A program made the position numbers and the translations under genes. Positions 1 to 64,000 of a stretch of 64,000 nucleotides of DNA are shown one piece after another. Source of the DNA: an uncultured Candidatus Saccharibacteria bacterium (lineage in GTDB: Bacteria; Patescibacteriota; Minisyncoccia; Phycocordibacterales; Phycocordibacteraceae); the NCBI GenBank assembly GCA_964546795.1, contig CAZJKG010000004.1:18994-82993 (forward strand), read 5' to 3'. Numbering within the stretch: the first letter of the stretch is position 1; the number at the start of each line of letters is the position of its first letter. Below the pieces are notes generated by a model. It ran no database searches. It worked only from the letters and a program-made list of their open reading frames with translations, and was not told where the DNA came from.

Positions 1-21
1 GGAATCTCGGCTAACCAAGAT

Positions 22-1476
22 TTATCTTGGTATATCTTTTATGTCCTTTTCTATCTCCTGTTCCGATTGGTCAAGCAACTTCTTGAATCGGGCGATAATC
101 TTCTCTTCCTCGCGAGTCAATTCGCGAGCTGATTTCACTCGTTCGAGTTTGAGTACCTCTTCCGTGATGGCATCTTTGAGATTATCGAATTTCTTATGAA
201 TGTGCGTTTCAGTAATGCTGAGTTGATGATTGAGGCGGCGGCGATACGCAGAAAAATGAACGTGGATATACCATGCCGCGAACAGTAGCGTACCGAGTAT
301 CGCAAGCACGATGAATATGAGTGAAATGTAGTTGACGGTTAACCATCCGAACGCAAAGAAATCAAATGGCTCTGGCTGCGCGGTTCCCTCGGTAATGAAG
401 AATCTTCCATTTGCAAGCGAGAAGTTCCCCGCCTTGTCATACGCTCGCACCAGGAGCATATGCGCTCCCGGATCTGCAGATATGGCATACGGCTTACTCC
501 CCTCATCGGCGGTGACTGTGAATTCTTTTCCATCGACTGCAACCTGATAATGGTCAATGCCGGAAAGTTCATCGGTCGCCGCAAAGAGCGCAGAGATCGA
601 ATTCCCGGATGGTGTCGTTGTCCCTTGCGGGAACAGTACCGTAAACGGAAGAGGTGATGCGGTATCAATTTGTATCCTATAGGTACTTATAGGACCCCAT
701 CCGCTTGGATCTCTTTCTTGTACATGGAAGTACCAGATACCGCCATCAAGCTGTAACTCTTTGTGTGATATTGGATCGCTATAGAGAACACTGGGTTTTC
801 CTTCCTCATTTTTATCGTATCCGAGACGTACAGAGGTAACACCTTGTGCATTGGTCCAATCAAACACCGCGTGAGCGAGTTTATACCATTGTGTTTCATT
901 TGGGTGCGTCGACGAAGTGATATGAGCGAGAAGTCCGACACCCGACACTGGAGAAGAAACACTTGGAGGAGGTGGTTCGGACTGCGGCTGGGAAGCGCTA
1001 ATATTTATCGTGGATGATTGGGTCCCCGTTAAAATATTCGTGCCATTGCCATCATTTGCGAGCACTTCGGATGATGAAGAAAATGTAACTGCCGCAGTAC
1101 CCTCTTTCTTCGCACGAAATTGAATTAAAAGAACTTGTCTGCGGCTGCCGATATATCCCGGATTCGGCACAACGCCGCTAAAGGAAATAGTCCCGTCATT
1201 ATTTGAGTAGGTAGGGTCTTGTACCCACAATGATAAAACGGAATTCGTTTTTGATATCGAAACTACTTGCAGGAGGTCTTCCGAGAAAGATAGCGTTCCA
1301 GAAATGGCGTTCATTGCCTGGTCGGCGCTCGTCACCACCACGGTTTCCGTGACGATTGCACCGATACCAATGCTAGTATTTAAGGGCGTTAGCCCAAGTG
1401 TCGCCGCTAGTGCCGAAGTAGGCAGCAAGAAAAACACTATCAGGGCAAGCAGATATGCTCGAAGGTACAATGTCAT
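22..1476 (-). CDS. Cohesin-like domain protein with N-terminal signal peptide, C-terminal transmembrane anchor and cytoplasmic coiled-coil tail
   Basis: Signal peptide MTLYLRAYLLALIVFFLLPTSALA. Beta-rich domain with cohesin-like pattern (ISFSGVVPNPGYIG...LLIQFRAKKEGTAAVTF...NDGNGTNIL). Paralog of the next ORF. C-terminal TM helix (ISLIFIVLAILGTLLFAAWYI) followed by a Lys/Glu-rich coiled coil. Confidence 0.5.
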   Translation of the reverse strand: MTLYLRAYLLALIVFFLLPTSALAATLGLTPLNTSIGIGAIVTETVVVTSADQAMNAISGTLSFSEDLLQVVSISKTNSVLSLWVQDPTYSNNDGTISFSGVVPNPGYIGSRRQVLLIQFRAKKEGTAAVTFSSSSEVLANDGNGTNILTGTQSSTINISASQPQSEPPPPSVSSPVSGVGLLAHITSSTHPNETQWYKLAHAVFDWTNAQGVTSVRLGYDKNEEGKPSVLYSDPISHKELQLDGGIWYFHVQERDPSGWGPISTYRIQIDTASPLPFTVLFPQGTTTPSGNSISALFAATDELSGIDHYQVAVDGKEFTVTADEGSKPYAISADPGAHMLLVRAYDKAGNFSLANGRFFITEGTAQPEPFDFFAFGWLTVNYISLIFIVLAILGTLLFAAWYIHVHFSAYRRRLNHQLSITETHIHKKFDNLKDAITEEVLKLERVKSARELTREEEKIIARFKKLLDQSEQEIEKDIKDIPR

Positions 1477-1482
1477 ACATTC

Positions 1483-2358
1483 TTATCGCCTTCCCCACCA
1501 TCTCCTCCAGAGGAAAACGAGTAACATAAGTATAACTAGAAACGCAAACATTTCATATGCGGTGAGGAGGCGCTGAGGTGGAAAAACACTAAGTCGTTCG
1601 TTACCGGCCCGGTCAACCGCCTTGATGTATATCGTGCTCGTGAGCCGCTGATCGATGATCTTATAAGGGCTTATGTCTTCTTTCCATGAAGGTGGAAAAA
1701 GCCAAAATAGGAACGATGGCAAACGGCTCTCAGTAACGGTATAGCGGTCAATTCCTGAGCCCTTATCAACCGCCGAAAAGGCGAGATAGGACCGACCGTT
1801 AAACAATTGAGGATCGCTTCCTTTGTATACAGTGAAGGGTTCTGGTGGAATCTGATCAGTTGGTTCCGTATATCCTCCAAACGGTTTTGGTTCAATGGAA
1901 AGAGTGAGTGATTTTGTTGTTGTCGGTTCATTTCCTCCTAAGCCGTCATTACGTAGCACTTCGATATCCTTGAGGGAGACCGTGGCTGTACCCGCGGCTT
2001 TCACTCGAAACAGAACTGAAAACAAAGTGCCGTCACTACCGGAAAATCCTCCGGGAGTAATTCCTGCAAATATGATCGGCATATCCGCATGAATCACAGG
2101 GCGAGTGATCCACATATTTATGAGCGAATTGCCATCGCTTATGGTAATCGGTTCCAGTGCGGCTTCGGAATAAAACAGTGTTCCGGAAAAAGCGTTGGCA
2201 GGAACGGTACTCGTAAGAAGAACGTCCACTCGCACCGTATCGCCAGCACCGATATCAGCGGGTTGCGCTTGAAGTGACATACTTGCCGCGGACGCCACCA
2301 TCGGTGACAGTAACGAAAGCAGAACAATGCAGATAGAAATTTGTTTGTGTACAGTCAT
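1483..2358 (-). CDS. Cohesin-like domain protein, membrane anchored (paralog of 22..1476)
   Basis: Start placed at internal Met (MTVHKQISICIVLL, signal peptide); this leaves a 4-nt gap to the upstream gene. Alignable to ORF 22..1476 (TLFYSEAALEPITI / TLSFSEDLLQVVSI; LFRVKAAGTATVSL...NDGLGGNEP). C-terminal TM helix FAFLVILMLLVFLW. Confidence 0.5.
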   Translation of the reverse strand: MTVHKQISICIVLLSLLSPMVASAASMSLQAQPADIGAGDTVRVDVLLTSTVPANAFSGTLFYSEAALEPITISDGNSLINMWITRPVIHADMPIIFAGITPGGFSGSDGTLFSVLFRVKAAGTATVSLKDIEVLRNDGLGGNEPTTTKSLTLSIEPKPFGGYTEPTDQIPPEPFTVYKGSDPQLFNGRSYLAFSAVDKGSGIDRYTVTESRLPSFLFWLFPPSWKEDISPYKIIDQRLTSTIYIKAVDRAGNERLSVFPPQRLLTAYEMFAFLVILMLLVFLWRRWWGRR

Positions 2359-2362
2359 GATG

Positions 2363-3688
2363 TTAGCCCGTCCAACGAGCGGCAAGGATGGAGAAGTCGG
2401 TGAGGTTAACTTTACCGTCGTTATTGAGGTCCGCTTTCGTTCCATTACCAGAAAGTGTTCGTTTATACCAATAGGCCACTATGGAGAAATCAACAAGGTT
2501 GACGCGCGTGTCAGTATTAATATCGCCAATGCTAGTTTTTTTAACCAGTTCCGCTAAGACATTTTTTGTTCCCACTTTGAAATTCACTGCGGGACTGAGT
2601 CCACTTACAAGCTGATTTCCTATAAGTGCTTTTGATTGGGCACTGTGCGAACCATATTCAAGCACCGAACTGTCAAAGTTATACAGATAGACACCGATCT
2701 TATCAGAAATCGTTTTCCCAAAGTATGTTTGGTCCGAATTGACAGAAATGACAATATCGCTTTGCGGGGCCGATTGTCCGAAAAGTGTGATGATATCGCC
2801 TCGATTTACTTCACTCTTGTTCGCCGCAATGGTTGGTGCAATGAAAATACCCGTCACATTCGTTGTAACGCCAGCGGTTAAACTTACGGGAAAAGAGAGG
2901 AGTGCTGAGCGATTGCCGTTATTGTCTTCACTGTACACCGAAAAAATAAAATTTCCCGCGCTGAGATTCGCTACGTTTATCTGAAACGTAGCATCTGGCC
3001 CTGCGATTGATGTGGCTACAACTTGCGCATCCTTGAGAATCGTAACTGTTCTGCTCGGGTATGCTCTGCCGCTAAAGTTTGCGCCGGTGTTTGAGACAGG
3101 AATTATTGCACCGCCTCCTCCTCCGCCACCGCCACCGCCACCTCCTCCGCCACCGCCACTATCAGAAGCTGCGGGGGTTCCCGACGTCTGTGTTGATGTT
3201 GCAATTCTGTTACCAAACGCATCTTTAGGGTTAACGACAAAATAATACGTTGTGCCATTCGTGAGCCCTGTCCTCGTTGAGGAAGTCACATTTCCTAGCG
3301 AAGAATACGTGTAAGGACCGCCAGAGGTTGTGGACTGTCCGACGTCATATCCCGAGACCGTCCAACCTATAAATCCTTCCGAGGCCGTCCAGGTGAGTGC
3401 CACTTGAGCATCGCCGGCCGTCGCGCCAACGGCCGGCGTTGATACGAAAGGATACGCGATAAAACCAGGATTGATACTGAAGGAGGTTGCACTGCTCGTA
3501 CTGTGGGCAAATTCGGAAATACTGCTGAAGAGCGTGAAGCTACTTGAAGTCGCGTATCCGCCTGGATTCATGACCGGGCTAAGCACTTGATAAGTGGTGG
3601 AAGTAAGATCTTCCGCATGAGCGATATCGAATCCGATACTCACGAAGAGCAAGAGAAATGTTCCCCATCGAAAGATTCTTTTACACAT
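2363..3688 (-). CDS. Secreted fibronectin type III / poly-Gly linker / type-I dockerin domain protein
   Basis: Signal peptide. FN3-like segment (ALTWTASEG...GTTYYFVV). 16 consecutive Gly codons. C-terminal tandem Ca-binding dockerin repeats GDINTDTRVNLVDFSIVAYWY and ADLNNDGKVNLTDFSILAARW. Confidence 0.6.
   Translation of the reverse strand: MCKRIFRWGTFLLLFVSIGFDIAHAEDLTSTTYQVLSPVMNPGGYATSSSFTLFSSISEFAHSTSSATSFSINPGFIAYPFVSTPAVGATAGDAQVALTWTASEGFIGWTVSGYDVGQSTTSGGPYTYSSLGNVTSSTRTGLTNGTTYYFVVNPKDAFGNRIATSTQTSGTPAASDSGGGGGGGGGGGGGGGGAIIPVSNTGANFSGRAYPSRTVTILKDAQVVATSIAGPDATFQINVANLSAGNFIFSVYSEDNNGNRSALLSFPVSLTAGVTTNVTGIFIAPTIAANKSEVNRGDIITLFGQSAPQSDIVISVNSDQTYFGKTISDKIGVYLYNFDSSVLEYGSHSAQSKALIGNQLVSGLSPAVNFKVGTKNVLAELVKKTSIGDINTDTRVNLVDFSIVAYWYKRTLSGNGTKADLNNDGKVNLTDFSILAARWTG
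3110..3157 (-). repeat. (GGN)16 simple-sequence tract encoding a poly-glycine linker
   Basis: Plus strand reads ccgcctcctcctccgccaccgccaccgccacctcctccgccaccgcc. Codon phase checked against the ORF end at 2363. Confidence 0.9.
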
Positions 3689-3724
3689 GGAGCAAGCACT
3701 ACATATCGTAGCACGCTACTTCTG

Positions 3725-3809
3725 CGGAGGCGGAGAGATTCGAACTCTCGGAGGGTTGCCCCTCACATGCTTTCCAAGCATGCGCACTAGACCGCTATGC
3801 GACGCCTCC
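3725..3809 (-). tRNA. tRNA-Ser (GGA), class II with long variable arm
   Basis: Hand-folded: acceptor GGAGGCG/CGCCUCC; 3-bp D stem; anticodon stem CAUGC/GCAUG; loop UUGGAAA; variable arm GAGGG-GCAA-CCCUC; T arm GAGAG-UUCGAAU-CUCUC. Confidence 0.8.
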
Positions 3810-3811
3810 TT

Positions 3812-4054
3812 TTATAAACCAAACTCACGTTTGATTTCCTCTCTTTTATACCCTTTTTTGTACTCTCGCTCAAGACGCACAGATTCCATTTCAGATTCAG
3901 TCTCAATAGTTTTCAATAACATAAATGGTGTACGGGATTTTGTGGCAGGCACGGCACCACGATTATGCTCCGCCAAACGTCTTTTGATATCATTGGTCCG
4001 CCCAATATAAAAATGGTTGTCCTTCAAACTCTTCAAGATGTAAACAAAGTACAT
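3812..4054 (-). CDS. GIY-YIG nuclease family protein (small, UPF0213/YhbQ-like)
   Basis: MYFVYILKS...YIGRTNDIKRRLAEHN matches the GIY-YIG core (YIG..RR..EH). One of three paralogs in the window sharing the MYFVYI N-terminus. Confidence 0.8.
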   Translation of the reverse strand: MYFVYILKSLKDNHFYIGRTNDIKRRLAEHNRGAVPATKSRTPFMLLKTIETESEMESVRLEREYKKGYKREEIKREFGL

Positions 4055-4080
4055 ATAAGTTCAAGGTAGTGTACTAGACC

Positions 4081-4116
4081 CCTGCCTGCCGGCAGGCAGG
4101 ACTATGCGACGCCTCC
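4081..4116. repeat. 20-bp perfect palindrome plus 15-bp direct repeat of the tRNA-Ser 5' end
   Basis: 4081-4100 is the palindrome cctgcctgccggcaggcagg. 4102-4116 ctatgcgacgcctcc is identical to 3795-3809 (tRNA-Ser positions 1-15). Together they bracket the GIY-YIG gene. Confidence 0.85.
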
Positions 4117-4243
4117 GTACCCCAAAGGGCCCCGTTAGGGTGTTTCTGTTATAACAGACAAACTTCTTATTTTCCAAGCAAGGCCTTTATTCTTTCTTGA
4201 ATCGGAGGCCGCGCCTACATTCGCGGACTCACTCGGCGCGGCA

Positions 4244-5149
4244 CTAGATGCTTTTGTTTGATCCAAGCAAAGCTTGGATCCTACTTGGAATCGTCGGGTG
4301 TGTGGAGAACATCCCTTCAATCCAACCGCCGATGCTGCTCGATTTTTTCCCAAAAGGATCGCCAATGAAGAGGTGCGCTGTTGCTGTATTGGCACTCTTC
4401 ATTGGCGAAGCATAATTCCCGATTTTTCCGAGCGCGGATGCAAGACCTTCGGGATAGCGAGTAAGCAGAGCGCCTGAAGCATCCGCAAGATATTCACGGC
4501 GGCGCGAGACGGCAAGCTGAATAAGTTTCGCGGCCACAGGCGCGAGCACGATGCCGACGACGGCGAGGACCATTATGAGCGCGTTTCCGTTCTTAGTATC
4601 GCTTCGACCTCCACTATGGAGCGAGATTCGTAAAAAAATATCAGCAACGATAGCAACAAATCCGGCAAGCACTACCGCGATCGTCATGAGAAGCATATCG
4701 CGGTTCTTGATATGCGAAAGTTCATGACCGATGACGCCTTCAAGCTCCGGCCGCGACATCATAGAGAGGAGACCGGTCGTCGCACAGACGACCGCATGTT
4801 GTTCGTCGCGGCCAGTCGCGAATGCGTTCGGCGCCGGATCATCTATCACATAGAGCTTCGGCGTAGGGAGTCCTGCCGTAATCGCGAGGTTCTCCGTAAC
4901 GGTGTAGAAGTCAAAGAATTCTTCTCGGGTCGCCTTTCGTGCATGATTCAAAGAAAGAACGAGTGTGTCCGATGCCCAATACGCATAGAAATTCGTCGCC
5001 ACCGCGATAACGACCGCGATATAGAGAATGGAAGAATCGTTGTAATACCACGAGATCGCATAACCAACAGCGATGACAACTATCAAGAACCCTAGAACGA
5101 GTGCCCAGGTTCGGCGAATATTAGACGTGCGCTGTTCATACAGATTCAT
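4244..5149 (-). CDS. htpX: Zinc metalloprotease HtpX (M48 family)
   Basis: HELSHIKNRD HEXXH motif; N-terminal TM helices; length and architecture typical of HtpX. Confidence 0.9.
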   Translation of the reverse strand: MNLYEQRTSNIRRTWALVLGFLIVVIAVGYAISWYYNDSSILYIAVVIAVATNFYAYWASDTLVLSLNHARKATREEFFDFYTVTENLAITAGLPTPKLYVIDDPAPNAFATGRDEQHAVVCATTGLLSMMSRPELEGVIGHELSHIKNRDMLLMTIAVVLAGFVAIVADIFLRISLHSGGRSDTKNGNALIMVLAVVGIVLAPVAAKLIQLAVSRRREYLADASGALLTRYPEGLASALGKIGNYASPMKSANTATAHLFIGDPFGKKSSSIGGWIEGMFSTHPTIPSRIQALLGSNKSI

Positions 5150-5155
5150 AGAGGT

Positions 5156-5641
5156 TTAATGCCGTTTCCATTCGTATTTCTCGCCCTTTCGTAATGCGTC
5201 CGCCATAGCGAGCTCATCATAGATACCATCAAGAAGTTCGTACTGCTTTGCCTCTTCAGTATTCACCCATTCGTAGGCATCGGCCTCTTCCTTCTGAAGC
5301 GTGATGTCTCCATCGACATAATCGGCCAAGCAGGAAAGGACTATCGAAGCGGCACCGTCCTTATGTTCTGTAGCGAGAGAGGTAACGTATCTCACATTCC
5401 CTATCGTGAGGCCGACTTCTTCCTGTATCTCCCGTGTGAGGGCTTTTTCCAAGACGTTGTACCAATAATGCTCAGTATCTTTGGGATAACTCATGAAGTC
5501 GGAGGGTTCCAGGTGCCCGCCCGGTACCGTCCACTTCCCCGGGAACCGCGACTTGGCCATTGAACGGCGCGTAATGAGATACTTTCCTTCTTTTTGAATT
5601 ATCGCCGTTATCACCACCTCAAATGGACTGTACTTACTCAC
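5156..5641 (-). CDS. NUDIX hydrolase
   Basis: Nudix box GGHLEPSDF...ALTREIQEEVGL. Confidence 0.8.
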   Translation of the reverse strand: MSKYSPFEVVITAIIQKEGKYLITRRSMAKSRFPGKWTVPGGHLEPSDFMSYPKDTEHYWYNVLEKALTREIQEEVGLTIGNVRYVTSLATEHKDGAASIVLSCLADYVDGDITLQKEEADAYEWVNTEEAKQYELLDGIYDELAMADALRKGEKYEWKRH

Positions 5642-5646
5642 GATGG

Positions 5647-6213
5647 CTAGAATCGCACATTTACCGGATTGGCCGCCGCAGCATCGTCCGCGGTAAGTTC
5701 AAAAAGGTCCATCGGCTTAAATCCGAACGAAGAGGCAATAAGATTGCCTGGAAATGCCTGTTCCGCGGTATTGAGTGCCATGACAGTGGAATTATAAAAG
5801 CGGCGGGCGGCTTGTATTTTATCTTCGGTGTCGGACAACTCCTGCTGCAACCGCAGGAAGTTCTGATTCGCCTTCAGATCCGGATAGGCCTCTGAAACGG
5901 CAAAGAGCGTCTTTAGCGCTCCCGAAAGCTGATTCTCAGCGCGGGCCTGCGAAGAGGGGTTTGAACTGGAGGCGCCCATCGCTGCGGCGCGTGCTTTAGT
6001 AACGTTCTCAAAAGCGCCGGATTCGTGGGCCGCGTAGCCCTTCACCGTCTCCACCAGATTCGGGATGAGGTCATAGCGGCGCTTCAGCTGCACATTGATG
6101 TCAGCCCACGCCTCCTTCGCTTGATTAACGAGCGTTACAAGGCGGTTATAAGCAAAAATGACCCAGAGCACGACAAGTGCGATAACTATAAGAACGATTG
6201 TGGAGGTGGACAT
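5647..6213 (-). CDS. lemA: LemA family membrane protein
   Basis: N-terminal TM followed by the LemA consensus (AYNRLV...QAKEAWADINVQLKRRYDLIPNLVETVKGYA). Confidence 0.85.
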   Translation of the reverse strand: MSTSTIVLIVIALVVLWVIFAYNRLVTLVNQAKEAWADINVQLKRRYDLIPNLVETVKGYAAHESGAFENVTKARAAAMGASSSNPSSQARAENQLSGALKTLFAVSEAYPDLKANQNFLRLQQELSDTEDKIQAARRFYNSTVMALNTAEQAFPGNLIASSFGFKPMDLFELTADDAAAANPVNVRF

Positions 6214-6279
6214 AGACAGAGTATATCCTATGTATGTTAGGATTCAAGCACGTTACTTTACTTAAAATAATTCATAGGT

Positions 6280-6771
6280 ATGAATGGAAATGTCATAGGG
6301 ACTGTTATTGTTTTGATCATTGTCATTGCTGGCGGTTGGTTTCTATTTTCGAAAACTCCGGCAAATGCCCCATCCACAATCACGACAGAAGAGGCGGCTG
6401 TGACGAGCACAACTATCGACGTGTCGCCTACGACGCCTACGACAGTCGTTTACAGCGATCAAGGATTCTCACCGGCAAGCATCACTGTCACTCTCGGTAC
6501 AACTGTAACGTTCGTGAATCAAAGTTCGGATGATATGTGGGTCGCTTCGGCTATGCATCCAGCGCATACCGTCTACAGCGGCACCAGTTTGAGCCAGCAT
6601 TGTCCTGATACGGATAGTTCTGCGTTCGATGAGTGCAAAGGTGATACATCCGGAAGTTCCTACTCCTTCACATTCAATAAAGAAGGTGTCTGGAAATATC
6701 ACGATCACCTAAATCCAACTCGATTTGGCACTATCATCGTGACTGCCGCACCAGCAGCTACACCGATCTAA
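6280..6771 (+). CDS. Membrane-anchored cupredoxin-like domain protein
   Basis: N-terminal TM, Thr/Pro-rich linker, then a beta-domain with TVTFVNQSSDDMWVASAMHPAH and YHDHLNPTRFGTIIV. Paralog of 58706..59113. Confidence 0.5.
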   Translation: MNGNVIGTVIVLIIVIAGGWFLFSKTPANAPSTITTEEAAVTSTTIDVSPTTPTTVVYSDQGFSPASITVTLGTTVTFVNQSSDDMWVASAMHPAHTVYSGTSLSQHCPDTDSSAFDECKGDTSGSSYSFTFNKEGVWKYHDHLNPTRFGTIIVTAAPAATPI

Positions 6772-6790
6772 ATTGGAGAGAAATGCCGTC

Positions 6791-7927
6791 CTAGCGCACT
6801 GCTCGCGCGACGGCCGTGACTACGCGCGGGTCAAGGAGGTCGGGAATAATCTTAGCGGAAGAGGGTTTGGGGACAAGCGCCGCGAGCGCGCGGGCGGCGC
6901 GTATCTTGGTCTCTTGCGTTATTTTCTTGATGCCTTTGTCGAGCGCGCCGCGAAAGATGCCCGGAAATACGAGAGCATTGTTGATCTGGTTGGGATAATC
7001 GGAACGGCCGGTCGCGATGACTGCCGCTCCCGCCCTTCTCGCAGCATCCGGAAGGATTTCCGGATCGGGATTCGCCATAGCAAAGACGATTCCACGAGGA
7101 GCCATCAGTGCGACATGTTCGGCTTTAAGGAGTCCCTTCCCGGAGACGCCGATAAAAACGTCTGCATCTTTCATCGCTTCGGCGAGGCCTCCGCGCACTT
7201 TGCGCGGATTCGTGAGTTCAGCCAACTCGGCTTTGTGCGCATTCAACTCGGGGCGTTTCTTATAGATCGCGCCTGCGCGATCAAGGAGAATAATATCGGT
7301 GGCGCCCGCGGCGATGAGAAGTTTGGCAACCGCCGTGCCTGCCGCTCCCGCGCCGCTGATAACGACCCGTATCTTTCTGATATTCTTCTTCACCACCTTC
7401 ACTGCATTGAGCAGACCGGCAAGTACAACGATAGCCGTACCGTGCTGATCATCGTGCATTACGGGAATATTCAATTCCTCGACAAGCCGCCGTTCAATAT
7501 CAAAACATTTTGGCGCGGCGATGTCCTCAAGATTGATTCCGCCGAAAGCAGGCGCGATGGCCTTCACGATTCTCACTATCTCATCCGGGTCTTGCGTGTC
7601 GAGTACGAGAGGCCACGCATCGATATCCGCTTTTTCTTTAAAGATGAGCGCCTTCCCTTCCATGACGGGAAGCGCTCCGTATGGGCCGATGTTCCCTAGA
7701 CCGAGCACGGCGGAACCATCGGAGACGACTGCGACACTATTCCTCTTTATCGACATCGTTCGCGCGTCCGCAGGATGTTTTGCTAGATGTACGGATGCGG
7801 CACCGACGCCCGGCGTGTACCAGAGCGAGAAATCTTTTCTCCCAGCAAGCTTCACGCGAGCTTTTGTTCCTATCCGAGCGCCCTGCCTTTTGAAAGCAGC
7901 CAGTATCTTTTTCGATTTCGCGTCCAT
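6791..7927 (-). CDS. NAD(P)-dependent malic enzyme (short form)
   Basis: FSLWYTPGVGAAS, VSDGSAVLGLGNIGP and the Rossmann motif ISGAGAAGTAVAKLL are characteristic of malic enzyme. Confidence 0.85.
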   Translation of the reverse strand: MDAKSKKILAAFKRQGARIGTKARVKLAGRKDFSLWYTPGVGAASVHLAKHPADARTMSIKRNSVAVVSDGSAVLGLGNIGPYGALPVMEGKALIFKEKADIDAWPLVLDTQDPDEIVRIVKAIAPAFGGINLEDIAAPKCFDIERRLVEELNIPVMHDDQHGTAIVVLAGLLNAVKVVKKNIRKIRVVISGAGAAGTAVAKLLIAAGATDIILLDRAGAIYKKRPELNAHKAELAELTNPRKVRGGLAEAMKDADVFIGVSGKGLLKAEHVALMAPRGIVFAMANPDPEILPDAARRAGAAVIATGRSDYPNQINNALVFPGIFRGALDKGIKKITQETKIRAARALAALVPKPSSAKIIPDLLDPRVVTAVARAVR

Positions 7928-7963
7928 AAGAGACCGCTAGTATACCCCGGTTATACTATAAAA

Positions 7964-10144
7964 GTGAATCCAGAAGATATTCTAGAGAAGCATTTTACGC
8001 GCCTGAAAACTGAGCAGAAACGGGCGTTGCATAAGCTTGGGATACGGACCGTGCGCGACCTGCTCTACCACTTTCCGGCCCGCTATGAATCGAGCGGATC
8101 GCTGGGAACAATAGCCGGGGTGGCGGCTGGAGCGGAAGTGACGCTCTACGGTACGGTAAGAAAGCCCGATATCAGGAAGACGTGGAAAAGCCGCCGGCCG
8201 ATAGCAGAGGCATGGCTTGAGGATGCCTCGGGGAAAATAAAGATGATGTGGTTCTCGCAGCCATACATCGCGAAGACACTGCATGACGGCATGCTTGTGA
8301 AAGTCAGCGGCCGAGTAGCGGGCCAAGGCGCAAAGGTATATCTCGCGAATCCAGCTATTGATAGGACACCTATTGATCCTGAGGAAGCGCATGATTCTCT
8401 CTTTCATCAGGGTCGAACCTTGCAACAAGGTTCGACCCTGGATTCAGCACTCTATCCCATCTATCCGGAGAGTCAGGGCGTCTCGTCGCTATGGTTATTG
8501 CATGCGGTCAGAAAGGTCTTTGAGACGGGGACACATGAACGCCTGGAAGATCCCATTCCGAAAGAAATCCTCATTCGCTACAAACTCCCTTCACTCTCTT
8601 CGGCTCTTGTATTCATACACGCGCCGCGGCGGCTCGCAGACAGCGCGGCGGCGCGCAAACGTTTCGCTTTTGAAGAAGTTTTTGCGCTCCAAGTCGTGAT
8701 GCAACAGCGCCGGCGCACTCTTGCAGCACAGAGCGCGCTTTCGGTCGCGGTGGACCGACAGGCGCTTGCGGACTTTGTCGCATCCTTCCCTTTCCCAGCG
8801 ACCGCCGCGCAGATGCGCGCGATAGAGGCCATCGTTGCCGACTTCAAGAAAACACATCCGATGCTCCGCCTCCTGGAGGGCGATGTGGGGAGCGGCAAGA
8901 CCGCAGTGGCGGCGGCGACCGCATATCTTGTCGCCACGTCGCTGCCGAAGGGCCGCATTGCCGGAACGCTCCAGGTCGCCTATCTAGTCCCTACCGAGAT
9001 TCTCGCCAAACAGCATTTCTCCACATTCGTTTCCTATTTTAAGGACCATCCCATCCCGATCGGCCTTATTACGGGAAGCGAGTGCCGGAAGTTCCCTTCC
9101 AGAGTCAGGTATGAGGAATCCGCAAAACTATCAAAGGCGGCATTCAAGAAAATGGTGGCGAACGGCGAGATTCCCATCGTTATCGGCACGCACGCGCTCA
9201 TTGAGAAATCGCTTTCATTCAAATATTTCGCTTATGCCATCATTGACGAACAGCACCGCTTCGGCACTATGCATCGGCAGAAACTCGCAACAAAAGGTGA
9301 GACAATGCCGCATCTCCTGTCCATGACGGCAACGCCAATTCCACGGACGCTTGCCCTCACTCTGTACGGCGATCTTGACCTCACTCTACTCGACGAAATG
9401 CCCTCGGGCAGAAAACCGGTTGCAACCCAAGTGCTTGGACCGAAAGAACGCGACATCGCGTACGAGCGCGTGCGCAAGGAGCTGGCCGCCGGTCACCAAG
9501 TATATGTCATCTGTCCGCGCATTGATGAACCTGATCCAGCGAAGGAACTTGCGCTCCAGGCCAAGTCGGTCAAGGCGGAGGCGGCACGGCTCTCGCGTGA
9601 GGTATTCAAGAACGCGACGATAGATATTCTGCACAGCAAGATGCGGCCGTCGGAGAAAGAAGAGGCGATGAAGAAATTCGAGAACAGGAAAATTGATATT
9701 CTCGTGGCGACATCCGTCGTTGAAGTTGGCGTCAATGTCCCGAATGCAACCGTTATCCTAATAGAAGGTGCCGAACGCTTCGGACTCGCGCAACTCCACC
9801 AATTGCGCGGCCGAGTGCTGCGCTCCACGCATCAGTCCTATTGTTTCGCACTGCCCGAATCATTCGGCACCGCGACCAGAGAACGCATGAAAGCCCTTTC
9901 CTCGGCGAAAAATGGGTTTGAACTCGCCGAGTATGATCTCGCATTGCGCGGCGCCGGAGAGCTCGCGGGCGGCAAGCAATGGGGTATTTCGGACATAGCA
10001 ATGGAAGCGCTGAAAAACATCAAGTTGGTGGAGGCGGCGCGTGCAGAGGCGGCGCGCCTTGTTGCTCTCGACCCTGCGTTAAAAAACCATCCCGCACTTT
10101 CTCTGCGCGCTCTCACGGCCGACCGCGAGATGCATTTGGAGTAG
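7964..10144 (+). CDS. recG: ATP-dependent DNA helicase RecG
   Basis: Walker A LEGDVGSGKTAVA; DEQHRFG (DEQH box); helicase C motifs. The longest ORF starts at 7787 but overlaps malic enzyme antisense, so the start was moved to GTG 7964 (VNPEDILEKHF...LGIRTVRDLLYHFPARYE). Confidence 0.8.
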   Translation: MNPEDILEKHFTRLKTEQKRALHKLGIRTVRDLLYHFPARYESSGSLGTIAGVAAGAEVTLYGTVRKPDIRKTWKSRRPIAEAWLEDASGKIKMMWFSQPYIAKTLHDGMLVKVSGRVAGQGAKVYLANPAIDRTPIDPEEAHDSLFHQGRTLQQGSTLDSALYPIYPESQGVSSLWLLHAVRKVFETGTHERLEDPIPKEILIRYKLPSLSSALVFIHAPRRLADSAAARKRFAFEEVFALQVVMQQRRRTLAAQSALSVAVDRQALADFVASFPFPATAAQMRAIEAIVADFKKTHPMLRLLEGDVGSGKTAVAAATAYLVATSLPKGRIAGTLQVAYLVPTEILAKQHFSTFVSYFKDHPIPIGLITGSECRKFPSRVRYEESAKLSKAAFKKMVANGEIPIVIGTHALIEKSLSFKYFAYAIIDEQHRFGTMHRQKLATKGETMPHLLSMTATPIPRTLALTLYGDLDLTLLDEMPSGRKPVATQVLGPKERDIAYERVRKELAAGHQVYVICPRIDEPDPAKELALQAKSVKAEAARLSREVFKNATIDILHSKMRPSEKEEAMKKFENRKIDILVATSVVEVGVNVPNATVILIEGAERFGLAQLHQLRGRVLRSTHQSYCFALPESFGTATRERMKALSSAKNGFELAEYDLALRGAGELAGGKQWGISDIAMEALKNIKLVEAARAEAARLVALDPALKNHPALSLRALTADREMHLE

Positions 10145-10167
10145 CGGTGCGTTACAGTACAGATACA

Positions 10168-10241
10168 CCGCCCCTAGCTCAGCTGGTTAGAGCATCGAGC
10201 TTATACCTCGAGGGTCCTTGGTTCGAGTCCAAGGGGGCGGA
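10168..10241 (+). tRNA. tRNA-Ile (UAU)
   Basis: Acceptor CCGCCCC/GGGGCGG; U8A9; D arm GCUC-AGCUGGUUA-GAGC; anticodon stem UCGAG/CUCGA; loop CUUAUAC; T arm CUUGG-UUCGAGU-CCAAG; discriminator A. Confidence 0.8.
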
Positions 10242-10250
10242 CAAAACAAG

Positions 10251-12227
10251 TTATGCGATATCGCCTGCCTCCGCGGACAGGCCTGAACCGAGTGGCGCGA
10301 TGACGATTCCCTCTTCCTCGCGTTTTTTTGGCGTGATACCGTTGGCAATGAGTATCTTCTCAAATTCGGCGCGTTCAATAGTTTCCTTCTCGATGAGCTC
10401 CTTTGCGATGGCATCGAGCGCGCCGCGATGCTCGGTGATGACTATCTTCGCACGCGCTTTTGCCTCCTCAATGATACGCGCCACCTCGGCGTCTATCTCA
10501 GCCGCGACACGCTCGGAGTATGGCTCGTTACCGAGCTGTCGTTCGCCGAAAGCGATGGGTCCCATTTTCTCGCTCATGCCGTAGCGCACGACCATGTCGC
10601 GTGCGAGCGCCGTGATGACCATGAGATCATTACTCGGCCCCGTGGTTACGTCGTCAAAAAGCATTTCTTCCGCGACGTAGCCGCCGAGCGTCGCGGCGAT
10701 ATCGTCAAGGAATTGTTTTTTGGAATGCATCTTCCTGTCCTCAAAAGGAAGCTTCAATGTGTAGCCGGCAGCGCGCCCGCGACTGATGATGGAAATCTTA
10801 TGCACCGGATCGGCGTTCGGGAGCACCGAAGAAACGAGTGCATGTCCGGCCTCGTGATATGACGTGAGTTCTTTTTCCTTCTTGGAGAGCAGGTGGCTTT
10901 TGCGTTCCGGGCCGAGCATCACTTTTTCTATGGAGCGGATGAGGTCGTACTGTGTCACTTCGGTCCTGTTCTCCCGCGCTGCAAGAATAGCCCCTTCATT
11001 CATAAGCGAGTAGAGCTCGGCTCCTGAGAAACCGGGCGTGCGCTCGGCGATGACCGACAACGTTACATCCGGTCCCAAGGGCTTCTTGCGCGCATGTATC
11101 TGCAGTATCTCCTCGCGATCCTTCCTGTCCGGAAGGTCAATGGTAACGCGCCTATCAAAACGCCCCGGGCGCAACAATGCCGGATCAAGGACGTCGGGCC
11201 TATTGGTCGCTGCCATGACCACCACCTTTTCGGTTGGCTCGAAACCGTCCATTTCAACGAGTATCTGATTGAGTGTTTGTTCGCGCTCGTCATTGCCGCC
11301 ACCGACTCCCGCGCCGCGCACGCGCCCGACCGCGTCTATCTCGTCCACAAAAATGATGGCCGGGGCGGCTTTCTTCGCCAATTGAAAGAGATCGCGCACT
11401 CTTGAAGCCCCGACGCCGACAAACATCTCCACAAACTCGGAACCCGATATGGAGAAAAACGGTACGCCTGCTTCGCCGGCGACCGCGCGCGCCAAGAGCG
11501 TCTTGCCCGTACCTGGCGCGCCCATGAGGATGATACCTTTCGGGATGCGCGCGCCTATATCCAAAAATTTCTTCGGGCTCTTGAGGAAGTCCACGATCTC
11601 CAGAAGTTCTTCTTTCGCTTCGCGTGCGCCCGCGACATCCGCGAAGGTAACCCGCTGCGAAGAGTCGGCGGGGTCAATGACGCGCGCTTTTGATTGTCCG
11701 AAGCTGAAGGCCTGCATGCCCGCCCCCTTGACTTGTCGTGAGAGAAACCAAAAGAGAAACGCAATAAAAATAAGTGGCAGAAGAACCGGCGCAAGTGTGA
11801 GGAACCAGAATTGGAATCCCGATTGTCCTTGTATCGTGATGGACACTTTGGAAAGTTCCCCGGGCGTGACACCGTACGTCGCAAGCGTCTCCGGAAGACC
11901 GGCGGAAGGGTCCTTGCGTGACGTTTTATTGGAATCGTCGATGTAGACAAGTTTGAGTGAATCCCCGTTCACAATAATCGAACTTACTTTCCCCGCCGCG
12001 ACATCCGCCGCGACGACCGAGAGCGGAACATCGCTTGTCGGCTCCGTAAAACTCGCTATGAGCGAATACACGCTCATGAGGAGAAGGAAAATAAGAACCG
12101 TGGTTGTGAGATTGCCGAAAAACGAAGGGCCGCCCAAAAACGAGCGCCAGCCACGGCGTGCATTCCCTTTCAAATGAGAAGGGGGTGTCGCGCTCTGTTT
12201 CTGTTTCTTTGCCAGTACAAAAGACAT
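10251..12227 (-). CDS. ftsH: ATP-dependent zinc metalloprotease FtsH
   Basis: AAA+ Walker A GAPGTGKT; SRH region; HEAGHALV zinc-binding motif; two N-terminal TM helices. Confidence 0.95.
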
Positions 12228-12283
12228 GTGAAGGAGTATACAGAAAAACGCCCGATTTTCCTATTTTTCGCTATACTCACGCT

Positions 12284-12727
12284 ATGACGCTTGTGAAAAA
12301 CAAAAAAGCTCATCTGAAATATGCGCCGCTTGAGAGTTTCTCGGCGGGTCTTGAACTTCTTGGTTCAGAAGTGAAGTCGCTGCGAAATAAGAACGGGTCG
12401 CTTGATGGCGCGCGCGTGGTGGTGCGCGGTGGCGAGGCGTTTCTCGTCGGCATGACGATTCCGCCGTATCAGACGGCGAATATGCCGAAGAGTTACGACC
12501 CAGAACGGTCGCGACGTCTCCTTTTGACAAAGAAAGAAATAGCCACACTCGCCCTCGCCGAGTCCAAGAAGGGATTGACAATTATCCCACTTGAGGTATA
12601 TACTGCGGGTAGATTCGTGAAGGTGCGCATCGCCATCGCTCGCGGTAAAGGTAAGTCCGACAAACGCGAGGACTTGAAGAAGCGTGATGCGCTACGCGAA
12701 ACAGGGCGCGTCTTAAAAAATCGTTAA
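12284..12727 (+). CDS. smpB: SsrA-binding protein SmpB
   Basis: Internal Met start (MTLVKNKKA...) gives a typical ~147-aa SmpB with GSEVKSLR and a C-terminal basic tail. Confidence 0.9.
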   Translation: MTLVKNKKAHLKYAPLESFSAGLELLGSEVKSLRNKNGSLDGARVVVRGGEAFLVGMTIPPYQTANMPKSYDPERSRRLLLTKKEIATLALAESKKGLTIIPLEVYTAGRFVKVRIAIARGKGKSDKREDLKKRDALRETGRVLKNR

Positions 12728-12780
12728 GAACGAAACGTTGATCAGTCGCAGAAAGTACACGATGGTATCATGTGTTTTCT

Positions 12781-13202
12781 GGGGGTGACCGGCTTTGACG
12801 GTCTGTACCTTGAAAGACGTGCGACGCAGTGCACTCCCGTCATCACTTAAAAACGCGGGAAAACAAACTTGCCAAGAACACTCTTGCAAGCGCAATGAAG
12901 TCGCCTTACTTCGGTAAGGTTGGCGACATCGCGTTCGCCTACGCGACGGCTCGCGGCTAACGCCCGACGCCCTCGCCCAGCGCGACGTTCATCCTCTCGA
13001 GTTCCCGCAGTCGGAGGCATGGGCGGAATTATCTGCGTGATCGTCCCTCGCGTTCCCACGCGTTGGGATTAAATAAGGGATCGAGCAGGAATGGTTTCGT
13101 CTGCGTTCCTCGCATCCTGTTTTAGACACTAACGCTGACTATGCGTCGTAGAAGCGCTTTCATAGACGGATTCGGACCGGAGTTCAACTCTCCGCACCTC
13201 CA
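12781..13202 (+). ncRNA. ssrA: tmRNA (ssrA)
   Basis: 5' end GGGGGUGACCGGCUUUGACGG resembles E. coli GGGGCUGAUUCUGGAUUCGACGGG. 3' end UUCGGACCGGAGUUCAACUCUCCGCACCUCCAC resembles UUCGGACGCGGGUUCAACUCCCGCCAGCUCCACCA. Acceptor GGGGGUG/CACCUCC has G3:U70. Lies immediately downstream of smpB. Confidence 0.8.
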
Positions 13203-13282
13203 CAAAATAACGAGTCCTTCCGAGGACGACTATATTTTGTGAGAATCCCGAGCGTACTCGCGAGGGGCTCCACAACAAACAT

Positions 13283-13309
13283 AAAACCTGCTCGGCTGAG
13301 CAGGTTTTA
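13283..13309 (+). terminator. Rho-independent terminator hairpin, bidirectional-looking
   Basis: aaaaCCTGCTCggctGAGCAGGtttt: stem 7 bp, loop 4 nt, flanked by an A-tract and a T-tract. Lies between tmRNA and a minus-strand small ORF. Confidence 0.6.
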
Positions 13310-13333
13310 TGGGGAACTATATACAAAGCTACC

Positions 13334-13537
13334 CTAGCGTTTAGAGGCATTTTTCTCGATTAAATATTGGTTTATTTGTTCTAGTTGAGCGACCTTATCC
13401 TCTAACTCACGAATGCGCTTCTTCCCAAACAAGTTGCTTATAGTGTCGCCAATATCGTCTAATAGCTTTAGTAGTAGAGCCACTGGATATAAAAAGATAA
13501 AAGCCAAAAACTTTTTCATATTTACCAAAAATGCCAC
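13334..13537 (-). CDS. Small membrane/coiled-coil protein (hypothetical)
   Basis: Hydrophobic helix FLAFIFLYPVALLLKLL, then a heptad-like tail ELEDKVAQLEQINQYLIEK. A second 38-aa TM mini-ORF lies immediately upstream at about 13529..13645 (minus strand). Confidence 0.3.
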   Translation of the reverse strand: MAFLVNMKKFLAFIFLYPVALLLKLLDDIGDTISNLFGKKRIRELEDKVAQLEQINQYLIEKNASKR

Positions 13538-13688
13538 AGAGCAATAAGACCGAGGACGACGAGACCGCCTGCCGAGGCGACCAAGATATTGATGTTGCTC
13601 TGTATTTCTTTCAGTTGTTCAAGTATGCGTTGTTCCATACCCACATTCTACCGTACCCTATCGGTTATCCACACATCAGAATATCCCC

Positions 13689-13713
13689 TTGACAGGTCAG
13701 TAAGGTGTATAAT
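13689..13713 (+). promoter_or_regulatory. Promoter-like element (TTGACA ... TATAAT)
   Basis: ttgaca at 13689-13694 and tataat at 13708-13713. The spacer is only 13 bp (atypical), but TG lies directly upstream of the -10. Predicted start about 13720, matching the candidate ncRNA 5' end. Confidence 0.4.
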
Positions 13714-13720
13714 GCGCATA

Positions 13721-14085
13721 GGTAATTGCCTCACGTTTGGCGACATGAGGCGGGCGGCGAAAGCCACGGAAGTCCGTAGAGGGTGGTCTTGCGAGGAGCG
13801 AAAGCTCCGCAAGCCAAACTGCGGGAGCTTTCAAACGGGGAAACCCAAACTTGAAATCCCTCCTGCAAGGCCGCCCCCTGCGGATTTTTCATTGCCTAAT
13901 AAACGAACCGCCCCCAAAGTGGGGGCAGTAGCGCGACTAGTAGGGGCCAGTCAAGACCAAAACGTGGTGAGGGTCGGGAGACATACCCGATATTAAACCT
14001 TACAAGTGTCTGGAAGCTTCTAGACTTCAACAACTCTGCAGAGTAAATCTAGCGTGTCTAGTGCCTCTTCGTTGTGAGCGATTAT
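13721..14085 (+). ncRNA. rnpB: Candidate RNase P RNA (rnpB)
   Basis: Non-coding ~365 nt. Has GGAAGUCCG (compare P4 GGAAAGUCCGG); GGGGAAACCCAAAC (compare GGGGAAACCCA of P15-16 region); GCAAGGCCGCC; a P12-like hairpin UCGGG-AGACAUA-CCCGA. Terminal pairing UAAUUGCCUCAC (13724-13735) with GUGAGCGAUUA (14074-14084) is P1-like. Fold not verified. Confidence 0.4.
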
Positions 14086-14170
14086 GTGCTGGTGGCGGAA
14101 GCGGTATACGCATCTACTTTGTGAGTAGGTATCCTGCGCGGATGTGCGGGTTCAAGTCCCGTCCAGTACA
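14086..14170 (+). tRNA. Atypical class II tRNA: Leu-type body with UGU (Thr) anticodon, G3:U70, A73
   Basis: Acceptor GUGCUGG/CCAGUAC with G3:U70; D arm UGGCGGAAGCGGUAUACGC (compare E. coli tRNA-Leu UGGCGGAAUUGGUAGACGC); anticodon stem UCUAC/GUAGG; loop UUUGUGA; 16-nt variable stem-loop; T arm GCGGG-UUCAAGU-CCCGU; discriminator A. Abuts the candidate rnpB 3' end. Confidence 0.55.
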
Positions 14171-14464
14171 CATCATTACAGCAGAGTAGTGGCGAGTTTC
14201 CTATTAAAATCTACCCTGTAGGGAAAGTATACCCCACCCGTTGAGCGTTATCCACATCCTTACCCGAGGGATTAAGATAGACCTATGAACAACTTCAAGA
14301 ACCTAGCCGACTTTAATAGAGGGGTGTGGACAACGTGTGGTAAGTCGTATACACTATCTGTATATTAATAACTAGGAAGTTGTGAATTTTTGCGGGAGTG
14401 AAAAATTGCAGAAAGGCTCTACTGCGGGGTGTAATTAGGCTAGCGCGAGCTAGAATCGAAAGCA

Positions 14465-15043
14465 CTACGATGAAGGAGTGCCGCCCTTCCACTCCCACAA
14501 AAGTTCGTAACTCTTTAGATAGTTTTCGTCCGTTCTGAAGAAAGTAACTACTTCACAAACAGGAGGCTGGTCGTCTTTAATTGTGGTCTCCAGAGAGCAT
14601 AGGCATTTATAATTATTTATCTCCTTCACAAAACAGTAAGCTCCTCGTTTCCCATCTTTATTCTTGTACACCTTGTCTGGGTACTTCAGGATAACGTGAA
14701 GATTTGCAACCCAAAAGTCAAACTCTTCGGCAGTGCGCTTATCGTAAATATGTTTGATAACGCGCGTATTTAGATAGACTTTATTGCACGAAGCATCAAT
14801 GCCTTTTACCACAGCAACAGTGAAGTGACATATAAATATCTGTACAAACTGAACGATTGCCTTCTTAGGCGTTCCGCGCACATATTTCTTGTATAGTTGG
14901 GCGAACATCGTCTGATTATTACACTTATTCATAAAAAGGAAATGCTCACAATCATAGGGTAACGTTGTATATAGTTCCCGTTTTATGTTTGTTGACTTCC
15001 CTACTGTTTTTACGTAGTGTGACCGCGGAACGGAAGGATTCAC
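14465..15043 (-). CDS. Hypothetical protein in an AT-richer segment
   Basis: 192-aa ORF with no recognisable motif. Local composition is visibly AT-richer than flanking genes. True start is uncertain; internal Mets exist. Confidence 0.35.
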   Translation of the reverse strand: MNPSVPRSHYVKTVGKSTNIKRELYTTLPYDCEHFLFMNKCNNQTMFAQLYKKYVRGTPKKAIVQFVQIFICHFTVAVVKGIDASCNKVYLNTRVIKHIYDKRTAEEFDFWVANLHVILKYPDKVYKNKDGKRGAYCFVKEINNYKCLCSLETTIKDDQPPVCEVVTFFRTDENYLKSYELLWEWKGGTPSS

Positions 15044-15080
15044 CGACCGTCGCTCATTACAAAAACAAGGAGGGTATCCA

Positions 15081-15794
15081 ATGCCAAGCAGAATCTGTCT
15101 GGCTCTCGATTGTCCAACGACTGCGCAAGCTTATCGCCTCACCAGAGCGCTCGGTAAACGATGCTATGCGGTCAAAATCCACAGTTTGTTCGACGCCGAG
15201 GGAGGACGACGTATTGTCGGCACATTATTGAATGCTGGCGCTAAACGAGTGTGGGTTGATGCGAAACTCCATGACACTCCGAAAGCGGCGGCTAAACGCG
15301 CAGCAGCAATCGCTTGTTATGGCGCTCATATCATCTCGGTACATGCAAGCGGCGATGTTCCGATGATGAAAGCGGTTGTGGACCGGCTTAACACGACTTT
15401 TGGATCGGGCGCTGTGTCGGTGTGGGCGATCACTCTTCTGACGTCACTTGAGTCGCGGGGAATTGCTCGTATCTACGGCAGGGGACGGACGCCACAAGAG
15501 ATCGTGACCGAACTCGCCCTGATGGCGAAGGAGGCCGGATTAAAATGTGTCGTTTGTTCACCATGGGAGGTCAAACTACTTTCCAAGCATCCGAACCTCC
15601 AAGGGTTGGAGTTGGTGACGCCCGCTGTCCGTTCTGAGAAAGTGAATGCTGGCGATCACAAGCGGTTCAGCACTCCAAAGAAAGCCATCGACAGTGGCGC
15701 GAACCTCATTGTCGTCGGCGAAGAAGTGACCGAGGCAGAAGATCCGGTGGCGGCATTCAACGCCATTGAGAAAGAAATTGCTGACATCTCATAA
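15081..15794 (+). CDS. pyrF: Orotidine 5'-phosphate decarboxylase
   Basis: LALD...VWVDAKLHDTPKAA (DxKxxDIP motif) and GANLIVVG. A Shine-Dalgarno aaggagg lies 7 nt upstream. Confidence 0.85.
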   Translation: MPSRICLALDCPTTAQAYRLTRALGKRCYAVKIHSLFDAEGGRRIVGTLLNAGAKRVWVDAKLHDTPKAAAKRAAAIACYGAHIISVHASGDVPMMKAVVDRLNTTFGSGAVSVWAITLLTSLESRGIARIYGRGRTPQEIVTELALMAKEAGLKCVVCSPWEVKLLSKHPNLQGLELVTPAVRSEKVNAGDHKRFSTPKKAIDSGANLIVVGEEVTEAEDPVAAFNAIEKEIADIS

Positions 15795-15816
15795 TCAACG
15801 CTGATGGGAGGAAACC

Positions 15817-16494
15817 ATGCTACGCAAAAATACTCCGGGCCAAGAATTCCTTCAATGTGCACTGCGCACCGGCGCGCTTGAGTTCATCCCGGAGGGACGG
15901 AAACTGGAGAGCGGTCGACTGTCGCCCTACTTCTTCAACTCCGGAAAATTCGATAGCGGTAGAACGATGTTGCAGCTGGTCTCTGCATACGCCAAAGTCA
16001 TTCGTGCGAATATCGGCACCGGACTCGAATTTGACCTTCTGTACGGCCCGCCATACAAAGGGACGATCCTTGTTCCCGCCATCGCCATAAAGCTCGAAAC
16101 CATCGGCTGCGGCAATATCCGTTTCTGCACAAGCCGCAAGGAGGCCAAGGATCATGGCGAGGGAGGTTCCCTCATCGGAGCTCCAATAAAAGACACGAGC
16201 CGTGTTCTTATCATTGACGATGTCATTACTGATGGAGGAACGAAACGAGAAGCCGTAGAGTTCATCCGCCAGCAAGGCGGTGAACCCGTCGGTCTCATCA
16301 TAGCTTTCGACCGGCAGGAACGGGGGACGGGAAAACTTTCAGCCGTTCAGGAGTTCGAACGGAAATACAACATTCCTGTGTACGCCATTGCGACGTTGGC
16401 TGACCTGATGTCATTTACGCTCGGTATAGACAACAAGGACATGCCGAATCTCAGGAAGATCATCGACTATAAAGAGAGGTACGGGGTGTTGTGA
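15817..16494 (+). CDS. pyrE: Orotate phosphoribosyltransferase
   Basis: PRPP-binding motif VLIIDDVITDGGTKREAVEF; typical PyrE length. Confidence 0.9.
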   Translation: MLRKNTPGQEFLQCALRTGALEFIPEGRKLESGRLSPYFFNSGKFDSGRTMLQLVSAYAKVIRANIGTGLEFDLLYGPPYKGTILVPAIAIKLETIGCGNIRFCTSRKEAKDHGEGGSLIGAPIKDTSRVLIIDDVITDGGTKREAVEFIRQQGGEPVGLIIAFDRQERGTGKLSAVQEFERKYNIPVYAIATLADLMSFTLGIDNKDMPNLRKIIDYKERYGVL

Positions 16495-16560
16495 TGCTTC
16501 GGCCTCAAAAGCAAATGGGACGAAAAGGGGCTGCGACCTGCAAGGTTGCAGCCCTTCTTT

Positions 16561-17934
16561 TTATCCCGGGTCGCGGGCTGGCACGTCAAAAATTGACTCC
16601 TCGACTTTTTCACCCACAAGGTGTCGTGCGATCTCCCGTCCGCCGTGGAGCGAAGGTAGTATCCCGACTCCATTGCAGCCGAGATTATAGAGGAGTACCG
16701 GATTCTTGGGCTCGGGGCCTATGAGACGAACACCGTTCTTGGTGTATCCCATGAGTCCGTGCCATGTGAAGAGATAATCAATTTTCTTATTCGGTTCGGT
16801 ATCGTAGACGCGGCGAACAAAGGTATCTATCACTTCTTCCATCTCGTCGGGAAAATCGTCCTCGGGCGAATACGTTTCAGTATCTGTAACCGATACGTCC
16901 GGACCGCCGACTGAAATCAAGTTGTGCTCTACTCCTTTTTCGTATTCGTAGCCGCGGCGGGTGAGATAAAAATAAGCATTATCCGGATCCGTGCTCGGGT
17001 CGGTGAAATAACTGATGGCGATGGGCTGTTTATCGAGCTTTTCAAGGTAACCGGACATATACCCGATCTTGCCCGAAAGGAGATGATGGTATTTGGCGTC
17101 TATATCAAGACCCGTTTCATTCAAGATATGGATATGTTCAAAGCCGTTCGTGCAGAGGACGACGCGTCCTGCGCGCACTTCGTGCTCACCTCCGTCCAGG
17201 AACGCGTAGCCGTGTTTGAGCACCAGTTTGCGAATGGTCGTGTGTTCATAGAATGTGAATCGTTCCGGATAGATGCGCGTTAGATACGTGGCTATCTCTT
17301 CGGTGAAGAGTGCGCTATTGACGCATCCCTTTTGGTATGAGAGGGCGGCAATAAAATCATTCGTCGCGGTTTCAAGAATGTCTCGTATCTCCTCAGGCGA
17401 CACGAGCGTATAGAGGCCCTGATACGTATCGGAAATGCTTTCAGCAAAATCAACGAGGGAAGAAATTCGAATGGTCTCCTGGGTCAGGCCGGCTGCGCGA
17501 CGGAGCCGATTGCTTTCCAGATGAGTAAAAACTTGTTCCCGACTTGAAAGCCCGGCATGCCCGATAAAACGCGAGAACGGTATATCGAGACCGGCATCGG
17601 TGTACATCTCGTCAAGAAGGTGCCAAGCGTCTTCAACGGCCTTTTGTCCACGAGCGGCTTTGGAAAGACCGAATTCTTCTACCAAGCTTGCGAATCCTCG
17701 TTCAAAATAACTGGTAATCTGTCCCGCATTGTGGCCAGTGGCGCCATGCGCGAGCTTGAAGCGCTCGAGAAGCGTAACGCTTAGGTTCGTGTATTTGAGC
17801 GCATAAAAAGCGCTTGTGATGCCGGCGATGCCGCCGCCCACAATAGCAACATCGGTCGTTAGGTCCGCCGCGAGCGTCCGGCGCTCGCGGTCCTGATGCA
17901 GTTGATAGAGCCACGGCGAGCGGTTCTTTTTCAT
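16561..17934 (-). CDS. FAD-dependent oxidoreductase (DAO family)
   Basis: N-terminal dinucleotide-binding motif VAIVGGGIAGITSAF. Confidence 0.75.
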   Translation of the reverse strand: MKKNRSPWLYQLHQDRERRTLAADLTTDVAIVGGGIAGITSAFYALKYTNLSVTLLERFKLAHGATGHNAGQITSYFERGFASLVEEFGLSKAARGQKAVEDAWHLLDEMYTDAGLDIPFSRFIGHAGLSSREQVFTHLESNRLRRAAGLTQETIRISSLVDFAESISDTYQGLYTLVSPEEIRDILETATNDFIAALSYQKGCVNSALFTEEIATYLTRIYPERFTFYEHTTIRKLVLKHGYAFLDGGEHEVRAGRVVLCTNGFEHIHILNETGLDIDAKYHHLLSGKIGYMSGYLEKLDKQPIAISYFTDPSTDPDNAYFYLTRRGYEYEKGVEHNLISVGGPDVSVTDTETYSPEDDFPDEMEEVIDTFVRRVYDTEPNKKIDYLFTWHGLMGYTKNGVRLIGPEPKNPVLLYNLGCNGVGILPSLHGGREIARHLVGEKVEESIFDVPARDPG

Positions 17935-17972
17935 ACGGAAAGTATAGCAAGAGGCCGACTCTTTCTTTTTTC

Positions 17973-18081
17973 ATTCCAACCGCGCCTACAAAACGTGCGA
18001 CGTCCGCGCCTGGCTGGCGCGGCGCCTTACTCTCGGCTCGTCATCCTCCGAGCCAACACGTTTTGCAGGCGCGATTGGAAT
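17973..18081. promoter_or_regulatory. Long imperfect inverted repeat (25-bp arms) enclosing two internal palindromes
   Basis: attccaaccgcgcctacaaaacgtg (17973-17997) versus cacgttttgcaggcgcgattggaat (18057-18081), 23/25 complementary. Inner ccgcgcc...ggcgcgg and ctcgg...ccgag stems. Sits between the typA 3' end and the oxidoreductase start. Confidence 0.6.
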
Positions 18082-18085
18082 ATGT

Positions 18086-19870
18086 TTAGCGGCGCGCCTT
18101 TGCGCGATCGTTCTCGGTAAGGAATTGTTTGCGTAGCCGGACGGAGGTGGGCGTTATCTCCAGGTATTCGTCGTCCGCCATAATCTCCATGCCGCGCTCA
18201 ATCGATAGGTCAAATATCGGCACCAGAGTGAGGGCTTCGTCCATACCGGAAGAACGGACGTTCGACTGGTTCTTGCCCTTCGTCGGATTCGCAAGCATCT
18301 CTTCGCCTTTTGACGTATTGCCGATGACCATACCTTCGTACACCTCGGTCGCCGGTTTGATATAGAGCTGGCCACGGTCCTGAAGATACCAGAGCGAATA
18401 GCCGAGCGCTTTGCCGGCAGCCATTGATATCATTGAGCCAACTTGGCGTTTCTTTATTTCCCCCGCATACGGCTTGAAGCCGAGCACGCGTGAAGAGAGA
18501 ATGCCTTCGCCCTTCGTATCAATAATGAACATGTTCTTGTAGCCGAGCAGACCGCGCGTCGGACCTTCGAGTGTGAGTCGTACGATGTTGCCATGCTGAG
18601 TAAGATTCTGTAGTACGAAAGCTCGCGCACCGAGCTTTTCAATGATGGCCCCCTGGAATTCTGATGGCGTATCAATGATGACTTCTTCGAACGGTTCTAG
18701 CTTCACACCATTCTCTTCGCGAATGATGACTTGCGGCTGAGAAACCTGGAGTTCGTAGCCCTCGCGACGCATATTTTCAAGGAGTACCGCGATATGAAGC
18801 TCTCCTCGACCGGACACGCGAAATACTTCTGCACTCCCGAAATCTATCTTTAAACCGACGTTGACCTCAAGCTCTTTGGTGAGCCGGTCGCGTATCTGCC
18901 GGCTCGTCACATACTTCCCTTCCCGTCCGGCAAACGGCGAATTATTGACGAGGAAGTTGAGCGCGATGGTCGGCTCGTCCACCGCGATTGCCGGCAAGGG
19001 CGCTGCCGACTCATCGGTCGTCACGGTCTCGCCGATATAAATGTCGGGAAGGCCTGCGATAAGGGCGATGTCCCCCGCCGATGCTTCGGTTGCCTCAACA
19101 CGTTCAAGTCCTTTGAAAGTAAAGACCTTGGTGGTACGTCCGGTGCGGGTCTCGCCGTCCGGCTTCTTGATAAAAACCTGCTGATTCGGGCGGACGGTTC
19201 CCGCATAAATGCGACCGACCGCAAGCCGGCCCATGAAGTTATCGTATGCGAGATTGAACGGCTGAAGCATGAGAGCTGCGCCCGCATCGGCATTACTGTT
19301 CGCTGGCGACACTTTCTCAAGAATGCTATCAAGCAATGGAGTAAGGTCCTTGCGCTCATCGGCGAGATTTTTTATCGCAATACCCTCGCGCCCTATTGAA
19401 TAGATGACCGGAAAATCGGACTGTTCATCCGAGGCACCAAGCTCAAGGAAGAGTTCCAAGACCTGTTCTTCGGAACGGGCCGGGTTGGCTGCGGGCTTGT
19501 CTATCTTGTTGAGGACGACAATGGGCTTCAAGCCGAGTTCCAGGGATTTCTTCAGTACGAAACGGGTCTGCGGCATCGGACCTTCCTGCGCATCCACGAC
19601 CAGAAGCACCGAATCGATGGAACGCAGTACGCGCTCAACCTCGCTACCAAAATCCGCGTGCCCGGGAGTGTCCACGATGTTTATCTTCGTGCCCTTATAT
19701 TCAACCGCCGCGTTCTTGGCATAAATGGTAATACCGCGCTCAAGCTCGAGCGCGTTGCTGTCCATCGAAGTCCCTTCTACCGCCGCACCGGTCTGTTTGA
19801 GGATGGCGTCAGTGAGCGCGGTCTTTCCGTGGTCCACGTGCGCGATGATCGCGATATTACGAATTTCCAT
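18086..19870 (-). CDS. typA: Translational GTPase TypA/BipA
   Basis: [20 protein letters not shown]1 motif; DTPGHADF; NKIDK; full-length EF-G-like architecture with the BipA C-terminal domain. Start set at the internal Met preceding [11 protein letters not shown]. Confidence 0.9.
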
Positions 19871-19924
19871 ACAAATAAAAATGGCCGCAAGGGCCGATGA
19901 GTCCAATATACAACAGATGGACTT

Positions 19925-20704
19925 TTATGCAAGAAGAACGCCGCCGTCGGCCACTATCTGCGAGCCAGTCATATACGAAGAGAGGTCGGAAGCGAGGAAG
20001 AGTGCGACCTTGCCTATCTCATCGGCATCGGCCATGCGATGCATTGGAATCTTCTTGAGAAATGGTTCTGTCGTGGCCGCAAGAGCCGGGTCGACGGGCT
20101 TCCCGAGGCCTGTCCCGGGCGTAAGGACGCCGCCCGGCGCGATAGCATTCACCCATATCTTGTGTGGCGCGAGCTCAAGCGCAAGATTCTTCGTGAAGCC
20201 CCAGAGACCGTGCTTGCTGGCATCGTAGAATGCGAGACCGATTGAAGAAGGGTGGAGCGCATCAATGGAAGTGATGTTGATGATCTTTCCACCTCTTCCT
20301 TGCACAATCATCTGTTTGGCTACGGCCTGTGCCGCAAGGAATGCTCCTATGAGATTCACGTGGAGTATCTTCTCAAAATCCTCCTTCGTCGCCGCGAGCG
20401 CGGGCACGGTCGGGTAAATGCCGGCATTGTTGACGAGGATATCCACACCGCTGAATTCACTTACCGCTTTTGCGACCATCGCTTCCACCTGTGCTCCATC
20501 GGAAACGTCCGCGGATATCGCGATTCCGTCGAGCTTTGCGGCCGCCGCCGAGGCGGCGGCCGCATCCTTATCCGCGACAAGCACTTTTGCACCCGCCTCC
20601 GCGAGCCGCGCGGCGATAGCATACCCGATACCCATCGCGCCGCCCGTCACAATGGCGACTTTCCCCGAGAGATCCATCGATGCTGAAATCGATTTCTGTT
20701 CCAT
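19925..20704 (-). CDS. SDR family NAD(P)-dependent oxidoreductase
   Basis: VAIVTGGAMGIGYAIA (TGxxxGxG) and catalytic YDASKHGLWGF (YxxxK). An alternative GTG start at 20722 would overlap the upstream gene. Confidence 0.85.
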   Translation of the reverse strand: MEQKSISASMDLSGKVAIVTGGAMGIGYAIAARLAEAGAKVLVADKDAAAASAAAAKLDGIAISADVSDGAQVEAMVAKAVSEFSGVDILVNNAGIYPTVPALAATKEDFEKILHVNLIGAFLAAQAVAKQMIVQGRGGKIINITSIDALHPSSIGLAFYDASKHGLWGFTKNLALELAPHKIWVNAIAPGGVLTPGTGLGKPVDPALAATTEPFLKKIPMHRMADADEIGKVALFLASDLSSYMTGSQIVADGGVLLA

Positions 20705-20718
20705 GCGAGAAGTATATC

Positions 20719-22098
20719 TCACATCAGCAACGTTATGATGGCGGCGATACCTGAGACCGCCATCACACCGATGGTTATCCAGCCGATCAAGGAAACGAAC
20801 GGATGATTTGCGTATTCGCCCATGAGGCGCTTGTCGCTTGAGAGGCGCACGACGAAGAAAAGGATGAAAGGTGCGATGATGCCATTGGCGACGGCGGCGT
20901 AAATGAGGCCGCGTATCGGGTCAAGGTGCGCGAAGTTCGCAACGATACCGATGAACATTGAGACGATGATGACACCGTAGAATGCATAGGCCTGCTTCAA
21001 TTTATGATGCAGGCCGTGCGTCCACCCGAAACTCTCGGCAAGGGCGTAGGCACTCGAGCCCGCAAGTACCGGTACTGCCAGAAGTCCGGTCCCGACGATG
21101 CCGAGCGCGAAGAGTAGGAAAGCAAACTCTCCAAAGGGGCGTAGCGCCAAAGCGGCCTGATCAGCCGTGACGATGTCCGTGATGCCGTTCGCATAGAGTG
21201 TGCCGGCGCAGGCAGCAAATATGAAGAAGGATATGAGGTTTGAAAAGAACATCCCGCTCCACACATCCGTGCGCATGCGCCGCAAGGAATGTCCGTTCAT
21301 CTGCTCGCGACGCGCTTCAATGGTCGTCTCCCCTTTCATGATTCTCTCTTCCACTTCTTGGGAGGTCTGCCAGAAGAAGAGATAGGGAGAGATGGTGGTT
21401 CCGAGTATGGCGCAGACGAGGAAGATTTGATCTTTGGAAAAAGTCATCGAGGGAATGAGGGTGTGGCGGAGCACGTCGCCCCAGTCGAGTCCTACAGAAA
21501 ATGCAACGACCGCATACGAGAGTAGCGCGAGTGCTAGATATTTCAGATACTTTGAATATCGCGCATAAGTGGTGAATATCTGGAGCATCAAGCTGAGGAG
21601 TGCAAAAATGATAACGAATAGTTCTAATCCAATATGTGGAAACAGGAGACGCGATGCCGCCGCCATCGCGCCAAGATCAGCAGCGATATTGAGCGCATTG
21701 GCGAAAAAGAGAAGCGCTGTTGCTATGTAGAGCACGTGCGGGGTATATTCACGCCGGATATTCGCCGCAAGCCCCTGGCCCGAGACGATACCGATGCGTG
21801 CGCACATCTCCTGCACGACGGCCATGAATGGATAGGTGAAGAGAGAAAGCCAGATGAGTTGAAGCCCGTAGCGGGCACCGGCTTGAGAATAGGTGGCGAT
21901 GCCGGACGGATCATCATCGGCGGCGCCGGTCGTGAGTCCGGGACCGAGCGTGTCCCAATATTGCTCTGCGAGCTTGAATGGTTTCTTACTAAGAAGAATT
22001 TTCTCTTCTTTCTCCACAAACTCAACGCCCTCTTCGAGGATTTTCGCAGGCGCTTCAAACGTTTCCACAAATTCTTCTTGAAATTCTTTCTTCTCCAT
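20719..22098 (-). CDS. mntH: NRAMP family divalent metal cation transporter
   Basis: GPGLTTGAADDDPSGIATYSQAGA matches the Nramp signature; multiple TM helices; ~460 aa. Confidence 0.85.
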   Translation of the reverse strand: MEKKEFQEEFVETFEAPAKILEEGVEFVEKEEKILLSKKPFKLAEQYWDTLGPGLTTGAADDDPSGIATYSQAGARYGLQLIWLSLFTYPFMAVVQEMCARIGIVSGQGLAANIRREYTPHVLYIATALLFFANALNIAADLGAMAAASRLLFPHIGLELFVIIFALLSLMLQIFTTYARYSKYLKYLALALLSYAVVAFSVGLDWGDVLRHTLIPSMTFSKDQIFLVCAILGTTISPYLFFWQTSQEVEERIMKGETTIEARREQMNGHSLRRMRTDVWSGMFFSNLISFFIFAACAGTLYANGITDIVTADQAALALRPFGEFAFLLFALGIVGTGLLAVPVLAGSSAYALAESFGWTHGLHHKLKQAYAFYGVIIVSMFIGIVANFAHLDPIRGLIYAAVANGIIAPFILFFVVRLSSDKRLMGEYANHPFVSLIGWITIGVMAVSGIAAIITLLM

Positions 22099-22131
22099 AA
22101 TACTCTCACTATAGCACCGCATGATGCTATG

Positions 22132-23592
22132 TTATTTTCCCAAATCGAGGATTTCGTCAATACGTATCTGTGCCACGAACTCCGGCACGTGGGAAACGAG
22201 AATCATTGCCCCGAGATAGGCGTCTAATGCCTTCGCGATAACGGGCAGATGGCGGAAGTTGATATGGTTAGTCGGTTCATCAAGGATAAGGAGTCCGGGC
22301 CGCTCTAATACGAGCGAAGCAAAGGCGACGAGGCCTTTCTGCCCTTCGGAAAGATTCTCAATTTTTGTCTCCAGTATGTCGGCAGTGAGCAGGAATCCTG
22401 CCGCGATTGCGCGAAGCTTCTGTTCATCCGGCTGCCCCATCGCTATCCGGAGCGCAGCGAGGACAGTTTGATTGAAATCAAGTGTGGAAAAATCTTGCCT
22501 ATAATAACCGAGTTTCACCCCCTTTGTTATGCCTATTCCTTCAAAAGTTCCGTATGCTATGTGCTCCAAGAGTGTACTCTTCCCAATACCATTCGGTCCT
22601 TTCAGGAGAAGGTGTTGATTCTTCCGAAGTGATATGTTTGCTTTTTTCTTCGCAATCTTTTTACCTTTCAGAATAGTATACGCCGAGAGCGAGAGCACGA
22701 CGCCACTTAACTCCGACTGGGTGGGAATGACAAATGGTCGGATGGTCCTATCCTCTTTGCGCACGTCCACTTTCGCTTCTTCCATTTCTTCCACCTCGGT
22801 GCGCATCTTCTTCGCCACGAGTCGCATCTTTCCTCCTTTCTGTGCAAAGAAGTTCGCTTTATCCTTATTATCCTGGATCTTTTTTTCAAGCTGCGCATTC
22901 TTTCTATTCTCTTTCTCAATACGCGCCGAGATGTCGCGGAGGACGTCGTGATAATTCCCGGGATACTGCTCTACTTTGCGCGTGAACACGTCCAGATAGA
23001 GAACGCCGGTGGTAAACGCGTTCAGGAATTCTGCATCGTGCGAAATGACGATGCAGGTTTTCGGATACTCAACGAGAAACTTCGTGAGATGTTCGATGCC
23101 GGCCGTGTCTAGATTATTCGTTGGTTCGTCAAGGAGAAGCAAATCGGGGTTCTGAATGAGCGCCGAAGCCAGGAGGAGCCGCGCCTGCTGTCCGCCCGAA
23201 AAACTCTTCATCACCCGGTCGTGCAATTTCTCGTGATATTTTAAATTCACCACCTCAAGTGCCTCATCTATTCGGGGATCTATGTCATAGACCGGCCCCG
23301 AGAAACACTTCTGGAAGAATGCACGTACCGTGAGTTCCATTTGATCGCGCGGAATGACCTGCGGGGCCGTCGCTATCGTCATGCCGCGCGACACATGTAT
23401 CTCGCCGGATTCCGGGGCAAGTGTTCCCGACATAAGAGCGAAGAGTGTGGACTTCCCTGCGCCGTTTTGACCCATCACCGCCATCTTCATTCCGCGGCGT
23501 ATGGGGAAATCCACCTCGTCAAGGATCGGCTTATTATGCCCGTATTGGAATGATACTTTCTCAAAGCGAATAACGCTTTCTTCTCTGGCCAT
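22132..23592 (-). CDS. ABC-F family ATPase (tandem ABC domains, no TMD)
   Basis: Two Walker A (GQNGAGKST; GPNGIGKST), two signature motifs (LSGGQQ; LSEGQK), two Walker B (LLLDEPTN; LILDEPTN), with a charged linker between them. Confidence 0.9.
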   Translation of the reverse strand: MAREESVIRFEKVSFQYGHNKPILDEVDFPIRRGMKMAVMGQNGAGKSTLFALMSGTLAPESGEIHVSRGMTIATAPQVIPRDQMELTVRAFFQKCFSGPVYDIDPRIDEALEVVNLKYHEKLHDRVMKSFSGGQQARLLLASALIQNPDLLLLDEPTNNLDTAGIEHLTKFLVEYPKTCIVISHDAEFLNAFTTGVLYLDVFTRKVEQYPGNYHDVLRDISARIEKENRKNAQLEKKIQDNKDKANFFAQKGGKMRLVAKKMRTEVEEMEEAKVDVRKEDRTIRPFVIPTQSELSGVVLSLSAYTILKGKKIAKKKANISLRKNQHLLLKGPNGIGKSTLLEHIAYGTFEGIGITKGVKLGYYRQDFSTLDFNQTVLAALRIAMGQPDEQKLRAIAAGFLLTADILETKIENLSEGQKGLVAFASLVLERPGLLILDEPTNHINFRHLPVIAKALDAYLGAMILVSHVPEFVAQIRIDEILDLGK

Positions 23593-23685
23593 CGTTCCAC
23601 CCTAACGTACTTCGTCTAAAAAAGGAAAAGACGTTATAGTGCCGTTATGCCGAAGACCGCACCTCGTACTGCAGATGCCTATCCG

Positions 23686-24369
23686 ATGCGCATTAATAAA
23701 TACCTCGCGCGCGAGGGTATCGCCACACGCCGCGGGGCGGATGAGCTTGTGGCGAGGGGAAAAGTGCTTATCAATGGCCGTGTCGCCGTGATAGGACAGA
23801 AGATCAGTAAAGGCGACAAAGTGGAAATGCGCGACACAAACACTCGGAAGAAATATCTCTATTACGCCTACAACAAGCCGACTGGTGTCATCACGCACTC
23901 GCCGCAACTTGGAGAGAAAGATATCAAGCAGAGCGTTCCTCTGGATGTGTTCCCTGTGGGCCGCCTGGATAAGGATTCGAGCGGACTCATTATTCTCACG
24001 AATGACGGGCGCATAACCGACCGGCTTCTGAACCCGCTCTTTGACCACGACAAGGAGTATCAGGTGCGCACCTCCGAGCCACTCCGCGAGGCCTTCAAGA
24101 AAACGATGGAGGCGGGCGTCAATATCGAGGGGTATATGACGAAGCACTGCACGGTGCGGAAGACCGGCCCGAAGAGTTTCAACATCACGCTCACCGAGGG
24201 CAAGAAGCATCAGATACGCCGTATGGTTGCGACACTTCACAACACCGTCGTCGCGCTTGAACGAACGCGCATACTGAATATACGGCTTGAGAATCTGAAA
24301 GTAGGCGCATGGCGTCCTATTGAGGGCAAAGAACTCGAGATATTCCTTTCACAGATAGGGATGAAATGA
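23686..24369 (+). CDS. Pseudouridine synthase (RsuA/RluB family) with S4 domain
   Basis: S4-like MRINKYLAREGIATRRGADELV and catalytic GRLDKDSSGLIILTNDG. Confidence 0.85.
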   Translation: MRINKYLAREGIATRRGADELVARGKVLINGRVAVIGQKISKGDKVEMRDTNTRKKYLYYAYNKPTGVITHSPQLGEKDIKQSVPLDVFPVGRLDKDSSGLIILTNDGRITDRLLNPLFDHDKEYQVRTSEPLREAFKKTMEAGVNIEGYMTKHCTVRKTGPKSFNITLTEGKKHQIRRMVATLHNTVVALERTRILNIRLENLKVGAWRPIEGKELEIFLSQIGMK

Positions 24370-24389
24370 TTTGATACGAGAAAATCATT

Positions 24390-25529
24390 TCATCCAAATG
24401 TGAATGCGTAGAGACGAACTTTCCCTTTTATCTTCAGCTCGAGCACATGCTCTCCAGGTTCCGGGTTATGAATCAACGTATAGAGTCGGCTTTCTTTCAT
24501 CATGACAACGCCATCTGCATTCACATCCGCACCGGCAGACATCCCGACCATCTTCCCGTCTTGCAGCACCTCCACTACGACCGGAGTATTTGCATCGGCT
24601 ACGATGTACACTTCTTTCGCATTGTATCGATAAACGACTGATGCATCGGAAGCCGATTCGGCATATTCAAGAGTTATGTTCCACGTTCCGTTAAGATAGA
24701 GAGTGTCCGATGCGAAATCCTGCGGCAATAAGAAGGTCTGTTCTCCCAAACGTCCCGGTATCCCGTTCGCGAGATAGGAATTTCGAAGTGAACCGAAATA
24801 GGTCTCAGGGCTTTTAGCGACATTTGTACCTTGTGGCACCGTCGAAACGGCAAGAGTTTTATCCATGTCTGATGTACCCATGCCGAGTACCTCGGCACGC
24901 TCTGCAAGCAATTCACGGATTTTCATTTCCGTCTCTTCATAGCCACCTTCCCCGATATGGTCATAGACGACATTGCCATATATGTCGATAATATATTTTC
25001 TCGGCCAATATCGGTTTCCATAAGCGTTCCATGTTGCATAGTTGTTATCGAGCACAATTGGATGCGTGATGTCGAATTTTTTCATCGCCTCTCGTACGTT
25101 GCCAATATCTTTTTCAAACGCAAATTCCGGTGTGTGTATACCGATGATCTCGAGTCCCTGATTCTTATATTTTTCATACCATGCGTTTAAATAAGGGAAT
25201 GTACGCTGGCAATTGATACAGCTATAAGTCAGGAAGTCCACTATTATCACTTTCTTGCCGATAAGTTCTTTAAGAGTAATGCTGTCGATATTCACGAAGC
25301 CAGAGGGATTCATTATTTCCGTATAGGGAATTCCTTTCGGTGTCGCTTTTTTCTGCTTTGCAGCAAATGTGGAAGAAGTTTCTGCGCCTAGAATTGTTGA
25401 TGTGGTCGCAGAAGAGATTCTCGTATCTTGCTGTATCGGTAATGTTGGTGAGGGCACGGAGTAAAGGTACGCTAGTCCTGCGAGAACAAATCCGCCAACG
25501 ACTGCGCCAATGGTGTATTCCGCTTTCAT
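24390..25529 (-). CDS. Thioredoxin-like thiol-disulfide oxidoreductase (DipZ C-terminal-type)
   Basis: N-terminal TM; thioredoxin fold with SCINCQ (CxxC) and ...YWPRKYIID... Immediately downstream of ccdA, as in split DipZ/ResA systems. Confidence 0.7.
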   Translation of the reverse strand: MKAEYTIGAVVGGFVLAGLAYLYSVPSPTLPIQQDTRISSATTSTILGAETSSTFAAKQKKATPKGIPYTEIMNPSGFVNIDSITLKELIGKKVIIVDFLTYSCINCQRTFPYLNAWYEKYKNQGLEIIGIHTPEFAFEKDIGNVREAMKKFDITHPIVLDNNYATWNAYGNRYWPRKYIIDIYGNVVYDHIGEGGYEETEMKIRELLAERAEVLGMGTSDMDKTLAVSTVPQGTNVAKSPETYFGSLRNSYLANGIPGRLGEQTFLLPQDFASDTLYLNGTWNITLEYAESASDASVVYRYNAKEVYIVADANTPVVVEVLQDGKMVGMSAGADVNADGVVMMKESRLYTLIHNPEPGEHVLELKIKGKVRLYAFTFG

Positions 25530-25530
25530 A

Positions 25531-26256
25531 TTATTTCACTTTTTTGAGAAGATTCTGTTCGATTTTTGTAATATCGAAGTATCCGCTGTCCAAAATTACT
25601 ATCTCAAGTTTTTTTTCGTATCCGGTTATAATGAAAAGTCCGAGGACGACAAAAAGGATGCCGATTATTCGTTTGAAATAGCCACGAGGATCCGATACTT
25701 CCGAGAGATGATCGGCAAATCGCTGGCCGAGAAGCGCAATGAGGAGGAGAATTAATGAGAGACCAAGAACATAGGCGAGGATGTACGTCGTGCCAAGAGC
25801 AAACGAGACGGGCAACACCGATGCTAGGATGACGAAATACGTCGGTGAACAAGTCGAGAACACTGGTCCGAGCGCAGCACCGATGAGTATGTCTCCGGCG
25901 ACGCTTTTGCGCTCATACCCCCTGCCGACGAGCTTGTTTGAACCGGCCGCAAATCTTGAAAGACCGGGAAGCTTCTCCCATAGGGATGGAAAAACAAGTG
26001 TGAGACCGAAGAACAGTACGATGCCACCGGACAGATACGTCCACACTTGTGGCGGTACCATGATGAATGCTGTTGACCACTTGAGAAGATAGGTGAAGAG
26101 GATAATGGAGACCGCCAACGACCCCACTACTATGTAGGGCGTCGAGCGGCTTCTTCCCGAAGCAGATGAGCCAATGATAACGGGTAAAATTGGTAGGATG
26201 CAGGGCGCAAGCACCGTCAACACCCCTGCGATGAATGAGACAATGAGAAACGTCAT
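25531..26256 (-). CDS. ccdA: Cytochrome c-type biogenesis / disulfide-reductant transporter CcdA (DsbD beta-domain family)
   Basis: MTFLIVSFIAGVLTVLAPCILPILP with the conserved Cys in TM1; six TM helices. Confidence 0.85.
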   Translation of the reverse strand: MTFLIVSFIAGVLTVLAPCILPILPVIIGSSASGRSRSTPYIVVGSLAVSIILFTYLLKWSTAFIMVPPQVWTYLSGGIVLFFGLTLVFPSLWEKLPGLSRFAAGSNKLVGRGYERKSVAGDILIGAALGPVFSTCSPTYFVILASVLPVSFALGTTYILAYVLGLSLILLLIALLGQRFADHLSEVSDPRGYFKRIIGILFVVLGLFIITGYEKKLEIVILDSGYFDITKIEQNLLKKVK

Positions 26257-26257
26257 G

Positions 26258-26809
26258 CTATGTTACTTCCAAAACGAGCGCCGCGAGCGTAGGACTTCCG
26301 CTCCATTTCTTGATGAGGTTGCCCTGCGCATCTACTTGAACAAAGGTATGCTGATAGGTCACGCCGTATTGTTGTTTGAGAGAGGTTGAATCGTCATAAT
26401 TGACATCAAGGATGGTCAGATCAGACGGGATGTTTTTGAGATTCGCCTTAATATCAGCATCGACAGTACGACATGTCGGACACCAGCTTGCTCTGAAAAA
26501 TAGTACGACGTTACCTGTCCCCGCTTTCGCGATCTTATCTGCGCTATACGGCTCGTATGAGCCGGTCTTCATCATAGTTTCCGTTGCAGCCATCGTTGTT
26601 CCTTCGTCCTTCTTCATCATGGTCTCATCGCTCGTGTCCGTCATGACGGTGTCTTTCTTTTCCATGGTGGTATCGTCTTTCTGCACCACATTCTCCTCCT
26701 TCTGCATCATGACATCATCCTTGATGCTTTGATTAGAAAATGCAAACCATCCTATGCCACCGAAAATAAGTATGATCGCGCCGATGCCAAGTGTTTTTGT
26801 CATGTCCAT
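26258..26809 (-). CDS. Membrane-anchored thioredoxin-family protein with Met-rich linker
   Basis: N-terminal TM; Met/Thr/Asp-rich segment (TMEKKDTVMTDTSDETMMKKDEGTTMAATETMMKTG); then a thioredoxin fold with WCPTC. Confidence 0.7.
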   Translation of the reverse strand: MDMTKTLGIGAIILIFGGIGWFAFSNQSIKDDVMMQKEENVVQKDDTTMEKKDTVMTDTSDETMMKKDEGTTMAATETMMKTGSYEPYSADKIAKAGTGNVVLFFRASWCPTCRTVDADIKANLKNIPSDLTILDVNYDDSTSLKQQYGVTYQHTFVQVDAQGNLIKKWSGSPTLAALVLEVT

Positions 26810-26884
26810 ATATCTATATGTTATGTAAGATTATGTCCCTAGTATATGAGGCATGGTCTGTAATGTAAAGTCGGTTTTACACAG

Positions 26885-27271
26885 CTATCGGTAGTATTCT
26901 GAATAGAGTCGCGCAAAAAGCTTGGAGACGACCATGACCCCGAGCGCGGTAGATACCCACGGATCAATAGCGTGCGCAAACCCTTGGAAGATCAAAGCGA
27001 GAGTGAGGACGGCAATGCCGGAGAGATACGCGATGCGCCCCGCATGCATTTTGTGCAGCATTTCCCGCTCATCATCCGCTCGTTCATACATGACAAATCC
27101 TGCCCATACACATGCGAGTACCGCCGCTCCAAGAATGACCGCCATTTGCGCCTCTGCCGGCATCCACAGCATGAATGGATCGGAGAGAAGCATGAGAAGG
27201 GCGATCAACACTACCGCTGTACCGATATGAAAGAATTTATTTGCCATATGAAATATGAAAGATGTTCTCAA
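26885..27271 (-). CDS. Small polytopic membrane protein (DUF2178-like, partner of the XRE regulator)
   Basis: Four predicted TM helices. Sits directly downstream of, and overlaps, the XRE-family HTH gene, a recurrent pair in Firmicutes-like genomes. Confidence 0.5.
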   Translation of the reverse strand: MRTSFIFHMANKFFHIGTAVVLIALLMLLSDPFMLWMPAEAQMAVILGAAVLACVWAGFVMYERADDEREMLHKMHAGRIAYLSGIAVLTLALIFQGFAHAIDPWVSTALGVMVVSKLFARLYSEYYR

Positions 27272-27449
27272 CCGGGACCTTAAAGATCGAAGATATTTTA
27301 AGAGCCAACAGCACCGAGGGCGTGTAGTTCCCCTTCTCGATAGAAATGACCGTCTGGCGAGTGATGCCGGCTTTCTCTGCCAATTCTTCCTGGGTCAGGC
27401 CTTTTGAGGTGCGTAGGGTATACACAGAATTTATAATTTTTTCTGTCAT
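27237..27449 (-). CDS. XRE-family helix-turn-helix transcriptional regulator
   Basis: LTQEELAEKAGITRQTVISIEKGNYTPSVLLALKIS is a canonical Cro/C1-type HTH. Confidence 0.8.
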   Translation of the reverse strand: MTEKIINSVYTLRTSKGLTQEELAEKAGITRQTVISIEKGNYTPSVLLALKISSIFKVPVENIFHISYGK

Positions 27450-27565
27450 GCTCTTGCTCGTGTCGATACAGCGTAGCTGTGCCGAATTGGTATGTCAAGA
27501 GCGTTTTACATCAGGATTAAAATGGAAAGATCTCTCAAAATGTAGTAGGATAAATATAAATAGAT

Positions 27566-27636
27566 TGCCAGATCGTCTAATGGTAGGACCTCAGACTCTG
27601 AATCTGAGTATCTTGGTTCGAATCCAAGTCTGGCAG
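27566..27636 (+). tRNA. tRNA-Gln (CUG)
   Basis: Acceptor UGCCAGA/UCUGGCA; D arm GUCU-AAUGGUA-GGAC; anticodon stem UCAGA/UCUGA; loop CUCUGAA; T arm CUUGG-UUCGAAU-CCAAG; discriminator G. Confidence 0.85.
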
Positions 27637-27818
27637 CTGACGAACGAAGGTGAGGAGGTACTGAGGCCAGCAACTGGGCGAGAGCGAAGGCGTACTGAGC
27701 CCAGCAGGCCGAATGTGCAGAGCGAAGTGCTGTATTCGACGAATGAAGGTTTCGTGCCTAATCTGGGTCATTCTTTCTTACTTCAGAACCCGTTGAACCT
27801 AGGATATACTGACGCTCT

Positions 27819-28739
27819 ATGAAGAAATGGTTGCTATCCGGACTTGGAATCGGGGTTCTTATTGTCGGAGGATTTTTCATCTTACATTCGTATGGGTATG
27901 ACGAAAAGCAGATCATCGCAGTGGCAGATTATAAAGATGCGGAATATGTCATAGACGGCCGGCGCGTACAGCTCGAGGATGGAGTTGCCGAAACCGACGC
28001 TGCCCCCGGCTCGGCATCCAAGGTCATCACGCGCTATTTCGGTAACGAAGTGGTAACCGATCTTGATGATGACGGTCGGGAGGATATTGTCTTCCTACTT
28101 TCACAAGAGACCGGCGGGAGCGGCATCTTTTATTATGTAGTCGCAGCACTCAACACCGAGCGAGGATATGCAGGGTCCGAAGGAATCTTCCTCGGCGACC
28201 GTATCGCGCCGCAGACCACCGAGCTGAGCCAAAACCCGAACCACCAGAACGTCATTATCGTTAACTATGCGGAACGCGCACTCGGAGAACCTATGACTGC
28301 GCGCCCTTCCATCGGGAAAAGCATATGGCTCAAGCTTGATCCTCAGATGATGCAATTTGGCGAAGTGGCACAGAACTTTGAAGGAGAAGCGGACCCTTCT
28401 CGCATGACTCTCGGTATGAAGACATGGGATTGGATACAGACCATGTATAATAACGACACGACCGTCACACCGCTCGCGGTAAAAAAGTTCACTCTCACGT
28501 TTAAGGACGGACAAACCTTCTCTGCGACAACGGATTGCAATGGCGTAGGCGGCGACTATGCAGTGAATGGTAATGCAATTATCTTTACCAACATGTTATC
28601 GACGCTTATGTACTGCATTGACTCACAAGAACAAGATTATACAAAAATGTTGAATCAGGTCCAGAGTTATCAGTTCACCTCAAAAGGCGAGCTCATTTTT
28701 GATTTGAAAATGGATAGTGGCTCAATGATTTTCAGATAA
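27819..28739 (+). CDS. Secreted/membrane protein with C-terminal META (HslJ-like) domain
   Basis: Signal/TM at the N-terminus. C-terminal segment (KKFTLTFKDGQTFSATTDCNGVGGDYAVNGNAIIFTNMLSTLMYC) fits the META-domain pattern. Confidence 0.5.
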   Translation: MKKWLLSGLGIGVLIVGGFFILHSYGYDEKQIIAVADYKDAEYVIDGRRVQLEDGVAETDAAPGSASKVITRYFGNEVVTDLDDDGREDIVFLLSQETGGSGIFYYVVAALNTERGYAGSEGIFLGDRIAPQTTELSQNPNHQNVIIVNYAERALGEPMTARPSIGKSIWLKLDPQMMQFGEVAQNFEGEADPSRMTLGMKTWDWIQTMYNNDTTVTPLAVKKFTLTFKDGQTFSATTDCNGVGGDYAVNGNAIIFTNMLSTLMYCIDSQEQDYTKMLNQVQSYQFTSKGELIFDLKMDSGSMIFR

Positions 28740-28775
28740 GAAGGTTCCCGCGAGGAGATACTGTATTCTTGATAC

Positions 28776-29012
28776 ATGTATTTTGTATATATAATGGAGT
28801 GCAAGGATGGCTCTCTCTATACCGGCATAACAACGAACATAAAGCGCCGCTTCGCAGAACATAAGAGTGGGATTGGAGGCCATTACACAAGATCGAAAGA
28901 GGTCATGAAGGTCGTATATACGGAACAATATCCTGACAGATCATCGGCCTCAAAAAGAGAATCAGAAATCAAAAGTTGGCGTCGCGAAAAAAAGTTAGGT
29001 TTATTCAAATAA
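28776..29012 (+). CDS. GIY-YIG nuclease family protein (paralog 2)
   Basis: MYFVYIMECKDGSLYTGITTNIKRRFAEHK. Confidence 0.8.
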   Translation: MYFVYIMECKDGSLYTGITTNIKRRFAEHKSGIGGHYTRSKEVMKVVYTEQYPDRSSASKRESEIKSWRREKKLGLFK

Positions 29013-29077
29013 GATTCCACCTTCGTACCACGCGCGATCAGATAGTCAAATCATCCTCGTATTGTATACTCTTTGCA

Positions 29078-29566
29078 ATGTCTGAATCCGAAATCTTTGA
29101 GACGCTATTCAAAGTCGCGCGGTCGGCTAATTCTGAACGTGGTGCCGTTGCTGCGTGTTTGGTTCGCAACGGAGTCATTCTTGTGATTAAAGCAAGTATA
29201 GATAATCCGAACCGGCACGCAGAAGATCTCTTGCTTGAGGAGATTCAGCAAAAAGGGATGCCTATTGGGAGTGGGGATATTTTATATTCAACAATTCAAC
29301 CCTGCGGCGAGAGAACTCCGGGTGGTGGTGGGGAGATGTTTGGAGATTGTGCGACGAAAATAATCAACTCCCCTATCAAGCGTGTCGTCTACGCAATGCC
29401 CGACATGCACTATTCTGTGAAGGTAAACGAGAGATTTGCGGCGGCAGGGATTACGGCTAGTCCAGTTAACGATTCCGTTCTTACCGAAAAGTCGCGCAGA
29501 ATCTTTAATGACACGATGTTAGATACTGAGTACATCAAGCAAAAAGGAAATCGGGCATTTTTGTAA
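29078..29566 (+). CDS. Cytidine/deoxycytidylate deaminase-family zinc enzyme
   Basis: HAE...PCGER (H[AC]E and PCxxC zinc ligands). Start moved to the internal Met (MSESEIFETLFK) to avoid overlap with the GIY-YIG gene. Confidence 0.65.
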   Translation: MSESEIFETLFKVARSANSERGAVAACLVRNGVILVIKASIDNPNRHAEDLLLEEIQQKGMPIGSGDILYSTIQPCGERTPGGGGEMFGDCATKIINSPIKRVVYAMPDMHYSVKVNERFAAAGITASPVNDSVLTEKSRRIFNDTMLDTEYIKQKGNRAFL

Positions 29567-29607
29567 TTCCTGTTCTAATATCGTACCGTGCAGCCAATCA
29601 ACAATCC

Positions 29608-30201
29608 ATGAAGAAACTTCTCATCTTTGACTTTGACGGAGTAGTGGAAGATTCCTTCGAGCTTAGTTTCAAATTCTTCAAAGAACAATTCGATACTCTC
29701 ACCCACGACGATTATCGCAGTTGGTTTGATGGAAATTTTTACAAAACGATTAAGGAGAAAAATATACCGATTGATATCAATCTCTACTATGAGAACTATG
29801 CAGCAGCACTGAAAGAAAGGATTATCGCGCCAGAAATGAAAAAGGTATTAATCCGGCTCAATAAGATTTTCTCTCTTTCAATCGTATCCTCAAGTCATGA
29901 TGACGCTATAAACGAATATTTGCAGAGAAACAACATTGAAGGACTTTTTGATCAGGTTTGGGGAGTAAACAAACATGCAAGTAAAGTTGAGAAGTTGGAA
30001 GGACTCATCAGTGAGCATTCTATTCCCAAAGAGGATTGTTATTTTATTACTGATACTTTAGGCGATATTCGCGAGTCAAATGAAGTTGGCATTAAGGCCA
30101 TTGCCGTTACTTGGGGCTTCCATCCGAGAGAACGTCTTGAACAAGGGCATCCTGCGGTTATTGTTGATACGCCGCAAGAATTACTGGATTTCCTCTTATA
30201 A
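29608..30201 (+). CDS. HAD-superfamily hydrolase
   Basis: Motif I LIFDFDGVVEDS (DxDG); later FITDTLGDI (motif IV-like). Confidence 0.8.
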   Translation: MKKLLIFDFDGVVEDSFELSFKFFKEQFDTLTHDDYRSWFDGNFYKTIKEKNIPIDINLYYENYAAALKERIIAPEMKKVLIRLNKIFSLSIVSSSHDDAINEYLQRNNIEGLFDQVWGVNKHASKVEKLEGLISEHSIPKEDCYFITDTLGDIRESNEVGIKAIAVTWGFHPRERLEQGHPAVIVDTPQELLDFLL

Positions 30202-30236
30202 AAATTCCAACATCGCACCATCCAGAGACATCATAA

Positions 30237-31895
30237 CTACTTCTTTCTCTTGCGTGCGATGGCGGCCTGAAGAAAAGCAGTGAACAAGGGATGCGGGGTA
30301 AGAGGGCGGGCCTGAAACTCGGGATGGAATTGTGTCCCAAGCATGAAGGGATGCATAGAGCGCGGAAGCTCGGCTATTTCCATCAGTACGCCATCGGGGC
30401 TCGTGCCGGAGAAAACGAAGCCGGCGGTCTCGAGCGGCTTCACGTAGGCGGGATTGATTTCATAGCGGTGGCGGTGACGCTCTTCCACAAGCTCTTTTTT
30501 GTATGCGGCGCGCGCCATAGTACCCTTTTTGAGGTAGCAGGGATAGACGCCAAGACGCATCGTGCCGCCGTATTTGTTATCGGCGAGATGTTTCTTCTGT
30601 TCCAGCATCACGTCAACCACCGGATCGGCAGTGCTTTTCTTGATCTCGGTCGTGTTCGCGTCCTTCAGCCCGAGTACATGGCGAGCGTATTCGATGACCA
30701 TGAGCTGCATGCCGTAGCAAAGGCCGAAATAAGGAATCTTCTTTTCGCGCGCAAATTGTATCGCCCGTATTTTCCCCTCGGTGCCGGTCTCGCCGAAGCC
30801 GCCCGGGACGATGATGCCATTGAACTTCGCGAGCTTGGCGGCGGCCTTGGCGCCGCCGCGCTCTAGATCCTTTGAATTGACCCAGGCGATATTCGCCCGG
30901 CGTCGGAGCTTGGCGGCGGAGAACTTGATGGCCTCGATGACCGAGAGATACGCGTCGGAAAGTACGAAATCGCCCGTATCGAAATATTTGCCGACGATGG
31001 CGATATTGATTTCCGGTGCTTTCATATTCGTCGCCGCGAGCGAGAATTTCTTCCATGCGGCAAGCGATGCTCTTCGTTTCTCGGGCAGGCGCAGCGCACT
31101 CAAAAGCGCGTCGCCGAGTTTGTCCTTTTCAAAATTGAGCGGCGCTTCGTAGATACTATCTATGTTCGGTGCGGCGATGATGCGATCTTTGCGCACGTTG
31201 CACCAGATGGCAAGCTTTCCTTTGCGTTTCTCATCAATGGGCTCTTTGGAGCGTGCGATGATGAAGTCCGGCTGTACACCATAAGAGTTCAGGTCGCGCA
31301 CCGCCGTCTGGGTGGGCTTCGTTTTCATCTCGCCGATGGTGCCGGGTGTTGGCAGATACGACACCATCACGAAAAGCACGTCTTCCGGACGCTCCATCTT
31401 AAGCACGCGAGCCGCTTCAATAAAAAGCGCGTTCTGAAAGTCGCCTATCGTGCCGCCGATCTCAATAACCGAGATGCGGCTGCCGTTGTATGCGGTCGCG
31501 GCCTCGATACGCCGAAGGATCTCGTCGCGCACATGCGGAATGGCCTCCACACACGTACCGCCGTACCCAAGCGCGCGCTCGCGCGCGATGACCGACTGAT
31601 ATACCATGCCGCTCGTCATGTAGTCCTCAGGCGTGAGGTCGCGCCCCAGAAAACGTTCATAATTTCCCATATCCTGGTCGGTCTCGAGCCCGCTTCGCAG
31701 CACGAACACTTCGCCATGTTCGGTCGGGTTCATCGTGCCTGCATCAACATTCAGGTACGGATCGACCTTCACCAAATTCATGGAATACCCTTTCTGCTGC
31801 AGAAGAAGGCCTATGGAACTGGTCACTACGCCCTTGCCGACGCCGCTCATCACCCCGCCCAACACGAATATATATTTATGACCTTCCTTTGCCAT
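30237..31895 (-). CDS. pyrG: CTP synthase
   Basis: N-terminal KYIFVLGGVMSGVGKGVVTSSIG; glutamine amidotransferase domain with GLCYGMQ; 552 aa. Confidence 0.95.
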   Translation of the reverse strand: MAKEGHKYIFVLGGVMSGVGKGVVTSSIGLLLQQKGYSMNLVKVDPYLNVDAGTMNPTEHGEVFVLRSGLETDQDMGNYERFLGRDLTPEDYMTSGMVYQSVIARERALGYGGTCVEAIPHVRDEILRRIEAATAYNGSRISVIEIGGTIGDFQNALFIEAARVLKMERPEDVLFVMVSYLPTPGTIGEMKTKPTQTAVRDLNSYGVQPDFIIARSKEPIDEKRKGKLAIWCNVRKDRIIAAPNIDSIYEAPLNFEKDKLGDALLSALRLPEKRRASLAAWKKFSLAATNMKAPEINIAIVGKYFDTGDFVLSDAYLSVIEAIKFSAAKLRRRANIAWVNSKDLERGGAKAAAKLAKFNGIIVPGGFGETGTEGKIRAIQFAREKKIPYFGLCYGMQLMVIEYARHVLGLKDANTTEIKKSTADPVVDVMLEQKKHLADNKYGGTMRLGVYPCYLKKGTMARAAYKKELVEERHRHRYEINPAYVKPLETAGFVFSGTSPDGVLMEIAELPRSMHPFMLGTQFHPEFQARPLTPHPLFTAFLQAAIARKRKK

Positions 31896-31897
31896 AA

Positions 31898-32824
31898 CTA
31901 GACCTTCAGATATCTACGAATGGCAAGCACAGAAGCGACCGCACCAAGCACAATGCCAGAACACATGAGTATGGAGAAAATGAGAGCGAAATGATCAGTG
32001 TAATAATTCGCGACATTGAACCCTCCGAACCACCCCGCCGTTTGCATGCCCGCGTACCACGTCGCCGGCCATAATAGGAGCAGAACGAGAATCGCTGCGG
32101 TAACGCCGGTAATGACACCGGTGATGATGAACGGTCCTTGGATATATGTATTGCTCGCGCCCACAAGCCGCATGACCGCGATCTCGTCCTTGGCGGTATA
32201 AATCGCAAGACGGATAGTCGCGAGCGCAATGAGAATTGAAGCAATCGCAAAGAGAATGACTATCGCAAAACCTATCTCGCGCGTCGCCTGTATCGCAAGA
32301 GCAAGGCGGTCGATGACATCCTTGTTCTGTGCATAGTTGATACGGTCTATGAGAGACGTGCCGCCAGCAGAGAGTGCGGGCGAGGCCTCAAGAAAATGCA
32401 CGATGCTTTCATATTCGGAAGGATTCTTAGCCCGCACGGAGAGCGAAGCATCCAGAGGATTCCCGCCGAGCTCGTTAAGCGCTTGGAGGGTAAGTTGGTC
32501 ATTCGCGTGCCGTTCGCGGAAAGCCGCCAGGGCGTCGGTGGCGGAAGTGTAAATGACGCTCTCCACCTGCGGCAATTTCTCGATTTGATCCTTCACGGCG
32601 AGGATTTGGGGCTCAGTCGCGGCGGTAACAAAGTAGACCGAAACATTCACTTTATCCTTGATAGTGTTCAGCGTGAAGGAAAGGAGGGAGGAAAGAAAGA
32701 TCAAAGAGGCGATGATGCCGAGGGTTACGGTCATGATGAGCACTGTCGCCACTGCGACCGCGCCGCCGCGCATAAAGTTCTTGCCGCCGCCCACGAGCAT
32801 CCGCTTCACAACCATCCAGGTCAT
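31898..32824 (-). CDS. ftsX: Cell-division ABC transporter permease FtsX
   Basis: Four TM segments with a large periplasmic loop; located immediately downstream of ftsE. Confidence 0.85.
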   Translation of the reverse strand: MTWMVVKRMLVGGGKNFMRGGAVAVATVLIMTVTLGIIASLIFLSSLLSFTLNTIKDKVNVSVYFVTAATEPQILAVKDQIEKLPQVESVIYTSATDALAAFRERHANDQLTLQALNELGGNPLDASLSVRAKNPSEYESIVHFLEASPALSAGGTSLIDRINYAQNKDVIDRLALAIQATREIGFAIVILFAIASILIALATIRLAIYTAKDEIAVMRLVGASNTYIQGPFIITGVITGVTAAILVLLLLWPATWYAGMQTAGWFGGFNVANYYTDHFALIFSILMCSGIVLGAVASVLAIRRYLKV

Positions 32825-32918
32825 AGGTCTATTATAGCAGTCGCCTCAATTTTTTGGCAGGAGGAAACCAGAAAATTATCGGCATCTAACGAAAACATAG
32901 CCGCTACGCTCGTTGTTT

Positions 32919-33596
32919 TCATAAGATATACTTCCCGCCCGCATCGTCGCGCACCATCCTCCCGCGGTCTATGGTGATGACACGCTTGCCGATGGCGTCG
33001 ACCACATCCTTATTGTGCGTCGTGATGACAATGGTCGTGCCAAGCTGATTTATTTTCTTCAGTATTTCAACGACCTCATAGGCATTTATGGGATCGAGAT
33101 TGCCGGTCGGCTCATCCGCAACGATGAGCTCCGGCTGGTTGATGATTGCGCGGCCGATGGCGATGCGCTGCTTCTCGCCTCCCGAGAGCTGATCGGGAAA
33201 ATGCGTCGCCTTATCGGCGAGATTCACCAGTTCAAGGATATGCGGTACGTCAGTCGCTATCTCCTCGTCCGAGCGGCCGGCGGCTTCCATCGCAAAAGCG
33301 ATGTTCTCATAGGCGGTCTTGTTGGGGATGAGACGGAAATCCTGAAATACCATGCCGATCTTTCGGCGATAGTAATGCAGCGCCGAGCTCGGCAGGTCGT
33401 TTACATCTATGGATTCAAAAAAAACGTTGCCGTCGGTCGGCTTTTCTTCAACAAGGAGGAGTTTCAGAAGCGTTGTCTTGCCCGCGCCCGAGTGGCCGAC
33501 GACGGAGACGAATTCTTTTGGCGCGACGGAGAGGGTAATTCCCTCAAGTGCTACCGTATCCCCGTATCGCTTCGTCACCTTGTCGAAATAGATCAT
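32919..33596 (-). CDS. ftsE: Cell-division ABC transporter ATP-binding protein FtsE
   Basis: [13 protein letters not shown] Walker A; LSGGEKQR signature; [13 protein letters not shown] Walker B. Confidence 0.9.
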
Positions 33597-33608
33597 GTGT
33601 TCCGCCTA

Positions 33609-33839
33609 TTATACCCTATCCTTGTTCAAAATCTCAACCATGCTCCGCAAGCGGTAGGTATTCCCATGGCTTAAAAGGCCGAGATAGGATTGAATTGTCT
33701 CTTTTTTGCCATTCACTTCTCTTATTCTCTTGAACATCCTGTGTTTCGTAGCTGTGCGAAGTACGCGATGGCCTGGGAAATGCACCCAACCGAGGAAATC
33801 GACACCGGAAGCGAATGAAGAAAGATACCTTATGAGCAA
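33609..33839 (-). pseudogene. Possible C-terminal fragment of a reverse transcriptase (RT motif 7 / thumb-like)
   Basis: VDFLGWVHFPGHRVLR resembles the FLG[FY] motif that follows YADD in group II intron/retron RTs. No upstream RT motifs are present, so this is a remnant at best. Confidence 0.2.
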
Positions 33840-33930
33840 GGACTACCCTTGCTCACTTGCTCATAAAAAGAAATACCGGCTCAAAGATACGAAGTATCTA
33901 GGAGCCGGCAATTCGAAAAGCGAACAAGGA

Positions 33931-34401
33931 TTAGTTGCGAACGAACACCCGATAGCCCGCGCCCCAGCCGTCGTCGTCGAGCCTCCACGCGAGCACGCCC
34001 CACTCGCGGTAGGCGGCGCGCCAGCGCACGCGCACCACGTACCCCGGAACATAGAACAAGTTGGCATCTCCGTTGTTCAGAAGGTCGCCTTTCTTGCCGT
34101 TCGGTTGTTGCTCGATCATCTGGGCGATGCGTGCGCAAACTTCCGATGCGTTCCACTCGTACCCTTCGGGAAGTTCCATCTTGATCTCGCGATCGTAGGC
34201 GTTCTTCTTCAGGTTGTAGGAGGAGCAGGTTCCGCTATCGAGCTTGTTCACAATACTTGCTTGCGAGAGAATACAGCTTTCGAACTCGTCCGAGACCCAG
34301 AGACCGTCCCGCGTCTTCAGGACTGCGTGCGGATCGAAGGGGCTCGTGAGAGCGGGCAGCGTAATGCTGTCATTCTCGAGCGCGAGGAGAGTTGTTTTCA
34401 T
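33931..34401 (-). CDS. Hypothetical protein (accessory island)
   Basis: 156-aa ORF with no recognisable motif, between the RT-like fragment and hicAB. The long antisense ORF 33706..34542 is judged spurious. Confidence 0.35.
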   Translation of the reverse strand: MKTTLLALENDSITLPALTSPFDPHAVLKTRDGLWVSDEFESCILSQASIVNKLDSGTCSSYNLKKNAYDREIKMELPEGYEWNASEVCARIAQMIEQQPNGKKGDLLNNGDANLFYVPGYVVRVRWRAAYREWGVLAWRLDDDGWGAGYRVFVRN

Positions 34402-34557
34402 GTGATGCCTCCGTCGATGACAGTTGTGAAATGCTGTTCAAGCTCGCCCGTATTCGGGTTTGCCACAGCGGAGAAAAGCCCAGTATTTGAGCCGCTTTCT
34501 GCTATGGCAAACCACAGATATATCAAAGAACTATCTTTTTAGTGTACACGAGATTTA

Positions 34558-34615
34558 TTTACTGTCAAGTGCCGTAGCATCAATGAAATCATCAAGGGAG
34601 CCGTCGAGGGCCTCA
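34558..34615 (-). pseudogene. Remnant of a release factor 2 C-terminus
   Basis: Encodes ...ALDGSLDDFIDATALDSK*. Compare E. coli RF2 C-terminus VLDGSLDQFIEASLKAGL and the intact local prfB C-terminus [17 protein letters not shown]. Lies directly downstream of the hicA stop. Confidence 0.3.
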
Positions 34616-34804
34616 TTTCGGTGGCCACGGGACGGCGAGCTGGCGACAGATGGCGCGGGCGGTATTTTCCAATAAGTTTGCGTGCCGAGGTACCGATGTC
34701 TGAACGCCAGTAACAAGGTTGCGGTAGATAGAATGCTTCGCACCCTCCCGCAAGAGAATACAGTCGTTTTGAAGGAGGTGTGCGACGAGTTTCGTGCGCC
34801 TCAT
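34613..34804 (-). CDS. hicA: HicA-family toxin (type II TA mRNA interferase)
   Basis: KLVAHLLQNDCILLREGAKHSIYRN...TSVPRHANLLENTARAICRQLAV follows the HicA pattern (G.....GSHh...P.H...L...T...I.RQ). Overlaps the upstream hicB by 4 nt. Confidence 0.7.
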   Translation of the reverse strand: MRRTKLVAHLLQNDCILLREGAKHSIYRNLVTGVQTSVPRHANLLENTARAICRQLAVPWPPK

Positions 34805-35049
34805 GCAACCACGTGTACTGGAAATGAAATCGACGAGCGCTCAACGTCTCCTTCTACGCCTTTGAAAGACATGATGCGGTTCGTCTCGAGCATGAGTTCG
34901 AGAGCATCTTTTATGTTTATTTTTGCTTCGGCTTTCGTCTTGCCTTCAGAGATGACATTTGGCATCTCTTCGATCCATGTCGTATACCCGCCGCGCACCT
35001 TCTGAAAGACGGCAGTAAAGGTATTTACTTTCTGTGACCCCTTATTCAT
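34801..35049 (-). CDS. hicB: HicB-family antitoxin (UPF0150)
   Basis: FTAVFQKVRGGYTTWIEEMPNVISEGKTKAEAKINIKDALELMLE is the typical HicB N-terminal RNase-H-like fold. Confidence 0.7.
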   Translation of the reverse strand: MNKGSQKVNTFTAVFQKVRGGYTTWIEEMPNVISEGKTKAEAKINIKDALELMLETNRIMSFKGVEGDVERSSISFPVHVVA

Positions 35050-35059
35050 ACGGTTAATA

Positions 35060-35929
35060 CTATGCGCTCTTGACTACTGCGTCAATGAAGCCGTCCAGAT
35101 CGCCCTCGAGGACCTTATCTGGATTGGAGGATTCGTGGCCCGTACGATGGTCTTTGACCATTTTGTAGGGGTGGAGGACATAGGAGCGGATCTGGCTCCC
35201 CCACTCGTTGGCGGTCGTCGCAGCGATAGAGCGGCCCTTCGCTTCGCTCTGGCGCTGTGCCTCTTCCTTTGTGAATATTTTTGCCTTCAAAAGTTCGATT
35301 GCCCGCTCCCGATTTGCTAGCTGACTGCGTTCGCTTGAGACATGCACTGAAAGATTGGTCGGGACGTGGAGGATGCGCACAGCCGTCTCGCGTTTATTCA
35401 CGTTTTGGCCGCCGGCGCCGCCCGAACGCGCGAATTGTATCTCCAGGTCGTCCGGCTTGAGGTCTACTTTGTCGGTCGCAACCAGGGTCGGCAACACTTC
35501 CACGAGCGCAAAACTCGTCTGACGCTTCGCATTCGCGTTGAAGGGCGATTGGCGCACCAAGCGATGCACACCCGCTTCGTGTTTTAAACGGCCATAGGCA
35601 CCAGCACCAGTTATTTCAAGCATGACGTTACGATACCCGCCCTGATCGTTCTCATTCGCGTGTAGTTCGCGTACGCGCCAACCCTTCTGCGCCGCATATC
35701 CTTCATACATGCGGCGGAGCATGCGTGCGAAATCCTCGGCATCATCCCCGCCTGCGCCCGCGAGGATGGCAAGCGTTGCGTTGCCGGCATCATGCGAATC
35801 GCCGCTACCACCCTCCTTCAGATTCTGATATTCTTGTACGAGTTCCTGTGCTTTGTTCTTGTCCGACCAGAAATCAGGCGATGCCATCATCGCTTCCAGT
35901 TCTGACAGTCGCTTCTCGTTTTCCTTCAT
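35060..35929 (-). CDS. prfB: Peptide chain release factor 2 (N-terminally short, no programmed frameshift)
   Basis: SPF tripeptide motif (RQSPFNA) and GGQ ([10 protein letters not shown]). The start is 1 nt from tRNA-Thr, leaving no room for the canonical +1 frameshift segment. Confidence 0.9.
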
Positions 35930-35930
35930 G

Positions 35931-36003
35931 AGCCGGAGATCGGATTCGGACCGATGGCCTACCCCTTACGAAGGGGTTGCTCTACCAACTGAGCTACTCC
36001 GGC
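35931..36003 (-). tRNA. tRNA-Thr (CGU)
   Basis: Acceptor GCCGGAG/CUCCGGC; D arm GCUC-AGUUGGUA-GAGC; anticodon stem ACCCC/GGGGU; loop UUCGUAA; T arm AUCGG-UCCGAAU-CCGAU. Confidence 0.85.
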
Positions 36004-36025
36004 AGGTGAGTATATGAAGAAATTA

Positions 36026-36478
36026 TCATGATTTCTTCTTTCTAGCGAGAAGTTTTCCTTCTTGTGCCCGCTTACTTGGTGCCCGTGATGACCTTCCGTT
36101 TCCCTTATTTGAACCTCCATATGTTGGATTCAACGCATCGCAATTCGGACATACGAGACGGAGATTTTCTTCAGAATTATTACGCCAATTGCCATCAATA
36201 TGGTCAGCGACCAGCGGTACAAGATTTGTCTTTGGGTTAACTCTCGCCCACCCGCAGAGTAGACATCTGTTGTCGAACTTCTCCCGAAGATATTTCTTTA
36301 CCGGTTTCGAAACCAATCCTATAGAACTCAGACCGCTTATATTACCACTTTTCCATCGCTTTATATATTCCCGGTATTGGAATTCATGCTGACAATTATT
36401 ACTGCAATATCTGTAAAATGAGCGAGCAGGTTCTTTGTCGCATACAGGACATTTTGGTCTCGGTTTCTTCGGATTCAT
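36026..36478 (-). CDS. HNH endonuclease
   Basis: CPVCDK...C..NC zinc knuckle plus HNH core DHIDGNWRNNSEENLRLVCPNCDALN. Sits between two tRNA genes. Confidence 0.75.
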   Translation of the reverse strand: MNPKKPRPKCPVCDKEPARSFYRYCSNNCQHEFQYREYIKRWKSGNISGLSSIGLVSKPVKKYLREKFDNRCLLCGWARVNPKTNLVPLVADHIDGNWRNNSEENLRLVCPNCDALNPTYGGSNKGNGRSSRAPSKRAQEGKLLARKKKS

Positions 36479-36563
36479 TCATGCATTATAGCTGAAACGC
36501 AGACCATTTTTGTCATATAACAATGGTCGTATGTTGATAACGAAGTTGACCTACCTTTGATTC

Positions 36564-36824
36564 TGGAGCCGAGAGTCGGGATTGAACCGACGACCTCGTC
36601 CTTCGCTTTTACCTTCTCTCCTTATGCCGCGTAAAGAAGGGCTAGACTGTATCTTTGCCCCTAGGGGGCACCCTTGTCAGTCGTTCGGGCCTTCAAAAAG
36701 AGTGCCACGGTCTTGGCCAGCGGGGCTATTAACCGTTATTCGGGATTCATCCCAGTATTGCTATTAGGATGGGCGGAGTTTGCGACCCACCATGGACGTG
36801 CTCTACCAACTGAGCTATCTCGGC
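36564..36824 (-). tRNA. tRNA-Thr (GGU) interrupted by a 185-nt intron in the anticodon loop; CCA encoded
   Basis: Exon 1 is 36789-36824: GCCGAGA-UA-GCUC-AGUUGGUA-GAGC-A-CGUCC-AUGGU. Exon 2 is 36564-36603: AA-GGACG-AGGUC-GUCGG-UUCAAUC-CCGAC-UCUCGGC-U-CCA. Acceptor halves are exactly complementary, and the joined loop AUGGUAA is the canonical Thr loop. Confidence 0.7.
36604..36788 (-). other. Intron in tRNA-Thr(GGU), inserted between anticodon positions 36 and 37; group-I-like splice-site rules
   Basis: 5' exon ends in U36. Intron begins GGGUCGCAAAC and ends ...AAAAGCG with a terminal G. Length is 185 nt and it has no internal ORF. Fold not verified. Confidence 0.5.
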
Positions 36825-36842
36825 TTCATGCACCTCTACATA

Positions 36843-37439
36843 CTAACGGAGTTCTTTCATTCTTTCAATTTCGCCGATCAAAATATTACGTAATTTTTTA
36901 TTATTAAAATAAACAGTGAGCACTCCATGCTTGGACTTCGTCCGGTAAGTTCCGATACTACCAGAGCGAGTATTGATAATTTTATAGAACTGTCGTGGGG
37001 AAACTTTGAGAAAACGCTGCCAGAATTGTTCTTCTTTCACCTGATCCATATCGCGAAAAATTTGCAGGCCGAAACGAAGACGAGATTCATCAATAGCGTA
37101 AGCTTTTCTTAAAAAGAGGATGAAAGACCGTACTAGATAAGGATCGGTATTGCCAAGTCGTACGGATGTTGGGTTCATTTTAGTACCTTCACCCCAATAT
37201 AAACCGAGACCAAGACCGAAAAGAAATGATTCTTTATTTGTTCGGTGGATTTGAAGCGAAAAAGGATCTCCATGTGGATTGTGTTTCGTATATATCGCCT
37301 CGCTAATCGAACGCTTTGAAATAGAATATTTATCTAGCCAATAATTTATCTTTCCATCGGAACAATGAAATGCTTGAGCGATATCGTGCACCGATTTTCG
37401 ATCGCGAATGTACCAATGCTCCAACAATTTCTTATTCAT
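36843..37439 (-). CDS. LAGLIDADG-type homing-endonuclease-like protein with N-terminal HTH, free-standing
   Basis: FLFGLGLGLYWGEGTK is a LAGLIDADG-motif variant. N-terminal HTH-like segment (SVHDIAQAFHCSDGKINYWL). Paralog of 61048..61815. Lies immediately upstream of the intron-containing tRNA-Thr. Confidence 0.65.
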   Translation of the reverse strand: MNKKLLEHWYIRDRKSVHDIAQAFHCSDGKINYWLDKYSISKRSISEAIYTKHNPHGDPFSLQIHRTNKESFLFGLGLGLYWGEGTKMNPTSVRLGNTDPYLVRSFILFLRKAYAIDESRLRFGLQIFRDMDQVKEEQFWQRFLKVSPRQFYKIINTRSGSIGTYRTKSKHGVLTVYFNNKKLRNILIGEIERMKELR

Positions 37440-37502
37440 TACTGCTAGTATCCCAACTATGATCTATTTAGTAAAGTAGTACCTGTGGATATATAAACTC
37501 TA

Positions 37503-37832
37503 CTAATACAGCAACACCCCAATCACGACCACGCTGTTGAAAACAGCCATAAGCATGTTCGCGAAGAAAATATGTTTGTCTTTATGCACGGCGCCATATG
37601 TCGCCCAAAGCGTGTTAAATAAAATGAAAAGAAGCCAAGTCGGAAGCGCTAGTCCGGCACCGCTCTTCGTCGTATAGATTTGCAGGATTTGCGGCACGAG
37701 CGCCAGTGGCGCGAAGATGCCGACGCCGTACATAACATAATCAAGAGTGCGTTTCCACGCATTCTTAGATGGAAACGGTTCAAGACCATTTGTAGCACGA
37801 ATACGCGCCCCTATGTGGTGAAAACCGAGCAT
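37503..37832 (-). CDS. SemiSWEET / PQ-loop small transporter
   Basis: About 109 aa with three TM helices and the PQ motif LALVPQILQIY. Confidence 0.6.
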   Translation of the reverse strand: MLGFHHIGARIRATNGLEPFPSKNAWKRTLDYVMYGVGIFAPLALVPQILQIYTTKSGAGLALPTWLLFILFNTLWATYGAVHKDKHIFFANMLMAVFNSVVVIGVLLY

Positions 37833-37910
37833 GGATTAAGAGCTTCTTGTAAATATAGCACGACAAAACTCTCGCATCACGAGAAAAAATCTTTTTGGGG
37901 AAATACGGTG

Positions 37911-37984
37911 CGCGAGAGACGGGACTTGAACCCGCAACCTCCGCCGTGACAGGGCGGCGCTCTAACCAGTTGAGCTACTCCCGC
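37911..37984 (-). tRNA. tRNA-Asp (GUC)
   Basis: Acceptor GCGGGAG/CUCUCGC (G4:U69); D arm GCUC-AACUGGUUA-GAGC; anticodon stem CCGCC/GGCGG; loop CUGUCAC; T arm GCGGG-UUCAAGU-CCCGU; discriminator G. Confidence 0.85.
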
Positions 37985-38158
37985 AAGCGAGGAGAAATCT
38001 ACAAGCTCGCTTGTATGTTCTCCGAGCGCAGCGGGAGCAAGCTTGCCTCAAGCTTACTACCGCAGCATTCGGATGTATCCTACCAAAATCCTTTAAAAAT
38101 GTCGTGTGCGACCAAGAAAACAAGGAGCGGAGCGATTATGTTTTCTGAAGTACTCTTG

Positions 38159-38235
38159 TGGTGCCGGCGGAAGGACTTGCACCTTCGACCTTGGCTTTAT
38201 GAATGCCATGCTCTAACTACCTGAGCTACGCCGGC
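38159..38235 (-). tRNA. tRNA-Met (CAU), elongator type; CCA encoded
   Basis: Acceptor GCCGGCG/CGCCGGC (G1-C72); D arm GCUC-AGGUAGUUA-GAGC; anticodon stem UGGCA/AGCCA; loop UUCAUAA; T arm GAAGG-UGCAAGU-CCUUC; A73 then CCA. Confidence 0.8.
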
Positions 38236-38344
38236 GAGTGAGGGCACATGGAATATATGTCTGCATATATTCCATGCTTCCCGAACGAGCCAAACGAACG
38301 GCTCGCTCCACAGACAGTAACAAAAGCATCCCTTTGAGACAATG

Positions 38345-39883
38345 TTAGGCGGCAAGACCGGGGAAAAAATCTGTTTTAATGGCGAAGCGCGAAATACCAA
38401 GATTGATAAGCACGACTTTCATCACGTCCACCATGCCGGGCGGGCCGGAGACATAGAACAGACGTTCGGCATAATCGGGAACTTCCTTTTTTATGAGCTC
38501 GGCATCAATGAATCCCTGATGGGTGCCGGGGAGGATTGGGGTTTCGCCAGAAATAACATAGACGGTACGCCAGCCGAATCGTCCCGCATTCGTGAACACG
38601 TCCTGATAGGCGATCTCGTCTGTTTTGCGACTGGAATAGAGCAATATTGCGTCACGCGACTCTCCCGCAGCTATGCAATGCCGCGCCATGCTGGCAAAGG
38701 GCGTTACACCGATACCGCCTGCAATGAAAACAAGTTTGCGTTCCTTATTTTCCGGCATTGTGAATTCGCCCGCAAGCGCGGTGGCGGAAATAACTCCCCC
38801 TACGGGAAGCTCCGCGAGCGTGCGCTTGAATGCACTCGGTTTGTCGTAGAAACGTACTCCGAGCGCAAGCATCATACTCTCGGGTGCCGACGCGATGGTG
38901 AAGAATCGACGATTGCCGCGGGTATCATTCGGCACCGAACCCAGCGTCCATTCAAGATATTGCCCGGGTGAAAAACTGAGTTGGCGATTGCTACGGAACA
39001 TATATTCGTAGATACCACTCGCGAGGGGATGGCGTTCAACGAGAGAAAGCGTATAGCGTCCCTTCGGACTCACGACATAGGAGAACAGATTTCCCACGAT
39101 GAGGGAGAATTCGGGAGAAAAATAGAAAGAACCGATATGCGGTGCCTGTATAAAGAGAGTGCCGATCAAGACGCCGTAGACAACGCGGAGCACGCGCGTG
39201 GGCGGCGTCGTGAGCGGCTCGGTGAGCATCACGAATGCGAAGAAGAATAAGACGGAATAGAGGAGCGTGGCTTGTATTCCGGCAATGGGATTGGAAGAGG
39301 TGAACGCAACGGCGGCGAGGGCGGCAATACCAAACGAGAGTACGAGGTCAAAACGTCGCAGTTTGTAAACGACGATCAATCCGCCGACAACAACAAAGGG
39401 GAGAAGTGCGGTATTCCCTGCGACCCACCACGACGCGGAAACACCGAGTACGAATGTAGAGAGTACCGCGGCGAGCGCGGCTGGATTGAATACATGTTTC
39501 TTCCATGGAGCAATGAGATATTTTGGTGCGATCGCCAGTAGCGCAATCACCGCAAGTCCTGCGGTTCCCACTGCATCGGTGGGCATGACCGACGGCATAA
39601 TGAGCGTAAGTATGAATGCCGTAATATAGATGGATTCAGTATTGGTGACTGCACAAAACATCCAAGCAAAGAAAGTGTTGGCCGCCCGTGACGCGGTTAT
39701 AAGAACCCCAGCCGACCAGAAAAGTGCGATTGGAGAATAAGGCAAGACACCAATTGCGCCAAAACAGAGCGCGGCGACAAAAAGCACGAGCAGATAATAG
39801 AGCATCAACCGATACGTCGTCGTACGGTCTATGAACTCTTTCAGTACTTTCTCTCCCCAGACGAAAGTGTTATTCCCCGGCAT
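38345..39883 (-). CDS. Membrane-bound FAD/NAD(P)-binding oxidoreductase (ferredoxin-NADP reductase-like C-terminal domain fused to a polytopic membrane domain)
   Basis: About 300 aa of TM helices, then RRFFTIAS (RxYS-type FAD site) and GGIGVTPFASMARH (NAD(P)-binding GxGxxP). Confidence 0.65.
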   Translation of the reverse strand: MPGNNTFVWGEKVLKEFIDRTTTYRLMLYYLLVLFVAALCFGAIGVLPYSPIALFWSAGVLITASRAANTFFAWMFCAVTNTESIYITAFILTLIMPSVMPTDAVGTAGLAVIALLAIAPKYLIAPWKKHVFNPAALAAVLSTFVLGVSASWWVAGNTALLPFVVVGGLIVVYKLRRFDLVLSFGIAALAAVAFTSSNPIAGIQATLLYSVLFFFAFVMLTEPLTTPPTRVLRVVYGVLIGTLFIQAPHIGSFYFSPEFSLIVGNLFSYVVSPKGRYTLSLVERHPLASGIYEYMFRSNRQLSFSPGQYLEWTLGSVPNDTRGNRRFFTIASAPESMMLALGVRFYDKPSAFKRTLAELPVGGVISATALAGEFTMPENKERKLVFIAGGIGVTPFASMARHCIAAGESRDAILLYSSRKTDEIAYQDVFTNAGRFGWRTVYVISGETPILPGTHQGFIDAELIKKEVPDYAERLFYVSGPPGMVDVMKVVLINLGISRFAIKTDFFPGLAA

Positions 39884-39902
39884 TATACCCTACTATAGCA
39901 GT

Positions 39903-40904
39903 ATGATTCATTATTTTGGGGGCGAACCGTGGGAAACGGATTATGTGCGCGCGAAGCTCCCAAACGAAAACATTGTTTTCCATGATGGCTCTATCGCGGC
40001 ACACCCGGACGCTGCGGATTCTAACGCATCGATGCTCTGCATCTTTGTAGAGGCACACGTCGGCGAGGACGAGCTCAAGCGATTTCCCGCCGTGAAGCTC
40101 ATCGCAACCCGGTCAACCGGCTTTGATCATATTGACCTAAGCGCGGCGGCCGCGCGCGGTATCACCGTGGTAAATGTTCCCTCGTATGGCGAGAACACCG
40201 TCGCCGAATTCGCGTTCGCACTCCTCCTCGCGCTCTCACGCCGCATTATTGACGCCGATGAGCGCGTGCGCGAGACCGGCACCTTCTCGCCGAGCGGGCT
40301 ACGTGGCTTTGACCTCGCCGGGAAAACCATCGGCGTCATCGGCACCGGTCATATCGGCATTCATGTTGTCCGTATGGCACAGGGCTTTGGCATGAAAGTC
40401 ATCGCATGCGATCCCTACCCGAATACGGAACTCGCCCGAACACTTCATTTTAACTACGTTCCTCTTGGTGATTTGCTTGCGGCCTCCGATATCGTCACTA
40501 TCCATGTCCCCTACAACAAACAAACGCATCATCTCATCAATAAAGAGAATATAAGGAACATAAAGAAAGGTGCCTATATCATAAATACCGCTCGCGGTGC
40601 GGTCATGGAAACACAGGCGCTTATCGAAGCACTGGAGAGCGGAATAGTCGCAGGTGCCGGACTTGACGTGCTGGAGGAGGAAGGTCAGCTAGCGGAAGAA
40701 GTGGCGCTTCTGACCGCACCACATCCAAATGAAGAAGGCCTCAAAATGGTGCTCGAAAATCACTATCTTATCAGCCATCCGCGCGTCATCGTGACGCCGC
40801 ACTTGGCATTCAATACGACGGAGGCCGTAGAGCGCATCCTCGATACGACCATAGAGAATATAGAGAACTTCAGAGCCGGCTTGCCGACCAACATCGTTAC
40901 ATAG
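39903..40904 (+). CDS. D-isomer-specific 2-hydroxyacid dehydrogenase
   Basis: GKTIGVIGTGHIGIHVVRMAQGFGMKVIACD Rossmann motif; catalytic region ...ARGAVMET...; typical length. Start moved to the internal Met to avoid overlap with the upstream gene. Confidence 0.85.
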   Translation: MIHYFGGEPWETDYVRAKLPNENIVFHDGSIAAHPDAADSNASMLCIFVEAHVGEDELKRFPAVKLIATRSTGFDHIDLSAAAARGITVVNVPSYGENTVAEFAFALLLALSRRIIDADERVRETGTFSPSGLRGFDLAGKTIGVIGTGHIGIHVVRMAQGFGMKVIACDPYPNTELARTLHFNYVPLGDLLAASDIVTIHVPYNKQTHHLINKENIRNIKKGAYIINTARGAVMETQALIEALESGIVAGAGLDVLEEEGQLAEEVALLTAPHPNEEGLKMVLENHYLISHPRVIVTPHLAFNTTEAVERILDTTIENIENFRAGLPTNIVT

Positions 40905-40952
40905 GGCTATATACAGATACCTGCACATACGCATGCGTGCAATATGGTGACC

Positions 40953-41000
40953 GAAGCCATCCACAACTTGTAGCTATAGCGACAAGTTGTGGATGGCTTC
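40953..41000. repeat. Palindromic repeat, copy 1 (48 bp, one mismatch)
   Basis: gaagccatccacaacttgtagctatagcgacaagttgtggatggcttc. Core shared with copies 2 and 3: tccacaacttgtagctatagc(t)acaagttgtgga. Confidence 0.9.
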
Positions 41001-41021
41001 TGTTTTCATCTATCATCTATT

Positions 41022-41606
41022 TTATTCAAAAGGGAGTGCAAAATACTCGCGCAAGTACTTGTCGCGTTCGAGACGTTCGACAATCATATACAATACATCG
41101 GCACCGATACGGAAATTAGTTTTCACCAAGGCGATGAGATCTTCACAATCATACGGATAGATCCACACGCTGTCCTGAAGTCGTACGAATCCGTATTCCC
41201 CCATAAAACGTCGGAGACGGGTTCGTATGCTTTTGCGTTTCTCAGGAATATCAAATATGACCACTCGCCATCGTCGATCCCATTTTTTCTTTTCTTCCAT
41301 TATTCCTCGCTCGGTTTCTATCTGGAGCATTCGTTTCCCTTTTTCAGTTATACGTGCATAACGTTTACCGTTTTCTTCTACAAACACGACGCATCCTTTT
41401 GCTGCAAGGCGCCCGAGTGCGGACTTTGCTTGATAGTTAAATTTCGCACCTTTTTTGTATCCAGGAAAATATTTGAGGAGCCGGACGGCGTTCGGCATCG
41501 TTGCAGCAATCAACACCACTCCGCCGACCGCAGCCGCAGCAAGCAACGTCTGTTGAAATATGCCCCATCTTCTTTCCCTTTTTACATCCTTTTCCATCAT
41601 TCCCAT
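41022..41606 (-). CDS. PaaX-like transcriptional regulator (wHTH plus Cas2-fold PaaX_C-like domain)
   Basis: wHTH-like LGRLAAKGCVVFVEENGKRYARITEKGKRML. C-terminal W..VVIFDIPEKRKSIRTRLRRFMGEYGFVRLQDSVWIYP matches the PaaX C-terminal/Cas2-like pattern. Flanked on both sides by the palindromic repeat. Confidence 0.5.
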   Translation of the reverse strand: MGMMEKDVKRERRWGIFQQTLLAAAAVGGVVLIAATMPNAVRLLKYFPGYKKGAKFNYQAKSALGRLAAKGCVVFVEENGKRYARITEKGKRMLQIETERGIMEEKKKWDRRWRVVIFDIPEKRKSIRTRLRRFMGEYGFVRLQDSVWIYPYDCEDLIALVKTNFRIGADVLYMIVERLERDKYLREYFALPFE

Positions 41607-41626
41607 CCGACTATTCTACCGCTCAC

Positions 41627-41668
41627 ACTATCCACAACTTGTAGCTATAGCTACAAGTTGTGGATAGT
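41627..41668. repeat. Palindromic repeat, copy 2 (42 bp, perfect)
   Basis: actatccacaacttgtagctatagctacaagttgtggatagt, located 21 bp upstream of the PaaX-like start codon. Confidence 0.9.
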
Positions 41669-41843
41669 ACGCATAGATTAGATTAATATGGCGTGAATGG
41701 ATAGAATGTTCGACAGAATCTAAATGGGCTGGAAGAAGATCTGGGTCACATTGATGTGGATGATGGATAGTAGGAATGCTGTATGTAAAATGTAGGGGTT
41801 TTGGTTCCTATGACACTTTGAGATGATGTTCCCAGATGGTTGT

Positions 41844-41875
41844 CTCGGATTTTTGCCTACAGGCGAAAATCCGAG
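41844..41875. other. Hairpin-forming inverted repeat between palindrome copies 2 and 3
   Basis: ctcggatttttgcctacaggcgaaaatccgag: 10/11 complementary arms and a self-complementary loop. Confidence 0.6.
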
Positions 41876-41909
41876 GCAGATGTGAACATGCAATGTACGT
41901 GTGATGACT

Positions 41910-41945
41910 ATCAACAACTTGTAGCTATAGCTACAAGTTGTGGAT
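41910..41945. repeat. Palindromic repeat, copy 3 (36 bp, one mismatch)
   Basis: atcaacaacttgtagctatagctacaagttgtggat. Confidence 0.9.
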
Positions 41946-42030
41946 GGTTGTACTAACTTAGTGAATGAGTATGGCTTGGGGGTATAAAAGAGAGCCGCCG
42001 CGTCGGGAGACGCGGCGAGTTAGAACGGTT

Positions 42031-42714
42031 TTATGTGCTTTGCTTTGATTCGTCCGGCTGCTTTTTGATTTGCTCAGCCGGCTTCTGTTCGCTTGGCTTC
42101 TTCTGTACTTGCTGGAAAATCGAGAAGGTAAAGACCCGATATGGAAGTATCATTTGGGCGAATTCCTCCGGGGTAATCGTCTCGTTTGCAGCGGCTTTGT
42201 CGATCCATGCATATACCAGTACATCTGGTTTTGGTATGAACACCATACCGAAGAAGTTTTGGTCACCGCGCGTTACGTAACGAAGCGAATCCGTTGCGAC
42301 TGCACCAGAACGAAGTTCACCCATAATGTGCCAACCGCGTAATTTTTCTTTTGCACTGGAAGAGAAGACGAAAATGGTTGTGAATTGAACCTCCTTTTCT
42401 TTTCCATCTTCCCCCACGATCAGCCGCGAACCGATTTGTTCCAGGTATACCGCTTTGTCCGCCGGTGGATTCTTCCAGAGATTGCGAATAAACGTCACTG
42501 CGCTGTCCCCAGAATTGATACTCGGGATACCTGCTCCCCGGTACATTCTGTCACCGTTGATGCTAAGAATCACGAGATTTTTTGTAATCGAACCTTCAGG
42601 AAGAAAAATCGCTCTGGGAGACACTTTTTCGATCCCTTGTTTCGGTTCCGAGGCGCATCCCGCACCGAATATCACCAGAAACAGAACGAGCGCTGGCTGT
42701 AGCATGGGAATCAC
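42031..42714 (-). CDS. Lipoprotein (hypothetical)
   Basis: Signal peptide with lipobox VIFGAGC; C-terminal Lys/Gln/Pro-rich tail. Confidence 0.55.
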   Translation of the reverse strand: MIPMLQPALVLFLVIFGAGCASEPKQGIEKVSPRAIFLPEGSITKNLVILSINGDRMYRGAGIPSINSGDSAVTFIRNLWKNPPADKAVYLEQIGSRLIVGEDGKEKEVQFTTIFVFSSSAKEKLRGWHIMGELRSGAVATDSLRYVTRGDQNFFGMVFIPKPDVLVYAWIDKAAANETITPEEFAQMILPYRVFTFSIFQQVQKKPSEQKPAEQIKKQPDESKQST

Positions 42715-42838
42715 CCCCTTTGTTTTGCGAAGTTATGAAGGACCAAAAGCACCTGCGATTACCGTACACCTAGATAGATAAAAAGTCAATAGTTATCAAC
42801 AAGATGCCAGAAAACCCTTATTCTTCAACATTTTTTGC

Positions 42839-44092
42839 CTAACCCGTTACCTCAAATGTGGTATTGAGCTTCGGTAGGAGTTTTTCAATGGGTTCGTACT
42901 TGAGTTTGAAATCAGCGTACAATTTCTTGAATTTCGTTCCCATGAGTCCCGCAAGGCAATTGTCCACGAATTCCAGAGGTGCTTCCTCGCAGAGCTTTGC
43001 GTATCCGGTCAGGCGTTCAATATCGGTCACAGAAGAAGTGTATTCGCCGCTGCTGTATTCGGAATCAATGAAGAGGCCAATCCCGCCACCAATGCCGATG
43101 TAGCAGTGTGTGCGGAGATCGGATGTGTTGGATACCCCAAGTGCCTCTATTTGGCGTATGACATCGGTGCAAATGCTATTCCCCGCTGCGAAATTAGTAT
43201 CCAGGAACCGCGGGGCACCCTCGTTAATACCTATGCGGTACAGGAGGAAAGCGAAACAATTCTCGCGGTTCTCTTCCGATATTGTGCTACACTCGCGGAA
43301 TTGCGAGGCAAATCCGTCGGGTGAGAATTCTGAGAAGAGAAATAGATTATGGCCGACTCCCGTGTAACACTGACGTATCAAGTCAGGTTTGGATATCGGA
43401 ATGATCTCTTCGCATTCTTCAAATGGAGCGTTCAGGTCGGTCGAGGATGATACGGCATACCGATACGTTTTCGGATAGGTAAGACCATAGTCACGTTCGG
43501 AAACCGAATCAATAATCTTCAGAACCGAGTACGTATGCTTGTCGTGGAGCAGATGTCCTATTTCGTGGGAGCACTGGTTTTCCTGCCCTTGCGGGCATAC
43601 GTCATAGAAGGACTTTAGGAGCGCTGTAGAATATCCATCCGCAAGCGCAAGCCGCTTATACACGCCCATAGTGTATCCCGCGGTGCATTTCCCAGAATTA
43701 TAGGAAAGGAGTTCCTGAAGCGGCTTGTCCCCGGCATGTGTCGCCGCAAAATCACCCACCGCATGATAGAACGTGTGGCAATTGGTGCCGAAAATCGCAT
43801 AGGCCTGATTGTCCACCGTCTTGAGGGATAGTTCGGTATTTTTCTCCAGAGTCCGGACGTATTGTCCAGTATCATCCGCCTGGGGAAAATGGTTCTCAAG
43901 AGTGACACGGTAACATGAGAACCGGAGGTGTGGCTTTGCCCTGTTGCAAGAGTAGACATCTTTCTCAAATGTATGAGTAGTTGTAGCGTAAAAGTAGAAG
44001 GAAGTTCCAAAAGAGATGATGAGAATAAAAACAAAGAAATATATTCTATGTGGGGATAGGGCCATGTCTAACATGCTCCACATACCACGCAT
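42839..44092 (-). CDS. Membrane-anchored Cys-rich zinc metalloprotease (HEXXH)
   Basis: N-terminal TM (IYFFVFILIISF); HEIGHLLHD zinc-binding motif; about 20 cysteines, suggesting an extracellular disulfide-rich fold. Co-oriented directly downstream of the giant surface-protein gene. Confidence 0.55.
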   Translation of the reverse strand: MRGMWSMLDMALSPHRIYFFVFILIISFGTSFYFYATTTHTFEKDVYSCNRAKPHLRFSCYRVTLENHFPQADDTGQYVRTLEKNTELSLKTVDNQAYAIFGTNCHTFYHAVGDFAATHAGDKPLQELLSYNSGKCTAGYTMGVYKRLALADGYSTALLKSFYDVCPQGQENQCSHEIGHLLHDKHTYSVLKIIDSVSERDYGLTYPKTYRYAVSSSTDLNAPFEECEEIIPISKPDLIRQCYTGVGHNLFLFSEFSPDGFASQFRECSTISEENRENCFAFLLYRIGINEGAPRFLDTNFAAGNSICTDVIRQIEALGVSNTSDLRTHCYIGIGGGIGLFIDSEYSSGEYTSSVTDIERLTGYAKLCEEAPLEFVDNCLAGLMGTKFKKLYADFKLKYEPIEKLLPKLNTTFEVTG

Positions 44093-44095
44093 CTA

Positions 44096-44512
44096 TTATC
44101 GCGGAGGTAATTCAAATGCGTCAGGCGGAATAAATAGATTCTGTGACATGGTTTCCAACTGTTCCTTGACTGTCGGGTTGGTATTCACGCGGGGGTCAAT
44201 GAGTGCGGTGGGCGTCTGAGATGCTCGTACATCTGCCATTTTCTTTTTCTCTTCAAGAACCGGTTTTTCTTCTTCCAGTGCTGCGCCAAATTCCTGTGTT
44301 TGCGTATTAATCTCCTCGACGGCGGCCGGGGAAAATACCCGTTCCTCGTAGTGTCCCTCCGGGTTCACAGATACGCGACGCGTGGCGTACCACGTACCGA
44401 GCACGATAAGAAAAAGTAGGGCAAGGACACCAAGCCCTACTGTGAGACGCTCTTTCGGAGTATATCGCTCGATTATCTTATGAAATTGTCCTGTAAAGGT
44501 GTCGTAATTCAT
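44096..44512 (-). CDS. Single-pass membrane protein (hypothetical)
   Basis: One TM helix (LTVGLGVLALLFLIVLGTWYA) followed by a charged extracytoplasmic tail. Lies between the giant gene and the metalloprotease. Confidence 0.45.
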   Translation of the reverse strand: MNYDTFTGQFHKIIERYTPKERLTVGLGVLALLFLIVLGTWYATRRVSVNPEGHYEERVFSPAAVEEINTQTQEFGAALEEEKPVLEEKKKMADVRASQTPTALIDPRVNTNPTVKEQLETMSQNLFIPPDAFELPPR

Positions 44513-44516
44513 AGCT

Positions 44517-47500
44517 TTAATGGGAGATTTCTCTGAACTTCGGAGGCCCCGACAATACCTTCACCGTGAGCGGTACGTCAACCGATCTCGTGATGCCTGC
44601 CGCAAGGCCGGTGACGCGCACGACGTATGTTGTAGCGGGGTCAAGCGTTGCGCCTGCGGCAAAGTGTAGCACGGGGACGGTGCCGACTGCGTATTCTTCG
44701 GGAGAGAAGGAGTCCTTCTCGAGGGTGACAGTGACTCCCTCGACCGCGGGGACGAGCTCGGTAGAAAGAACAATCGTCGTGGCGAAGCCGCCTTGCGCGA
44801 TTCCCCATACACGCACGTCCTTCGGCACCACGGACGTCGTACCGCCGGAACGAGAGACCTCAAAGAGTCCTTCGGAGCGTAGGAGGTAATTCGATTCTAT
44901 GACCGATACGGTAACTGCGTCATCCACTGTGCCGGTTTGATTTGAACAGGTCAACGTATACGTGGCCGTTTCCTGCAGATTCGAAATCGTCTCGGTGAAG
45001 GTGCCGTTGGCGGTCTTTGCGCCAGACCAGCTGCCGGAGGCGAGACAGCTGTCTGCATTTTCAGAAGTCCAGGTTAGGATTATTGATTCTCCTTGGTTTA
45101 TTGTCGTTTGATTGGCAGAGAGAGTTACTGTCGGGAGTACGGATGGCGGAGGAATAATGGATTCGCATGAAGTATTATCGGCGCTTTGTATGAATCCTGG
45201 GTTGCAAGTCCACCCTAGATAATATGTAGTGTCATTGCATGAGCCCGCAGGAGATGAGGAACAGAATTGCTGTCCCACAAAAGAGGAGTTTGCGGGCTTC
45301 ATCGTGACCGCTCCAGATGGTTTGACAATATTGCACAGATTGAAACATTGGTCTGTCACGGTCACTATAGGTGCCGTACTGGGGATATTAGGAATATCTT
45401 GAATAAAGGAATAAGGAGGCGCATACTGAAGTGAAGATGGCTCAGTAGTATCTACTATTGGTGCCGGACCAAGATAATCAAGTTGCTGATCTCCAGAAAC
45501 ATAACCAATGAAAGCCGCCGCTACAGTACCAGTTACATAACCAGGGAGAGCTAACCCGACAAGGCTAGCACCGCGCTGGAGATTGAGTGAGATGGTCGTC
45601 TGGTCCACTACAGAGTTTATTGCGAGACCGGTAGCTTCAGCACCAAATCTTATAGCTTTATTATGATCGGATTCGAGACAACCACAGAAAAAATTAGTAA
45701 CAGATTTTAACTTAACAATTGTTGATGAAAAGAGTCCTAATTCACTTCGTTCAATCCCCTGGGGCGGATTCCATATTGTGCTTGAATGGAAAGCCACTGC
45801 GCCAACAAAATTTCGATCTATAGCTTGAATTTGCGCATCAATGACACCAAGATCATGTGATAATTGACCAATTCTTGCTTGCAAAAATTCCGGAAAATTA
45901 GGGTCATTAGGGCCCATGACGTCCACGATTTTCTCAAGAACCATGTTAAAATTAAAAGCAGTAAGTGCCTTATCTGCTTCTAGCATAAACCTCCTTATTG
46001 CTAATTGCGCAATATTTAGAGATGTTCTGTCTTCAATTTTGACGCTGTCGACAAGCATCGGGAAGTTTGCTTGTGTTCGATCGGAAAGTTCACGAGCGGC
46101 TTCCGCAGTTAGAGGAGGAAGCTGTTCTGAAAGAACATCTAGTTTTTCTAGTGATGGTGCACTTTCCACGGCATTTATCTCCGAGACCCTGACTTCCAGT
46201 TCGTGAGGCACCTCTTGCGTAGGCGCTAGGCCAAGTTCAGATTTTAATGAAATATTTTGTCTCTCTTCCATCATTTCAGGGGTCACAAGACCTCTTTCCA
46301 AAAGCCAATTGAATTCCAAATCAACTAACTCGTTAGCTGCTACATTACGAGCTACTTTCAAATCTTCTAAGTTTTGTTTTCTTGTGTCCGAAATAGGTAT
46401 ATTGAAGGCCTTCCTGATAGCTGTGCCTGCTTCCGTGTCAGTAATTCGTTGATCGAGGTCCTGAACAAGTGATTTCTTTCCAACTATTTCTAGTGAGAAT
46501 AATTGTTCTGTCGCCTTATCAAACTCTATTGCTCTCAGTTCCGCTTGTTCGGATTTTAATGCGCCAACCCGATCAGAAACATTTATCCTCTCATCATCTG
46601 TAAGCAAGTTATATTTACGACCATATTGTCGGCCCATTGCATTTAATTCATTTCCTATTTCAATCAATCTCGGACCTTCAAGCCCATTCTCCTTAAGCCA
46701 GATGCCCTTCAAAGAATTTGACTCTTTATACAGATTACTCAGATTCTCTTGGACTTCATCAAGTCGTATTTCTAGGTTGATACTAAATTCTCCGCTCCTT
46801 ATCGAATTTATATCCGTTGGGAGTAATGCTGCAGCCAAGGCCTCATTTGCAGCAATCTCCCCGTCTACCTTTAGAATACTTGAGGGGACGCTGTAACGAA
46901 CATTTTGAGAATTGGCATCTGCAAATGCTATCGTTATTAATTCTGCTGCATGAGCATTATTCTCAGTAATTGCAGTTACGTTTTCCACCACAGTATCAGT
47001 TTTTGCACTGTTAAAGCGCAAAGATGTTGCTTGAGGTAGTTCGGCTTTCAAATCCGCAAGTAATAATCCTACGTTTGGATCATAGGGGATTATATGCACA
47101 TCATCAAGAACCGCAAAGTTTTTCCCTTGTGCGTCTTCAACAGAAATCAAGGGTAATAAGCGTGTTACCCCATCCTTACCGGTTTCACCACTGAATTCTG
47201 GAAATAGTATTCGGAAAATCTGACTCTCTGGATTTAATGTCAATCCACCGCCGCAATCTTGAGATACAGCATTAAGGCCTTCGCCAAGCGAGAAACTCCT
47301 TCCTGGTGTTTGTGCAGGCGACAAATCAGATACATCATTAAGAGCCACTCCTCGCGGAACGATTGAACAGAACGTATTTTGCGCTGGAAGTTTATTAACG
47401 GCGACACGGGATATAGTATTTCCCTTTGCAAAAGAAGAGATGGGCGAGAAGAGATTTTCACCTTGTTTCAAAATATCATTTAGTGCAAAGTGTGAGAACG

Positions 47501-50500
47501 AAGTATCTTCCTTTTTCGCAAGACGTATGGCGTCCCAATTTTCAAAGCCAATGCCAGTGGTTCCATTGATATCGGCCGAGAACGCAAAGCGTTCTTTATC
47601 TTCGGAAATGGCTTTCAAGAGAAGTTGGTCGCTGACATCCTTTACTTTAGGATCAATGAGACGAATTCTGTCACCATCGGGATTTTGCGTGCGCGTGATA
47701 AAACCGACATCCACGTGAGTATTCCCTTTTATCCCTCCGTAATCTTTCTCGCCAATGAGTCCGACTTGGGTTAATGCGAAATCAAGCGCGTCTTGGAGCG
47801 GCATCCCAATCGCGGCGTAGAACTTGCTTAACACATTCATAAGGACGCTCGCTTCCACAAACGCAAGGTCTTCGGAGTCCCCAATAATAGGAGATGCTAT
47901 TGTGCCATCGGGATTGACCTGAAGTGTATCGCGTACACTTTTCCACGTATCACTTGTATCATTTTGATCATACACAAAAGAGGGATAAAGCGCGTCATGC
48001 ACCAATTCCGCCATATCGTTCGCGGACTTACTTGCCAAATGGGACTGAGTTAGGAGTATATTACTGCCAAGCTTATCAACTGGCTCAATGAAAGGTTCGA
48101 GATAGGTATTCAAGGTCGAGAGTTTCTTTAGGTAATCAATGTTGAAATCAGGGACGCCATACGTCTGTTGCAATCCGGCAAGCGTAAAGTGCGGGGTCGC
48201 CCAGAATACAAATCCTTCAGGATCGGCAGATGGAGGAAATATAGCGTTAATGGAAGGAGGAATCGAGAAACGTTGAGTTCCTGTTGGTGTGGCGAAGCTC
48301 TGAACCAAGAAATAGGCCCCGAAAATGCCATTGGTGCCGGTTGCGTATGTCCCAAGTGTTACCGGAGAGACCGTATCGGTAGAATCCGTTATTTGTCCTG
48401 CAGTTGCGCCAAGTCCTTTCATAAGTCCGAGGGGCTCAATGAAATACAGCTTGCCGAAAGTATCTTTAAATCCTACGGACGCGTGTCCGGTGCCTGCCCT
48501 ATCGACAATCGGTCCGGCTTTATTGACAAATGCCGACATCGTTCCTACGCGATTTGCGGCATCAGTATTCCCTACGCGCAGGAACAGATTTCGGATCAAA
48601 GCATAAACGAGAATGGCGGAATCATCGCAGTCGCCACCCTTGCGCGCAAGGGTCTGGAACGGCAGCTGGACATTGTCGTAGCGCGCATCAAAACTCGGCG
48701 TATCAAAGAGATAGGTAATTAAATTCAAACTATAGAAATATTTATAGAATTCTTTGATAAGCGCAATCTCGCTTTTCGCCTTTAAATCAACTCCTTTGGC
48801 TGTCATATCTTTCTCAAATTGATCAAGGAGCAAAGCGATTGACGGATCGGTATACGAATTCACTTCATCAAGGGAGAAGAAACCACCTCTTCCGTTATTT
48901 ATCGTCGAGTTGTAGTGGTAGGTCTTGCTGCTATTCGCATCGATAAAAAGACCAGGGCCTTCAAAGGTGGAATCCCATATGTCATGGCGTCGTTCAAACG
49001 CAAGCATGTCATCGTAGCTTGTCGCTCGAAGCATTCGATTGACGCTTGCTACATCCGTCATGTCAATAAATGCCGAGTGCAGGGAACCCATACGCACTGC
49101 GCCGGGCATGATATAAAATCCCTTGAAGTATCCTGTCTGATCCTGACCGGTCCATGCCATCGCCGTCGTCTCAAGATCAAGGTCCGATGTCCATGATTTG
49201 GCCGCCCCCCACGCTCTATATTCAATCGCGTAGATCGCCTGCACCATGCGGCGCGTTGCGTCAAGCCATGCGGTCTGACGCTGAGGGTCCTTAGCGGAGT
49301 CCGTACCGATTGTCTCAAGCCGATTTTTGTAGGATTGCAAAAGATTCTTGGTTACCTGATACAGCGCTTCTTGTTCAGACATACTTACCGGGATGCCGAG
49401 GGATTCAAGGATTTTGATTCCCATATCGCGCTCCACGAATGGGTTCTGGTAGGTGAATTCTTCGGCGGTGTCGGATTGGCCGGGCAGTATTCCCTTCAGT
49501 TTATACCGCACGGTGCGCTTCAGTACTGATTCCTGATTGAAAATCCTGTACGTGGAGACCGTATAGGTTGACGCATCATCGCTGTAGGTATAGCGGTATT
49601 CGGTCCACGGTTTCCCTTCTCCGTCAAAATACCGGATAGTACTTGCCCGCGCCCCGTCAAATACCACTTCCGAAACCAATTCTTCCGCAGGACTGTACCC
49701 CTTGTATGACAACACGGTGAATGCCGCCGTATCGGCGTATTCGTAGACACCTCTACTGAGGAGCGAGCCGTCTGTTTGGTATTTGTCGATTTCGGCGGTT
49801 TTCAGATACCCACTTGGGTGATACGTGTAGCGGGTCTTTGACGTAACGTCGCCTGCGGCACTGTAGAGAAGACGTTCCGCGCCGGAACGCAGCCGCGTGG
49901 GCGTGTAGAAGAACGTATTTTGCGAGCGGAGCTGCGGCGTGTCCCCCGCATAGAGGGGCACCGTGTGGTACACCAATTCATTGTCTTCCAGAGAATACGT
50001 CCGTACGGCCCCCTGGCGGTTCCGCAGAGAAAGACCGACGGTCTCGGAATCATACGTGCCGTTCACGTAATCAATGAGTGTCTTCTCCGACAGTTGTCCG
50101 TTCGTAATTTTTGTCTTGCTGCTTGAAAGGAGCGTGCTGGGGCTCTGCGTTTCGGAGATAATAGTGTTTTCACCGGTCGCTTTGCCGTTTGCATCATAGG
50201 CGGTCTCGGTAAATGAATACTTCGGCTCGGGCGTTTGCGTGTAGGTGCGGACCGACGCGAGCGTACCATCCGCGCCATAGGAATACAGGTGCTTCTCGTA
50301 GCGATTCGCATCGTAATACAGCAAGTCGTCAGAGAGTTGGCCGTCGGGACGATACGTGTAGTTCTTGGACCATTCGTATGCGTTCGTCTGCACATTGAAG
50401 ACGTGGGAATACTGGAGTTTTCCCTGTTCGTCGTAGCGATTATAGCGTTCGCGATCGCCGCGGCGCATGATTTCTTTCCGTATCGTGCCGCTGGGGTAGT

Positions 50501-53500
50501 ACAGCCGGATGTCTTTTTTGGTGACGCCGTCGAGGCCGTAATTAAATTCTTTTTCGGGGCTTCCCTGCTCGCCATAGAACACCTCGCCGGTCTTCGTTGT
50601 GCCGTCCGGAGCGAATATGGTCGTAGAGAGGAGAGAGGAGGTTGAGATATTGTTGCTAGCGTAGGTATTGATAAACGCGACGGTGCCGTCCAGACGGATG
50701 AATGTCTTGGATGCGGGCGCGGCTGATATGGCCGGTTCAGTCGGAGCCGTCAGCGCCGGAGTCGGCAGAAGTTCTATCGATGGGACAAGTTCTCTGAGCG
50801 GCGTCGTTATATCAATGACTGGCGCATCGGCTGGCACATCCGCAAATGCGGCGGTGACGGAGGGGATGCGATTGCGAGTAACTTTTACCGTGCATGATCC
50901 GACTCCCCTACAATCCCCGGTCCATCCGATGAAACGCCCTCTGTTGTTTGCGTAGGAAGCAAGGGTTACTAACTGGTCGTCCGCAAAAAGGCCTTTGCAT
51001 GTTCCCGAGGAACAGGTGATTCCCGAAGGATTTGAGATAACGCTCCCCGAGCCGCGAACCGATACCCGCAATTCAGACACGCCGGACGCAAAGAGAGGTC
51101 TAAAGAGATATGATCTATCCATCTTGAGAGTGCAGAGATCGGTGCTTGGATAACATTCCGATCCGTTCCATCCGATAAACGAGTTTCCTTTTTCAGCGAC
51201 CGGAGTCAGGGTAACGAGCGACCCCACAGGGAATACTGCAGAACACGTCCCCGGACAATCAATGCCGGAAGGAGATGACTTCACGCGCCCTTGTTCTGTA
51301 GTAAGACCTTCTATTGAAATTGAGGGGCGCAGTGTGAAATTGAAAACTGGTCGATTTCCACTAAGGGAACCACATCTATTACCATAACAGTAGTACTCTC
51401 CATTATTAGGGCCATTAAATGCTCCGCCGGCATCAGGATATACCATAACAATCGAAGGTTTACTAAAGCTCGGCGTCGAGCAGACAGGCGGGCAATTAAT
51501 TCCTTTCCCCGTAACATGGCCGCTTCCATTCACCACGACGGAAAAGTCAGACGGTTGTGATCCAGCCCCTCCAATATCAAAAGCGAGCTGCAGATTTTTT
51601 GAGACCTTCACGGTGCATTTCTTGTGCGCCGTTTTCTGTTCCGCGTCTTCCGCACATGGAGAAGGCGTGCTGTACCTATAATTCGAATTGTCCTGTATGT
51701 CCGCCCATGACCATATGACAGTATCGCTGTAGCCGGACCCGGGAAGCATTATAAGCGTTACGTCATTATCCGTTGTAAATGTGGTGCTGCACACTGGGGC
51801 GTCCGATCTAATACCTCCTACTCCTCCAACACCTCCAACACTTCCAACACCTCCTCCCTGCCAACTGCAATTCATTCCCAGCGGATCAGAAATAATGCGC
51901 CCGCTGCTGCCTAGATAAACAACAGATCCGGCGTCCAAACTAAGGGTGCTTACCGTATCACCCCATGCTTCAAGCTCGTCAAGCGCAAAAACAATTGAGC
52001 TATTAAATTCGTCTTTGGCGTCGGGGAAACGCTCCGTCGTTAAACTCCCCGAACCCGTCGCGCGGACGCGCATCTGCGTCACCCCCTCCCACGAACCGAC
52101 CGCTTCAAGCTGTTTTTTTGTATCGGTTGCCTGGCGGGCTATGGGGTTGTTTCTCATCGGACTCTCGTAGGTCGCGACGTCTTTCCAGGCGCCGGACTGG
52201 AACACGGAGAGCGTTATGGTGAAATTCGCGTTGGCGATATAGTTCGGACTTGAGAGGAAGAACATTCCTTCCGTCGGAGCAATGGCTTTAATGCTCTTGA
52301 GCGAAACAGATTTATTGAAATTCACCGTCGCTTCATACGTGAATGAACACGGACTCGATGGAAGCAGGAGACAGAGTCCGTAGTTGCCGACCTGATTGCC
52401 CTGAATGCCGTCTTTGACTCTTGAGAAATTCCTGTAGCGCTCGGAGAATACGGGGTCTGTAGGCATTGACCACGCCGGGCCCGTGAATTGCTGACTGCCG
52501 GTTATCGTTGAGGCGGGATCAAGCACTCGGTTTGGAGCCGACGCTTGATATGTTTTGTCGCTAAAAGATGCAAGGACTTTGAATTCCGAACCTGCCGAAG
52601 GAAACTTGCAGGGACCAAGAGCGGAAAGACATGGTTGCGACCAACCGAGGAATGCTCCTTTTGTCTCAACGGCATCCAAACTCACGGCACCGATATTTCC
52701 GAATTCGGCGGTGCAGCTCACGTTCGGGCAGTCAATGCCCGCCGGAGTGGATACGACGCGGCCGACTCCGTCAAGCGTTACCGAGAGTTTTGTTTTCCCG
52801 AATTTCGCTTTCACGAAACGGTCTTTTGAAAAACTAAAGACGCAGGAAAAATTCGGATATTGCCAGAGTCCGGGTTTATTTTGTGCCGCGTTCCATCCGG
52901 TGCGATAACAGGCATAATCCGATGCTTCCCAGCCCAAAAATACAGAGTCATTCAGTGGGGTCTCGGTAAGATACTGACTCGTAAAGCTGCCGTATTGAGA
53001 ATAAGGAAATAGTGCTCTACAGGTCGGCGGACAGCTAATGCCCGCGGGAACCGATGTTACTTTCCCGTCCCCAACCACCAAGACAGAGATGGAGATCGGT
53101 TCCCCTATTTGGATCGGTTTTGAATATATGTCCAATGTCTTATCCCCGTCCATGGTAATGGTACAGGAGGGGAACGTCGTACCGCTGCATGTTCCGCCCC
53201 ACCCGAGAAATCTTCCTTGAGTACTGACTCCGTCCTGACTGTTATAGCCAAGATTGTATGTAGCGGTTGTAACAGTGCCGGGCGGAAAACGTACTGAGCA
53301 AGTTGATGTCGCTTCAACGCCAGAACCATTATTGAAAGAGCAGCCGTCTAAGGTTCCTGGTTGGAACAGGATGCCGCCAGAAATTGATTCGCCGGGCTTC
53401 AACTTCATGGACAGCGTCAACGTTTTCCCGCTGCCAAAAACGGCTTTCGCTGTTTTATCGCCATCAAGGGTAATGACACACCTACTGAACCAACTCTCAT

Positions 53501-56500
53501 CACCTACACAATCGCCTCCCCAATTGTAAAATGTATCAGATCTGTTATAGGCCCGAAGATCAACGTCGGTTCCCACATTGAATGTGGCACTACAGGTCGG
53601 CGGACAGTCAATACCGCGCGGACCCGAAACATGACCATCTCCTTGAACTTCAATGTTCAACGTCTTGGTTAAGGTTAAATCAAAGTTTGCCGTGACAGAA
53701 GAATCTTGGTTTATCAAAGATATACAGTCAGCGCTATACCCGGTGCAGAATCCGGACCAAGAAGAGAATGATCTTCCGAGAATTGTCAGTGCTTCCGCGT
53801 GTGAACCTCCTTTCGCTGGTGCCTCAAGCATGATTCTTTGATTTTGGGCATATCTTTGCACACAGGTCGTAACTAACGGTTTCTCGGGCGAAGGACAATT
53901 TGTAAGACTTACCTTACCATCTGAATATGCGATTCTCCCGCCTCCAGTGACGTTGATAGTAAGCTTGGGTCCTTGTCCGAATATCACGCTAAAAGATTTA
54001 TTATCATCAACTTTAACGAGACATGCTTGACCCGGTGGAGGAGCAACAAAACACGGCCCTTGTATGGAATTAGAGGATTCTCCCGGATCCGGATATGGTA
54101 CAAGATATAACTGTTCTCCAGGATTGTATTGTGCACTGCAGGTCGGCGGACAATTGATTTCGCTGCCGTGGTAAACACCATTGGACGAAACCTTACCGGG
54201 ACCAGTTACACTGACGGAGATTGTCTTTGTAGGAACCGCCGCAATATTTGCCGTGACGGTTTTGTCCGCATCCATGATGACGAGGCAGGCACTACTGTAT
54301 GGATTACTCTGTGTGCATACGCTTGAAAAGCTCTCTAATTTAAGCCCCGGTTGGGTGAAAGTCGTATAAAGAATGACTTTGGCACCGGGAACAAACTTGT
54401 CTTCGCATTTGTGAGGACACTGTATACTCCCACCTCTACCGTCTGAATATACACGGAATTCTGGGCTATCGGCTCCCGTACCTGTAAGCGACACCTTCAG
54501 TGTCTTTCTCATATCCAGGAAGTTCGCTTCAACCGACTTGCTTGCCTCCATGCTCACCGTGCAGGTGGTCGCGGTGCCAGTGCAGGCGCCGGACCATTCT
54601 TGGAATTGGAACCCCGGAGTCAGACGTACAGTGAGCGTGACGCTGTCGGTTTTGGCAAACCCGAAATGACAATATTTATTATTGTAACGAGTAAGATCGC
54701 AACCATTGCCGTTGGAAAGACCAATATATCCTCCATCCGGGATATTTTGAGAAATTGTCAGTACGGAAAGGTTCGTAAAGGTTGGTTGCAGGCCGATGTC
54801 GTAGAGAGGTGAGGTCGTGACCGTACAAGTTGACAGGGAAGCGTCCGGGCATCCATCAAAGCTGAGTAGAGATATTCCCGGTTTCGGCGTCGCAGTGAGG
54901 TTCACGGATGTGCCGGGGGGAAAATCAAACTCACATGCGGGTGGACAACTGATGCCTTGAGGTGATGAGGTGACACTTCCGGGCGCATTGTCGCCGAGAT
55001 TTCCCACACGGATCTTCCCGACATTCTCAACAAACCAAGGTGTGACGGTAAAGTCGGAGAGGGTTGGCTTGAGCGTACAAGGGTTCAGGTGCCCGACACA
55101 TCCAGGATCGGGACCCCTCCAATCGCGAAACACTTTACCATCGTCTGGAAGCGCGGCGAGGGTGAGCGTCTCGCCGGCGGGCACGCGCACCCTGCATACA
55201 GCGGGCGCGCGGCACTCCTCGGAGGAATCGGCGAGAGTAATGCTACCAAAATTGGTCGGCGTTATGGTGACGAGGCGGTTCGCGGCATTGAATACATTGA
55301 GGTCATAGATATCGGAAAAGATGTCTATGCCTCCTGAAGCGGAACCGGCAGAAACGTTCGCTTGGCCATCGACATGGATCTTCACTCCGCTCACATCCTC
55401 CCACGAGCCGATGATCTCAGGAACCCATCCGCCCATAGTGTCGTCACTCGATGACCGTTCAATGGTACGCACTTCCCTCCACACTCCCCCGATCTTGAGG
55501 GAGGTGGTGATAGTCACCGCTCCTGTGGCTTTGAATCCTCCAGAACCGTTATATCCGTAGTGGATATACTGTCCGCTGTATGTTGACCCTATTTGGCCCA
55601 CCGGAACCGATTGATGGAAATCAAGTTCGGCATCATAGGTGAAGCGGCATGATGTCGGAGTCACGCCCCCGATGGAACAACCTACTCGGTGGCGTGTTTC
55701 ATTCTTGTCATCTGTTATGTCAGCAAAGGTGCCTTCGGTTGATTTGCTGACGGTGATAGTGCCGCTGACGGTGGTTTTCGGGTCGACACTGTAGTTGAGG
55801 ACTGGTGTTGCAAAGGGCGATTTAAATGTCTCTCTTGCGTCCACGAAATTCGCCGTAACCGACTTGCTCGACTCCATGCTGACCGTGCAGGTGGTCGCGG
55901 TGCCGGTGCAGGCGCCGGTCCATTCTTTGAATTTGAAGAACTGGTTCGTATGGGGAAGTGCGGTAATCGTAACGGTAGCGGTCTTGACAAAATCGAAATT
56001 GCAATTTTTATTATTATAACGAGTAAGATCGCAAAAATGGCCGCTGGGAAGACGAACGTATCCTCCATTCGGAATATTTTGAGAAATTGTCAGCACGGAA
56101 AGATTCGTAAATATGGGCTGCATAGAGATGTCGTAGAGAGGTGAGGCCGTGACCGTACAGATTGACAGGGAATAGTCCGGGCATCCATAAAAGGTGAGAA
56201 GAGATGAGCCGGATTTTGGTGTTGCCGTCATGTTCACCGACGTACCGGAAGGGAAATTGAAGGTGCAGGTCGGAGGACACTCAATGCCCGAGGGGGATGA
56301 GGTAGTGATGCCAAGTTCACTACTATAGACCGAGATGCGTCCGACATTGTCGACAAACCATGGATTGACTGTGAGGTCGTAGAGGGTGGGTTTGAGCGTG
56401 CAGGGCTTTGCCGCTCCGACACATCCAGGGTCGGGCCCTCGCCAATCGCGAAGGGTCTTGCCATCGTCCGGAATCGCCGTGAAGGTGATCGTCTCTCCGA

Positions 56501-58592
56501 CGGGTACGTACACTTTGCACTCCGATGGCTCGCGGCAATCCGTGGCGGAGTCGGAAGAGACGATATGACCCGGACCCTGCGGCGTCAGAGTGATGGTGCG
56601 ACTCGGGACGTTGTATACGTTGAGATCGTAGAGGTCGGAATAAAAGTATACGTCTGTATCAGACGTAGCGGCTGCAGAGGTGCGGATGTTCCCTTCGACA
56701 TGCACCTTCACTCCAGTGACCCCTTCCCACGACCCGGTGATTTCGGGAATCCATTCGCCTATTTGTTTTTGTCCTGCAGCCCTTGATTGTTCAGTTTTAT
56801 TTATTTCTTGCCACACTCCCCCGATTTTCAAGAATGTGGTGATGGTATGGGTTGCTGTAATCGGAGCGTAACCGGGAAAGGCGATGTCGCTCCTGTGTCC
56901 GTTATAGGTTGACCCTATCTGACCCACCGGAACCGATTGATGGAAATCCAGTTCAACATCATAGGTGAAGTCGCAATGTCCCAGGGCAGCTCCCTTGATG
57001 CGGCAAGCGACTCGCTGAGATGTTCCTTTATTGTCATCTTTGACGTCATTGAGCGTGCCCGTGGTTGCATGATTCGTGCCGTTCGCGCTCCCGCTGATGG
57101 TTGTCTTGGGATCGATGGTGTAGTTGTGCGGTATGGTGGATCCTTTTGAAAATACGTCTCGTACCATGCTCACATCCAAGAAGTTCGCTTCAACCGACTT
57201 GCTCGCCTCCATGCTGACCGTGCAGGTGGTCGCGGTGCCGGAGCAGGCGCCGGACCAGTTCTGAAATTGAAATCCTCGATAGGGTTTTGCCGTAAGTGTG
57301 ACGGTGGCGGTTTTTTGATACTCCCAGCTGCATCTGGGTCCATACTCACCGGTACAAGAGTAATCGGGACCGGAAATAGATCCTGCACTTCGTATATTCA
57401 TCGAAACCAGCAGCACGGAAAGGCTTGTAAAGGTTGGTTGCAGGCCGATGTCATAGAGAGGTGAGGCCGTGACCGTGCAAGTTGGCAGGTAAACGTCCGA
57501 GCATCCCCAAAATCTCCAAAAAGATGTCCCCGGTTTCGGCGTTGCAGTGAGGGTTACTGACGTACCGGAAGGGAAATTAAAGGTGCACGTTGGCGGGCAG
57601 TTGATGCCCGCGGGAGAGGATGTAACGGTTTCTAATGAATTTTCACCGATTCCTCCTATATTTACGCGTCCGACATTATCAACAAACCAGGGATCGGCTC
57701 TAACGTCATACGATGCGGAAGTGAACGTGCAGGGCTTTGCCGCTCCGACACATCCAGGGTCGGGCCCTCGCCAATCGCGAAGGGTCTTGCCATCGTCCGG
57801 AATCGCCGTGAAGGTGATCGTCTCTCCGACGGGTACGTACACTTTGCACTCCGATGGCTCGCGGCAATCCGTGGCGGAGTCGGAAGAGACGATATGACCC
57901 GGACCCTGCGGCGTCAGAGTGATGGTGCGACTCGGGACGTTGTATACGTTGAGATCGTAGAGGTCGGAATAAAAGTATACGTCTGTATCAGACGTAGCGG
58001 CTGCAGAGGTGCGGATGTTCCCTTCGACATGCACCTTCACTCCAGTGACCCCTTCCCACGACCCGGTGATTTCGGGAATCCATTCGCCTATTTGTTTTTG
58101 TCCTGCAGCCCTTGATTGTTCAGTTTTATTTATTTCTTGCCACACTCCCCCGATTTTCAAGAATGTGGTGATGGTATGGGTTGCTGTAATCGGAGCGTAA
58201 CCGGGAAAGGCGATGTCGCTCCTGTGTCCGTTATAGGTTGACCCTATCTGACCCACCGGAACCGATTGATGGAAATCCAGTTCAACATCATAGGTGAAGT
58301 CGCAATGTCCCAGGGCAGCTCCCTTGATGCGGCAAGCGACTCGCTGAGATGTTCCTTTATTGTCATCTTTGACGTCATTGAGCGTGCCCGTGGTTGCATG
58401 ATTCGTGCCGTTCGCGCTCCCGCTGATGGTTGTCTTGGGATCGATGGTGTGATTGACTACGGTTGCCGCTCGAACGGCATGAGGAAGCAACAACACTATC
58501 GCGCTACACAATAAGAAAATAATTGTCTGGCGGATAAGGGAAACGGTCGCGAGCGCGTATGGCGACAAAGGAGCAATCGTGCTGGAGCGCAT
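44517..58592 (-). CDS. Giant (4691-aa) secreted surface protein: tandem InlB-B-repeat-like Ig domains, RHS/YD-repeat core, coiled-coil and C-terminal Ig-like domains
   Basis: Signal peptide. More than 10 copies of an ~80-aa module (G.G.V.SSP.GI.CPPTC...F..G..V.L.A.P..G..F..W.G.C) matching the divergent InlB B-repeat pattern. YD repeats (YTYRPDGQLS, YDANGKATGE, YEYADTAAF). A GGVGGVGGVGG linker. C-terminal TVTLSANQTTINQGESIILTWTSENADSC Ig-like domain. Confidence 0.85.
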   Translation of the reverse strand: MRSSTIAPLSPYALATVSLIRQTIIFLLCSAIVLLLPHAVRAATVVNHTIDPKTTISGSANGTNHATTGTLNDVKDDNKGTSQRVACRIKGAALGHCDFTYDVELDFHQSVPVGQIGSTYNGHRSDIAFPGYAPITATHTITTFLKIGGVWQEINKTEQSRAAGQKQIGEWIPEITGSWEGVTGVKVHVEGNIRTSAAATSDTDVYFYSDLYDLNVYNVPSRTITLTPQGPGHIVSSDSATDCREPSECKVYVPVGETITFTAIPDDGKTLRDWRGPDPGCVGAAKPCTFTSASYDVRADPWFVDNVGRVNIGGIGENSLETVTSSPAGINCPPTCTFNFPSGTSVTLTATPKPGTSFWRFWGCSDVYLPTCTVTASPLYDIGLQPTFTSLSVLLVSMNIRSAGSISGPDYSCTGEYGPRCSWEYQKTATVTLTAKPYRGFQFQNWSGACSGTATTCTVSMEASKSVEANFLDVSMVRDVFSKGSTIPHNYTIDPKTTISGSANGTNHATTGTLNDVKDDNKGTSQRVACRIKGAALGHCDFTYDVELDFHQSVPVGQIGSTYNGHRSDIAFPGYAPITATHTITTFLKIGGVWQEINKTEQSRAAGQKQIGEWIPEITGSWEGVTGVKVHVEGNIRTSAAATSDTDVYFYSDLYDLNVYNVPSRTITLTPQGPGHIVSSDSATDCREPSECKVYVPVGETITFTAIPDDGKTLRDWRGPDPGCVGAAKPCTLKPTLYDLTVNPWFVDNVGRISVYSSELGITTSSPSGIECPPTCTFNFPSGTSVNMTATPKSGSSLLTFYGCPDYSLSICTVTASPLYDISMQPIFTNLSVLTISQNIPNGGYVRLPSGHFCDLTRYNNKNCNFDFVKTATVTITALPHTNQFFKFKEWTGACTGTATTCTVSMESSKSVTANFVDARETFKSPFATPVLNYSVDPKTTVSGTITVSKSTEGTFADITDDKNETRHRVGCSIGGVTPTSCRFTYDAELDFHQSVPVGQIGSTYSGQYIHYGYNGSGGFKATGAVTITTSLKIGGVWREVRTIERSSSDDTMGGWVPEIIGSWEDVSGVKIHVDGQANVSAGSASGGIDIFSDIYDLNVFNAANRLVTITPTNFGSITLADSSEECRAPAVCRVRVPAGETLTLAALPDDGKVFRDWRGPDPGCVGHLNPCTLKPTLSDFTVTPWFVENVGKIRVGNLGDNAPGSVTSSPQGISCPPACEFDFPPGTSVNLTATPKPGISLLSFDGCPDASLSTCTVTTSPLYDIGLQPTFTNLSVLTISQNIPDGGYIGLSNGNGCDLTRYNNKYCHFGFAKTDSVTLTVRLTPGFQFQEWSGACTGTATTCTVSMEASKSVEANFLDMRKTLKVSLTGTGADSPEFRVYSDGRGGSIQCPHKCEDKFVPGAKVILYTTFTQPGLKLESFSSVCTQSNPYSSACLVIMDADKTVTANIAAVPTKTISVSVTGPGKVSSNGVYHGSEINCPPTCSAQYNPGEQLYLVPYPDPGESSNSIQGPCFVAPPPGQACLVKVDDNKSFSVIFGQGPKLTINVTGGGRIAYSDGKVSLTNCPSPEKPLVTTCVQRYAQNQRIMLEAPAKGGSHAEALTILGRSFSSWSGFCTGYSADCISLINQDSSVTANFDLTLTKTLNIEVQGDGHVSGPRGIDCPPTCSATFNVGTDVDLRAYNRSDTFYNWGGDCVGDESWFSRCVITLDGDKTAKAVFGSGKTLTLSMKLKPGESISGGILFQPGTLDGCSFNNGSGVEATSTCSVRFPPGTVTTATYNLGYNSQDGVSTQGRFLGWGGTCSGTTFPSCTITMDGDKTLDIYSKPIQIGEPISISVLVVGDGKVTSVPAGISCPPTCRALFPYSQYGSFTSQYLTETPLNDSVFLGWEASDYACYRTGWNAAQNKPGLWQYPNFSCVFSFSKDRFVKAKFGKTKLSVTLDGVGRVVSTPAGIDCPNVSCTAEFGNIGAVSLDAVETKGAFLGWSQPCLSALGPCKFPSAGSEFKVLASFSDKTYQASAPNRVLDPASTITGSQQFTGPAWSMPTDPVFSERYRNFSRVKDGIQGNQVGNYGLCLLLPSSPCSFTYEATVNFNKSVSLKSIKAIAPTEGMFFLSSPNYIANANFTITLSVFQSGAWKDVATYESPMRNNPIARQATDTKKQLEAVGSWEGVTQMRVRATGSGSLTTERFPDAKDEFNSSIVFALDELEAWGDTVSTLSLDAGSVVYLGSSGRIISDPLGMNCSWQGGGVGSVGGVGGVGGIRSDAPVCSTTFTTDNDVTLIMLPGSGYSDTVIWSWADIQDNSNYRYSTPSPCAEDAEQKTAHKKCTVKVSKNLQLAFDIGGAGSQPSDFSVVVNGSGHVTGKGINCPPVCSTPSFSKPSIVMVYPDAGGAFNGPNNGEYYCYGNRCGSLSGNRPVFNFTLRPSISIEGLTTEQGRVKSSPSGIDCPGTCSAVFPVGSLVTLTPVAEKGNSFIGWNGSECYPSTDLCTLKMDRSYLFRPLFASGVSELRVSVRGSGSVISNPSGITCSSGTCKGLFADDQLVTLASYANNRGRFIGWTGDCRGVGSCTVKVTRNRIPSVTAAFADVPADAPVIDITTPLRELVPSIELLPTPALTAPTEPAISAAPASKTFIRLDGTVAFINTYASNNISTSSLLSTTIFAPDGTTKTGEVFYGEQGSPEKEFNYGLDGVTKKDIRLYYPSGTIRKEIMRRGDRERYNRYDEQGKLQYSHVFNVQTNAYEWSKNYTYRPDGQLSDDLLYYDANRYEKHLYSYGADGTLASVRTYTQTPEPKYSFTETAYDANGKATGENTIISETQSPSTLLSSSKTKITNGQLSEKTLIDYVNGTYDSETVGLSLRNRQGAVRTYSLEDNELVYHTVPLYAGDTPQLRSQNTFFYTPTRLRSGAERLLYSAAGDVTSKTRYTYHPSGYLKTAEIDKYQTDGSLLSRGVYEYADTAAFTVLSYKGYSPAEELVSEVVFDGARASTIRYFDGEGKPWTEYRYTYSDDASTYTVSTYRIFNQESVLKRTVRYKLKGILPGQSDTAEEFTYQNPFVERDMGIKILESLGIPVSMSEQEALYQVTKNLLQSYKNRLETIGTDSAKDPQRQTAWLDATRRMVQAIYAIEYRAWGAAKSWTSDLDLETTAMAWTGQDQTGYFKGFYIMPGAVRMGSLHSAFIDMTDVASVNRMLRATSYDDMLAFERRHDIWDSTFEGPGLFIDANSSKTYHYNSTINNGRGGFFSLDEVNSYTDPSIALLLDQFEKDMTAKGVDLKAKSEIALIKEFYKYFYSLNLITYLFDTPSFDARYDNVQLPFQTLARKGGDCDDSAILVYALIRNLFLRVGNTDAANRVGTMSAFVNKAGPIVDRAGTGHASVGFKDTFGKLYFIEPLGLMKGLGATAGQITDSTDTVSPVTLGTYATGTNGIFGAYFLVQSFATPTGTQRFSIPPSINAIFPPSADPEGFVFWATPHFTLAGLQQTYGVPDFNIDYLKKLSTLNTYLEPFIEPVDKLGSNILLTQSHLASKSANDMAELVHDALYPSFVYDQNDTSDTWKSVRDTLQVNPDGTIASPIIGDSEDLAFVEASVLMNVLSKFYAAIGMPLQDALDFALTQVGLIGEKDYGGIKGNTHVDVGFITRTQNPDGDRIRLIDPKVKDVSDQLLLKAISEDKERFAFSADINGTTGIGFENWDAIRLAKKEDTSFSHFALNDILKQGENLFSPISSFAKGNTISRVAVNKLPAQNTFCSIVPRGVALNDVSDLSPAQTPGRSFSLGEGLNAVSQDCGGGLTLNPESQIFRILFPEFSGETGKDGVTRLLPLISVEDAQGKNFAVLDDVHIIPYDPNVGLLLADLKAELPQATSLRFNSAKTDTVVENVTAITENNAHAAELITIAFADANSQNVRYSVPSSILKVDGEIAANEALAAALLPTDINSIRSGEFSINLEIRLDEVQENLSNLYKESNSLKGIWLKENGLEGPRLIEIGNELNAMGRQYGRKYNLLTDDERINVSDRVGALKSEQAELRAIEFDKATEQLFSLEIVGKKSLVQDLDQRITDTEAGTAIRKAFNIPISDTRKQNLEDLKVARNVAANELVDLEFNWLLERGLVTPEMMEERQNISLKSELGLAPTQEVPHELEVRVSEINAVESAPSLEKLDVLSEQLPPLTAEAARELSDRTQANFPMLVDSVKIEDRTSLNIAQLAIRRFMLEADKALTAFNFNMVLEKIVDVMGPNDPNFPEFLQARIGQLSHDLGVIDAQIQAIDRNFVGAVAFHSSTIWNPPQGIERSELGLFSSTIVKLKSVTNFFCGCLESDHNKAIRFGAEATGLAINSVVDQTTISLNLQRGASLVGLALPGYVTGTVAAAFIGYVSGDQQLDYLGPAPIVDTTEPSSLQYAPPYSFIQDIPNIPSTAPIVTVTDQCFNLCNIVKPSGAVTMKPANSSFVGQQFCSSSPAGSCNDTTYYLGWTCNPGFIQSADNTSCESIIPPPSVLPTVTLSANQTTINQGESIILTWTSENADSCLASGSWSGAKTANGTFTETISNLQETATYTLTCSNQTGTVDDAVTVSVIESNYLLRSEGLFEVSRSGGTTSVVPKDVRVWGIAQGGFATTIVLSTELVPAVEGVTVTLEKDSFSPEEYAVGTVPVLHFAAGATLDPATTYVVRVTGLAAGITRSVDVPLTVKVLSGPPKFREISH
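56380..58480. repeat. Near-identical intragenic tandem duplication (~770 bp identical, period 1329 bp) inside the giant gene
   Basis: The six-frame track shows identical translated segments offset by exactly 1329 nt (e.g. 56386-56568 versus 57715-57897; 56565-56786 versus 57894-58115). The protein shows two identical ~260-aa modules and then a third, diverged copy. Confidence 0.85.
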
Positions 58593-58705
58593 ATATGCCC
58601 TATATAATAGAGCATGTGCTTACTGCAAATAGCACTTATCCCCTTCTTACGCTCAATGTAGAACCGAGGTCGGTTATACTGGTCTCTATAATTACACATT
58701 CAAAT

Positions 58706-59113
58706 ATGTACAATATAAATAAATGGATTATCGTGGTTGTTGTTCTAATCATTGTCGGGGTTCTCGTAAACAAGTACGCTCCGGTGCCCGGAAGCACCAA
58801 TGAGAGCCAGACACTCTCGCAAAGCGCATTTCCTCCGCAAATAATCGAGATGACGAAAGACGGATTTAAGCCGGATAATATAGTGATTCCGGTGGGAACT
58901 GTCGTTCGGTTCGTCAATAGTGACACTTCCCCTCACTGGCCTGCCTCAGGAGTACACCCCACCCATGAGCTATGTCCTGGGTTCGACGCATTCCATCCGA
59001 TAATACAAGGCGAGTTCTACGAATTCACATTCAGGGAGGCAAAAATTTGTCCAGTGCATGATCACTTGAATCCCTCATTCACAGGGACGATAACGGTAGG
59101 AAATTTCCAGTAG
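58706..59113 (+). CDS. Membrane-anchored cupredoxin-like domain protein (paralog of 6280..6771)
   Basis: Start set at the internal Met preceding the TM (MYNINKWIIVVVVLIIVGVLV). VRFVNSDTSPHWPASGVHPTH and CPVHDHLNPSFTGTITV align with the 6280 paralog. Confidence 0.5.
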   Translation: MYNINKWIIVVVVLIIVGVLVNKYAPVPGSTNESQTLSQSAFPPQIIEMTKDGFKPDNIVIPVGTVVRFVNSDTSPHWPASGVHPTHELCPGFDAFHPIIQGEFYEFTFREAKICPVHDHLNPSFTGTITVGNFQ

Positions 59114-59223
59114 ACAGCCGAGGGTGAAGTTAAGACAAACAGAAGACCGTCCCGCTTAACAGCGGGACGGTCTTCTGTTTGCTATCCCGGCTTTGACCCA
59201 AAATGTCATTAAAAAGACAAAGT

Positions 59224-59472
59224 TTACTCAGTATAGAAATACTGCCGCAAATCATCTTCTGGCACGTATCGCGCGGCCTGTCGAAAAATGCCGACTACGG
59301 CACCAGTTTTTAATTCTTTATGTTTCGAAATGAGTAATACTTGTTTGTCGTATTGTCCGAAACGGACAAGCTTCACATGACTCCCTCGCTGGCTCTCGAT
59401 TGCAAAACCAAACTGTTTCAATATCTGAACGATATCCGATCCCGAAAGTCGCCTCGGTTTAGGCATGCGCAA
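59224..59472 (-). CDS. hicA: HicA-family toxin
   Basis: RRLSGSDIVQILKQFGFAIESQRGSHVKLVR...LLISKHKELKTGAVVGIFRQAA fits the HicA pattern. Confidence 0.7.
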   Translation of the reverse strand: MRMPKPRRLSGSDIVQILKQFGFAIESQRGSHVKLVRFGQYDKQVLLISKHKELKTGAVVGIFRQAARYVPEDDLRQYFYTE

Positions 59473-59689
59473 GAGTAGGAAGTTCGAAATTTACTAGTAC
59501 TGATGGATCGGTCGCGAAGCCGAGTTTGGACAGATCTTCGTCTTCTACAAACAATCCGACTGCTTCCCGAATATTTTCGGTAAGTTCATCAAGGGTATCC
59601 CCCTGTGTGACAATGGGTACGTTCACACCCTCCGCGACATATCCCCCATCGCTTTCTGTAATCTGAAATTGAATAATATTCCTTTTCAT
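59459..59689 (-). CDS. hicB: HicB-family antitoxin (UPF0150)
   Basis: FQITESDGGYVAEGVNVPIVTQGDTLDELTENIREAVGLFVED. Overlaps the downstream hicA. Confidence 0.7.
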   Translation of the reverse strand: MKRNIIQFQITESDGGYVAEGVNVPIVTQGDTLDELTENIREAVGLFVEDEDLSKLGFATDPSVLVNFELPTLAHA

Positions 59690-59792
59690 AACGACGAGTA
59701 TAACATATTCAGAGTCAAAAACTACACTTCCTCACCTTGTTGTCTGTGTCGGAGGGTTGAGAGGCATGAAATTTGCTATGTAGATGGATGTT

Positions 59793-60188
59793 TTATTCGC
59801 TTGTGACGCCGTCGAAAGGCGCATCGTTCGCCATTGCATCGGCTTTGGTCTTGTGGATGAGACCATCTTTATGATCGGGCGGTGCATAGAGCGTATAGAG
59901 CTTCATCGCCTCGGTAGTGGAGGTATTGATAATGTTGTGGCGCGTACCCTCTGGCACGATGATGACTGAACCGTCTTTAATCGTGTGTTCAACGCCGTTG
60001 AGAACCGCCTTTCCTGTACCCTTTTCAATACGGATGAACTGATCAAGCTGATGCACCTCTTCCCCGATGTCTTCCAAGGGCTTCAGGCACATGACGACCA
60101 GCTGCAAATGTGTATCGGTATACAGCACCTCGCGGAAATAATCGTTGGCGATGGAGCGTTCTTCTATGTTGGTTATATATCCTTTCAT
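59793..60188 (-). CDS. Cupin-domain protein
   Basis: Cupin motif pair (LKPLEDIGEEVHQLDQFIRIEKG ... VIIVPEGTRHNIIN). Confidence 0.7.
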   Translation of the reverse strand: MKGYITNIEERSIANDYFREVLYTDTHLQLVVMCLKPLEDIGEEVHQLDQFIRIEKGTGKAVLNGVEHTIKDGSVIIVPEGTRHNIINTSTTEAMKLYTLYAPPDHKDGLIHKTKADAMANDAPFDGVTSE

Positions 60189-60227
60189 ATCTCGGATTGT
60201 AGCACCTGCAAAACAAATTGTACTTCG

Positions 60228-60476
60228 TCAATTGCGGGTTTTGAAGAGTTTCTTTAGCTCACTACGTCCGCTTCCGCTTTTCCACCATAATTCTCGCGCT
60301 TTAGCTTCTTTCATAGTTGGGAACTCTTCGAGATGAAATATTTTAAGCGGACGACGATGCTTCGTCGCTGTGACTTGCCCAGCATTGTGTTGAGTTAGTC
60401 GCCGCTCGACATTATCGGAGAAACCAACGTAGGTACGTTTATCTTGGTCGCTCATCAAAATGTAAACGAAGTACAT
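60228..60476 (-). CDS. GIY-YIG nuclease family protein (paralog 3)
   Basis: MYFVYILMSDQDKRTYVGFSDNVERRLTQHN. Lies about 150 bp downstream of the intron-containing tRNA-fMet. Confidence 0.8.
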   Translation of the reverse strand: MYFVYILMSDQDKRTYVGFSDNVERRLTQHNAGQVTATKHRRPLKIFHLEEFPTMKEAKARELWWKSGSGRSELKKLFKTRN

Positions 60477-60627
60477 ATATTAACTCTAGCGTATTTTATT
60501 GCGACCACTTAAAGCGAGTTTCGCAACAAGCAAATGAGAAAGCCGCCTTTCGGCGGCCTCTCATTATTGAATCTTCATTGCGGGTCGCCTGTGGCGAACC
60601 TCGCAACAAATTTTCTCTGAAAATTTG

Positions 60628-60950
60628 TTGCGGGGGCCGGAATTGAACCGGCGTCTGGAGGTTATGCTTACCACTACAATTTTCATTGCCCTATGGTTTG
60701 TGGTCTGGACTATGCCTTCACCCCTTATCACTTTCAGTAAGAAAGTGGTAAAGGGTATCTACCGTCTAGTCTCTACACCTTCTCCTTGTCGCTTTCATCA
60801 CTGAAAGTGGTGAAAGTGACAAGGAGCTTGGCTCGGTGTTGCCTTTCGCATTGCGAGAGGGGTTCGCCGAATTTGGCAGATAATCTTATGCGCAATTACT
60901 CACGCACACGCCCGTGAAAGCCTCCCGAGGTACCTCTCCTCTACCCCGCG
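60628..60950 (-). tRNA. Initiator-like tRNA-Met (CAU) interrupted by a 252-nt intron in the anticodon loop
   Basis: Exon 1 is 60919-60950: CGCGGGG-U-A-GAGG-AGAGGUA-CCUC-G-GGAGG-CU. Exon 2 is 60628-60666: CAUAA-CCUCC-AGAC-GCCGG-UUCAAUU-CCGGC-CCCCGCA-A. The joined loop CUCAUAA is the canonical Met loop. C1xA72 is unpaired, a bacterial initiator hallmark, while pairs 2-7 are perfect. Confidence 0.65.
60667..60918 (-). other. Group-I-like intron in tRNA-fMet, inserted between positions 33 and 34
   Basis: 5' exon ends in U33. Intron begins UUCACGGGCG and ends ...GUGGUAAG with a terminal G. Size (252 nt) is typical of bacterial tRNA group I introns. No ORF inside. Fold not verified. Confidence 0.5.
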
Positions 60951-61047
60951 AATGCAAGTATACACGCAAAAATATGCTCGGCAATACTATTTATAGAACC
61001 TGTGTATATCACAATAATATTCATATATAAGTGGTACCATATATACA

Positions 61048-61815
61048 ATGAAAATAATTGCGCGAGCGAAAGCAGAACTGTTAAGACATCAAGGAAAAAG
61101 TATCAAAGAAATTGCTCGTTTAGTTGACGTCAGTCAAGGTACCGCAAGTCGTTGGTGCTCTGGTATCAATCTTTCCCCAGAACAGCATCGCGAGCTTGAA
61201 AAGAAGCGGCGAGAAGCGGGTGCAAAAGCGCTTGCTCCTTGGATACGTAGGAATCGTGAATTGAAACAAAACGATATTAAGAAACAAAAACAGCAAGGTC
61301 GCCAAGATCTTGGTCGGATGACAAAAAAGGATTTATTTATACTTGGTCTTGGTCTTTACTGGGGAGAGGGATATAAACGCGGTAGTCAAGAATGGGGATT
61401 TACGAATTCGGACCCTGGAATGATAGGAGTCATTCTTGTATGGCTTCTCAAATATTATGACGTACCAATTGAACGCATCATCGCCCGACTCACGATAAAT
61501 CAACTTTATAAGAATCAAACTGAGCGTCTTATGAGCGCATGGGCATGCGAAACGGGTATCCCTCTTTCTCAATTCGGAAAACCAACTTTCATAAGCGGCT
61601 ACAACAATTCTAAATTGGATGAACGCACCTATCGAGGTACTCTCCGCATTAAAGTACATCGGGGAACATCACTTCGACGACGTATATTGTCGAGCATCGC
61701 CGAAATACAGAATCAAATCACTTTTAACTCGCGAAAGACGGATTCGAAGCGCGCGATAGTGCGGCGCGCAAGCGATTCTGAAAGATTGAAAGCAGAACCC
61801 TCGTGCGCTATCTGA
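61048..61815 (+). CDS. LAGLIDADG-type homing-endonuclease-like protein with N-terminal HTH (paralog of 36843..37439)
   Basis: N-terminal HTH (KSIKEIARLVDVSQGTASRWC); LFILGLGLYWGEGYK is a LAGLIDADG-motif variant. Free-standing, about 100 bp from the intron-containing tRNA-fMet. Confidence 0.6.
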   Translation: MKIIARAKAELLRHQGKSIKEIARLVDVSQGTASRWCSGINLSPEQHRELEKKRREAGAKALAPWIRRNRELKQNDIKKQKQQGRQDLGRMTKKDLFILGLGLYWGEGYKRGSQEWGFTNSDPGMIGVILVWLLKYYDVPIERIIARLTINQLYKNQTERLMSAWACETGIPLSQFGKPTFISGYNNSKLDERTYRGTLRIKVHRGTSLRRRILSSIAEIQNQITFNSRKTDSKRAIVRRASDSERLKAEPSCAI

Positions 61816-62282
61816 TTACGCACTTTGTGCGCCTCCCAGGCGTCCTGGAGCGTCTTGAGGTCGGCCGGTTCAACGGCCTTTAATTTCTCGCCAACGCCAT
61901 CGCCCACGTAGCCATGCCTCGCCAATACGTCGTCTAACATGATGTCCGCCTCAATGATGGCCTCGCGCCACTCGCTCGCGCTCGTTCCGTTTATGAGCGA
62001 TTCAATGTGCTGCCAGCGTGCACTGACACTGCCCGTCTTCTCCGCCACAGGAAGGAGTGTGCTGTAATATTTTTCCTCGCGCTCCCGCAATTCAAAGAGA
62101 CGTACCGTCGCATAGACGATGACAAAGAGTCCGATAATGGAAAGGATATAGCCGATGACAGTAATCCAGATCCACACATGTGCGAGCGACGCAGAAAGTC
62201 CGGCCGAACCGAAGCATCCGCCATGGAAACAGTCGTAGATGAGACGGAACCAATATTCGACGTTGAGTTGATTGCCGGTCAT
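61713..62282 (-). CDS. Membrane protein (hypothetical)
   Basis: TM helix VWIWITVIGYILSIIGLFVIVYATV and a soluble C-terminal domain. Its 3' end overlaps the convergent LAGLIDADG ORF by about 100 bp. Confidence 0.4.
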   Translation of the reverse strand: MTGNQLNVEYWFRLIYDCFHGGCFGSAGLSASLAHVWIWITVIGYILSIIGLFVIVYATVRLFELREREEKYYSTLLPVAEKTGSVSARWQHIESLINGTSASEWREAIIEADIMLDDVLARHGYVGDGVGEKLKAVEPADLKTLQDAWEAHKVRNQIAHEGSAFNLSESLARRTIARFESVFRELKVI

Positions 62283-62465
62283 TCCCCCTAGTATAGACGA
62301 GAAACCCTAGGAGCCGCGCACTTTCTCCACTGCTTCGCTCCTCCGCTAAGAGCTACGAAGCTACGCAGTGCACAGCACTAACCTATAAGTATTCGGGGGC
62401 GTACTGATTGCAGCGAAACAGTGTCCTTTGAAGCATCGCTTCTTCGAGGGGCGTAGTAGGGCAAT

Positions 62466-63908
62466 TTATCGAGTATTCTCGACGACTTGCCCAATAGTAA
62501 AGAGTACTTCCTCTGCTTGATGTGGCGCGGTGAAATGGATGCCGACTGGCAACTGCTTCCCGTCCCGTTCCACAAAACCCATCGGAATGGAAAGAGCCGG
62601 CATGCCGGTAAGATTTGCAGTAATAGTAAAGATGTCTCCCAAATACATAGAGAGCGGATCGCTCATCTCTCCGAATTTGAACGCCGGGGATGGTGTCGTT
62701 GGAAAAGCGATAACATCGGCTTTCTCAAAAGCCGATATATATTCCTGGCGGAGCACCGAACGCGCCGCGTCCGCCTTGCGGTAATAGGCATCGATATAGC
62801 CGGAAGAGAGCACGAATGTACCGAGCAGGATGCGGCGGCGCGTCTCCTCCCCGAATCCCTCCGTCCGTGAATTGACGTAATCATCAAGCAATGTCTCACC
62901 GTGAGCGGCGAGCCCATAACGCATGCCGTCAAACCGTGCGAGATTGGTCGAGGCCTCGGCAGGCATGATGACATAATATGCCGCGAGCGCGTGGCCACTC
63001 GTCGGGAGCATAACGTCAACGAGCGTATGTCCTGCATGCACCAGCGAATCGAGTGTTGTGTTGAATGCGGCAAGAACATCTTCATCAACGCCTTCATTCA
63101 GGAGATGGCGCGGAACGCCGATGCGCATGTTTTTCGGAATCTTTTGCGCAGGATAGAGGTCGTCGGAAATAGTTGTGGCATCCAGAACGTCTTTCCCGCG
63201 AATTGCTTCGTAGAGAATGTGTGCGTCTTCAATCGTCTTGGTCAAAGGACCGATCTGATCGAGGGATGAACCAAGCGCGATGGCACCCGAGCGCGAGACG
63301 GCACCATAGGTCGGTTTGAATCCTACAAGGCCGGTCAACGCGGAGGGCTGGCGAATGGAACCACCGGTGTCGGTACCGAGTGCGGCGATAGCGAGATGAG
63401 CGGCGACAGCGGCGGCGGAGCCGCCGGAGGAGCCGCCGGGCACGCGAGAGGTATCGTGCGGATTCTTCGCCGGACCGAACGCCGAGTGTTCGGTTGAGGA
63501 ACCCATTGCAAATTCGTCCATATTGGTGCGTCCGAGGAAAAGCGCGCCGACCTCTTTCAATCTTTTCACGACCGTCGCATCATAGGTCGCCCGATAGTTT
63601 TCTAATATTTTTGACCCGGCGCTCGCAATCTTTCCTTCTATCAAAATATTGTCTTTGATCGCGAGCGGAATACCGCAGAGGAACGACATATCGTTTGCAT
63701 CAATGCGCTTCTGCGCGGCGGCGATCGCAGCATCGTCAGCATCAAAAATTTCGAGGAAGGCGTTCAATTCCGGATTCTTCGCGTGCGCCGCAGCGGCGCA
63801 CGCGTCCCAGAGTTCACGCACCGTAACGCGCGCCTGCCTGCCGGCAGGCAGGCGAAGTGCGCGCGCTGCCTCAGTTATCGTCATTTCATTTGGTTTTTTC
63901 ATAGGCAA
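62466..63908 (-). CDS. gatA: Glutamyl-tRNA(Gln) amidotransferase subunit A
   Basis: Amidase signature GGSSGGSAAAVAAHLAIAALGTDTGGSIRQPSALTGLVGFKPTYG with the Ser-cisSer-Lys triad context. Confidence 0.9.
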   Translation of the reverse strand: MPMKKPNEMTITEAARALRLPAGRQARVTVRELWDACAAAAHAKNPELNAFLEIFDADDAAIAAAQKRIDANDMSFLCGIPLAIKDNILIEGKIASAGSKILENYRATYDATVVKRLKEVGALFLGRTNMDEFAMGSSTEHSAFGPAKNPHDTSRVPGGSSGGSAAAVAAHLAIAALGTDTGGSIRQPSALTGLVGFKPTYGAVSRSGAIALGSSLDQIGPLTKTIEDAHILYEAIRGKDVLDATTISDDLYPAQKIPKNMRIGVPRHLLNEGVDEDVLAAFNTTLDSLVHAGHTLVDVMLPTSGHALAAYYVIMPAEASTNLARFDGMRYGLAAHGETLLDDYVNSRTEGFGEETRRRILLGTFVLSSGYIDAYYRKADAARSVLRQEYISAFEKADVIAFPTTPSPAFKFGEMSDPLSMYLGDIFTITANLTGMPALSIPMGFVERDGKQLPVGIHFTAPHQAEEVLFTIGQVVENTR

Positions 63909-63910
63909 GT

Positions 63911-63979
63911 CCGCAATACAAAAATCGGTAGTAGGACTTGGCCTAGCGGCCCGGAGCGCGACCGATTTTTGTATTGCGG
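63911..63979. promoter_or_regulatory. 19-bp-arm inverted repeat upstream of gatA
   Basis: ccgcaatacaaaaatcggt ... accgatttttgtattgcgg are perfectly complementary arms separated by 31 nt. Confidence 0.6.
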
Positions 63980-64000
63980 ACGCAACCGTATATCGTACTT

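Follow-up and report, generated by a model that had tools for sequence, protein, structure and literature searches.

Among the described systems closest to the locus analyzed here are the single-cohesin anchoring scaffoldins of the OlpA/OlpC/SdbA type in C. thermocellum, where each cell-bound protein carries one cohesin for a dockerin-tailed secreted partner. The same layout is predicted for the three proteins described below (G1, G2 and G3), and the OlpC cohesin-dockerin complex (4dh2) matched the G3 model with a TMt of 0.71-0.73. Unlike the C. thermocellum proteins, G2 and G3 use a C-terminal transmembrane (TM) helix with neither SLH repeats nor a sortase signal, their cargo is not an enzyme, they come from a CPR bacterium that is not cellulolytic, and G3 has a cytoplasmic coiled coil. 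A single cohesin combined with a C-terminal TM helix is also found in the "non-SLH anchoring scaffoldins" of the Firmicutes H. luporum, C. cibarium and Lachnoclostridium sp. MSJ-17, the partners of which are unclear or non-cellulolytic (PMC11557425). While those are scattered genes gathered in a cellulosome survey (PMC11557425), the anchor pair described here and its single dockerin protein are encoded in a fixed operon that is conserved in another phylum, in no fewer than 509 species. Non-cellulosomal modules of archaea and bacteria are a further parallel; no cellulosome is made by Archaeoglobus fulgidus, whose cohesin (2xdh) matched the G3 model with a TMt of 0.77. The partners of such cohesins and dockerins are, to our knowledge, mostly unassigned, and we know of no conserved operon in which they are accompanied by membrane anchors. 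Peer et al. 2009 reportedly surveyed these modules in archaea and bacteria. Cohesins outside cellulosomes, and cohesins with a TM anchor, have both been described before.

Within the CPR, the saccharibacterium Southlakia epibionticum has a dockerin envelope protein, SEML1_0315, that is essential in Tn-seq and for which a role in host interaction was proposed (PMC10633639). Like G1, it is a secreted multi-Ig/FN3 protein carrying a dockerin; unlike G1, it is 927 aa long, monocistronic and, in the gene table of that study, free of adjoining cohesin genes (PMC10633639). When the two were compared by architecture and gene context both differed, and the relationship was kept as an analogy only. In CPR MAGs, for example those of Shapirobacterales, cohesin and dockerin genes have been interpreted as a cellulosome (PMC9123182). 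A search of the literature on cohesins and dockerins in Parcubacteria, Paceibacteria, CPR and Patescibacteria found no description of the operon.

The window, the whole 64 kb stretch of DNA that was analyzed, contains exactly one dockerin and two cohesins, encoded by three adjacent genes. We consider it reasonably probable that this trio is a display module of the cohesin-dockerin kind, anchored in the membrane and not part of a cellulosome, that is conserved across Parcubacteria (CPR bacteria of the class Paceibacteria type). An earlier, sequence-only reading of the same DNA had described three co-directional and tightly packed genes, and this is what was found: G1 (3688..2363, 441 aa), G2 (2358..1483, 291 aa) and G3 (1476..22, 484 aa) are all on the minus strand, as are all the features given below, with 4 nt between the G1 stop and the G2 start and 6 nt between the G2 stop and the G3 start. 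All three ORFs stood, with one correction for the middle gene: a start at 2445 would overlap G1 and is disfavored; the ATG at 2358, 4 nt past the G1 stop, is the most likely start and yields the 291-aa protein. The upstream boundary of the cluster in this genome is a tRNA-Ser(GGA) gene (3724..3809), located 36 nt upstream of G1. Scans of the locus for promoters and terminators gave no signal over background. Homologs with E values below 1e-60 number in the hundreds for every one of the three families, which places the trio far beyond chance. The G1 family alone gave 1969 matches at E<=1e-3 among 8000 candidates scored. Judged from sequence or model, each of the three proteins carries a Sec signal peptide; G2 and G3 are membrane proteins of type I, and G1 is a soluble secreted chain composed of a head, an FN3 domain, a Gly16 hinge, two Ig domains and, last, a dockerin.

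G1 (2363..3688) was recognized as an ORF with Pfam Dockerin_1 and Big_6 matches and three FN3/Ig beads in its model. Its signal peptide (residues 1-25, 3614..3688) ends in AHA and is followed by ED; residues 5-23 are hydrophobic and residues 2-19 are helical in the model, in agreement with the earlier description of G1 as secreted. The N-terminal head (residues 26-85, 3434..3613) is conserved in alignment A3 and includes three S-x-x-[FY]-x-[LV] motifs. It belongs to no known family, had no Pfam match when searched in isolation, and was modeled by AlphaFold with low confidence (pLDDT below 50). At first reading, episymbiont attachment was suggested as a putative role of the trio. The mean column identity of the head across species is 46%, i.e., it is fairly conserved, which points more readily to a ligand that is itself conserved than to an adhesin specific for one host. 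The FN3-like domain proposed earlier (residues 86-172, 3173..3433) was supported by a match to the "Fn3-like protein" of PDB entry 3mpc (E 5e-5) and by a beta-sandwich in the model, with a weak Pfam match (E 0.063); Pfam fn3 was matched by 4/29 relatives. The linker (residues 178-193, 3110..3157) was counted and consists of exactly the 16 Gly reported before, and a poly-Gly run is kept at this position throughout the alignment of the G1 family. The two Ig-like stalk domains that follow (residues 198-380, 2549..3097) were modeled with pLDDT values of 85-95. They match Big_6 (33 bits), as do 29/29 relatives, and the tandem structures matched by the G1 model in Foldseek were generic FN3/Ig tandems only.

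The C-terminal dockerin of G1 (residues 386-441, 2366..2533) has two Ca-loop repeats, DINTDTRVNLVDFS and DLNNDGKVNLTDFS. By sequence, they follow the dockerin pattern of two ~22-residue repeats in which an EF-hand-like Ca loop precedes a helix. The search with the Pfam dockerin model, a check that had been proposed with the sequence-only reading, gave a score above the cutoff (Dockerin_1, PF00404; 37.8 bits, cutoff 22.9, residues 388-436), and the model was matched by 27/29 relatives. The "Type I" used for this dockerin is the name of the Pfam model and not a demonstrated specificity class. In a PDB sequence search, the solved dockerins 2y3n, 1daq and 2mte matched G1 with E values of ~6e-5. 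Positions 1, 3, 5, 9 and 12 of the Ca loop are D/N in both repeats (D389-N391-D393-N397-D400 in repeat 1 and D420-N422-D424-N428-D431 in repeat 2), and the tandem dockerin seen at first reading thus kept its ligand pattern intact. The D/N ligands of repeat 1 are conserved in at least 81/84 relatives. The first ligand of repeat 2 is Asp in 34/84 relatives only, and a good part of the family may therefore take up a single Ca2+ or have another mode of binding. Since the AlphaFold monomer model had pLDDT values of 29-49 over residues 386-441, it is from sequence that the dockerin fold of G1 is predicted.

The two anchors were described at first reading as paralogous proteins with an extracellular cohesin-like domain and a C-terminal TM anchor. 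By sequence or model, both have the cohesin outermost, at the N-terminus, followed by one to two beta-sandwich spacers and a single TM helix, to which G3 adds a cytoplasmic helical tail of ~80 residues. G3 (22..1476) was identified as an ORF with a Pfam Cohesin match and was modeled by AlphaFold with a pLDDT of 83.9, reaching ~90 across residues 25-160. Its cohesin domain (residues 25-162, 991..1404) scored 26.4 bits against Pfam Cohesin (PF00963), 2 bits above the cutoff of 24.1, and 13/28 of its relatives also matched. In keeping with the nine-stranded jelly-roll sandwich of cohesins, the best single-domain Foldseek matches of the model were all cohesins (6kgf, 1g1k, 2vn6, 4dh2 and 2xdh; TMt 0.70-0.78, rmsd 2.4-2.8 Å), including dockerin-complexed ones and the non-cellulosomal A. 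fulgidus cohesin. Direct PDB sequence searches with G3 and with the G2 and G3 family profiles found no cohesin; the likeness is detectable only via Pfam and fold. The conserved residues N56, W84, G107 and L139-G143 lie on strands that we would provisionally assign to the 8-3-6-5 face, by which a cohesin binds its dockerin. The cohesin domain of G3 is followed by a middle beta domain (residues 183-272, 661..930) that has the motif ITSSTHPxxxxWY, is absent from G2 and belongs to no known family, and then by a membrane-proximal Ig-like domain (residues 273-364, 385..660) that hhalign found to be common to G2. The latter matched an OmpL47-type NCBIfam model with an E value of 1.2e-7, below the cutoff of that model, and Big_13 was matched by 22/28 G3 relatives. 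The TM helix (residues 375-402, 271..354) was recognized by hydrophobicity and is a helix in the model. The cytoplasmic, coiled-coil-like tail that had been noticed on one anchor is indeed predicted to be a long helix over residues 403-481 (tail, residues 403-484, 25..270; helices 373-448 and 455-481 in the model). Pfam searches with the isolated middle domain and tail returned nothing credible.

G2 (1483..2358) is the short anchor, with a signal peptide, a cohesin-like domain (residues 25-160, 1879..2286), an Ig-like domain (residues 170-262), a TM helix (residues 266-285) and the tail RRWWGRR. The N-terminal domains of G2 and G3 share 35% identity (E 8e-22), and profile-profile comparison with hhalign gave a probability of 100%, in support of the proposed paralogy. 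The Pfam cohesin search that had been suggested for the anchors succeeded directly with G3 only; G2 had no Pfam match of its own, although a cohesin HMM made from the G3 family matched it at 1.4e-24 and 7/29 G2 relatives matched Pfam Cohesin. Both anchors begin with a signal peptide that has an AxA site, and both have a single hydrophobic helix at the C-terminal end with Arg-rich sequence after it. The LPXTG motif is absent from G2 and G3, and Pfam found no SLH repeats in the trio proteins. The two observations that had been named as fatal to the sequence-only reading, lack of a cohesin fold in the anchors and loss of the Asp/Asn pattern in the dockerin, were looked for and neither was made.

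The conservation of the trio, another check put forward with that reading, was high. Relatives of G1 are encoded in at least 509 species genomes, and the order dockerin gene, short cohesin and long cohesin (one or two copies) was kept in 78 of the 80 best species loci, the two exceptions being truncated contigs. No second dockerin was present within +/-7 kb in any locus examined. The linkage persists where the G1 head has been replaced (loci L089 and L091) and, in L091, where the pair of cohesin genes has been inverted with respect to the dockerin gene. A fusion of the two anchors in a single 715-aa gene was found in L089 and L090, which are independent assemblies. Variants of G1 of 350-680 aa keep the polyGly-Ig-Ig-dockerin portion and have unrelated heads, with no CAZyme domain in those tested.

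We infer both dockerin-cohesin binding and the biological role of the trio. After export, the dockerin of G1 would fold round two Ca2+ ions and plug into a cohesin, that of G2, that of G3 or both. G1 would thereby be kept on the cell, its flexible stalk carrying the conserved head outward, away from the membrane. A dual binding mode is suggested for the G1 dockerin because its two repeats are near-identical, and G2 and G3 probably act as a pair, since some lineages fuse both in one polypeptide. The polyGly-Ig-Ig-dockerin portion could serve as a generic "stalk plus plug" carrying differing grafted heads. The process served is likely envelope architecture or attachment, often alongside an adjacent giant S/T/G/A-rich surface protein, and not polysaccharide degradation. 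A broader version, which we regard as tentative, makes the trio the core of a lineage-wide and possibly indispensable envelope machine of Parcubacteria, in which a heterodimeric TM cohesin receptor, made of the short and the long anchor and fused in some lineages, would hold dockerin stalks with exchangeable heads and tie them, and perhaps the adjacent giant fibre proteins, to a cytoplasmic coiled coil. The machine would then be the main device by which the organism arranges its surface or clings to a host cell. If true, this would be the first function assigned to CPR cohesin-dockerin pairs, and the cellulosome "plug and socket" would be a general envelope connector.

The neighboring giant proteins bear on an explanation that we consider unlikely but the strongest of the alternatives, namely that the genes build one surface structure, such as an S-layer or fibre anchorage of a giant S/T-rich protein, in which cohesin and dockerin do not meet in the canonical way. 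Peptidoglycan, the giant protein or a second such domain could then be what the cohesin-like sandwiches bind, and the dockerin-like EF-hand pair would be a Ca-stabilized C-terminal module. In its favor, 39/80 loci have a giant ORF (>=700 aa, S/T/G/A-rich) immediately upstream in the same orientation, and 48/80 have one upstream or downstream. In L003 it overlaps the start of the dockerin gene by 4 nt, and in this genome a giant gene, related only to giants of close relatives, follows G3. The low-confidence model of the dockerin and the degeneration of its second Ca site in most relatives also point this way. So does the difference in conservation between the dockerin (0.65) and the less conserved cohesins (0.32-0.43), which one would not readily expect of two co-evolving partners. 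These last three points, like the 2-bit margin of the G3 cohesin and the absence of a direct Pfam match for G2, also weigh against the display module. On the other hand, the giant is missing in about 40% of the loci and its families vary by clade, while the linkage of dockerin and cohesin is near universal, and these two are the only domains always found together despite head replacement and inversion. A covariation analysis (MI with APC) of 79 related species, in which the signal is inseparable from clade structure, placed dockerin columns in 8 of the 10 top inter-protein pairs. Their partners, likewise inseparable from phylogeny in these 79 species, were partly columns 56, 85, 107, 108 and 150 of the G3 cohesin and partly the G2 Ig domain. 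Separately, a 4691-aa giant ORF of the window was considered as a cluster-type giant and rejected, as it is unrelated to the cluster-adjacent giants.

Less probable still is outside-in coupling, in which a ligand or force acting on the head would be transmitted through the TM helix of G3 to its cytoplasmic coiled coil, recruiting or positioning a partner for signaling or localization. The tail is a long helix with invariant F430, E456 and E457 and the motif LTxEEE+LIxRLKKLL, and it is kept in the fused anchor of L089. Against this explanation, the tail matches no known signaling domain in Pfam, the shorter A1-type genes of other lineages (~386 aa in L003) may lack it, and the neighborhood has no conserved gene for a cytoplasmic partner. 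A minimal cellulosome-like complex that degrades polysaccharide, a reading invited by the Pfam cohesin and dockerin matches and by the interpretation of CPR cohesin/dockerin expression as cellulosome formation (PMC9123182), is effectively refuted for this locus, since neither a catalytic nor a carbohydrate-binding module is present in G1, the anchors carry one cohesin each in place of a multi-cohesin scaffoldin, only one dockerin is present in the 64 kb, the variant heads tested are free of CAZyme domains and, as the first reading had already remarked for glycoside hydrolases, no GH, PL, CE or CBM was found among the neighbors or the larger ORFs of the window.

Taken as a display module, the trio is a caution against taking cohesin and dockerin matches in CPR MAGs as a sign that cellulose is degraded, a reading made in earlier work (PMC9123182). 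The locus offers a module of three genes, defined and conserved, and small recombinant domains would suffice to test its predicted interaction, Ca-dependent binding of dockerin to cohesin, with no need for a culture. Should the two bind, they would form an orthogonal cohesin-dockerin pair, anchored in the membrane and minimal by nature, that may suit surface-display engineering. The CPR/Patescibacteria make up a large part of bacterial diversity, and the trio may bear on how their cell surface is constructed and how they attach to hosts. In these bacteria, the cellulosome-type "plug and socket" has apparently been repurposed for keeping a protein on the cell surface.

Three co-directional genes lie on the minus strand between window positions 22 and 3688, as tightly packed as the sequence-only reading had described them. 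G1 (3688..2363, minus strand, 441 aa) codes for a secreted dockerin-tailed stalk protein, and G2 (2358..1483, minus strand, 291 aa) and G3 (1476..22, minus strand, 484 aa) for a short and a long membrane-anchored cohesin protein. The most plausible start of G2 is the ATG at 2358, 4 nt past the G1 stop; an alternative 320-aa ORF, produced by a mechanical listing, would run into G1. The G2 stop and the G3 start are 6 nt apart, and G3 ends 21 nt from the window edge. A tRNA-Ser gene is located 36 nt upstream of G1, and the upstream stretch 3724-5149 (minus strand) that includes it also encodes an M48 protease of HtpX type and a small protein of the GIY-YIG type. According to a second assembly of this genome, the gene after G3 has the same orientation, and its product is a secreted S/T/G/A-rich protein of more than 735 aa. 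This gene (L001 11660-13864), which lies past the left window edge, is broken off at the contig end, and the close relatives L025, L026 and L046 carry homologs in the same position, directly downstream of G3.

The domain composition proposed for G1 was borne out. A signal peptide and a conserved head of about 60 residues, which matched no known family, are followed by an FN3-like domain (PDB 3mpc, E 5e-5; Pfam fn3 only E 0.063), a run of exactly 16 glycines, two Ig-like domains (Big_6, 33 bits; pLDDT 85-95) and a C-terminal tandem dockerin (Pfam Dockerin_1, 37.8 bits vs a cutoff of 22.9). Positions 1, 3, 5, 9 and 12 of the calcium loop are Asp or Asn in both repeats (D389-N391-D393-N397-D400 and D420-N422-D424-N428-D431), and the repeats are nearly symmetric, the motif DxNxDxxVNLxDFSI occurring twice. 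Among 84 relatives of G1 the first repeat is almost invariant. Position 1 of the second repeat is Asp in only 34 of them, and this degeneration of the second calcium site in many relatives, like the low-confidence AlphaFold model of the G1 dockerin, is a weak point of the docking model. Cys occurs within calcium loop 1 in about half of the relatives (DLNCDC/GRVNL, alignment columns for residues 392-394), and some have a further Cys a few residues upstream of it; the sequences suggest that the dockerin of these Cys-bearing proteins may contain a disulfide. The G1 protein of the window has Thr at the corresponding positions.

The assignment of G3 as a cohesin protein also held. Its Pfam Cohesin match passed narrowly (26.4 vs a cutoff of 24.1 bits), and this marginal score is another weak point. 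In the AlphaFold model (pLDDT 83.9), the N-terminal sandwich finds its best single-domain PDB matches in cohesins throughout. They include 6kgf, 1g1k (TMt 0.78, rmsd 2.4 A), 2vn6, 4dh2 and the non-cellulosomal Archaeoglobus fulgidus cohesin 2xdh. The cohesin is followed by a disordered Pro/Ser linker, two more beta domains, a TM helix (375-402) and a long predicted cytoplasmic helix up to residue 481. For G2, the cohesin claim stood by homology to G3 (35% identity, E 8e-22; hhalign probability 100%) and not by a Pfam match of its own, since none was obtained. G2 is a paralog of G3 without its middle domain and tail, ending in a TM helix and RRWWGRR. The predicted topology is that of two paralogous C-terminally anchored proteins, one with a cytoplasmic tail, as had been proposed; neither contains SLH repeats or an LPXTG motif.

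The trio is conserved in related genomes. Among the 80 best species loci, 78 show one co-directional order: a dockerin gene, then a G2-type gene, then one or two G3-type genes; in the other two the contig stops just past the dockerin gene. No second dockerin was present within 7 kb in any locus examined, and the 64-kb window contains exactly one dockerin and two cohesins. The cluster is also modular. In variants 350-680 aa long, the polyGly-Ig-Ig-dockerin cassette is retained under different N-terminal heads, and their genes still adjoin those of cohesin anchors. In locus L091 the anchor pair and the dockerin gene converge. A single 715-aa protein combines the short and the long anchor in two independent assemblies (L089 7171-9318 and L090 7347-9494), where they are fused in the order cohesin-Ig-TM and then signal-like TM-cohesin-...-TM-coiled coil, beside a dockerin protein with an unrelated head. 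The strongest argument for a joint function of the dockerin and the cohesins, and for the two anchors acting as a pair, is that the linkage outlasts exchange of the head, inversion and fusion. Some lineages have extra genes of about 394 aa within or beside the cluster, namely a second G3-like gene (L007 10240-11424) and a Bact_surface_Ig-like protein gene upstream of the dockerin gene (L005 4626-5810).

The neighbors agree with the non-cellulosomal context that had been read from the sequence. Neither the neighbors nor the larger window ORFs yielded a glycoside hydrolase, lyase, esterase or CBM; these window ORFs are housekeeping genes (FtsH, RecG, malic enzyme, HtpX, BipA, CTP synthase, FtsX, RF and others). 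Of the 80 loci, 39 have a giant S/T/G/A-rich ORF (at least 700 aa) immediately upstream in the same orientation, and 48 have one either upstream or downstream; the family of the giant differs from clade to clade. In 44 of the 80 loci (L009-L088), a conserved single-TM protein of about 136 aa (for example, L011 6125-6532) is encoded in the interval from the upstream giant gene to the dockerin gene; no counterpart was found in the window. The window has its own secreted giant, a 4691-aa ORF at 44517-58592 (minus strand) with divergent InlB B-repeat (Flg_new_2) domains (178 bits), which is unrelated to the giants neighboring the cluster in other genomes. The window also includes a full-length tmRNA gene of about 425 nt at 12781-13205 (plus strand; Rfam RF00023, 91.7 bits) and, at 10168-10242 (plus strand), a tRNA-Ile called by ARAGORN with anticodon UAU (tat). 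In most bacteria AUA is read by a lysidine-modified CAU tRNA.

Cohesins and dockerins outside cellulosomes have long been known, A. fulgidus 2xdh being an example. Single-cohesin proteins with a C-terminal TM helix were already noted in Firmicutes genomes (PMC11557425), and the expression of cohesin and dockerin genes by a CPR bacterium was interpreted as a cellulosome (PMC9123182). In a saccharibacterium, a dockerin-bearing envelope protein is essential, but its architecture and context differ from those of G1 (PMC10633639). This essential dockerin protein, SEML1_0315 of Southlakia epibionticum, has a tRNA gene on one side and, on the other, an M48 protease gene at a distance of two genes; the resemblance to the genes upstream of G1 may be coincidence. 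A description of this conserved Parcubacterial operon was not found in the literature searched, which was incomplete. The G1, G2 and G3 families are large, and their named sources are Parcubacteria-type CPR bacteria (Kaiser-, Niyogi-, Zambryski-, Taylor-, Nomura-, Vogel- and Magasanikbacteria, Paceibacterota, Minisyncoccia), with the automatic NCBI names 'cohesin domain-containing protein' and 'dockerin type I repeat-containing protein'. When each species was represented by one genome, at least 509 species were found to carry a relative of G1. Searching 1.84 billion cluster representatives with a profile yielded 1727 clusters at E<=1e-30, a count that takes in some giant FN3-repeat proteins.

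As regards domains, architecture and the non-cellulosomal context, these results support the sequence-only reading, and we consider it reasonably probable that the trio is a membrane-anchored, non-cellulosomal cohesin-dockerin display module. G1 would be exported, and its dockerin would bind Ca2+ and dock onto the distal cohesin of G2 and/or G3, possibly through a dual binding mode or by bridging both anchors. A covariation signal between dockerin and anchors was not separable from phylogeny, which is a weak point for such contact. The head would be held out past the anchors on a flexible stalk made of the Gly16 hinge and three beta domains. Conservation per domain was 0.65 for the dockerin, 0.60 for FN3, about 0.55 for the Ig-like domains, 0.46 for the head and 0.32-0.43 for the cohesins. 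The moderate conservation of the head speaks for a conserved ligand or an architectural function of the displayed domain, rather than for a fast-evolving host-specific adhesin.

Follow-up and report, generated by a model that had tools for sequence, protein, structure and literature searches.

Several kinds of selfish DNA are known to exploit essential genes. Introns and inteins rely on splicing to rescue the host gene, homing elements are usually immune because their insertion destroys the target site, and the I-TevI and Seg enzymes carry DNA-binding modules that give them long recognition sites. SegB of phage T4 is a free-standing GIY-YIG endonuclease encoded in a tRNA cluster; it recognises a motif of the tRNA T arm, and adjacent tRNA genes travel along when its own gene spreads (PMC2330249). 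An integrative type of insertion was described for the archaeal tRNA-Thr gene of Caldiarchaeum, where the insert carries a recombinase and is preceded by a 5' tRNA fragment (PMC3293823). Finally, the UPF0213-like proteins of prokaryotes were described as a minimal form of the GIY-YIG fold with no established function (PMC1564403); in the literature searched, this family was not reported from a tRNA-nested, repeat-flanked, horizontally moving context.

The locus described here shares features with each of these systems. In the window, that is, the whole stretch of 64,000 nucleotides analysed, it is situated on the minus strand between an htpX-like M48 peptidase gene (4244-5149, minus strand), which is syntenic in the comparison loci L071, L122, L250, and L261 and serves as a marker of synteny and divergence, and the gene for a 441-aa repeat protein. 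Along the minus strand it consists of a tRNA fragment (positions 1-15 and a T), a 20-bp palindrome, tRNA positions 17-34, a 7-nt leader, a GIY-YIG ORF, 2 nt, and a complete tRNA-Ser(GGA). The latter (3724/3725-3809, minus strand), located 3' of the cassette, is uninterrupted and is the functional copy, recognized by ARAGORN and by Rfam model RF00005 (55.9 bits), and its identity to the tRNAs of L122 and of the empty site L071 is 95%. Repeat searches and reading of the sequence define the displaced fragment, also on the minus strand: its left part (4101-4116) equals positions 1-15 of the functional copy with T instead of C16, and its right part (4062-4080) corresponds to positions 17-34 (GGTCTAGTACACTACCTTG) and ends at G34, the same break as in L008, L086, and L108. 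The anticodon-stem allele of the fragment is CTACC, as in the tRNA of L008, versus CATGC in the resident tRNA. The leader AACTTAT (4055-4061, minus strand), which extends from the end of the tRNA homology to the ATG, was delimited by comparison with L122 and forms the left edge of a block that is near-identical there. In the 307 bp between the repeat copies the 80-aa ORF is the only gene, and no integrase or recombinase was found either in this segment or among the neighbouring genes.

Various aspects of the original prediction for this locus can be compared with these data. It placed the start of the GIY-YIG gene 2 nt from the 5' end of the tRNA; the gap is indeed 2 nt, but the stop codon TAA (3814-3812) lies next to it, whereas the ATG is at 4054. 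The predicted identity of 15 bp at 4102-4116 to tRNA positions 1-15 at 3795-3809 is exact, and the 15-mer CTATGCGACGCCTCC is not a common genomic word: it has exactly two copies in 64 kb and still only two when up to two mismatches are allowed (shuffle expectation 0.15; two copies reached in 1 of 100 shuffles). The repeat, however, is longer than proposed, since the 5' half continues to G34 with another allele of the anticodon stem. The 20-bp palindrome is perfect, as claimed, but since the upstream copy reads tRNA 1-15, T, palindrome, GGTCTAGT (tRNA 17-24), and then ACACTACCTTG, it lies within the D loop of the displaced fragment rather than beside the repeat. The break lies in the anticodon loop after G34 and not at position 15.

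The sequence 5' of the displaced fragment, TCTGTTATAACAGA (4145-4158, minus strand), contains a -10-like TATAAC motif that aligns with CTATAACAGA, 12 nt 5' of the tRNA in the empty site L071, and TATAAT-like boxes precede the fragments in many related loci. A scan of the minus strand for consensus promoters and terminators gave nothing usable and did not call this motif; judged from the alignment with L071, it is presumed to be the native tRNA promoter, which would now drive the fragment, the ORF, and the tRNA. No known RNA family was found in Rfam for the fragment, the hairpins, or the approximately 150-nt element 3' of the tRNA-Ser, either at this locus with a threshold of E<=10 or in eight related loci.

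The minigene itself (3812-4054, minus strand) encodes 80 aa that comprise only the nuclease domain, with a match to Pfam PF01541 of 54.8 bits (cut-off 22.6; E=1.2e-14) over profile positions 1-74 of 78. Residues Y5, Y16, G18, R25/R26, H30, and E62 are invariant in four aligned copies whose overall identity is 34-41%, and they cover the catalytic set of the superfamily, namely the Tyr of GIY, the Tyr-x-Gly of YIG, an Arg, and the Glu that binds metal, as in a predicted GIY-YIG nuclease. The closest solved structures belong to UPF0213, namely 1zg2 (BH0048; E=1.9e-7) and 1ywl (EF2693; E=7.4e-6), aligned over residues 2-72; in its single-domain build, its size, and its closest relatives the protein conforms to the UPF0213 and prokaryotic Slx1-like minimal GIY-YIG proteins of about 80-110 aa. 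Domain searches revealed no DNA-binding module beyond the catalytic core of the kind by which homing endonucleases recognize their sites. None of the NCBIfam models matched at cut-off, and TIGR01453 for group I intron endonucleases covered only residues 2-32 with 22.9 bits against a cut-off of 56. In PADLOC, the best match of the ORF had E=8e-4 without a matched stretch, and PHROGs gave weak matches to generic endonuclease and homing-endonuclease families. Two further minigenes were found in the window. One of them (60243-60476, minus strand; found by tblastn and in the sequence) is 41% identical and lies about 150 nt 3' of an intron-containing tRNA-fMet, the same context as in L154. The other (28776-29012, plus strand) has no adjacent tRNA. 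The mutual identity of the three copies is only 34-41%, so there is no sign of recent jumping inside this genome.

An empty orthologous site, the counterpart that the original prediction implied, is present in L071: there the 3' end of htpX is followed by a 37-nt spacer with TATAAC and by tRNA-Ser(GGA), with neither the ORF nor the fragment. Among 119 Paceibacterota loci with this tRNA 5' sequence, a GIY-YIG gene is nearby in only three. Thus presence at one site is patchy, with empty alleles, the pattern by which homing endonucleases are recognized. The ORFs of the window and of L122 are 97.1% identical at the nucleotide level (96% at third positions), whereas the adjacent htpX genes are 64% identical in nucleotides, 66% in amino acids, and 41% at third positions, which are saturated, and the flanks cannot be aligned. 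This discrepancy indicates recent horizontal transfer, and supports the predicted entry of a mobile cassette into a tRNA gene that is restored in the process. The trees of the ORF and of htpX disagree: by htpX the closest locus to L122 is L250 (93% aa), but by both ORF and tRNA it is the window, so that the element is younger than its background. In the window/L122 pair the ORF is accompanied by the whole tRNA allele and not just by its first 15 nt. For L122 and L250, the ORF seems to have been inherited vertically, yet the tRNA alleles differ (79.5% identity). At the same time, fragment positions 17-31 of the window and L122 differ at 5 of 15 sites despite the 97% identity of the ORFs, and in L250 and L259 the fragment agrees with the resident tRNA allele on both sides of the palindrome; this last observation is not predicted by a simple one-block transfer. 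The implication is that tRNA genes of Patescibacteria, usually taken as stable vertical markers, are exchanged between lineages together with the cassette.

The same arrangement recurs at many other tRNA genes. In a census of homologues, 46 of 83 intact GIY-YIG ORFs from metagenomes end -44 to +79 nt from a tRNA on the same strand, about 40 of them within 30 nt, and the neighbouring tRNAs represent at least 13 specificities (Ser, Gln, Cys, Gly, Leu, Pro, Ala, Arg, Ile, Val, Lys, Asn, and Thr). In 35 of the 46 ORF-tRNA pairs, a second copy of the tRNA 5' end is present just 5' of the ATG, and this copy is nearly always broken by GC-rich hairpins. Counted in another way, the first 12 nt of the tRNA are repeated 85-594 nt upstream on the same strand for 40 of 87 tRNAs (80 metagenome loci), versus 0-1 in control arrangements. 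In related loci the repeat starts at tRNA position +1 in 28 of 34 cases and the ATG follows 0-18 nt past the end of the tRNA homology; the segment between the repeats, about 270-480 bp in 35 loci, holds the GIY-YIG ORF only. A mirror form (tRNA, ORF, 3' fragment) is present as well. One and the same tRNA-Ser(GGA) gene carries different GIY clades (the window, L070, and L073), and one clade is found beside different tRNAs. The ORFs of L073 and L092 are frameshifted, and L008, L016, L032, L086, L101, and L108 have fragments with no ORF, L108 still with the palindrome; we read these as scars of lost cassettes. Such a duplication without a GIY-YIG gene might seem to contradict the mobile-cassette idea, but the fragment occurs in 35 of 46 GIY-tRNA pairs against about 6% of GIY-less tRNA-Ser loci, and the idea therefore stands. 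Breakpoints fall mostly in the D arm and the anticodon loop and others lie outside loops, so a claim that all breaks are in loops was dropped; hairpin positions and fragment ends were mapped automatically and are approximate here, as cheap gaps over-extend some alignments. A model of target-site duplication of fixed length was rejected, since the fragment ends are scattered between about positions 18 and 46.

The palindrome, CCTGCCTGCCGGCAGGCAGG (PAL; 4081-4100), found by a palindrome search with 0 expected, has a second, identical copy in the window at 63833-63852, inside gatA (62466-63908, minus strand). There it forms an extra in-frame LPAGRQ segment, missing from at least 12 orthologues of 70-81% identity; an alignment of the GatA N terminus with PDB entries told nothing about this insertion, which only the close orthologues revealed. 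Rickettsia palindromic elements, too, occur as in-frame insertions in protein genes, and they also enter RNA genes. The same 20-mer occupies the same type of place in at least 13 other cassette fragments, and, as predicted, other GIY copies beside tRNAs carry it (L122, L124, L125, L161, L164, L180, L184, L233, and L249-L259). Its position within the D arm of Ser, Leu, and Asn fragments varies (14|15, 16|17, 20|21, and 23|24), and at these tRNA-fragment sites its ends are sharp and usually free of target duplication. We also found 42 PAL sites in viral contigs, among which those of high GC content have long spurious ORFs; a GIY-YIG gene is near just one of them (L233) and a tRNA is at L226 only, with a tRNA-like flank in L203. 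The characters of insertion sequences and MITEs are lacking: 38 of the 42 viral-contig sites, like the tRNA-fragment sites, have no flanking duplication, the symmetry is limited to 20 bp in most cases, and the whole unit is the palindrome itself. Variants preserve the hairpin by compensatory change (L135) or by loop or wobble changes (L133 and L261), L123 being less clean; in a census bearing on RNA- versus DNA-level constraint, the few hairpin-stem mismatches were G.T in six cases and A.C in two. An origin from sequencing adapters was rejected in view of these variants, of the in-frame copy in gatA, and of the restriction of PAL to non-functional tRNA fragments among tRNA sites. That one palindrome should be identical across unrelated bacteria and phage contigs, and capable of in-frame insertion into a protein gene, is puzzling in itself.

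With the anatomy of the locus, the empty site, the recurrence at many tRNA genes, the horizontal transfer of the ORF (together with the tRNA in the window/L122 pair), and the decay products established, we consider it probable that the locus holds a small selfish cassette, of the type of free-standing homing endonucleases, which colonises the tRNA-Ser(GGA) gene and supplies a replacement tRNA. The original tRNA-Ser gene would have stood directly behind its own promoter, next to htpX. A block of a short leader, the 80-aa Slx1/UPF0213-like GIY-YIG ORF, and a replacement tRNA-Ser would then have been joined after G34, with the former 5' half (1-34) remaining upstream as a dead fragment. Viability of the cell would be maintained by the complete new tRNA, and thus no splicing would be needed. 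The fragment, the ORF, and the tRNA are presumably transcribed as one RNA from the tRNA promoter, and RNase P would free the tRNA right after the stop codon. The tRNA sequences on both sides, the fragment on the left and the tRNA on the right, would provide portable homology by which the block could recombine into the same tRNA gene of other genomes, probably after a nuclease cut. We infer that the GIY-YIG protein makes this initiating cut; the place of the cut, the chemistry of cutting and insertion, and the targeting of tRNA genes by the protein itself are likewise proposed. PAL would be a copy of a dispersed 20-bp insertion that landed in the dead fragment; nearly all cassettes have their direct repeat broken by PAL or by a comparable GC-rich hairpin. 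Several considerations weigh against the homing-type reading. Classical homing creates no duplications; a catalytic domain of about 80 aa without DNA-binding modules leaves the sequence-specific cutting of many tRNA genes unexplained; and since the new tRNA copy is an intact target, the immunity that homing elements gain by destroying the site is not evident. Also contrary to it are the differences at fragment positions 17-31 between the window and L122, the resident allele in the fragments of L250 and L259, the contrast of ORF and tRNA between L122 and L250, and the low mutual identity of the three minigenes of the window, one of which has no tRNA beside it.

In another conceivable relationship, mobility would reside primarily in the hairpins, and the GIY-YIG protein would serve them as an enzyme, as in REP sequences with their RAYT transposases. 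An Slx1-like structure-specific nuclease would cut hairpin or cloverleaf DNA such as that of tRNA genes, and the palindromes, the partial tRNA duplications, and the position of the ORF would be by-products of this cutting and its repair. This agrees with the UPF0213 proteins as the closest structures, which we equate here with the minimal prokaryotic Slx1-like lineage of PMC1564403, with the clean insertion of an identical 20-mer, without target duplication, at differing D-arm positions of Ser, Leu, and Asn fragments, and with the ability of PAL to insert elsewhere, for example in gatA. Moreover, between related cassettes the hairpin-bearing fragment is more conserved (0.85-0.97) than the ORF (0.69-0.82), and in a rough tree the hairpin type tracks the GIY clade more than the tRNA type, although this tree is shallow and may partly mirror host phylogeny. 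However, only one of the three GIY copies of the window has PAL, the ORF is not surrounded by a REPIN-like pair of hairpins, and the near-absence of GIY-YIG genes and tRNAs from the viral-contig sites speaks against the partnership; we therefore regard it as rather unlikely. A broader formulation, which we put forward tentatively, is an undescribed class of mobile elements in Patescibacteria, in which a minimal structure-specific Slx1-like GIY-YIG nuclease and short perfect palindromes (PAL and the CCCCGC/TCCCG hairpin families) break the cloverleaf-forming DNA of tRNA genes at loop positions and install themselves with a replacement tRNA. In this scheme the palindrome would take part in the insertion mechanism, serving for recognition, priming, or capping, and would also be capable of inserting alone, as in gatA and phage tRNAs. 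If such a class exists, tRNA alleles in these organisms are routinely replaced horizontally.

Explanations that involve no cassette of this kind fare less well. A vertically inherited, domesticated operon, with nuclease and tRNA co-transcribed, the fragment a relic of local tandem tRNA duplication, and nothing mobile, could account for the closest relatives (75-95% aa), which occur in a LemA/htpX/GIY/tRNA-Ser neighbourhood wherever the contig covers the upstream flank (L122, L250-L258, L261-L264, and L266), for the parallel divergence of ORF and htpX between L122 and L250, and for the mostly intact ORFs. It is nevertheless improbable, given the syntenic empty site, the lack of a GIY-YIG gene at 116 of 119 tRNA-Ser loci, window and L122 ORFs that are far younger than their htpX genes, the existence of pseudogenes and scars, and the same architecture at no fewer than 13 unrelated tRNA types, the fragment matching the respective tRNA in each. 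Partial-tRNA direct repeats around foreign DNA are also the classic att footprint, and the archaeal 5' fragment (PMC3293823) offers a precedent for what a larger, integrase-borne island or prophage would leave behind after decay, with the GIY-YIG gene as leftover cargo. Decay would not converge every time on one minimal unit, though, and the small GIY-only segment appears in 35 independent loci; with no integrase in or near the cassette of the window, and with the 5' end of the tRNA duplicated where integrases usually duplicate the 3' end, we find this origin very improbable. Finally, the break lies in the anticodon loop, the usual seat of bacterial tRNA introns, and Patescibacteria are rich in tRNA group I introns (PMC13011429), one of which resides in the tRNA-fMet of this window. 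A remnant of such an intron with a homing-endonuclease ORF in the anticodon loop of tRNA-Ser is hardly credible, however: no ribozyme core or match to RF00028 was detected at 3600-4300 even at E<=10, the downstream tRNA is continuous (3724-3809) and does not depend on splicing, the last base of the 5' exon would be G while P1 requires U, and the endonucleases reported from tRNA introns of Patescibacteria are HNH rather than GIY-YIG proteins.

The selfish cassette that we favour is of interest in several respects. The very common but function-less UPF0213 and minimal GIY-YIG proteins acquire through it a concrete role in the genome, and an explanation is provided for the tRNA pseudo-fragments, which can mislead the annotation of tRNAs in Patescibacteria. 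An 80-aa nuclease with specificity for tRNA genes or hairpins could also have practical interest. The tRNA-nested architecture, including the sequence of the palindrome, was not described in the literature that we searched; its recurrence beside dozens of different tRNA genes of ultra-small Patescibacteria suggests selfish DNA of a type that we have not found described.

In comparison with known systems, the locus resembles SegB and the other Seg/Mob elements in having an intron-free GIY-YIG nuclease gene among tRNA genes and an ORF much younger than the host background, with the tRNA allele going along in the window/L122 pair. In contrast to the Seg enzymes, which have about 200 aa or more and DNA-binding domains, the protein here consists of an 80-aa catalytic domain only, and its hosts are cellular Patescibacteria rather than T-even phages. 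We know of no SegB locus with a displaced, hairpin-interrupted partial copy of the target tRNA. As in tRNA-targeting integrative elements, foreign DNA lies between direct repeats of a part of the tRNA (15/15 plus positions 17-24), and the copy brought by the element restores the gene; however, the insert is about 0.3 kb instead of kilobases, it is mostly the 5' part that is repeated, and one repeat copy is systematically broken by GC-rich palindromes. Short dispersed GC-rich palindromes linked to a small nuclease gene are reminiscent of REP/RAYT systems and of the Rickettsia palindromic elements, from which PAL differs in being only 20 bp long, perfectly symmetric, and identical across very different genomes and phage contigs; the putative partner enzyme is GIY-YIG and not the HUH transposase of REP/RAYT systems. 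With the stand-alone UPF0213 and Slx1-like proteins (BH0048, EF2693, and the E. coli YhbQ type) it shares equal size and a single-domain build. Like the homing endonucleases of introns (I-TevI, and the HNH enzymes in tRNA-Asn introns of Patescibacteria), the cassette occupies an essential conserved gene at a loop position and passes through a cycle of gain, decay, and loss, but the host gene, in which no ribozyme was detected, is rescued by duplication of a part or all of it and not by RNA splicing. Bringing along a spare copy of the gene would thus be a third way, next to introns and inteins, for a selfish nuclease gene to live in an essential gene.

The complete tRNA-Ser(GGA) of the window (3724/3725-3809, minus strand; ARAGORN and Rfam) is preceded by an 80-aa ORF (3812-4054, minus strand) that matches the Pfam GIY-YIG domain over nearly the whole domain length (E=1.2e-14). 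The coordinates and sequence facts of the original prediction hold up: the duplicated 15-mer is present in exactly two copies in the 64-kb window, even at up to two mismatches (0.15 expected), and the 20-bp palindrome CCTGCCTGCCGGCAGGCAGG (4081-4100) is perfect. Its description of the layout is amended in part. The gene does lie 2 nt from the tRNA, but the near end is its stop codon and not its start; the repeat of tRNA positions 1-15 is real, but the upstream copy extends beyond the palindrome to position 34; and the palindrome, thought to adjoin the repeat, sits within it. On the minus strand the displaced copy reads GGAGGCGTCGCATAG-T-palindrome-GGTCTAGTACACTACCTTG, so the palindrome interrupts tRNA positions 1-34 at the D loop. 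The tRNA homology ends at G34, 7 nt ahead of the ATG, and the anticodon-stem allele is CTACC, as in the comparison locus L008, versus CATGC in the resident tRNA.

An empty orthologous site, as sought in the original prediction, is found in the syntenic genome L071, where the 3' end of the M48 peptidase gene htpX is followed by a 37-nt spacer with the CTATAACAGA motif, shared with the window, and by tRNA-Ser(GGA), with neither ORF nor tRNA fragment. The displaced fragment of the window stands where L071 has its tRNA and is followed downstream by the ORF and the working tRNA. The window's contig is also present in an ENA metagenome assembly. Scanning of the tRNA 5' sequence against species-representative genomes yielded 119 loci, labelled mostly as Paceibacterota/Parcubacteria and other Patescibacteria MAGs, and a GIY-YIG gene is near only three of them.

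The same architecture recurs among homologues from 80 fetched metagenome loci, which together with the window and two genome loci provided 83 intact ORFs. The stop codon lies -44 to +79 nt from the 5' end of a same-strand tRNA in 46 of them (about 40 within 30 nt), and many ORFs overlap the tRNA, with the stop codon inside it. The adjacent tRNAs represent at least 13 amino-acid specificities (Ser GGA/GCT/TGA/CGA, Gln, Cys, Gly, Leu, Pro, Ala, Arg, Ile, Val, Lys, Asn, Thr), and an upstream fragment is also carried by a Tyr tRNA. The first 12 nt, at up to one mismatch, recur on the same strand, 85-594 nt upstream, in 40 of the 87 tRNAs in the metagenome loci, compared with 0-1 matches in six control arrangements, and a tRNA fragment is immediately upstream of the ATG in 35 of the 46 ORF-tRNA pairs. 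The repeat starts at tRNA +1 in 28/34 loci, with no homology farther upstream (three exceptions are tandem cassettes), and ends at about positions 18-46, with the ATG 0-18 nt beyond; TATAAT-like boxes precede many fragments. Almost all fragments are broken by perfect GC-rich hairpins, one to three per fragment, which lie mostly in the D arm and in some cases in the anticodon loop. A mirror form, in which tRNA and ORF are followed by a fragment of the tRNA 3' end whose hairpins lie in the T loop or anticodon loop, was observed at L134, L141, L149, L185 and L193/L194. In the tRNA-Ser set, all 10 repeats of a 5' end lie upstream and all 13 repeats of a 3' end lie downstream, with no repeat of opposite polarity. 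The same tRNA-Ser(GGA) gene is occupied by independent GIY clades (window, L070, L073), and one GIY clade occupies several tRNA types.

Other GIY-YIG-tRNA loci with the same palindrome, a check named in the original prediction, exist. At up to two mismatches, 15 copies are present in the window together with 1.16 Mb of fetched patescibacterial loci: 12 in tRNA 5' fragments beside a GIY-YIG gene, two in ORF-less tRNA-Ser fragments (L108, and L101, apparently a 3' fragment) and one in the window's gatA; the closest relatives gave further copies. It is a clean 20-bp insertion without target duplication, located at 16|17 in Ser cassettes, 14|15 or 23|24 in Leu cassettes and 20|21 in L108, and on both sides the sequence tracks the tRNA allele of the locus, down to the lineage-specific G5A of L259, a relative with the cassette. 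The identical gatA copy (63833-63852 within 62466-63908, minus strand) is an in-frame insertion of about 18 nt, adding about six residues (LPAGRQ) to the N-terminal region of GatA; this insertion is missing from at least 12 gatA orthologues at 70-81% identity. Viral contigs also contain the exact 20-mer (42 sites in 35 stretches; IMG/VR loci L202-L248; GC 38-68%), usually without target duplication and with a GIY-YIG gene near only one (L233). L222 has four copies and L208 three; a tRNA-Met gene in L226 carries the palindrome (2284-2303) in its variable loop, and the left flank in L203 is nearly the same. When any base was allowed at the four central positions, only 14 sites were gained, most of them variants by one base; the palindrome is therefore a discrete entity with sharp ends.

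Other cassettes carry the hairpin families CCCCGC...GCGGGG, TCCCGC...GCGGGA and TCCCGAT...ATCGGGA, and in a rough tree the family tracks GIY clade more than tRNA type. Between related cassettes the hairpin-bearing fragment is conserved more than the ORF; no hairpin lies within any called functional tRNA of the patescibacterial loci. Candidate roles of the 20-bp palindrome are to break the direct repeat, so that recombination cannot loop out the cassette, to keep the leader from mispairing with the tRNA, to protect the tRNA-distal end of the ORF transcript, or to provide the nuclease with a site. Local amplification of hairpin units occurs: a tRNA-Gln fragment in L131 (about 606-741) contains three tandem 41-nt GC-rich hairpin copies, and in L122 (407-436) an additional half-palindrome CCTGCCTGCC adjoins the palindrome. 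Elsewhere in the window, perfect palindromes at 41627-41668 (42 nt) and 41914-41941 (28 nt) share the core ACAACTTGTAGCTATAGCTACAAGTTGT, and the longer is flanked by the DnaA-box-like CTATCCACA; this region may be an origin or operator region.

Two further GIY-YIG minigenes of the window (60243-60476, minus strand; 28776-29012, plus strand) are 34-41% identical to the first. The motif residues Y5, Y16, G18, R25/R26, H30 and E62 are invariant among four aligned copies with overall identity of just 34-41%. Both further minigenes lack the 20-bp palindrome. The former is about 150 nt downstream of a tRNA-fMet with an intron and is separated from it by hairpins, among them an inverted copy of the 3' end of that tRNA; the latter has no adjoining tRNA. 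The tRNA-fMet, an initiator-type tRNA(CAT) (60628-60950, minus strand; exons CGCGGGGTAGAGGAGAGGTACCTCGGGAGGCT and CATAACCTCCAGACGCCGGTTCAATTCCGGCCCCCGCAA), has a group I intron of about 252 nt (about 60667-60918) between positions 33 and 34, missed by ARAGORN and scored by Rfam RF00028 at 47.5 bits, just below the cut-off of 50. The window also has a tmRNA gene (12781-13205, plus strand; RF00023, 91.7 bits) unreported by ARAGORN, and an 86-nt tRNA called Thr(TGT) (14086-14171, plus strand) with a long variable arm of class II shape, unusual for tRNA-Thr. The closest solved structures to the 80-aa protein are the UPF0213 proteins BH0048 and EF2693, which we regard as members of the stand-alone Slx1-like lineage of prokaryotes, described as the minimal form of the fold by Dunin-Horkawicz et al. 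(PMC1564403). The protein has no DNA-binding extension, its matches to intron-endonuclease and UvrC models are weak and below cut-offs, and PHROGs and PADLOC gave nothing decisive.

Horizontal movement is seen in L122, an htpX-syntenic relative with the cassette. The two ORFs are 97.1% identical in DNA (third positions 96%; three synonymous and four non-synonymous codon differences); for the adjacent htpX, identity is 66% in protein and 64% in DNA, third positions are saturated (41%), and nothing aligns upstream of the fragment or downstream of the tRNA. With two further syntenic genomes the trees conflict, L122 being nearest L250 by htpX (93% aa) and nearest the window by ORF. The tRNA alleles of the window and L122 group together (95%); those of L122 and L250 are 79.5% identical and differ in anticodon stem and variable arm. 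From these sequence comparisons, the tree conflict and the allele grouping indicate that the ORF was exchanged between lineages, with the tRNA accompanying it in the window/L122 pair.

Decay stages are present as well, as frameshifted ORFs (L073, L092) and ORF-less fragments (L008, L016, L032, L086, L101 and L108, the last keeping the palindrome). In L008 (4855-5150), L016 (1462-1720, minus strand) and L086 (1344-1600) a complete tRNA-Ser separates the 5' part of an older tRNA-Ser from its matching 3' part. The older gene is split after G34 in two of the loci (L008, L086) and within the D loop in L016, and the insert has short inverted ends TTCCCG...CGGGA. Such nesting is the expected residue of inserting a unit with a complete tRNA. 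A conserved element was also observed about 135-180 nt downstream of tRNA-Ser in L004, L017, L024, L048, L066, L071, L084, L085 and L121. The element opens with the inverse complement of the T arm of the tRNA that it follows (e.g., GGAGAGATTCGAAC), contains GC-rich hairpins, ends with a direct copy of the tRNA 3' end (...GTACTCnnGnTCTCTCCGCCTCCGC), co-varies with the local T-arm sequence and matches no Rfam family; it may be an ORF-less 3' scar of a mirror-form cassette or a structured RNA.

The reading with the best support is a selfish, homing-endonuclease-like cassette resident in tRNA genes. The sequences themselves show its anatomy, the empty site, the recurrence, the polarity, the horizontal transfer and the decay products; nuclease-initiated insertion, the cut site, co-transcription and the function of the hairpins are inferred. 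Insertion would be initiated by the nuclease at a putative cut site, the conserved tRNA sequence would provide portable homology, and the captured tRNA promoter probably expresses the cassette, presumably in co-transcription with the tRNA. The host gene would be kept working by a replacement tRNA copy that the cassette supplies, not by splicing. Rival explanations, considered less likely, are a hairpin-nuclease partnership, a vertical operon, the remnant of an integrase island and a decayed intron. The main difficulties for the homing-type reading are that the protein is a bare catalytic domain and that the restored tRNA is still a potential target. Further difficulties are that, within fragment positions 17-31, the window and L122 differ at 5 of the 15 sites although their ORFs are near-identical, and that ORF and tRNA allele are not always co-transferred.

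A full-text literature search, including the palindrome string, gave no account of tRNA genes that harbour GIY-YIG minigenes together with tRNA fragments interrupted by hairpins. A survey of tRNA introns in Patescibacteria describes HNH genes in tRNA-Asn introns and the 33/34 intron position in tRNA-fMet, with no mention of the GIY-YIG/tRNA-fragment arrangement (PMC13011429). The closest precedents are T4 SegB, which drives the spread of its own gene and of the tRNA genes around it (PMC2330249), comparable to the joint transfer of ORF and tRNA between the lineages of the window and L122, and an archaeal tRNA-Thr fragment beside a recombinase-bearing insert (PMC3293823). We class the cassette as a form of free-standing homing-type nuclease gene; the pairing of nuclease and palindrome has a real chance of being something more distinct.

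Follow-up and report, generated by a model that had tools for sequence, protein, structure and literature searches.

A leucine-type class II tRNA gene without a leucine anticodon is a conserved RNA gene of an IS1595-family transposon lineage

An 85-nt tRNA gene in the genome of an uncultured Candidatus Saccharibacteria bacterium, leucine-like in its body and threonine-like in its anticodon, belongs to a lineage of IS1595-family (ISNwi1-like) transposons as their conserved RNA gene. Some 22 distinct relatives carry the same leucine-type tRNA gene within IS1595-family transposons, and comparison among them shows that selection maintains a full tRNA shape in which D arm, variable arm and discriminator are of the leucine type. 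The copy with which we began lies in a 64,000-nt stretch of DNA, hereafter called the window, where it is carried by a non-autonomous IS1595-family element inserted in the terminator of ssrA. As to what the RNA does, we tentatively favour a tRNA that would be processed and charged without regard to its anticodon, and we weigh this reading against several others below.

The tRNA gene and its element in the window

Read from the sequence, the gene is a class II tRNA whose D arm and variable arm are of the leucine type. The 7-bp acceptor stem (GUGCUGG/CCAGUAC) includes G1-C72, U2-A71 and G3:U70 and is followed by the discriminator A73, with no CCA encoded in this copy. The D arm (UGGCGGAAGCGGUAUACGC) has a 3-bp stem, the anticodon stem of 5 bp (UCUAC/GUAGG) closes the 7-nt loop UUUGUGA (U33, the anticodon UGU, G37 and A38), the variable region (UAUCCUGCGCGGAUGU) is 16 nt long, and the T arm is canonical (GCGGG-UUCAAGU-CCCGU). 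The Rfam tRNA model (RF00005) aligns to 14086-14170 over its full length, with the extra arm as an insertion; its 47.4 bits exceed the gathering score of 29, with E = 5e-7 when the whole window is searched, and it places UGU at positions 34-36 with a posterior probability near 1. ARAGORN agrees that the gene is a tRNA and calls it tRNA-Thr(tgt) at 14086-14171, a label at variance with the leucine-type body. No alternative fold of the gene yields a leucine anticodon. The chimera described in the first-pass annotation, with a class II leucine-type body, a UGU anticodon, A73 and G3:U70, is therefore confirmed in all its parts by the sequence, ARAGORN and Rfam.

By its body (class II, leucine-type D arm, variable arm, A73) the gene is a tRNA-Leu, and by its anticodon it is not, since UGU stands in place of NAG or NAA and G35 is present in 22 of 22 family members. 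All full-length matches of the 85 nt in an annotated phage collection were tRNA-Leu genes, and the family member from a Limibaculum is 76.6% identical to the tRNA-Leu(UAA) of plasmid pMPPla107. The plasmid search returned only one tRNA-Leu match together with methyltransferase fragments, and the E. coli genomes searched with the 85 nt gave no match. Set against the features of tRNA-Thr (class I, A37, G1-C72 with C2-G71, an NGU anticodon), the gene agrees in its anticodon alone, having a class II body, G at position 37 and U-A as pair 2:71. The D arm is different in genuine serine tRNAs, both those of the window and those of the Patescibacteria loci, which also have G73 and a single unpaired base on the 3' side of the variable stem. 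The pair of features associated with alanine identity, G3:U70 and A73, is present in the window copy and in 0 of the 18 other aligned relatives. The plasmid pMPPla107 (L126; record 852040-854118) is a Pseudomonas megaplasmid with its own serS, which adjoins genes for tRNA-Leu(CAA) and tRNA-Leu(UAA).

The tRNA gene lies inside a 1,668-bp element, 13312-14979, bounded by 24-nt terminal inverted repeats (IRs) of the IS1595/ISNwi1 type. The features of the element and its insertion site are as follows.

12781-13205, + strand: tmRNA (ssrA) gene, given as context (Rfam RF00023, 91.7 bits, full length)
13280-13311, no strand: bidirectional terminator hairpin behind ssrA (terminator-like site, from the sequence)
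13304-13311, no strand: left target-site duplication of 8 bp, GTTTTATG (read directly; identical to 14980-14987)
13312-13335, + strand: left terminal inverted repeat, GGGAACTATATACAAAGCTACCCT (matches the IR pattern of related transposons exactly)
13334-13537, - strand: small 67-aa ORF with a hydrophobic N-terminus followed by a coiled-coil-like stretch
13907-13929, - strand: terminator-like hairpin within the element (terminator prediction)
14086-14170, + strand: class II tRNA gene of leucine type, conserved in the transposon family (ARAGORN, Rfam, sequence, covariance model)
14321-14979, - strand: cassette of right IR, PBECR3 gene and downstream sequence (91% identical to L038 495-1152)
14465-14932, - strand: PBECR3 protein gene of 155 aa, a second cargo (Pfam PF18812, 30.7 bits, cutoff 30)
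14956-14979, - strand: right terminal inverted repeat, GGGAACTATATACAACGTTACCCT (IR pattern match)
14980-14987, no strand: right target-site duplication of 8 bp, GTTTTATG (read directly)

The IR pattern taken from related transposons matches the window twice, in inverted orientation, where 0.01 matches are expected by chance. The element sits 107 bp downstream of ssrA; its target was the U-tract of the terminator, and joining the element flanks restores AAAACCTGCTCGGCTGAGCAGGTTTTATGTTTG. Family-type IRs and an 8-bp duplication are thus present and a DDE_Tnp_IS1595 gene is lacking. The window element was searched for remnants of transposase, DUF5343 and coiled-coil winged-helix genes and has no detectable one, so we file it as a non-autonomous derivative. 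The first-pass annotation had treated the gene as a lone host tRNA, but its IRs, its 8-bp duplication and its relatives identify it as the cargo of a transposable element. The 67-aa ORF has no family match and a weak PADLOC match (E = 0.0085), and it may not be a real gene.

The window is bacterial chromosome, and the gene order around the insertion is RecG, tRNA-Ile(UAU), FtsH, SmpB (12158-12727, upstream of ssrA), tmRNA, a gene-poor gap with the tRNA, and then PyrF and PyrE. DUF5343-bearing elements elsewhere in Patescibacteria (the P0007 locus and L027/L028) also lie near SmpB-FtsH or RecG, and this recurring neighbourhood may represent a preferred insertion region near ssrA. The presence of TTATCCACA boxes near the tRNA gene raised the idea of a replication origin, which was dropped once the comparable motif of the relatives proved to be a variant transposon IR. 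The tRNA-Ile(UAU) gene between RecG and FtsH (10168-10242, + strand) has a C1-G72 pair and the acceptor CCGCCCC...GGGGCGG-A; AUA in bacteria is usually read by a lysidine-modified CAU tRNA, and a UAU anticodon is uncommon. Farther along, the window holds a giant ORF of 4,691 uninterrupted amino acids (44517-58592, - strand).

The second cargo of the element encodes a predicted RNase of the Barnase-EndoU-colicin E5/D-RelE fold. Because the mechanical ORF extends to 15043, across the IR, the real start of the PBECR3 protein is taken as M38. Its homologues form 65 clusters of about 150 aa, nearly all with PF18812, and the nearest of them (P0021, 155 aa) is 95% identical. Their genes mostly occur alone, without a tRNA gene, as does the cassette in L038 (495-1152), and in other Patescibacteria the PBECR3 gene adjoins restriction-modification and toxin-antitoxin genes. 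In the window (14321-14979), in L038 (495-1152) and in L039-L041, a single or degenerate IS1595-type IR lies roughly 35-115 nt upstream of the PBECR3 start, so that the gene looks like an independent mini-cassette using the same transposon ends. A specific toxin/antidote pairing of the PBECR3 protein with the tRNA was considered and rejected in view of the PBECR3 cassettes of L038-L045, which have no tRNA gene.

Relatives, anticodons and selection on the RNA

Relatives were initially sought with a pattern consisting of the leucine-type D arm followed by the UGU loop, and the copies it returned were accordingly selected for UGU. Among 185,579 species genomes the pattern occurs in six places, four of them in Patescibacteria and two being identical copies in one Limibaculum contig; in metagenome contigs it occurs in 20 places, about 14 of which are class II tRNA(UGU) genes, and in viral contigs the UGU pattern gave no match. 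The first-pass annotation had proposed looking for the gene in related genomes, and about 22 diverged copies are now in hand, from Paceibacterota, Nomurabacteria, Saccharibacteria, Doudnabacteria, a Limibaculum and viral contigs. The names of the metagenome-assembled genomes that hold relatives of the element or of PBECR3 are likewise Paceibacterota, Nomurabacteria, Saccharibacteria and Doudnabacteria, together with "Patescibacteria group". A covariance model built from 19 relatives gives the window copy 90 bits and ordinary tRNAs at most 57. Three pattern matches (L017, L010 and L013), in which the tRNA-like sequence ends after the anticodon loop, were set aside and are read as probable tRNA-Leu genes, either truncated or interrupted by an intron. 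Two of these, L010 and L013, lie in phage-like arrays of 15-24 tRNA genes that include a class II tRNA with the anticodon ACU.

Most relatives also encode a DDE transposase and a winged-helix protein. The IS1595-family transposase gene is often near the tRNA gene, and its DDE_Tnp_IS1595 and zinc ribbon domains were confirmed; the tRNA gene itself adjoins one of two accessory genes, encoding either DUF5343 (about 250 aa) or a small coiled-coil winged-helix protein. The family IRs start GGGAAyTATATAC and enclose the whole gene set, as in these four elements.

L027, 4490-7277: element with IRs of 28 nt, 100% complementary
L031, 248-3269: IR-enclosed element
L036, 3668-5983: IR-enclosed element
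L008, 75-2542: IR-enclosed element

In L027, L031, L036, L011 and L006, IRs and 8-bp duplications surround the transposase, the winged-helix gene and the tRNA gene. The insertion sequence at L096 (695-2483), of 1.8 kb, consists of the transposase and the tRNA gene alone, and there the tRNA gene encodes ACCA. The RNA is present in a small part of the wider transposase group: 3 of 80 IS1595 transposase loci from viral contigs carry it (L046, L093 and L096) and 77 do not. The DUF5343 protein matches the PADLOC defence candidate PDC-M34A; ten other locus proteins submitted to PADLOC (transposases, winged-helix proteins and small ORFs) gave no defence match except a borderline one at E = 0.0055. 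In a full-text search of the literature, no insertion sequence was described as having a tRNA gene among its conserved parts.

Two 995-bp transposase-less copies, L021 4277-5271 and L026 12438-13432, lie on the same 378-kb contig, each with a C-terminal remnant of the transposase, a hairpin and the tRNA gene. The 8-bp duplications that flank them, TAACCTAG and TAAATTTT, have been exchanged between the two copies, which implies a recombinational inversion of the intervening segment. On a Paceibacterota contig, a LOOT RNA (Rfam RF03000, 75.2 bits; L002 4894-5007, + strand) lies about 1 kb downstream of the element.

Because the first set of copies had been selected for UGU, further copies were sought by other routes. 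Homologues of DUF5343 led to UGU in L031, L034 and L036, AGA in L027 and UGA in L029, and to one locus, L030, with no tRNA gene; the IS1595 transposases of viral contigs led to UGU in L046, GGA in L093 and UGG in L096. The anticodons of the family are UGU, UGA, AGA, GGA and UGG, always of the form NGN, with G35 alone constant. Whether relatives conserve the anticodon was a check suggested by the first-pass annotation, and among copies found without selection for UGU they do not. The UGA copy has the loop CUUGAAA. A tRNA-Leu(UAA) in which A35 changed to G is the probable ancestor of the family, since this change turns the leucine anticodon UAA into UGA, from which every other family anticodon differs by one step. 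The family shares with canonical bacterial tRNA-Leu(UAA) the D arm, the A15-U48 geometry, A73, the loop context YU-NNN-AA and a variable arm with 2-3 unpaired bases on its 3' side. It differs in position 35, which is G rather than A in every member, and consequently no copy reads a leucine codon. The resemblance of UUUGUA in the anticodon loop to TTTGTA in the inner IR suggested base pairing between the two, an idea rejected for want of covariation: L027, with AGA, keeps the same IR, and L031, with UGU, has a different one. The identity is taken as coincidence.

Selection on the RNA is evident from the alignment of 19 distinct copies, on which all pair counts are based. Pairing is maintained in 95.5% of cases in the acceptor stem, 100% in the D stem, 94.7% in the anticodon stem, 86.8% in the variable stem and 97.9% in the T stem. 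Both sides have changed at 7 of 7 acceptor pairs, and of the 24 cloverleaf pairs 22 have undergone compensatory changes, the remaining two being invariant. None of 500 shuffled controls reached the observed pairing values, and shifting the partners by 1-3 columns lowered pairing from 84% to 32-45%. Against this background of freely covarying pairs, the D arm and T loop are nearly invariant, as are U(-1) and A73 (18 of 19 copies each); every anticodon loop has 7 nt, and nearly all have U33 and A37-A38. With about 22 diverged copies and so many compensatory changes, the decaying pseudogene that the first-pass annotation had left as an option no longer fits.

The window copy differs from its relatives in several respects. 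It alone has three G-U pairs (3:70, 27:43 and 49:65), its Rfam tRNA score of 47.4 bits is the lowest among the copies scored (the others range from 50.8 to 56.8), and G3:U70 and G37 occur in this one copy of the 19. Alanine identity is hence at most a peculiarity of the window copy and not part of the design of the gene. No sigma-70-like promoter was found upstream of the tRNA gene.

The flanks of the gene add a further layer of structure. In the core Patescibacteria clade they extend the acceptor stem by about 18 bp, with covariation in 15 of the 18 pairs and duplex z-scores of -3 to -8.5; ordinary-tRNA controls average -6 kcal/mol. The helix is weak in the window copy (-11.6 kcal/mol, z = -1.2) and weak or absent in about 9 of the 22 members, this copy included. 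In the DUF5343-carrying elements, a hairpin of about 90 nt precedes the tRNA gene.

Possible roles of the RNA

The first-pass annotation expected such a tRNA to insert leucine or alanine at threonine codons, an expectation that finds no support in the coding sequences, where alignments indicate that ACA is still read as threonine in host and element genes alike. ACA makes up 19% of threonine codons in the window genes counted. When FtsH is compared with the T. maritima protein, ACA is aligned with threonine in 3 of 4 cases, conserved positions included, as against 3 of 7 for ACC and 4 of 8 for ACG. In the transposase and DUF5343 genes of the elements, ACA aligns with threonine about as often as other threonine codons do, and it is not enriched in the element's own genes. 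The tRNA-Thr(CGU) of the window (35930-36003) is a normal class I tRNA. Reassignment of ACA in the host is rejected on the FtsH alignment and codon usage, as is a private code of the element on the behaviour of ACA in the transposase and DUF5343 alignments and its lack of enrichment.

The reading we prefer, to which we assign a probability of roughly 0.45, is that the RNA is a transposon-borne tRNA that would be processed and then charged without regard to its anticodon, in the manner of a tRNA-Leu. RNase P and a 3' nuclease would cleave its transcript at the canonical sites, after which CCA would be added; we propose this processing because U(-1) and A73 are invariant inside a helix whose other pairs covary freely. 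The mature RNA would be charged independently of its anticodon, most likely by LeuRS, and in the window copy charging by AlaRS would also be possible through G3:U70 and A73. The charged RNA would then act as a low-level missense tRNA at ACA and ACG, on top of the host's normal threonine reading. This reading is favoured by the combination of a constant A73, D arm (A15-U48) and U(-1) with free acceptor pairs and a free anticodon, a pattern that matches recognition by RNase P and LeuRS in E. coli. The constancy of A73 and the D arm is in particular consistent with bacterial LeuRS recognition. The acceptor pair 1:72 (G-C, C-G or G-U) varies independently of the anticodon, which fits the E. coli LeuRS rules and not those of ThrRS, ProRS and SerRS. 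That L096 encodes ACCA also supports a true tRNA. The rules of LeuRS recognition are those established for E. coli, and those of Patescibacteria may differ; this counts against the preferred reading, as does the absence of a sigma-70-like promoter upstream of the gene. Leucine at threonine, serine or proline codons would, moreover, harm the element's own ACA-using proteins, and the 18-bp flank helix of the core clade could keep the ends of the RNA closed, as in a tRNA mimic. G37 beside U36 is unusual in a tRNA reading ANN codons, and since it is confined to the window copy, that copy may be drifting.

A serious competitor, which we rate somewhat lower, is that the RNA is a non-decoding tRNA mimic that serves the transposon and is never used on the ribosome. 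Such a mimic might be a self-contained processing or stability signal for element transcripts, cut by RNase P, RNase Z or RNase III, for which the plant mitochondrial t-elements and the mascRNA at the 3' end of MALAT1 provide parallels; it might have a regulatory function, with either the winged-helix protein or the transposase of the element binding to it; or it might be a decoy for tRNA-targeting nucleases. A role in the transposon would explain why the tRNA gene lies within the IRs in every architecture and has been kept in two independent transposase-less derivatives (the window copy and the L021/L026 type), but 77 of the 80 related transposase loci do without the RNA, and transposase chemistry therefore does not need it. 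The gene adjoins an accessory winged-helix gene on the same strand except in L096, which has no such gene, yet the protein partner is inconstant, being DUF5343, the coiled-coil winged-helix protein or, in L096, none. Likewise, the conserved leader-trailer helix and the upstream hairpin of about 90 nt in the core clade would suit a mimic, but that helix is weak or absent in the many members noted above, and a predicted RNase neighbours the tRNA gene in the window copy, whereas PBECR3 genes elsewhere mostly have no tRNA gene beside them. Changes of anticodon among close relatives would be unexpected if the reading of one codon mattered. A processing signal, however, needs only the acceptor and T arms, and the anticodon arm, the 7-nt loop, U33, A37 and the D arm have all been kept.

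Alternatively, the RNA could be a correctly charged extra tRNA carried as cargo, each copy decoding its own codon as phage tRNAs do, which we consider unlikely. Under such a scheme ThrRS would read G35-U36 in the UGU copies, ProRS G35-G36 in the UGG copy, and SerRS the long arm of the UGA, AGA and GGA copies. The synthetases for all five anticodons indeed use either G35 and position 36 or the long variable arm, as is established for E. coli, and ACA, UCA, UCU and CCA are A/U-ending codons that are common in AT-rich Patescibacteria, ACA with its 19% share in the window included. The bodies of the RNAs nevertheless fit these synthetases poorly: four UGU copies have C1-G72, the window copy has U2-A71 instead of C2-G71 and G37 instead of A37, the UGG copy has G1-C72 where ProRS wants C1-G72, and the copies with serine anticodons have A73 or U73, not G73, along with a leucine-type variable arm and A15-U48 geometry. 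Nor is ACA enriched in the element genes.

A long shot is that the tRNA-shaped RNA is no cargo at all but a cofactor or sensor that, with the winged-helix protein, controls an IS1595-type DDE transposase. Transposition might, for example, be coupled to the cell's state of tRNA processing or charging, and a tRNA-derived RNA would join the short list of RNA-dependent bacterial transposons. Finally, a decaying host tRNA-Leu pseudogene or a sign of ACA reassignment is very improbable and largely refuted: its support comes from the window copy, the only one with G37 and three G-U pairs and the lowest in Rfam tRNA score, but purifying selection with compensatory changes runs through the family, the gene is mobile with IRs intact and a perfect duplication, and ACA matches threonine in FtsH (3 of 4) and, as often as other threonine codons, in the transposase and DUF5343 genes.

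Relation to known elements and RNAs

The element and its tRNA combine two known kinds of thing, insertion sequences that carry passengers and tRNAs whose identity and anticodon are mismatched. The IS1595 family reportedly includes, in its ISNwi1 group, forms with passenger genes. The relatives described here belong with this group by their DDE_Tnp_IS1595 and IS1595 zinc ribbon domains, family-type IRs and 8-bp duplications, and the IR start GGGAAyTAT fits "ggnnatTAT", which we take to be the ISNwi1-group end. Unlike any form described in the literature searched, they have a tRNA gene as their conserved passenger, most often alongside a winged-helix gene; the window copy, for its part, lacks a transposase and is a non-autonomous mobile insertion cassette.

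On the RNA side, the closest case in its proposed working is that of the nematode nev-tRNAs, which are said to be class II, leucine-type tRNAs with glycine (CCC) or isoleucine (UAU) anticodons, reportedly charged with leucine because LeuRS ignores the anticodon. They too join a leucine body to a foreign anticodon, but they are eukaryotic and chromosomal, lie on no transposon and have other anticodons. Natural mismatches of body and anticodon in bacteria include tRNAProA and the allo-tRNAs, some of them on mobile or accessory DNA. The former is reportedly a class I tRNA of Streptomyces with a dedicated synthetase, ProRSx, whereas the present RNA is class II and has no linked synthetase; the latter are said to have an 8/4 or 9/3 acceptor/T-stem geometry, in contrast to the 7/5 geometry found here (acceptor 7 bp, T stem 5 bp).

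Like the present RNA, the bacterial Y RNA YrlA has D and T arms resembling those of a tRNA, and its own 5' and 3' ends pair in a long helix. The YrlA of M. smegmatis is an RNase P substrate to which CCA is added (PMC4201824); a basal helix replaces the anticodon arm of YrlA, and its "acceptor" is a closed stem-loop (PMC4201824). In the present RNA, by contrast, the anticodon arm is complete and the helix continues the acceptor stem. With E-values up to 1 allowed, the Rfam YrlA model matched neither the window nor the relatives' copies, and no TROVE/Rsr (Ro60) gene was found in the neighbourhoods examined. We consider an identity as Y RNA or YrlA ruled out by the missing Rfam match, the different topology and the lack of a nearby Ro gene.

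To our knowledge, tRNAs with mismatched body and anticodon are rare in nature, and the cases known are chromosomal oddities or, in some instances, lie on mobile or accessory DNA. In the present case the mismatched tRNA is a conserved gene of a mobile element and not one stray chimera; the element has spread through several Patescibacteria lineages and into an alphaproteobacterium, and the tRNA gene survives in transposase-less copies. If the RNA is charged with leucine or alanine, a transposon is spreading missense decoding of threonine, serine or proline codons between genomes, which would be a new route to altered translation fidelity and possibly a new selfish or defence cargo. A less radical but still new formulation is that a leucine-charged NGN tRNA would be a "deliberate mistranslation" gene moving horizontally among Patescibacteria. 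If the RNA is uncharged, a family of DDE transposons has recruited a complete tRNA fold for its own use, which would be equally unexpected. In either event, annotation pipelines will label such genes tRNA-Thr, tRNA-Ser or tRNA-Pro and so distort the tRNA inventories of Patescibacteria.

Other UGU tRNA genes were met outside the transposon family. L022 1523-1623 (- strand) and L012 88-187 hold a class II tRNA(UGU) of 101 nt with a variable arm of about 30 nt, which ARAGORN misses and to which the Rfam tRNA model gives 53.9 bits. It lies directly 3' of a tRNA 3'-end fragment in GC-rich DNA, with no IS1595 IR nearby, and may represent a second mobile context for long-arm UGU tRNAs. At L023 6424-6499, also in GC-rich DNA, a 76-nt class I tRNA-Thr(UGU) has the same leucine-like D arm, UGGCGGAAUUGGUAGACGC, and is followed by a tRNA-Ile(UAU) gene at 6649-6722.
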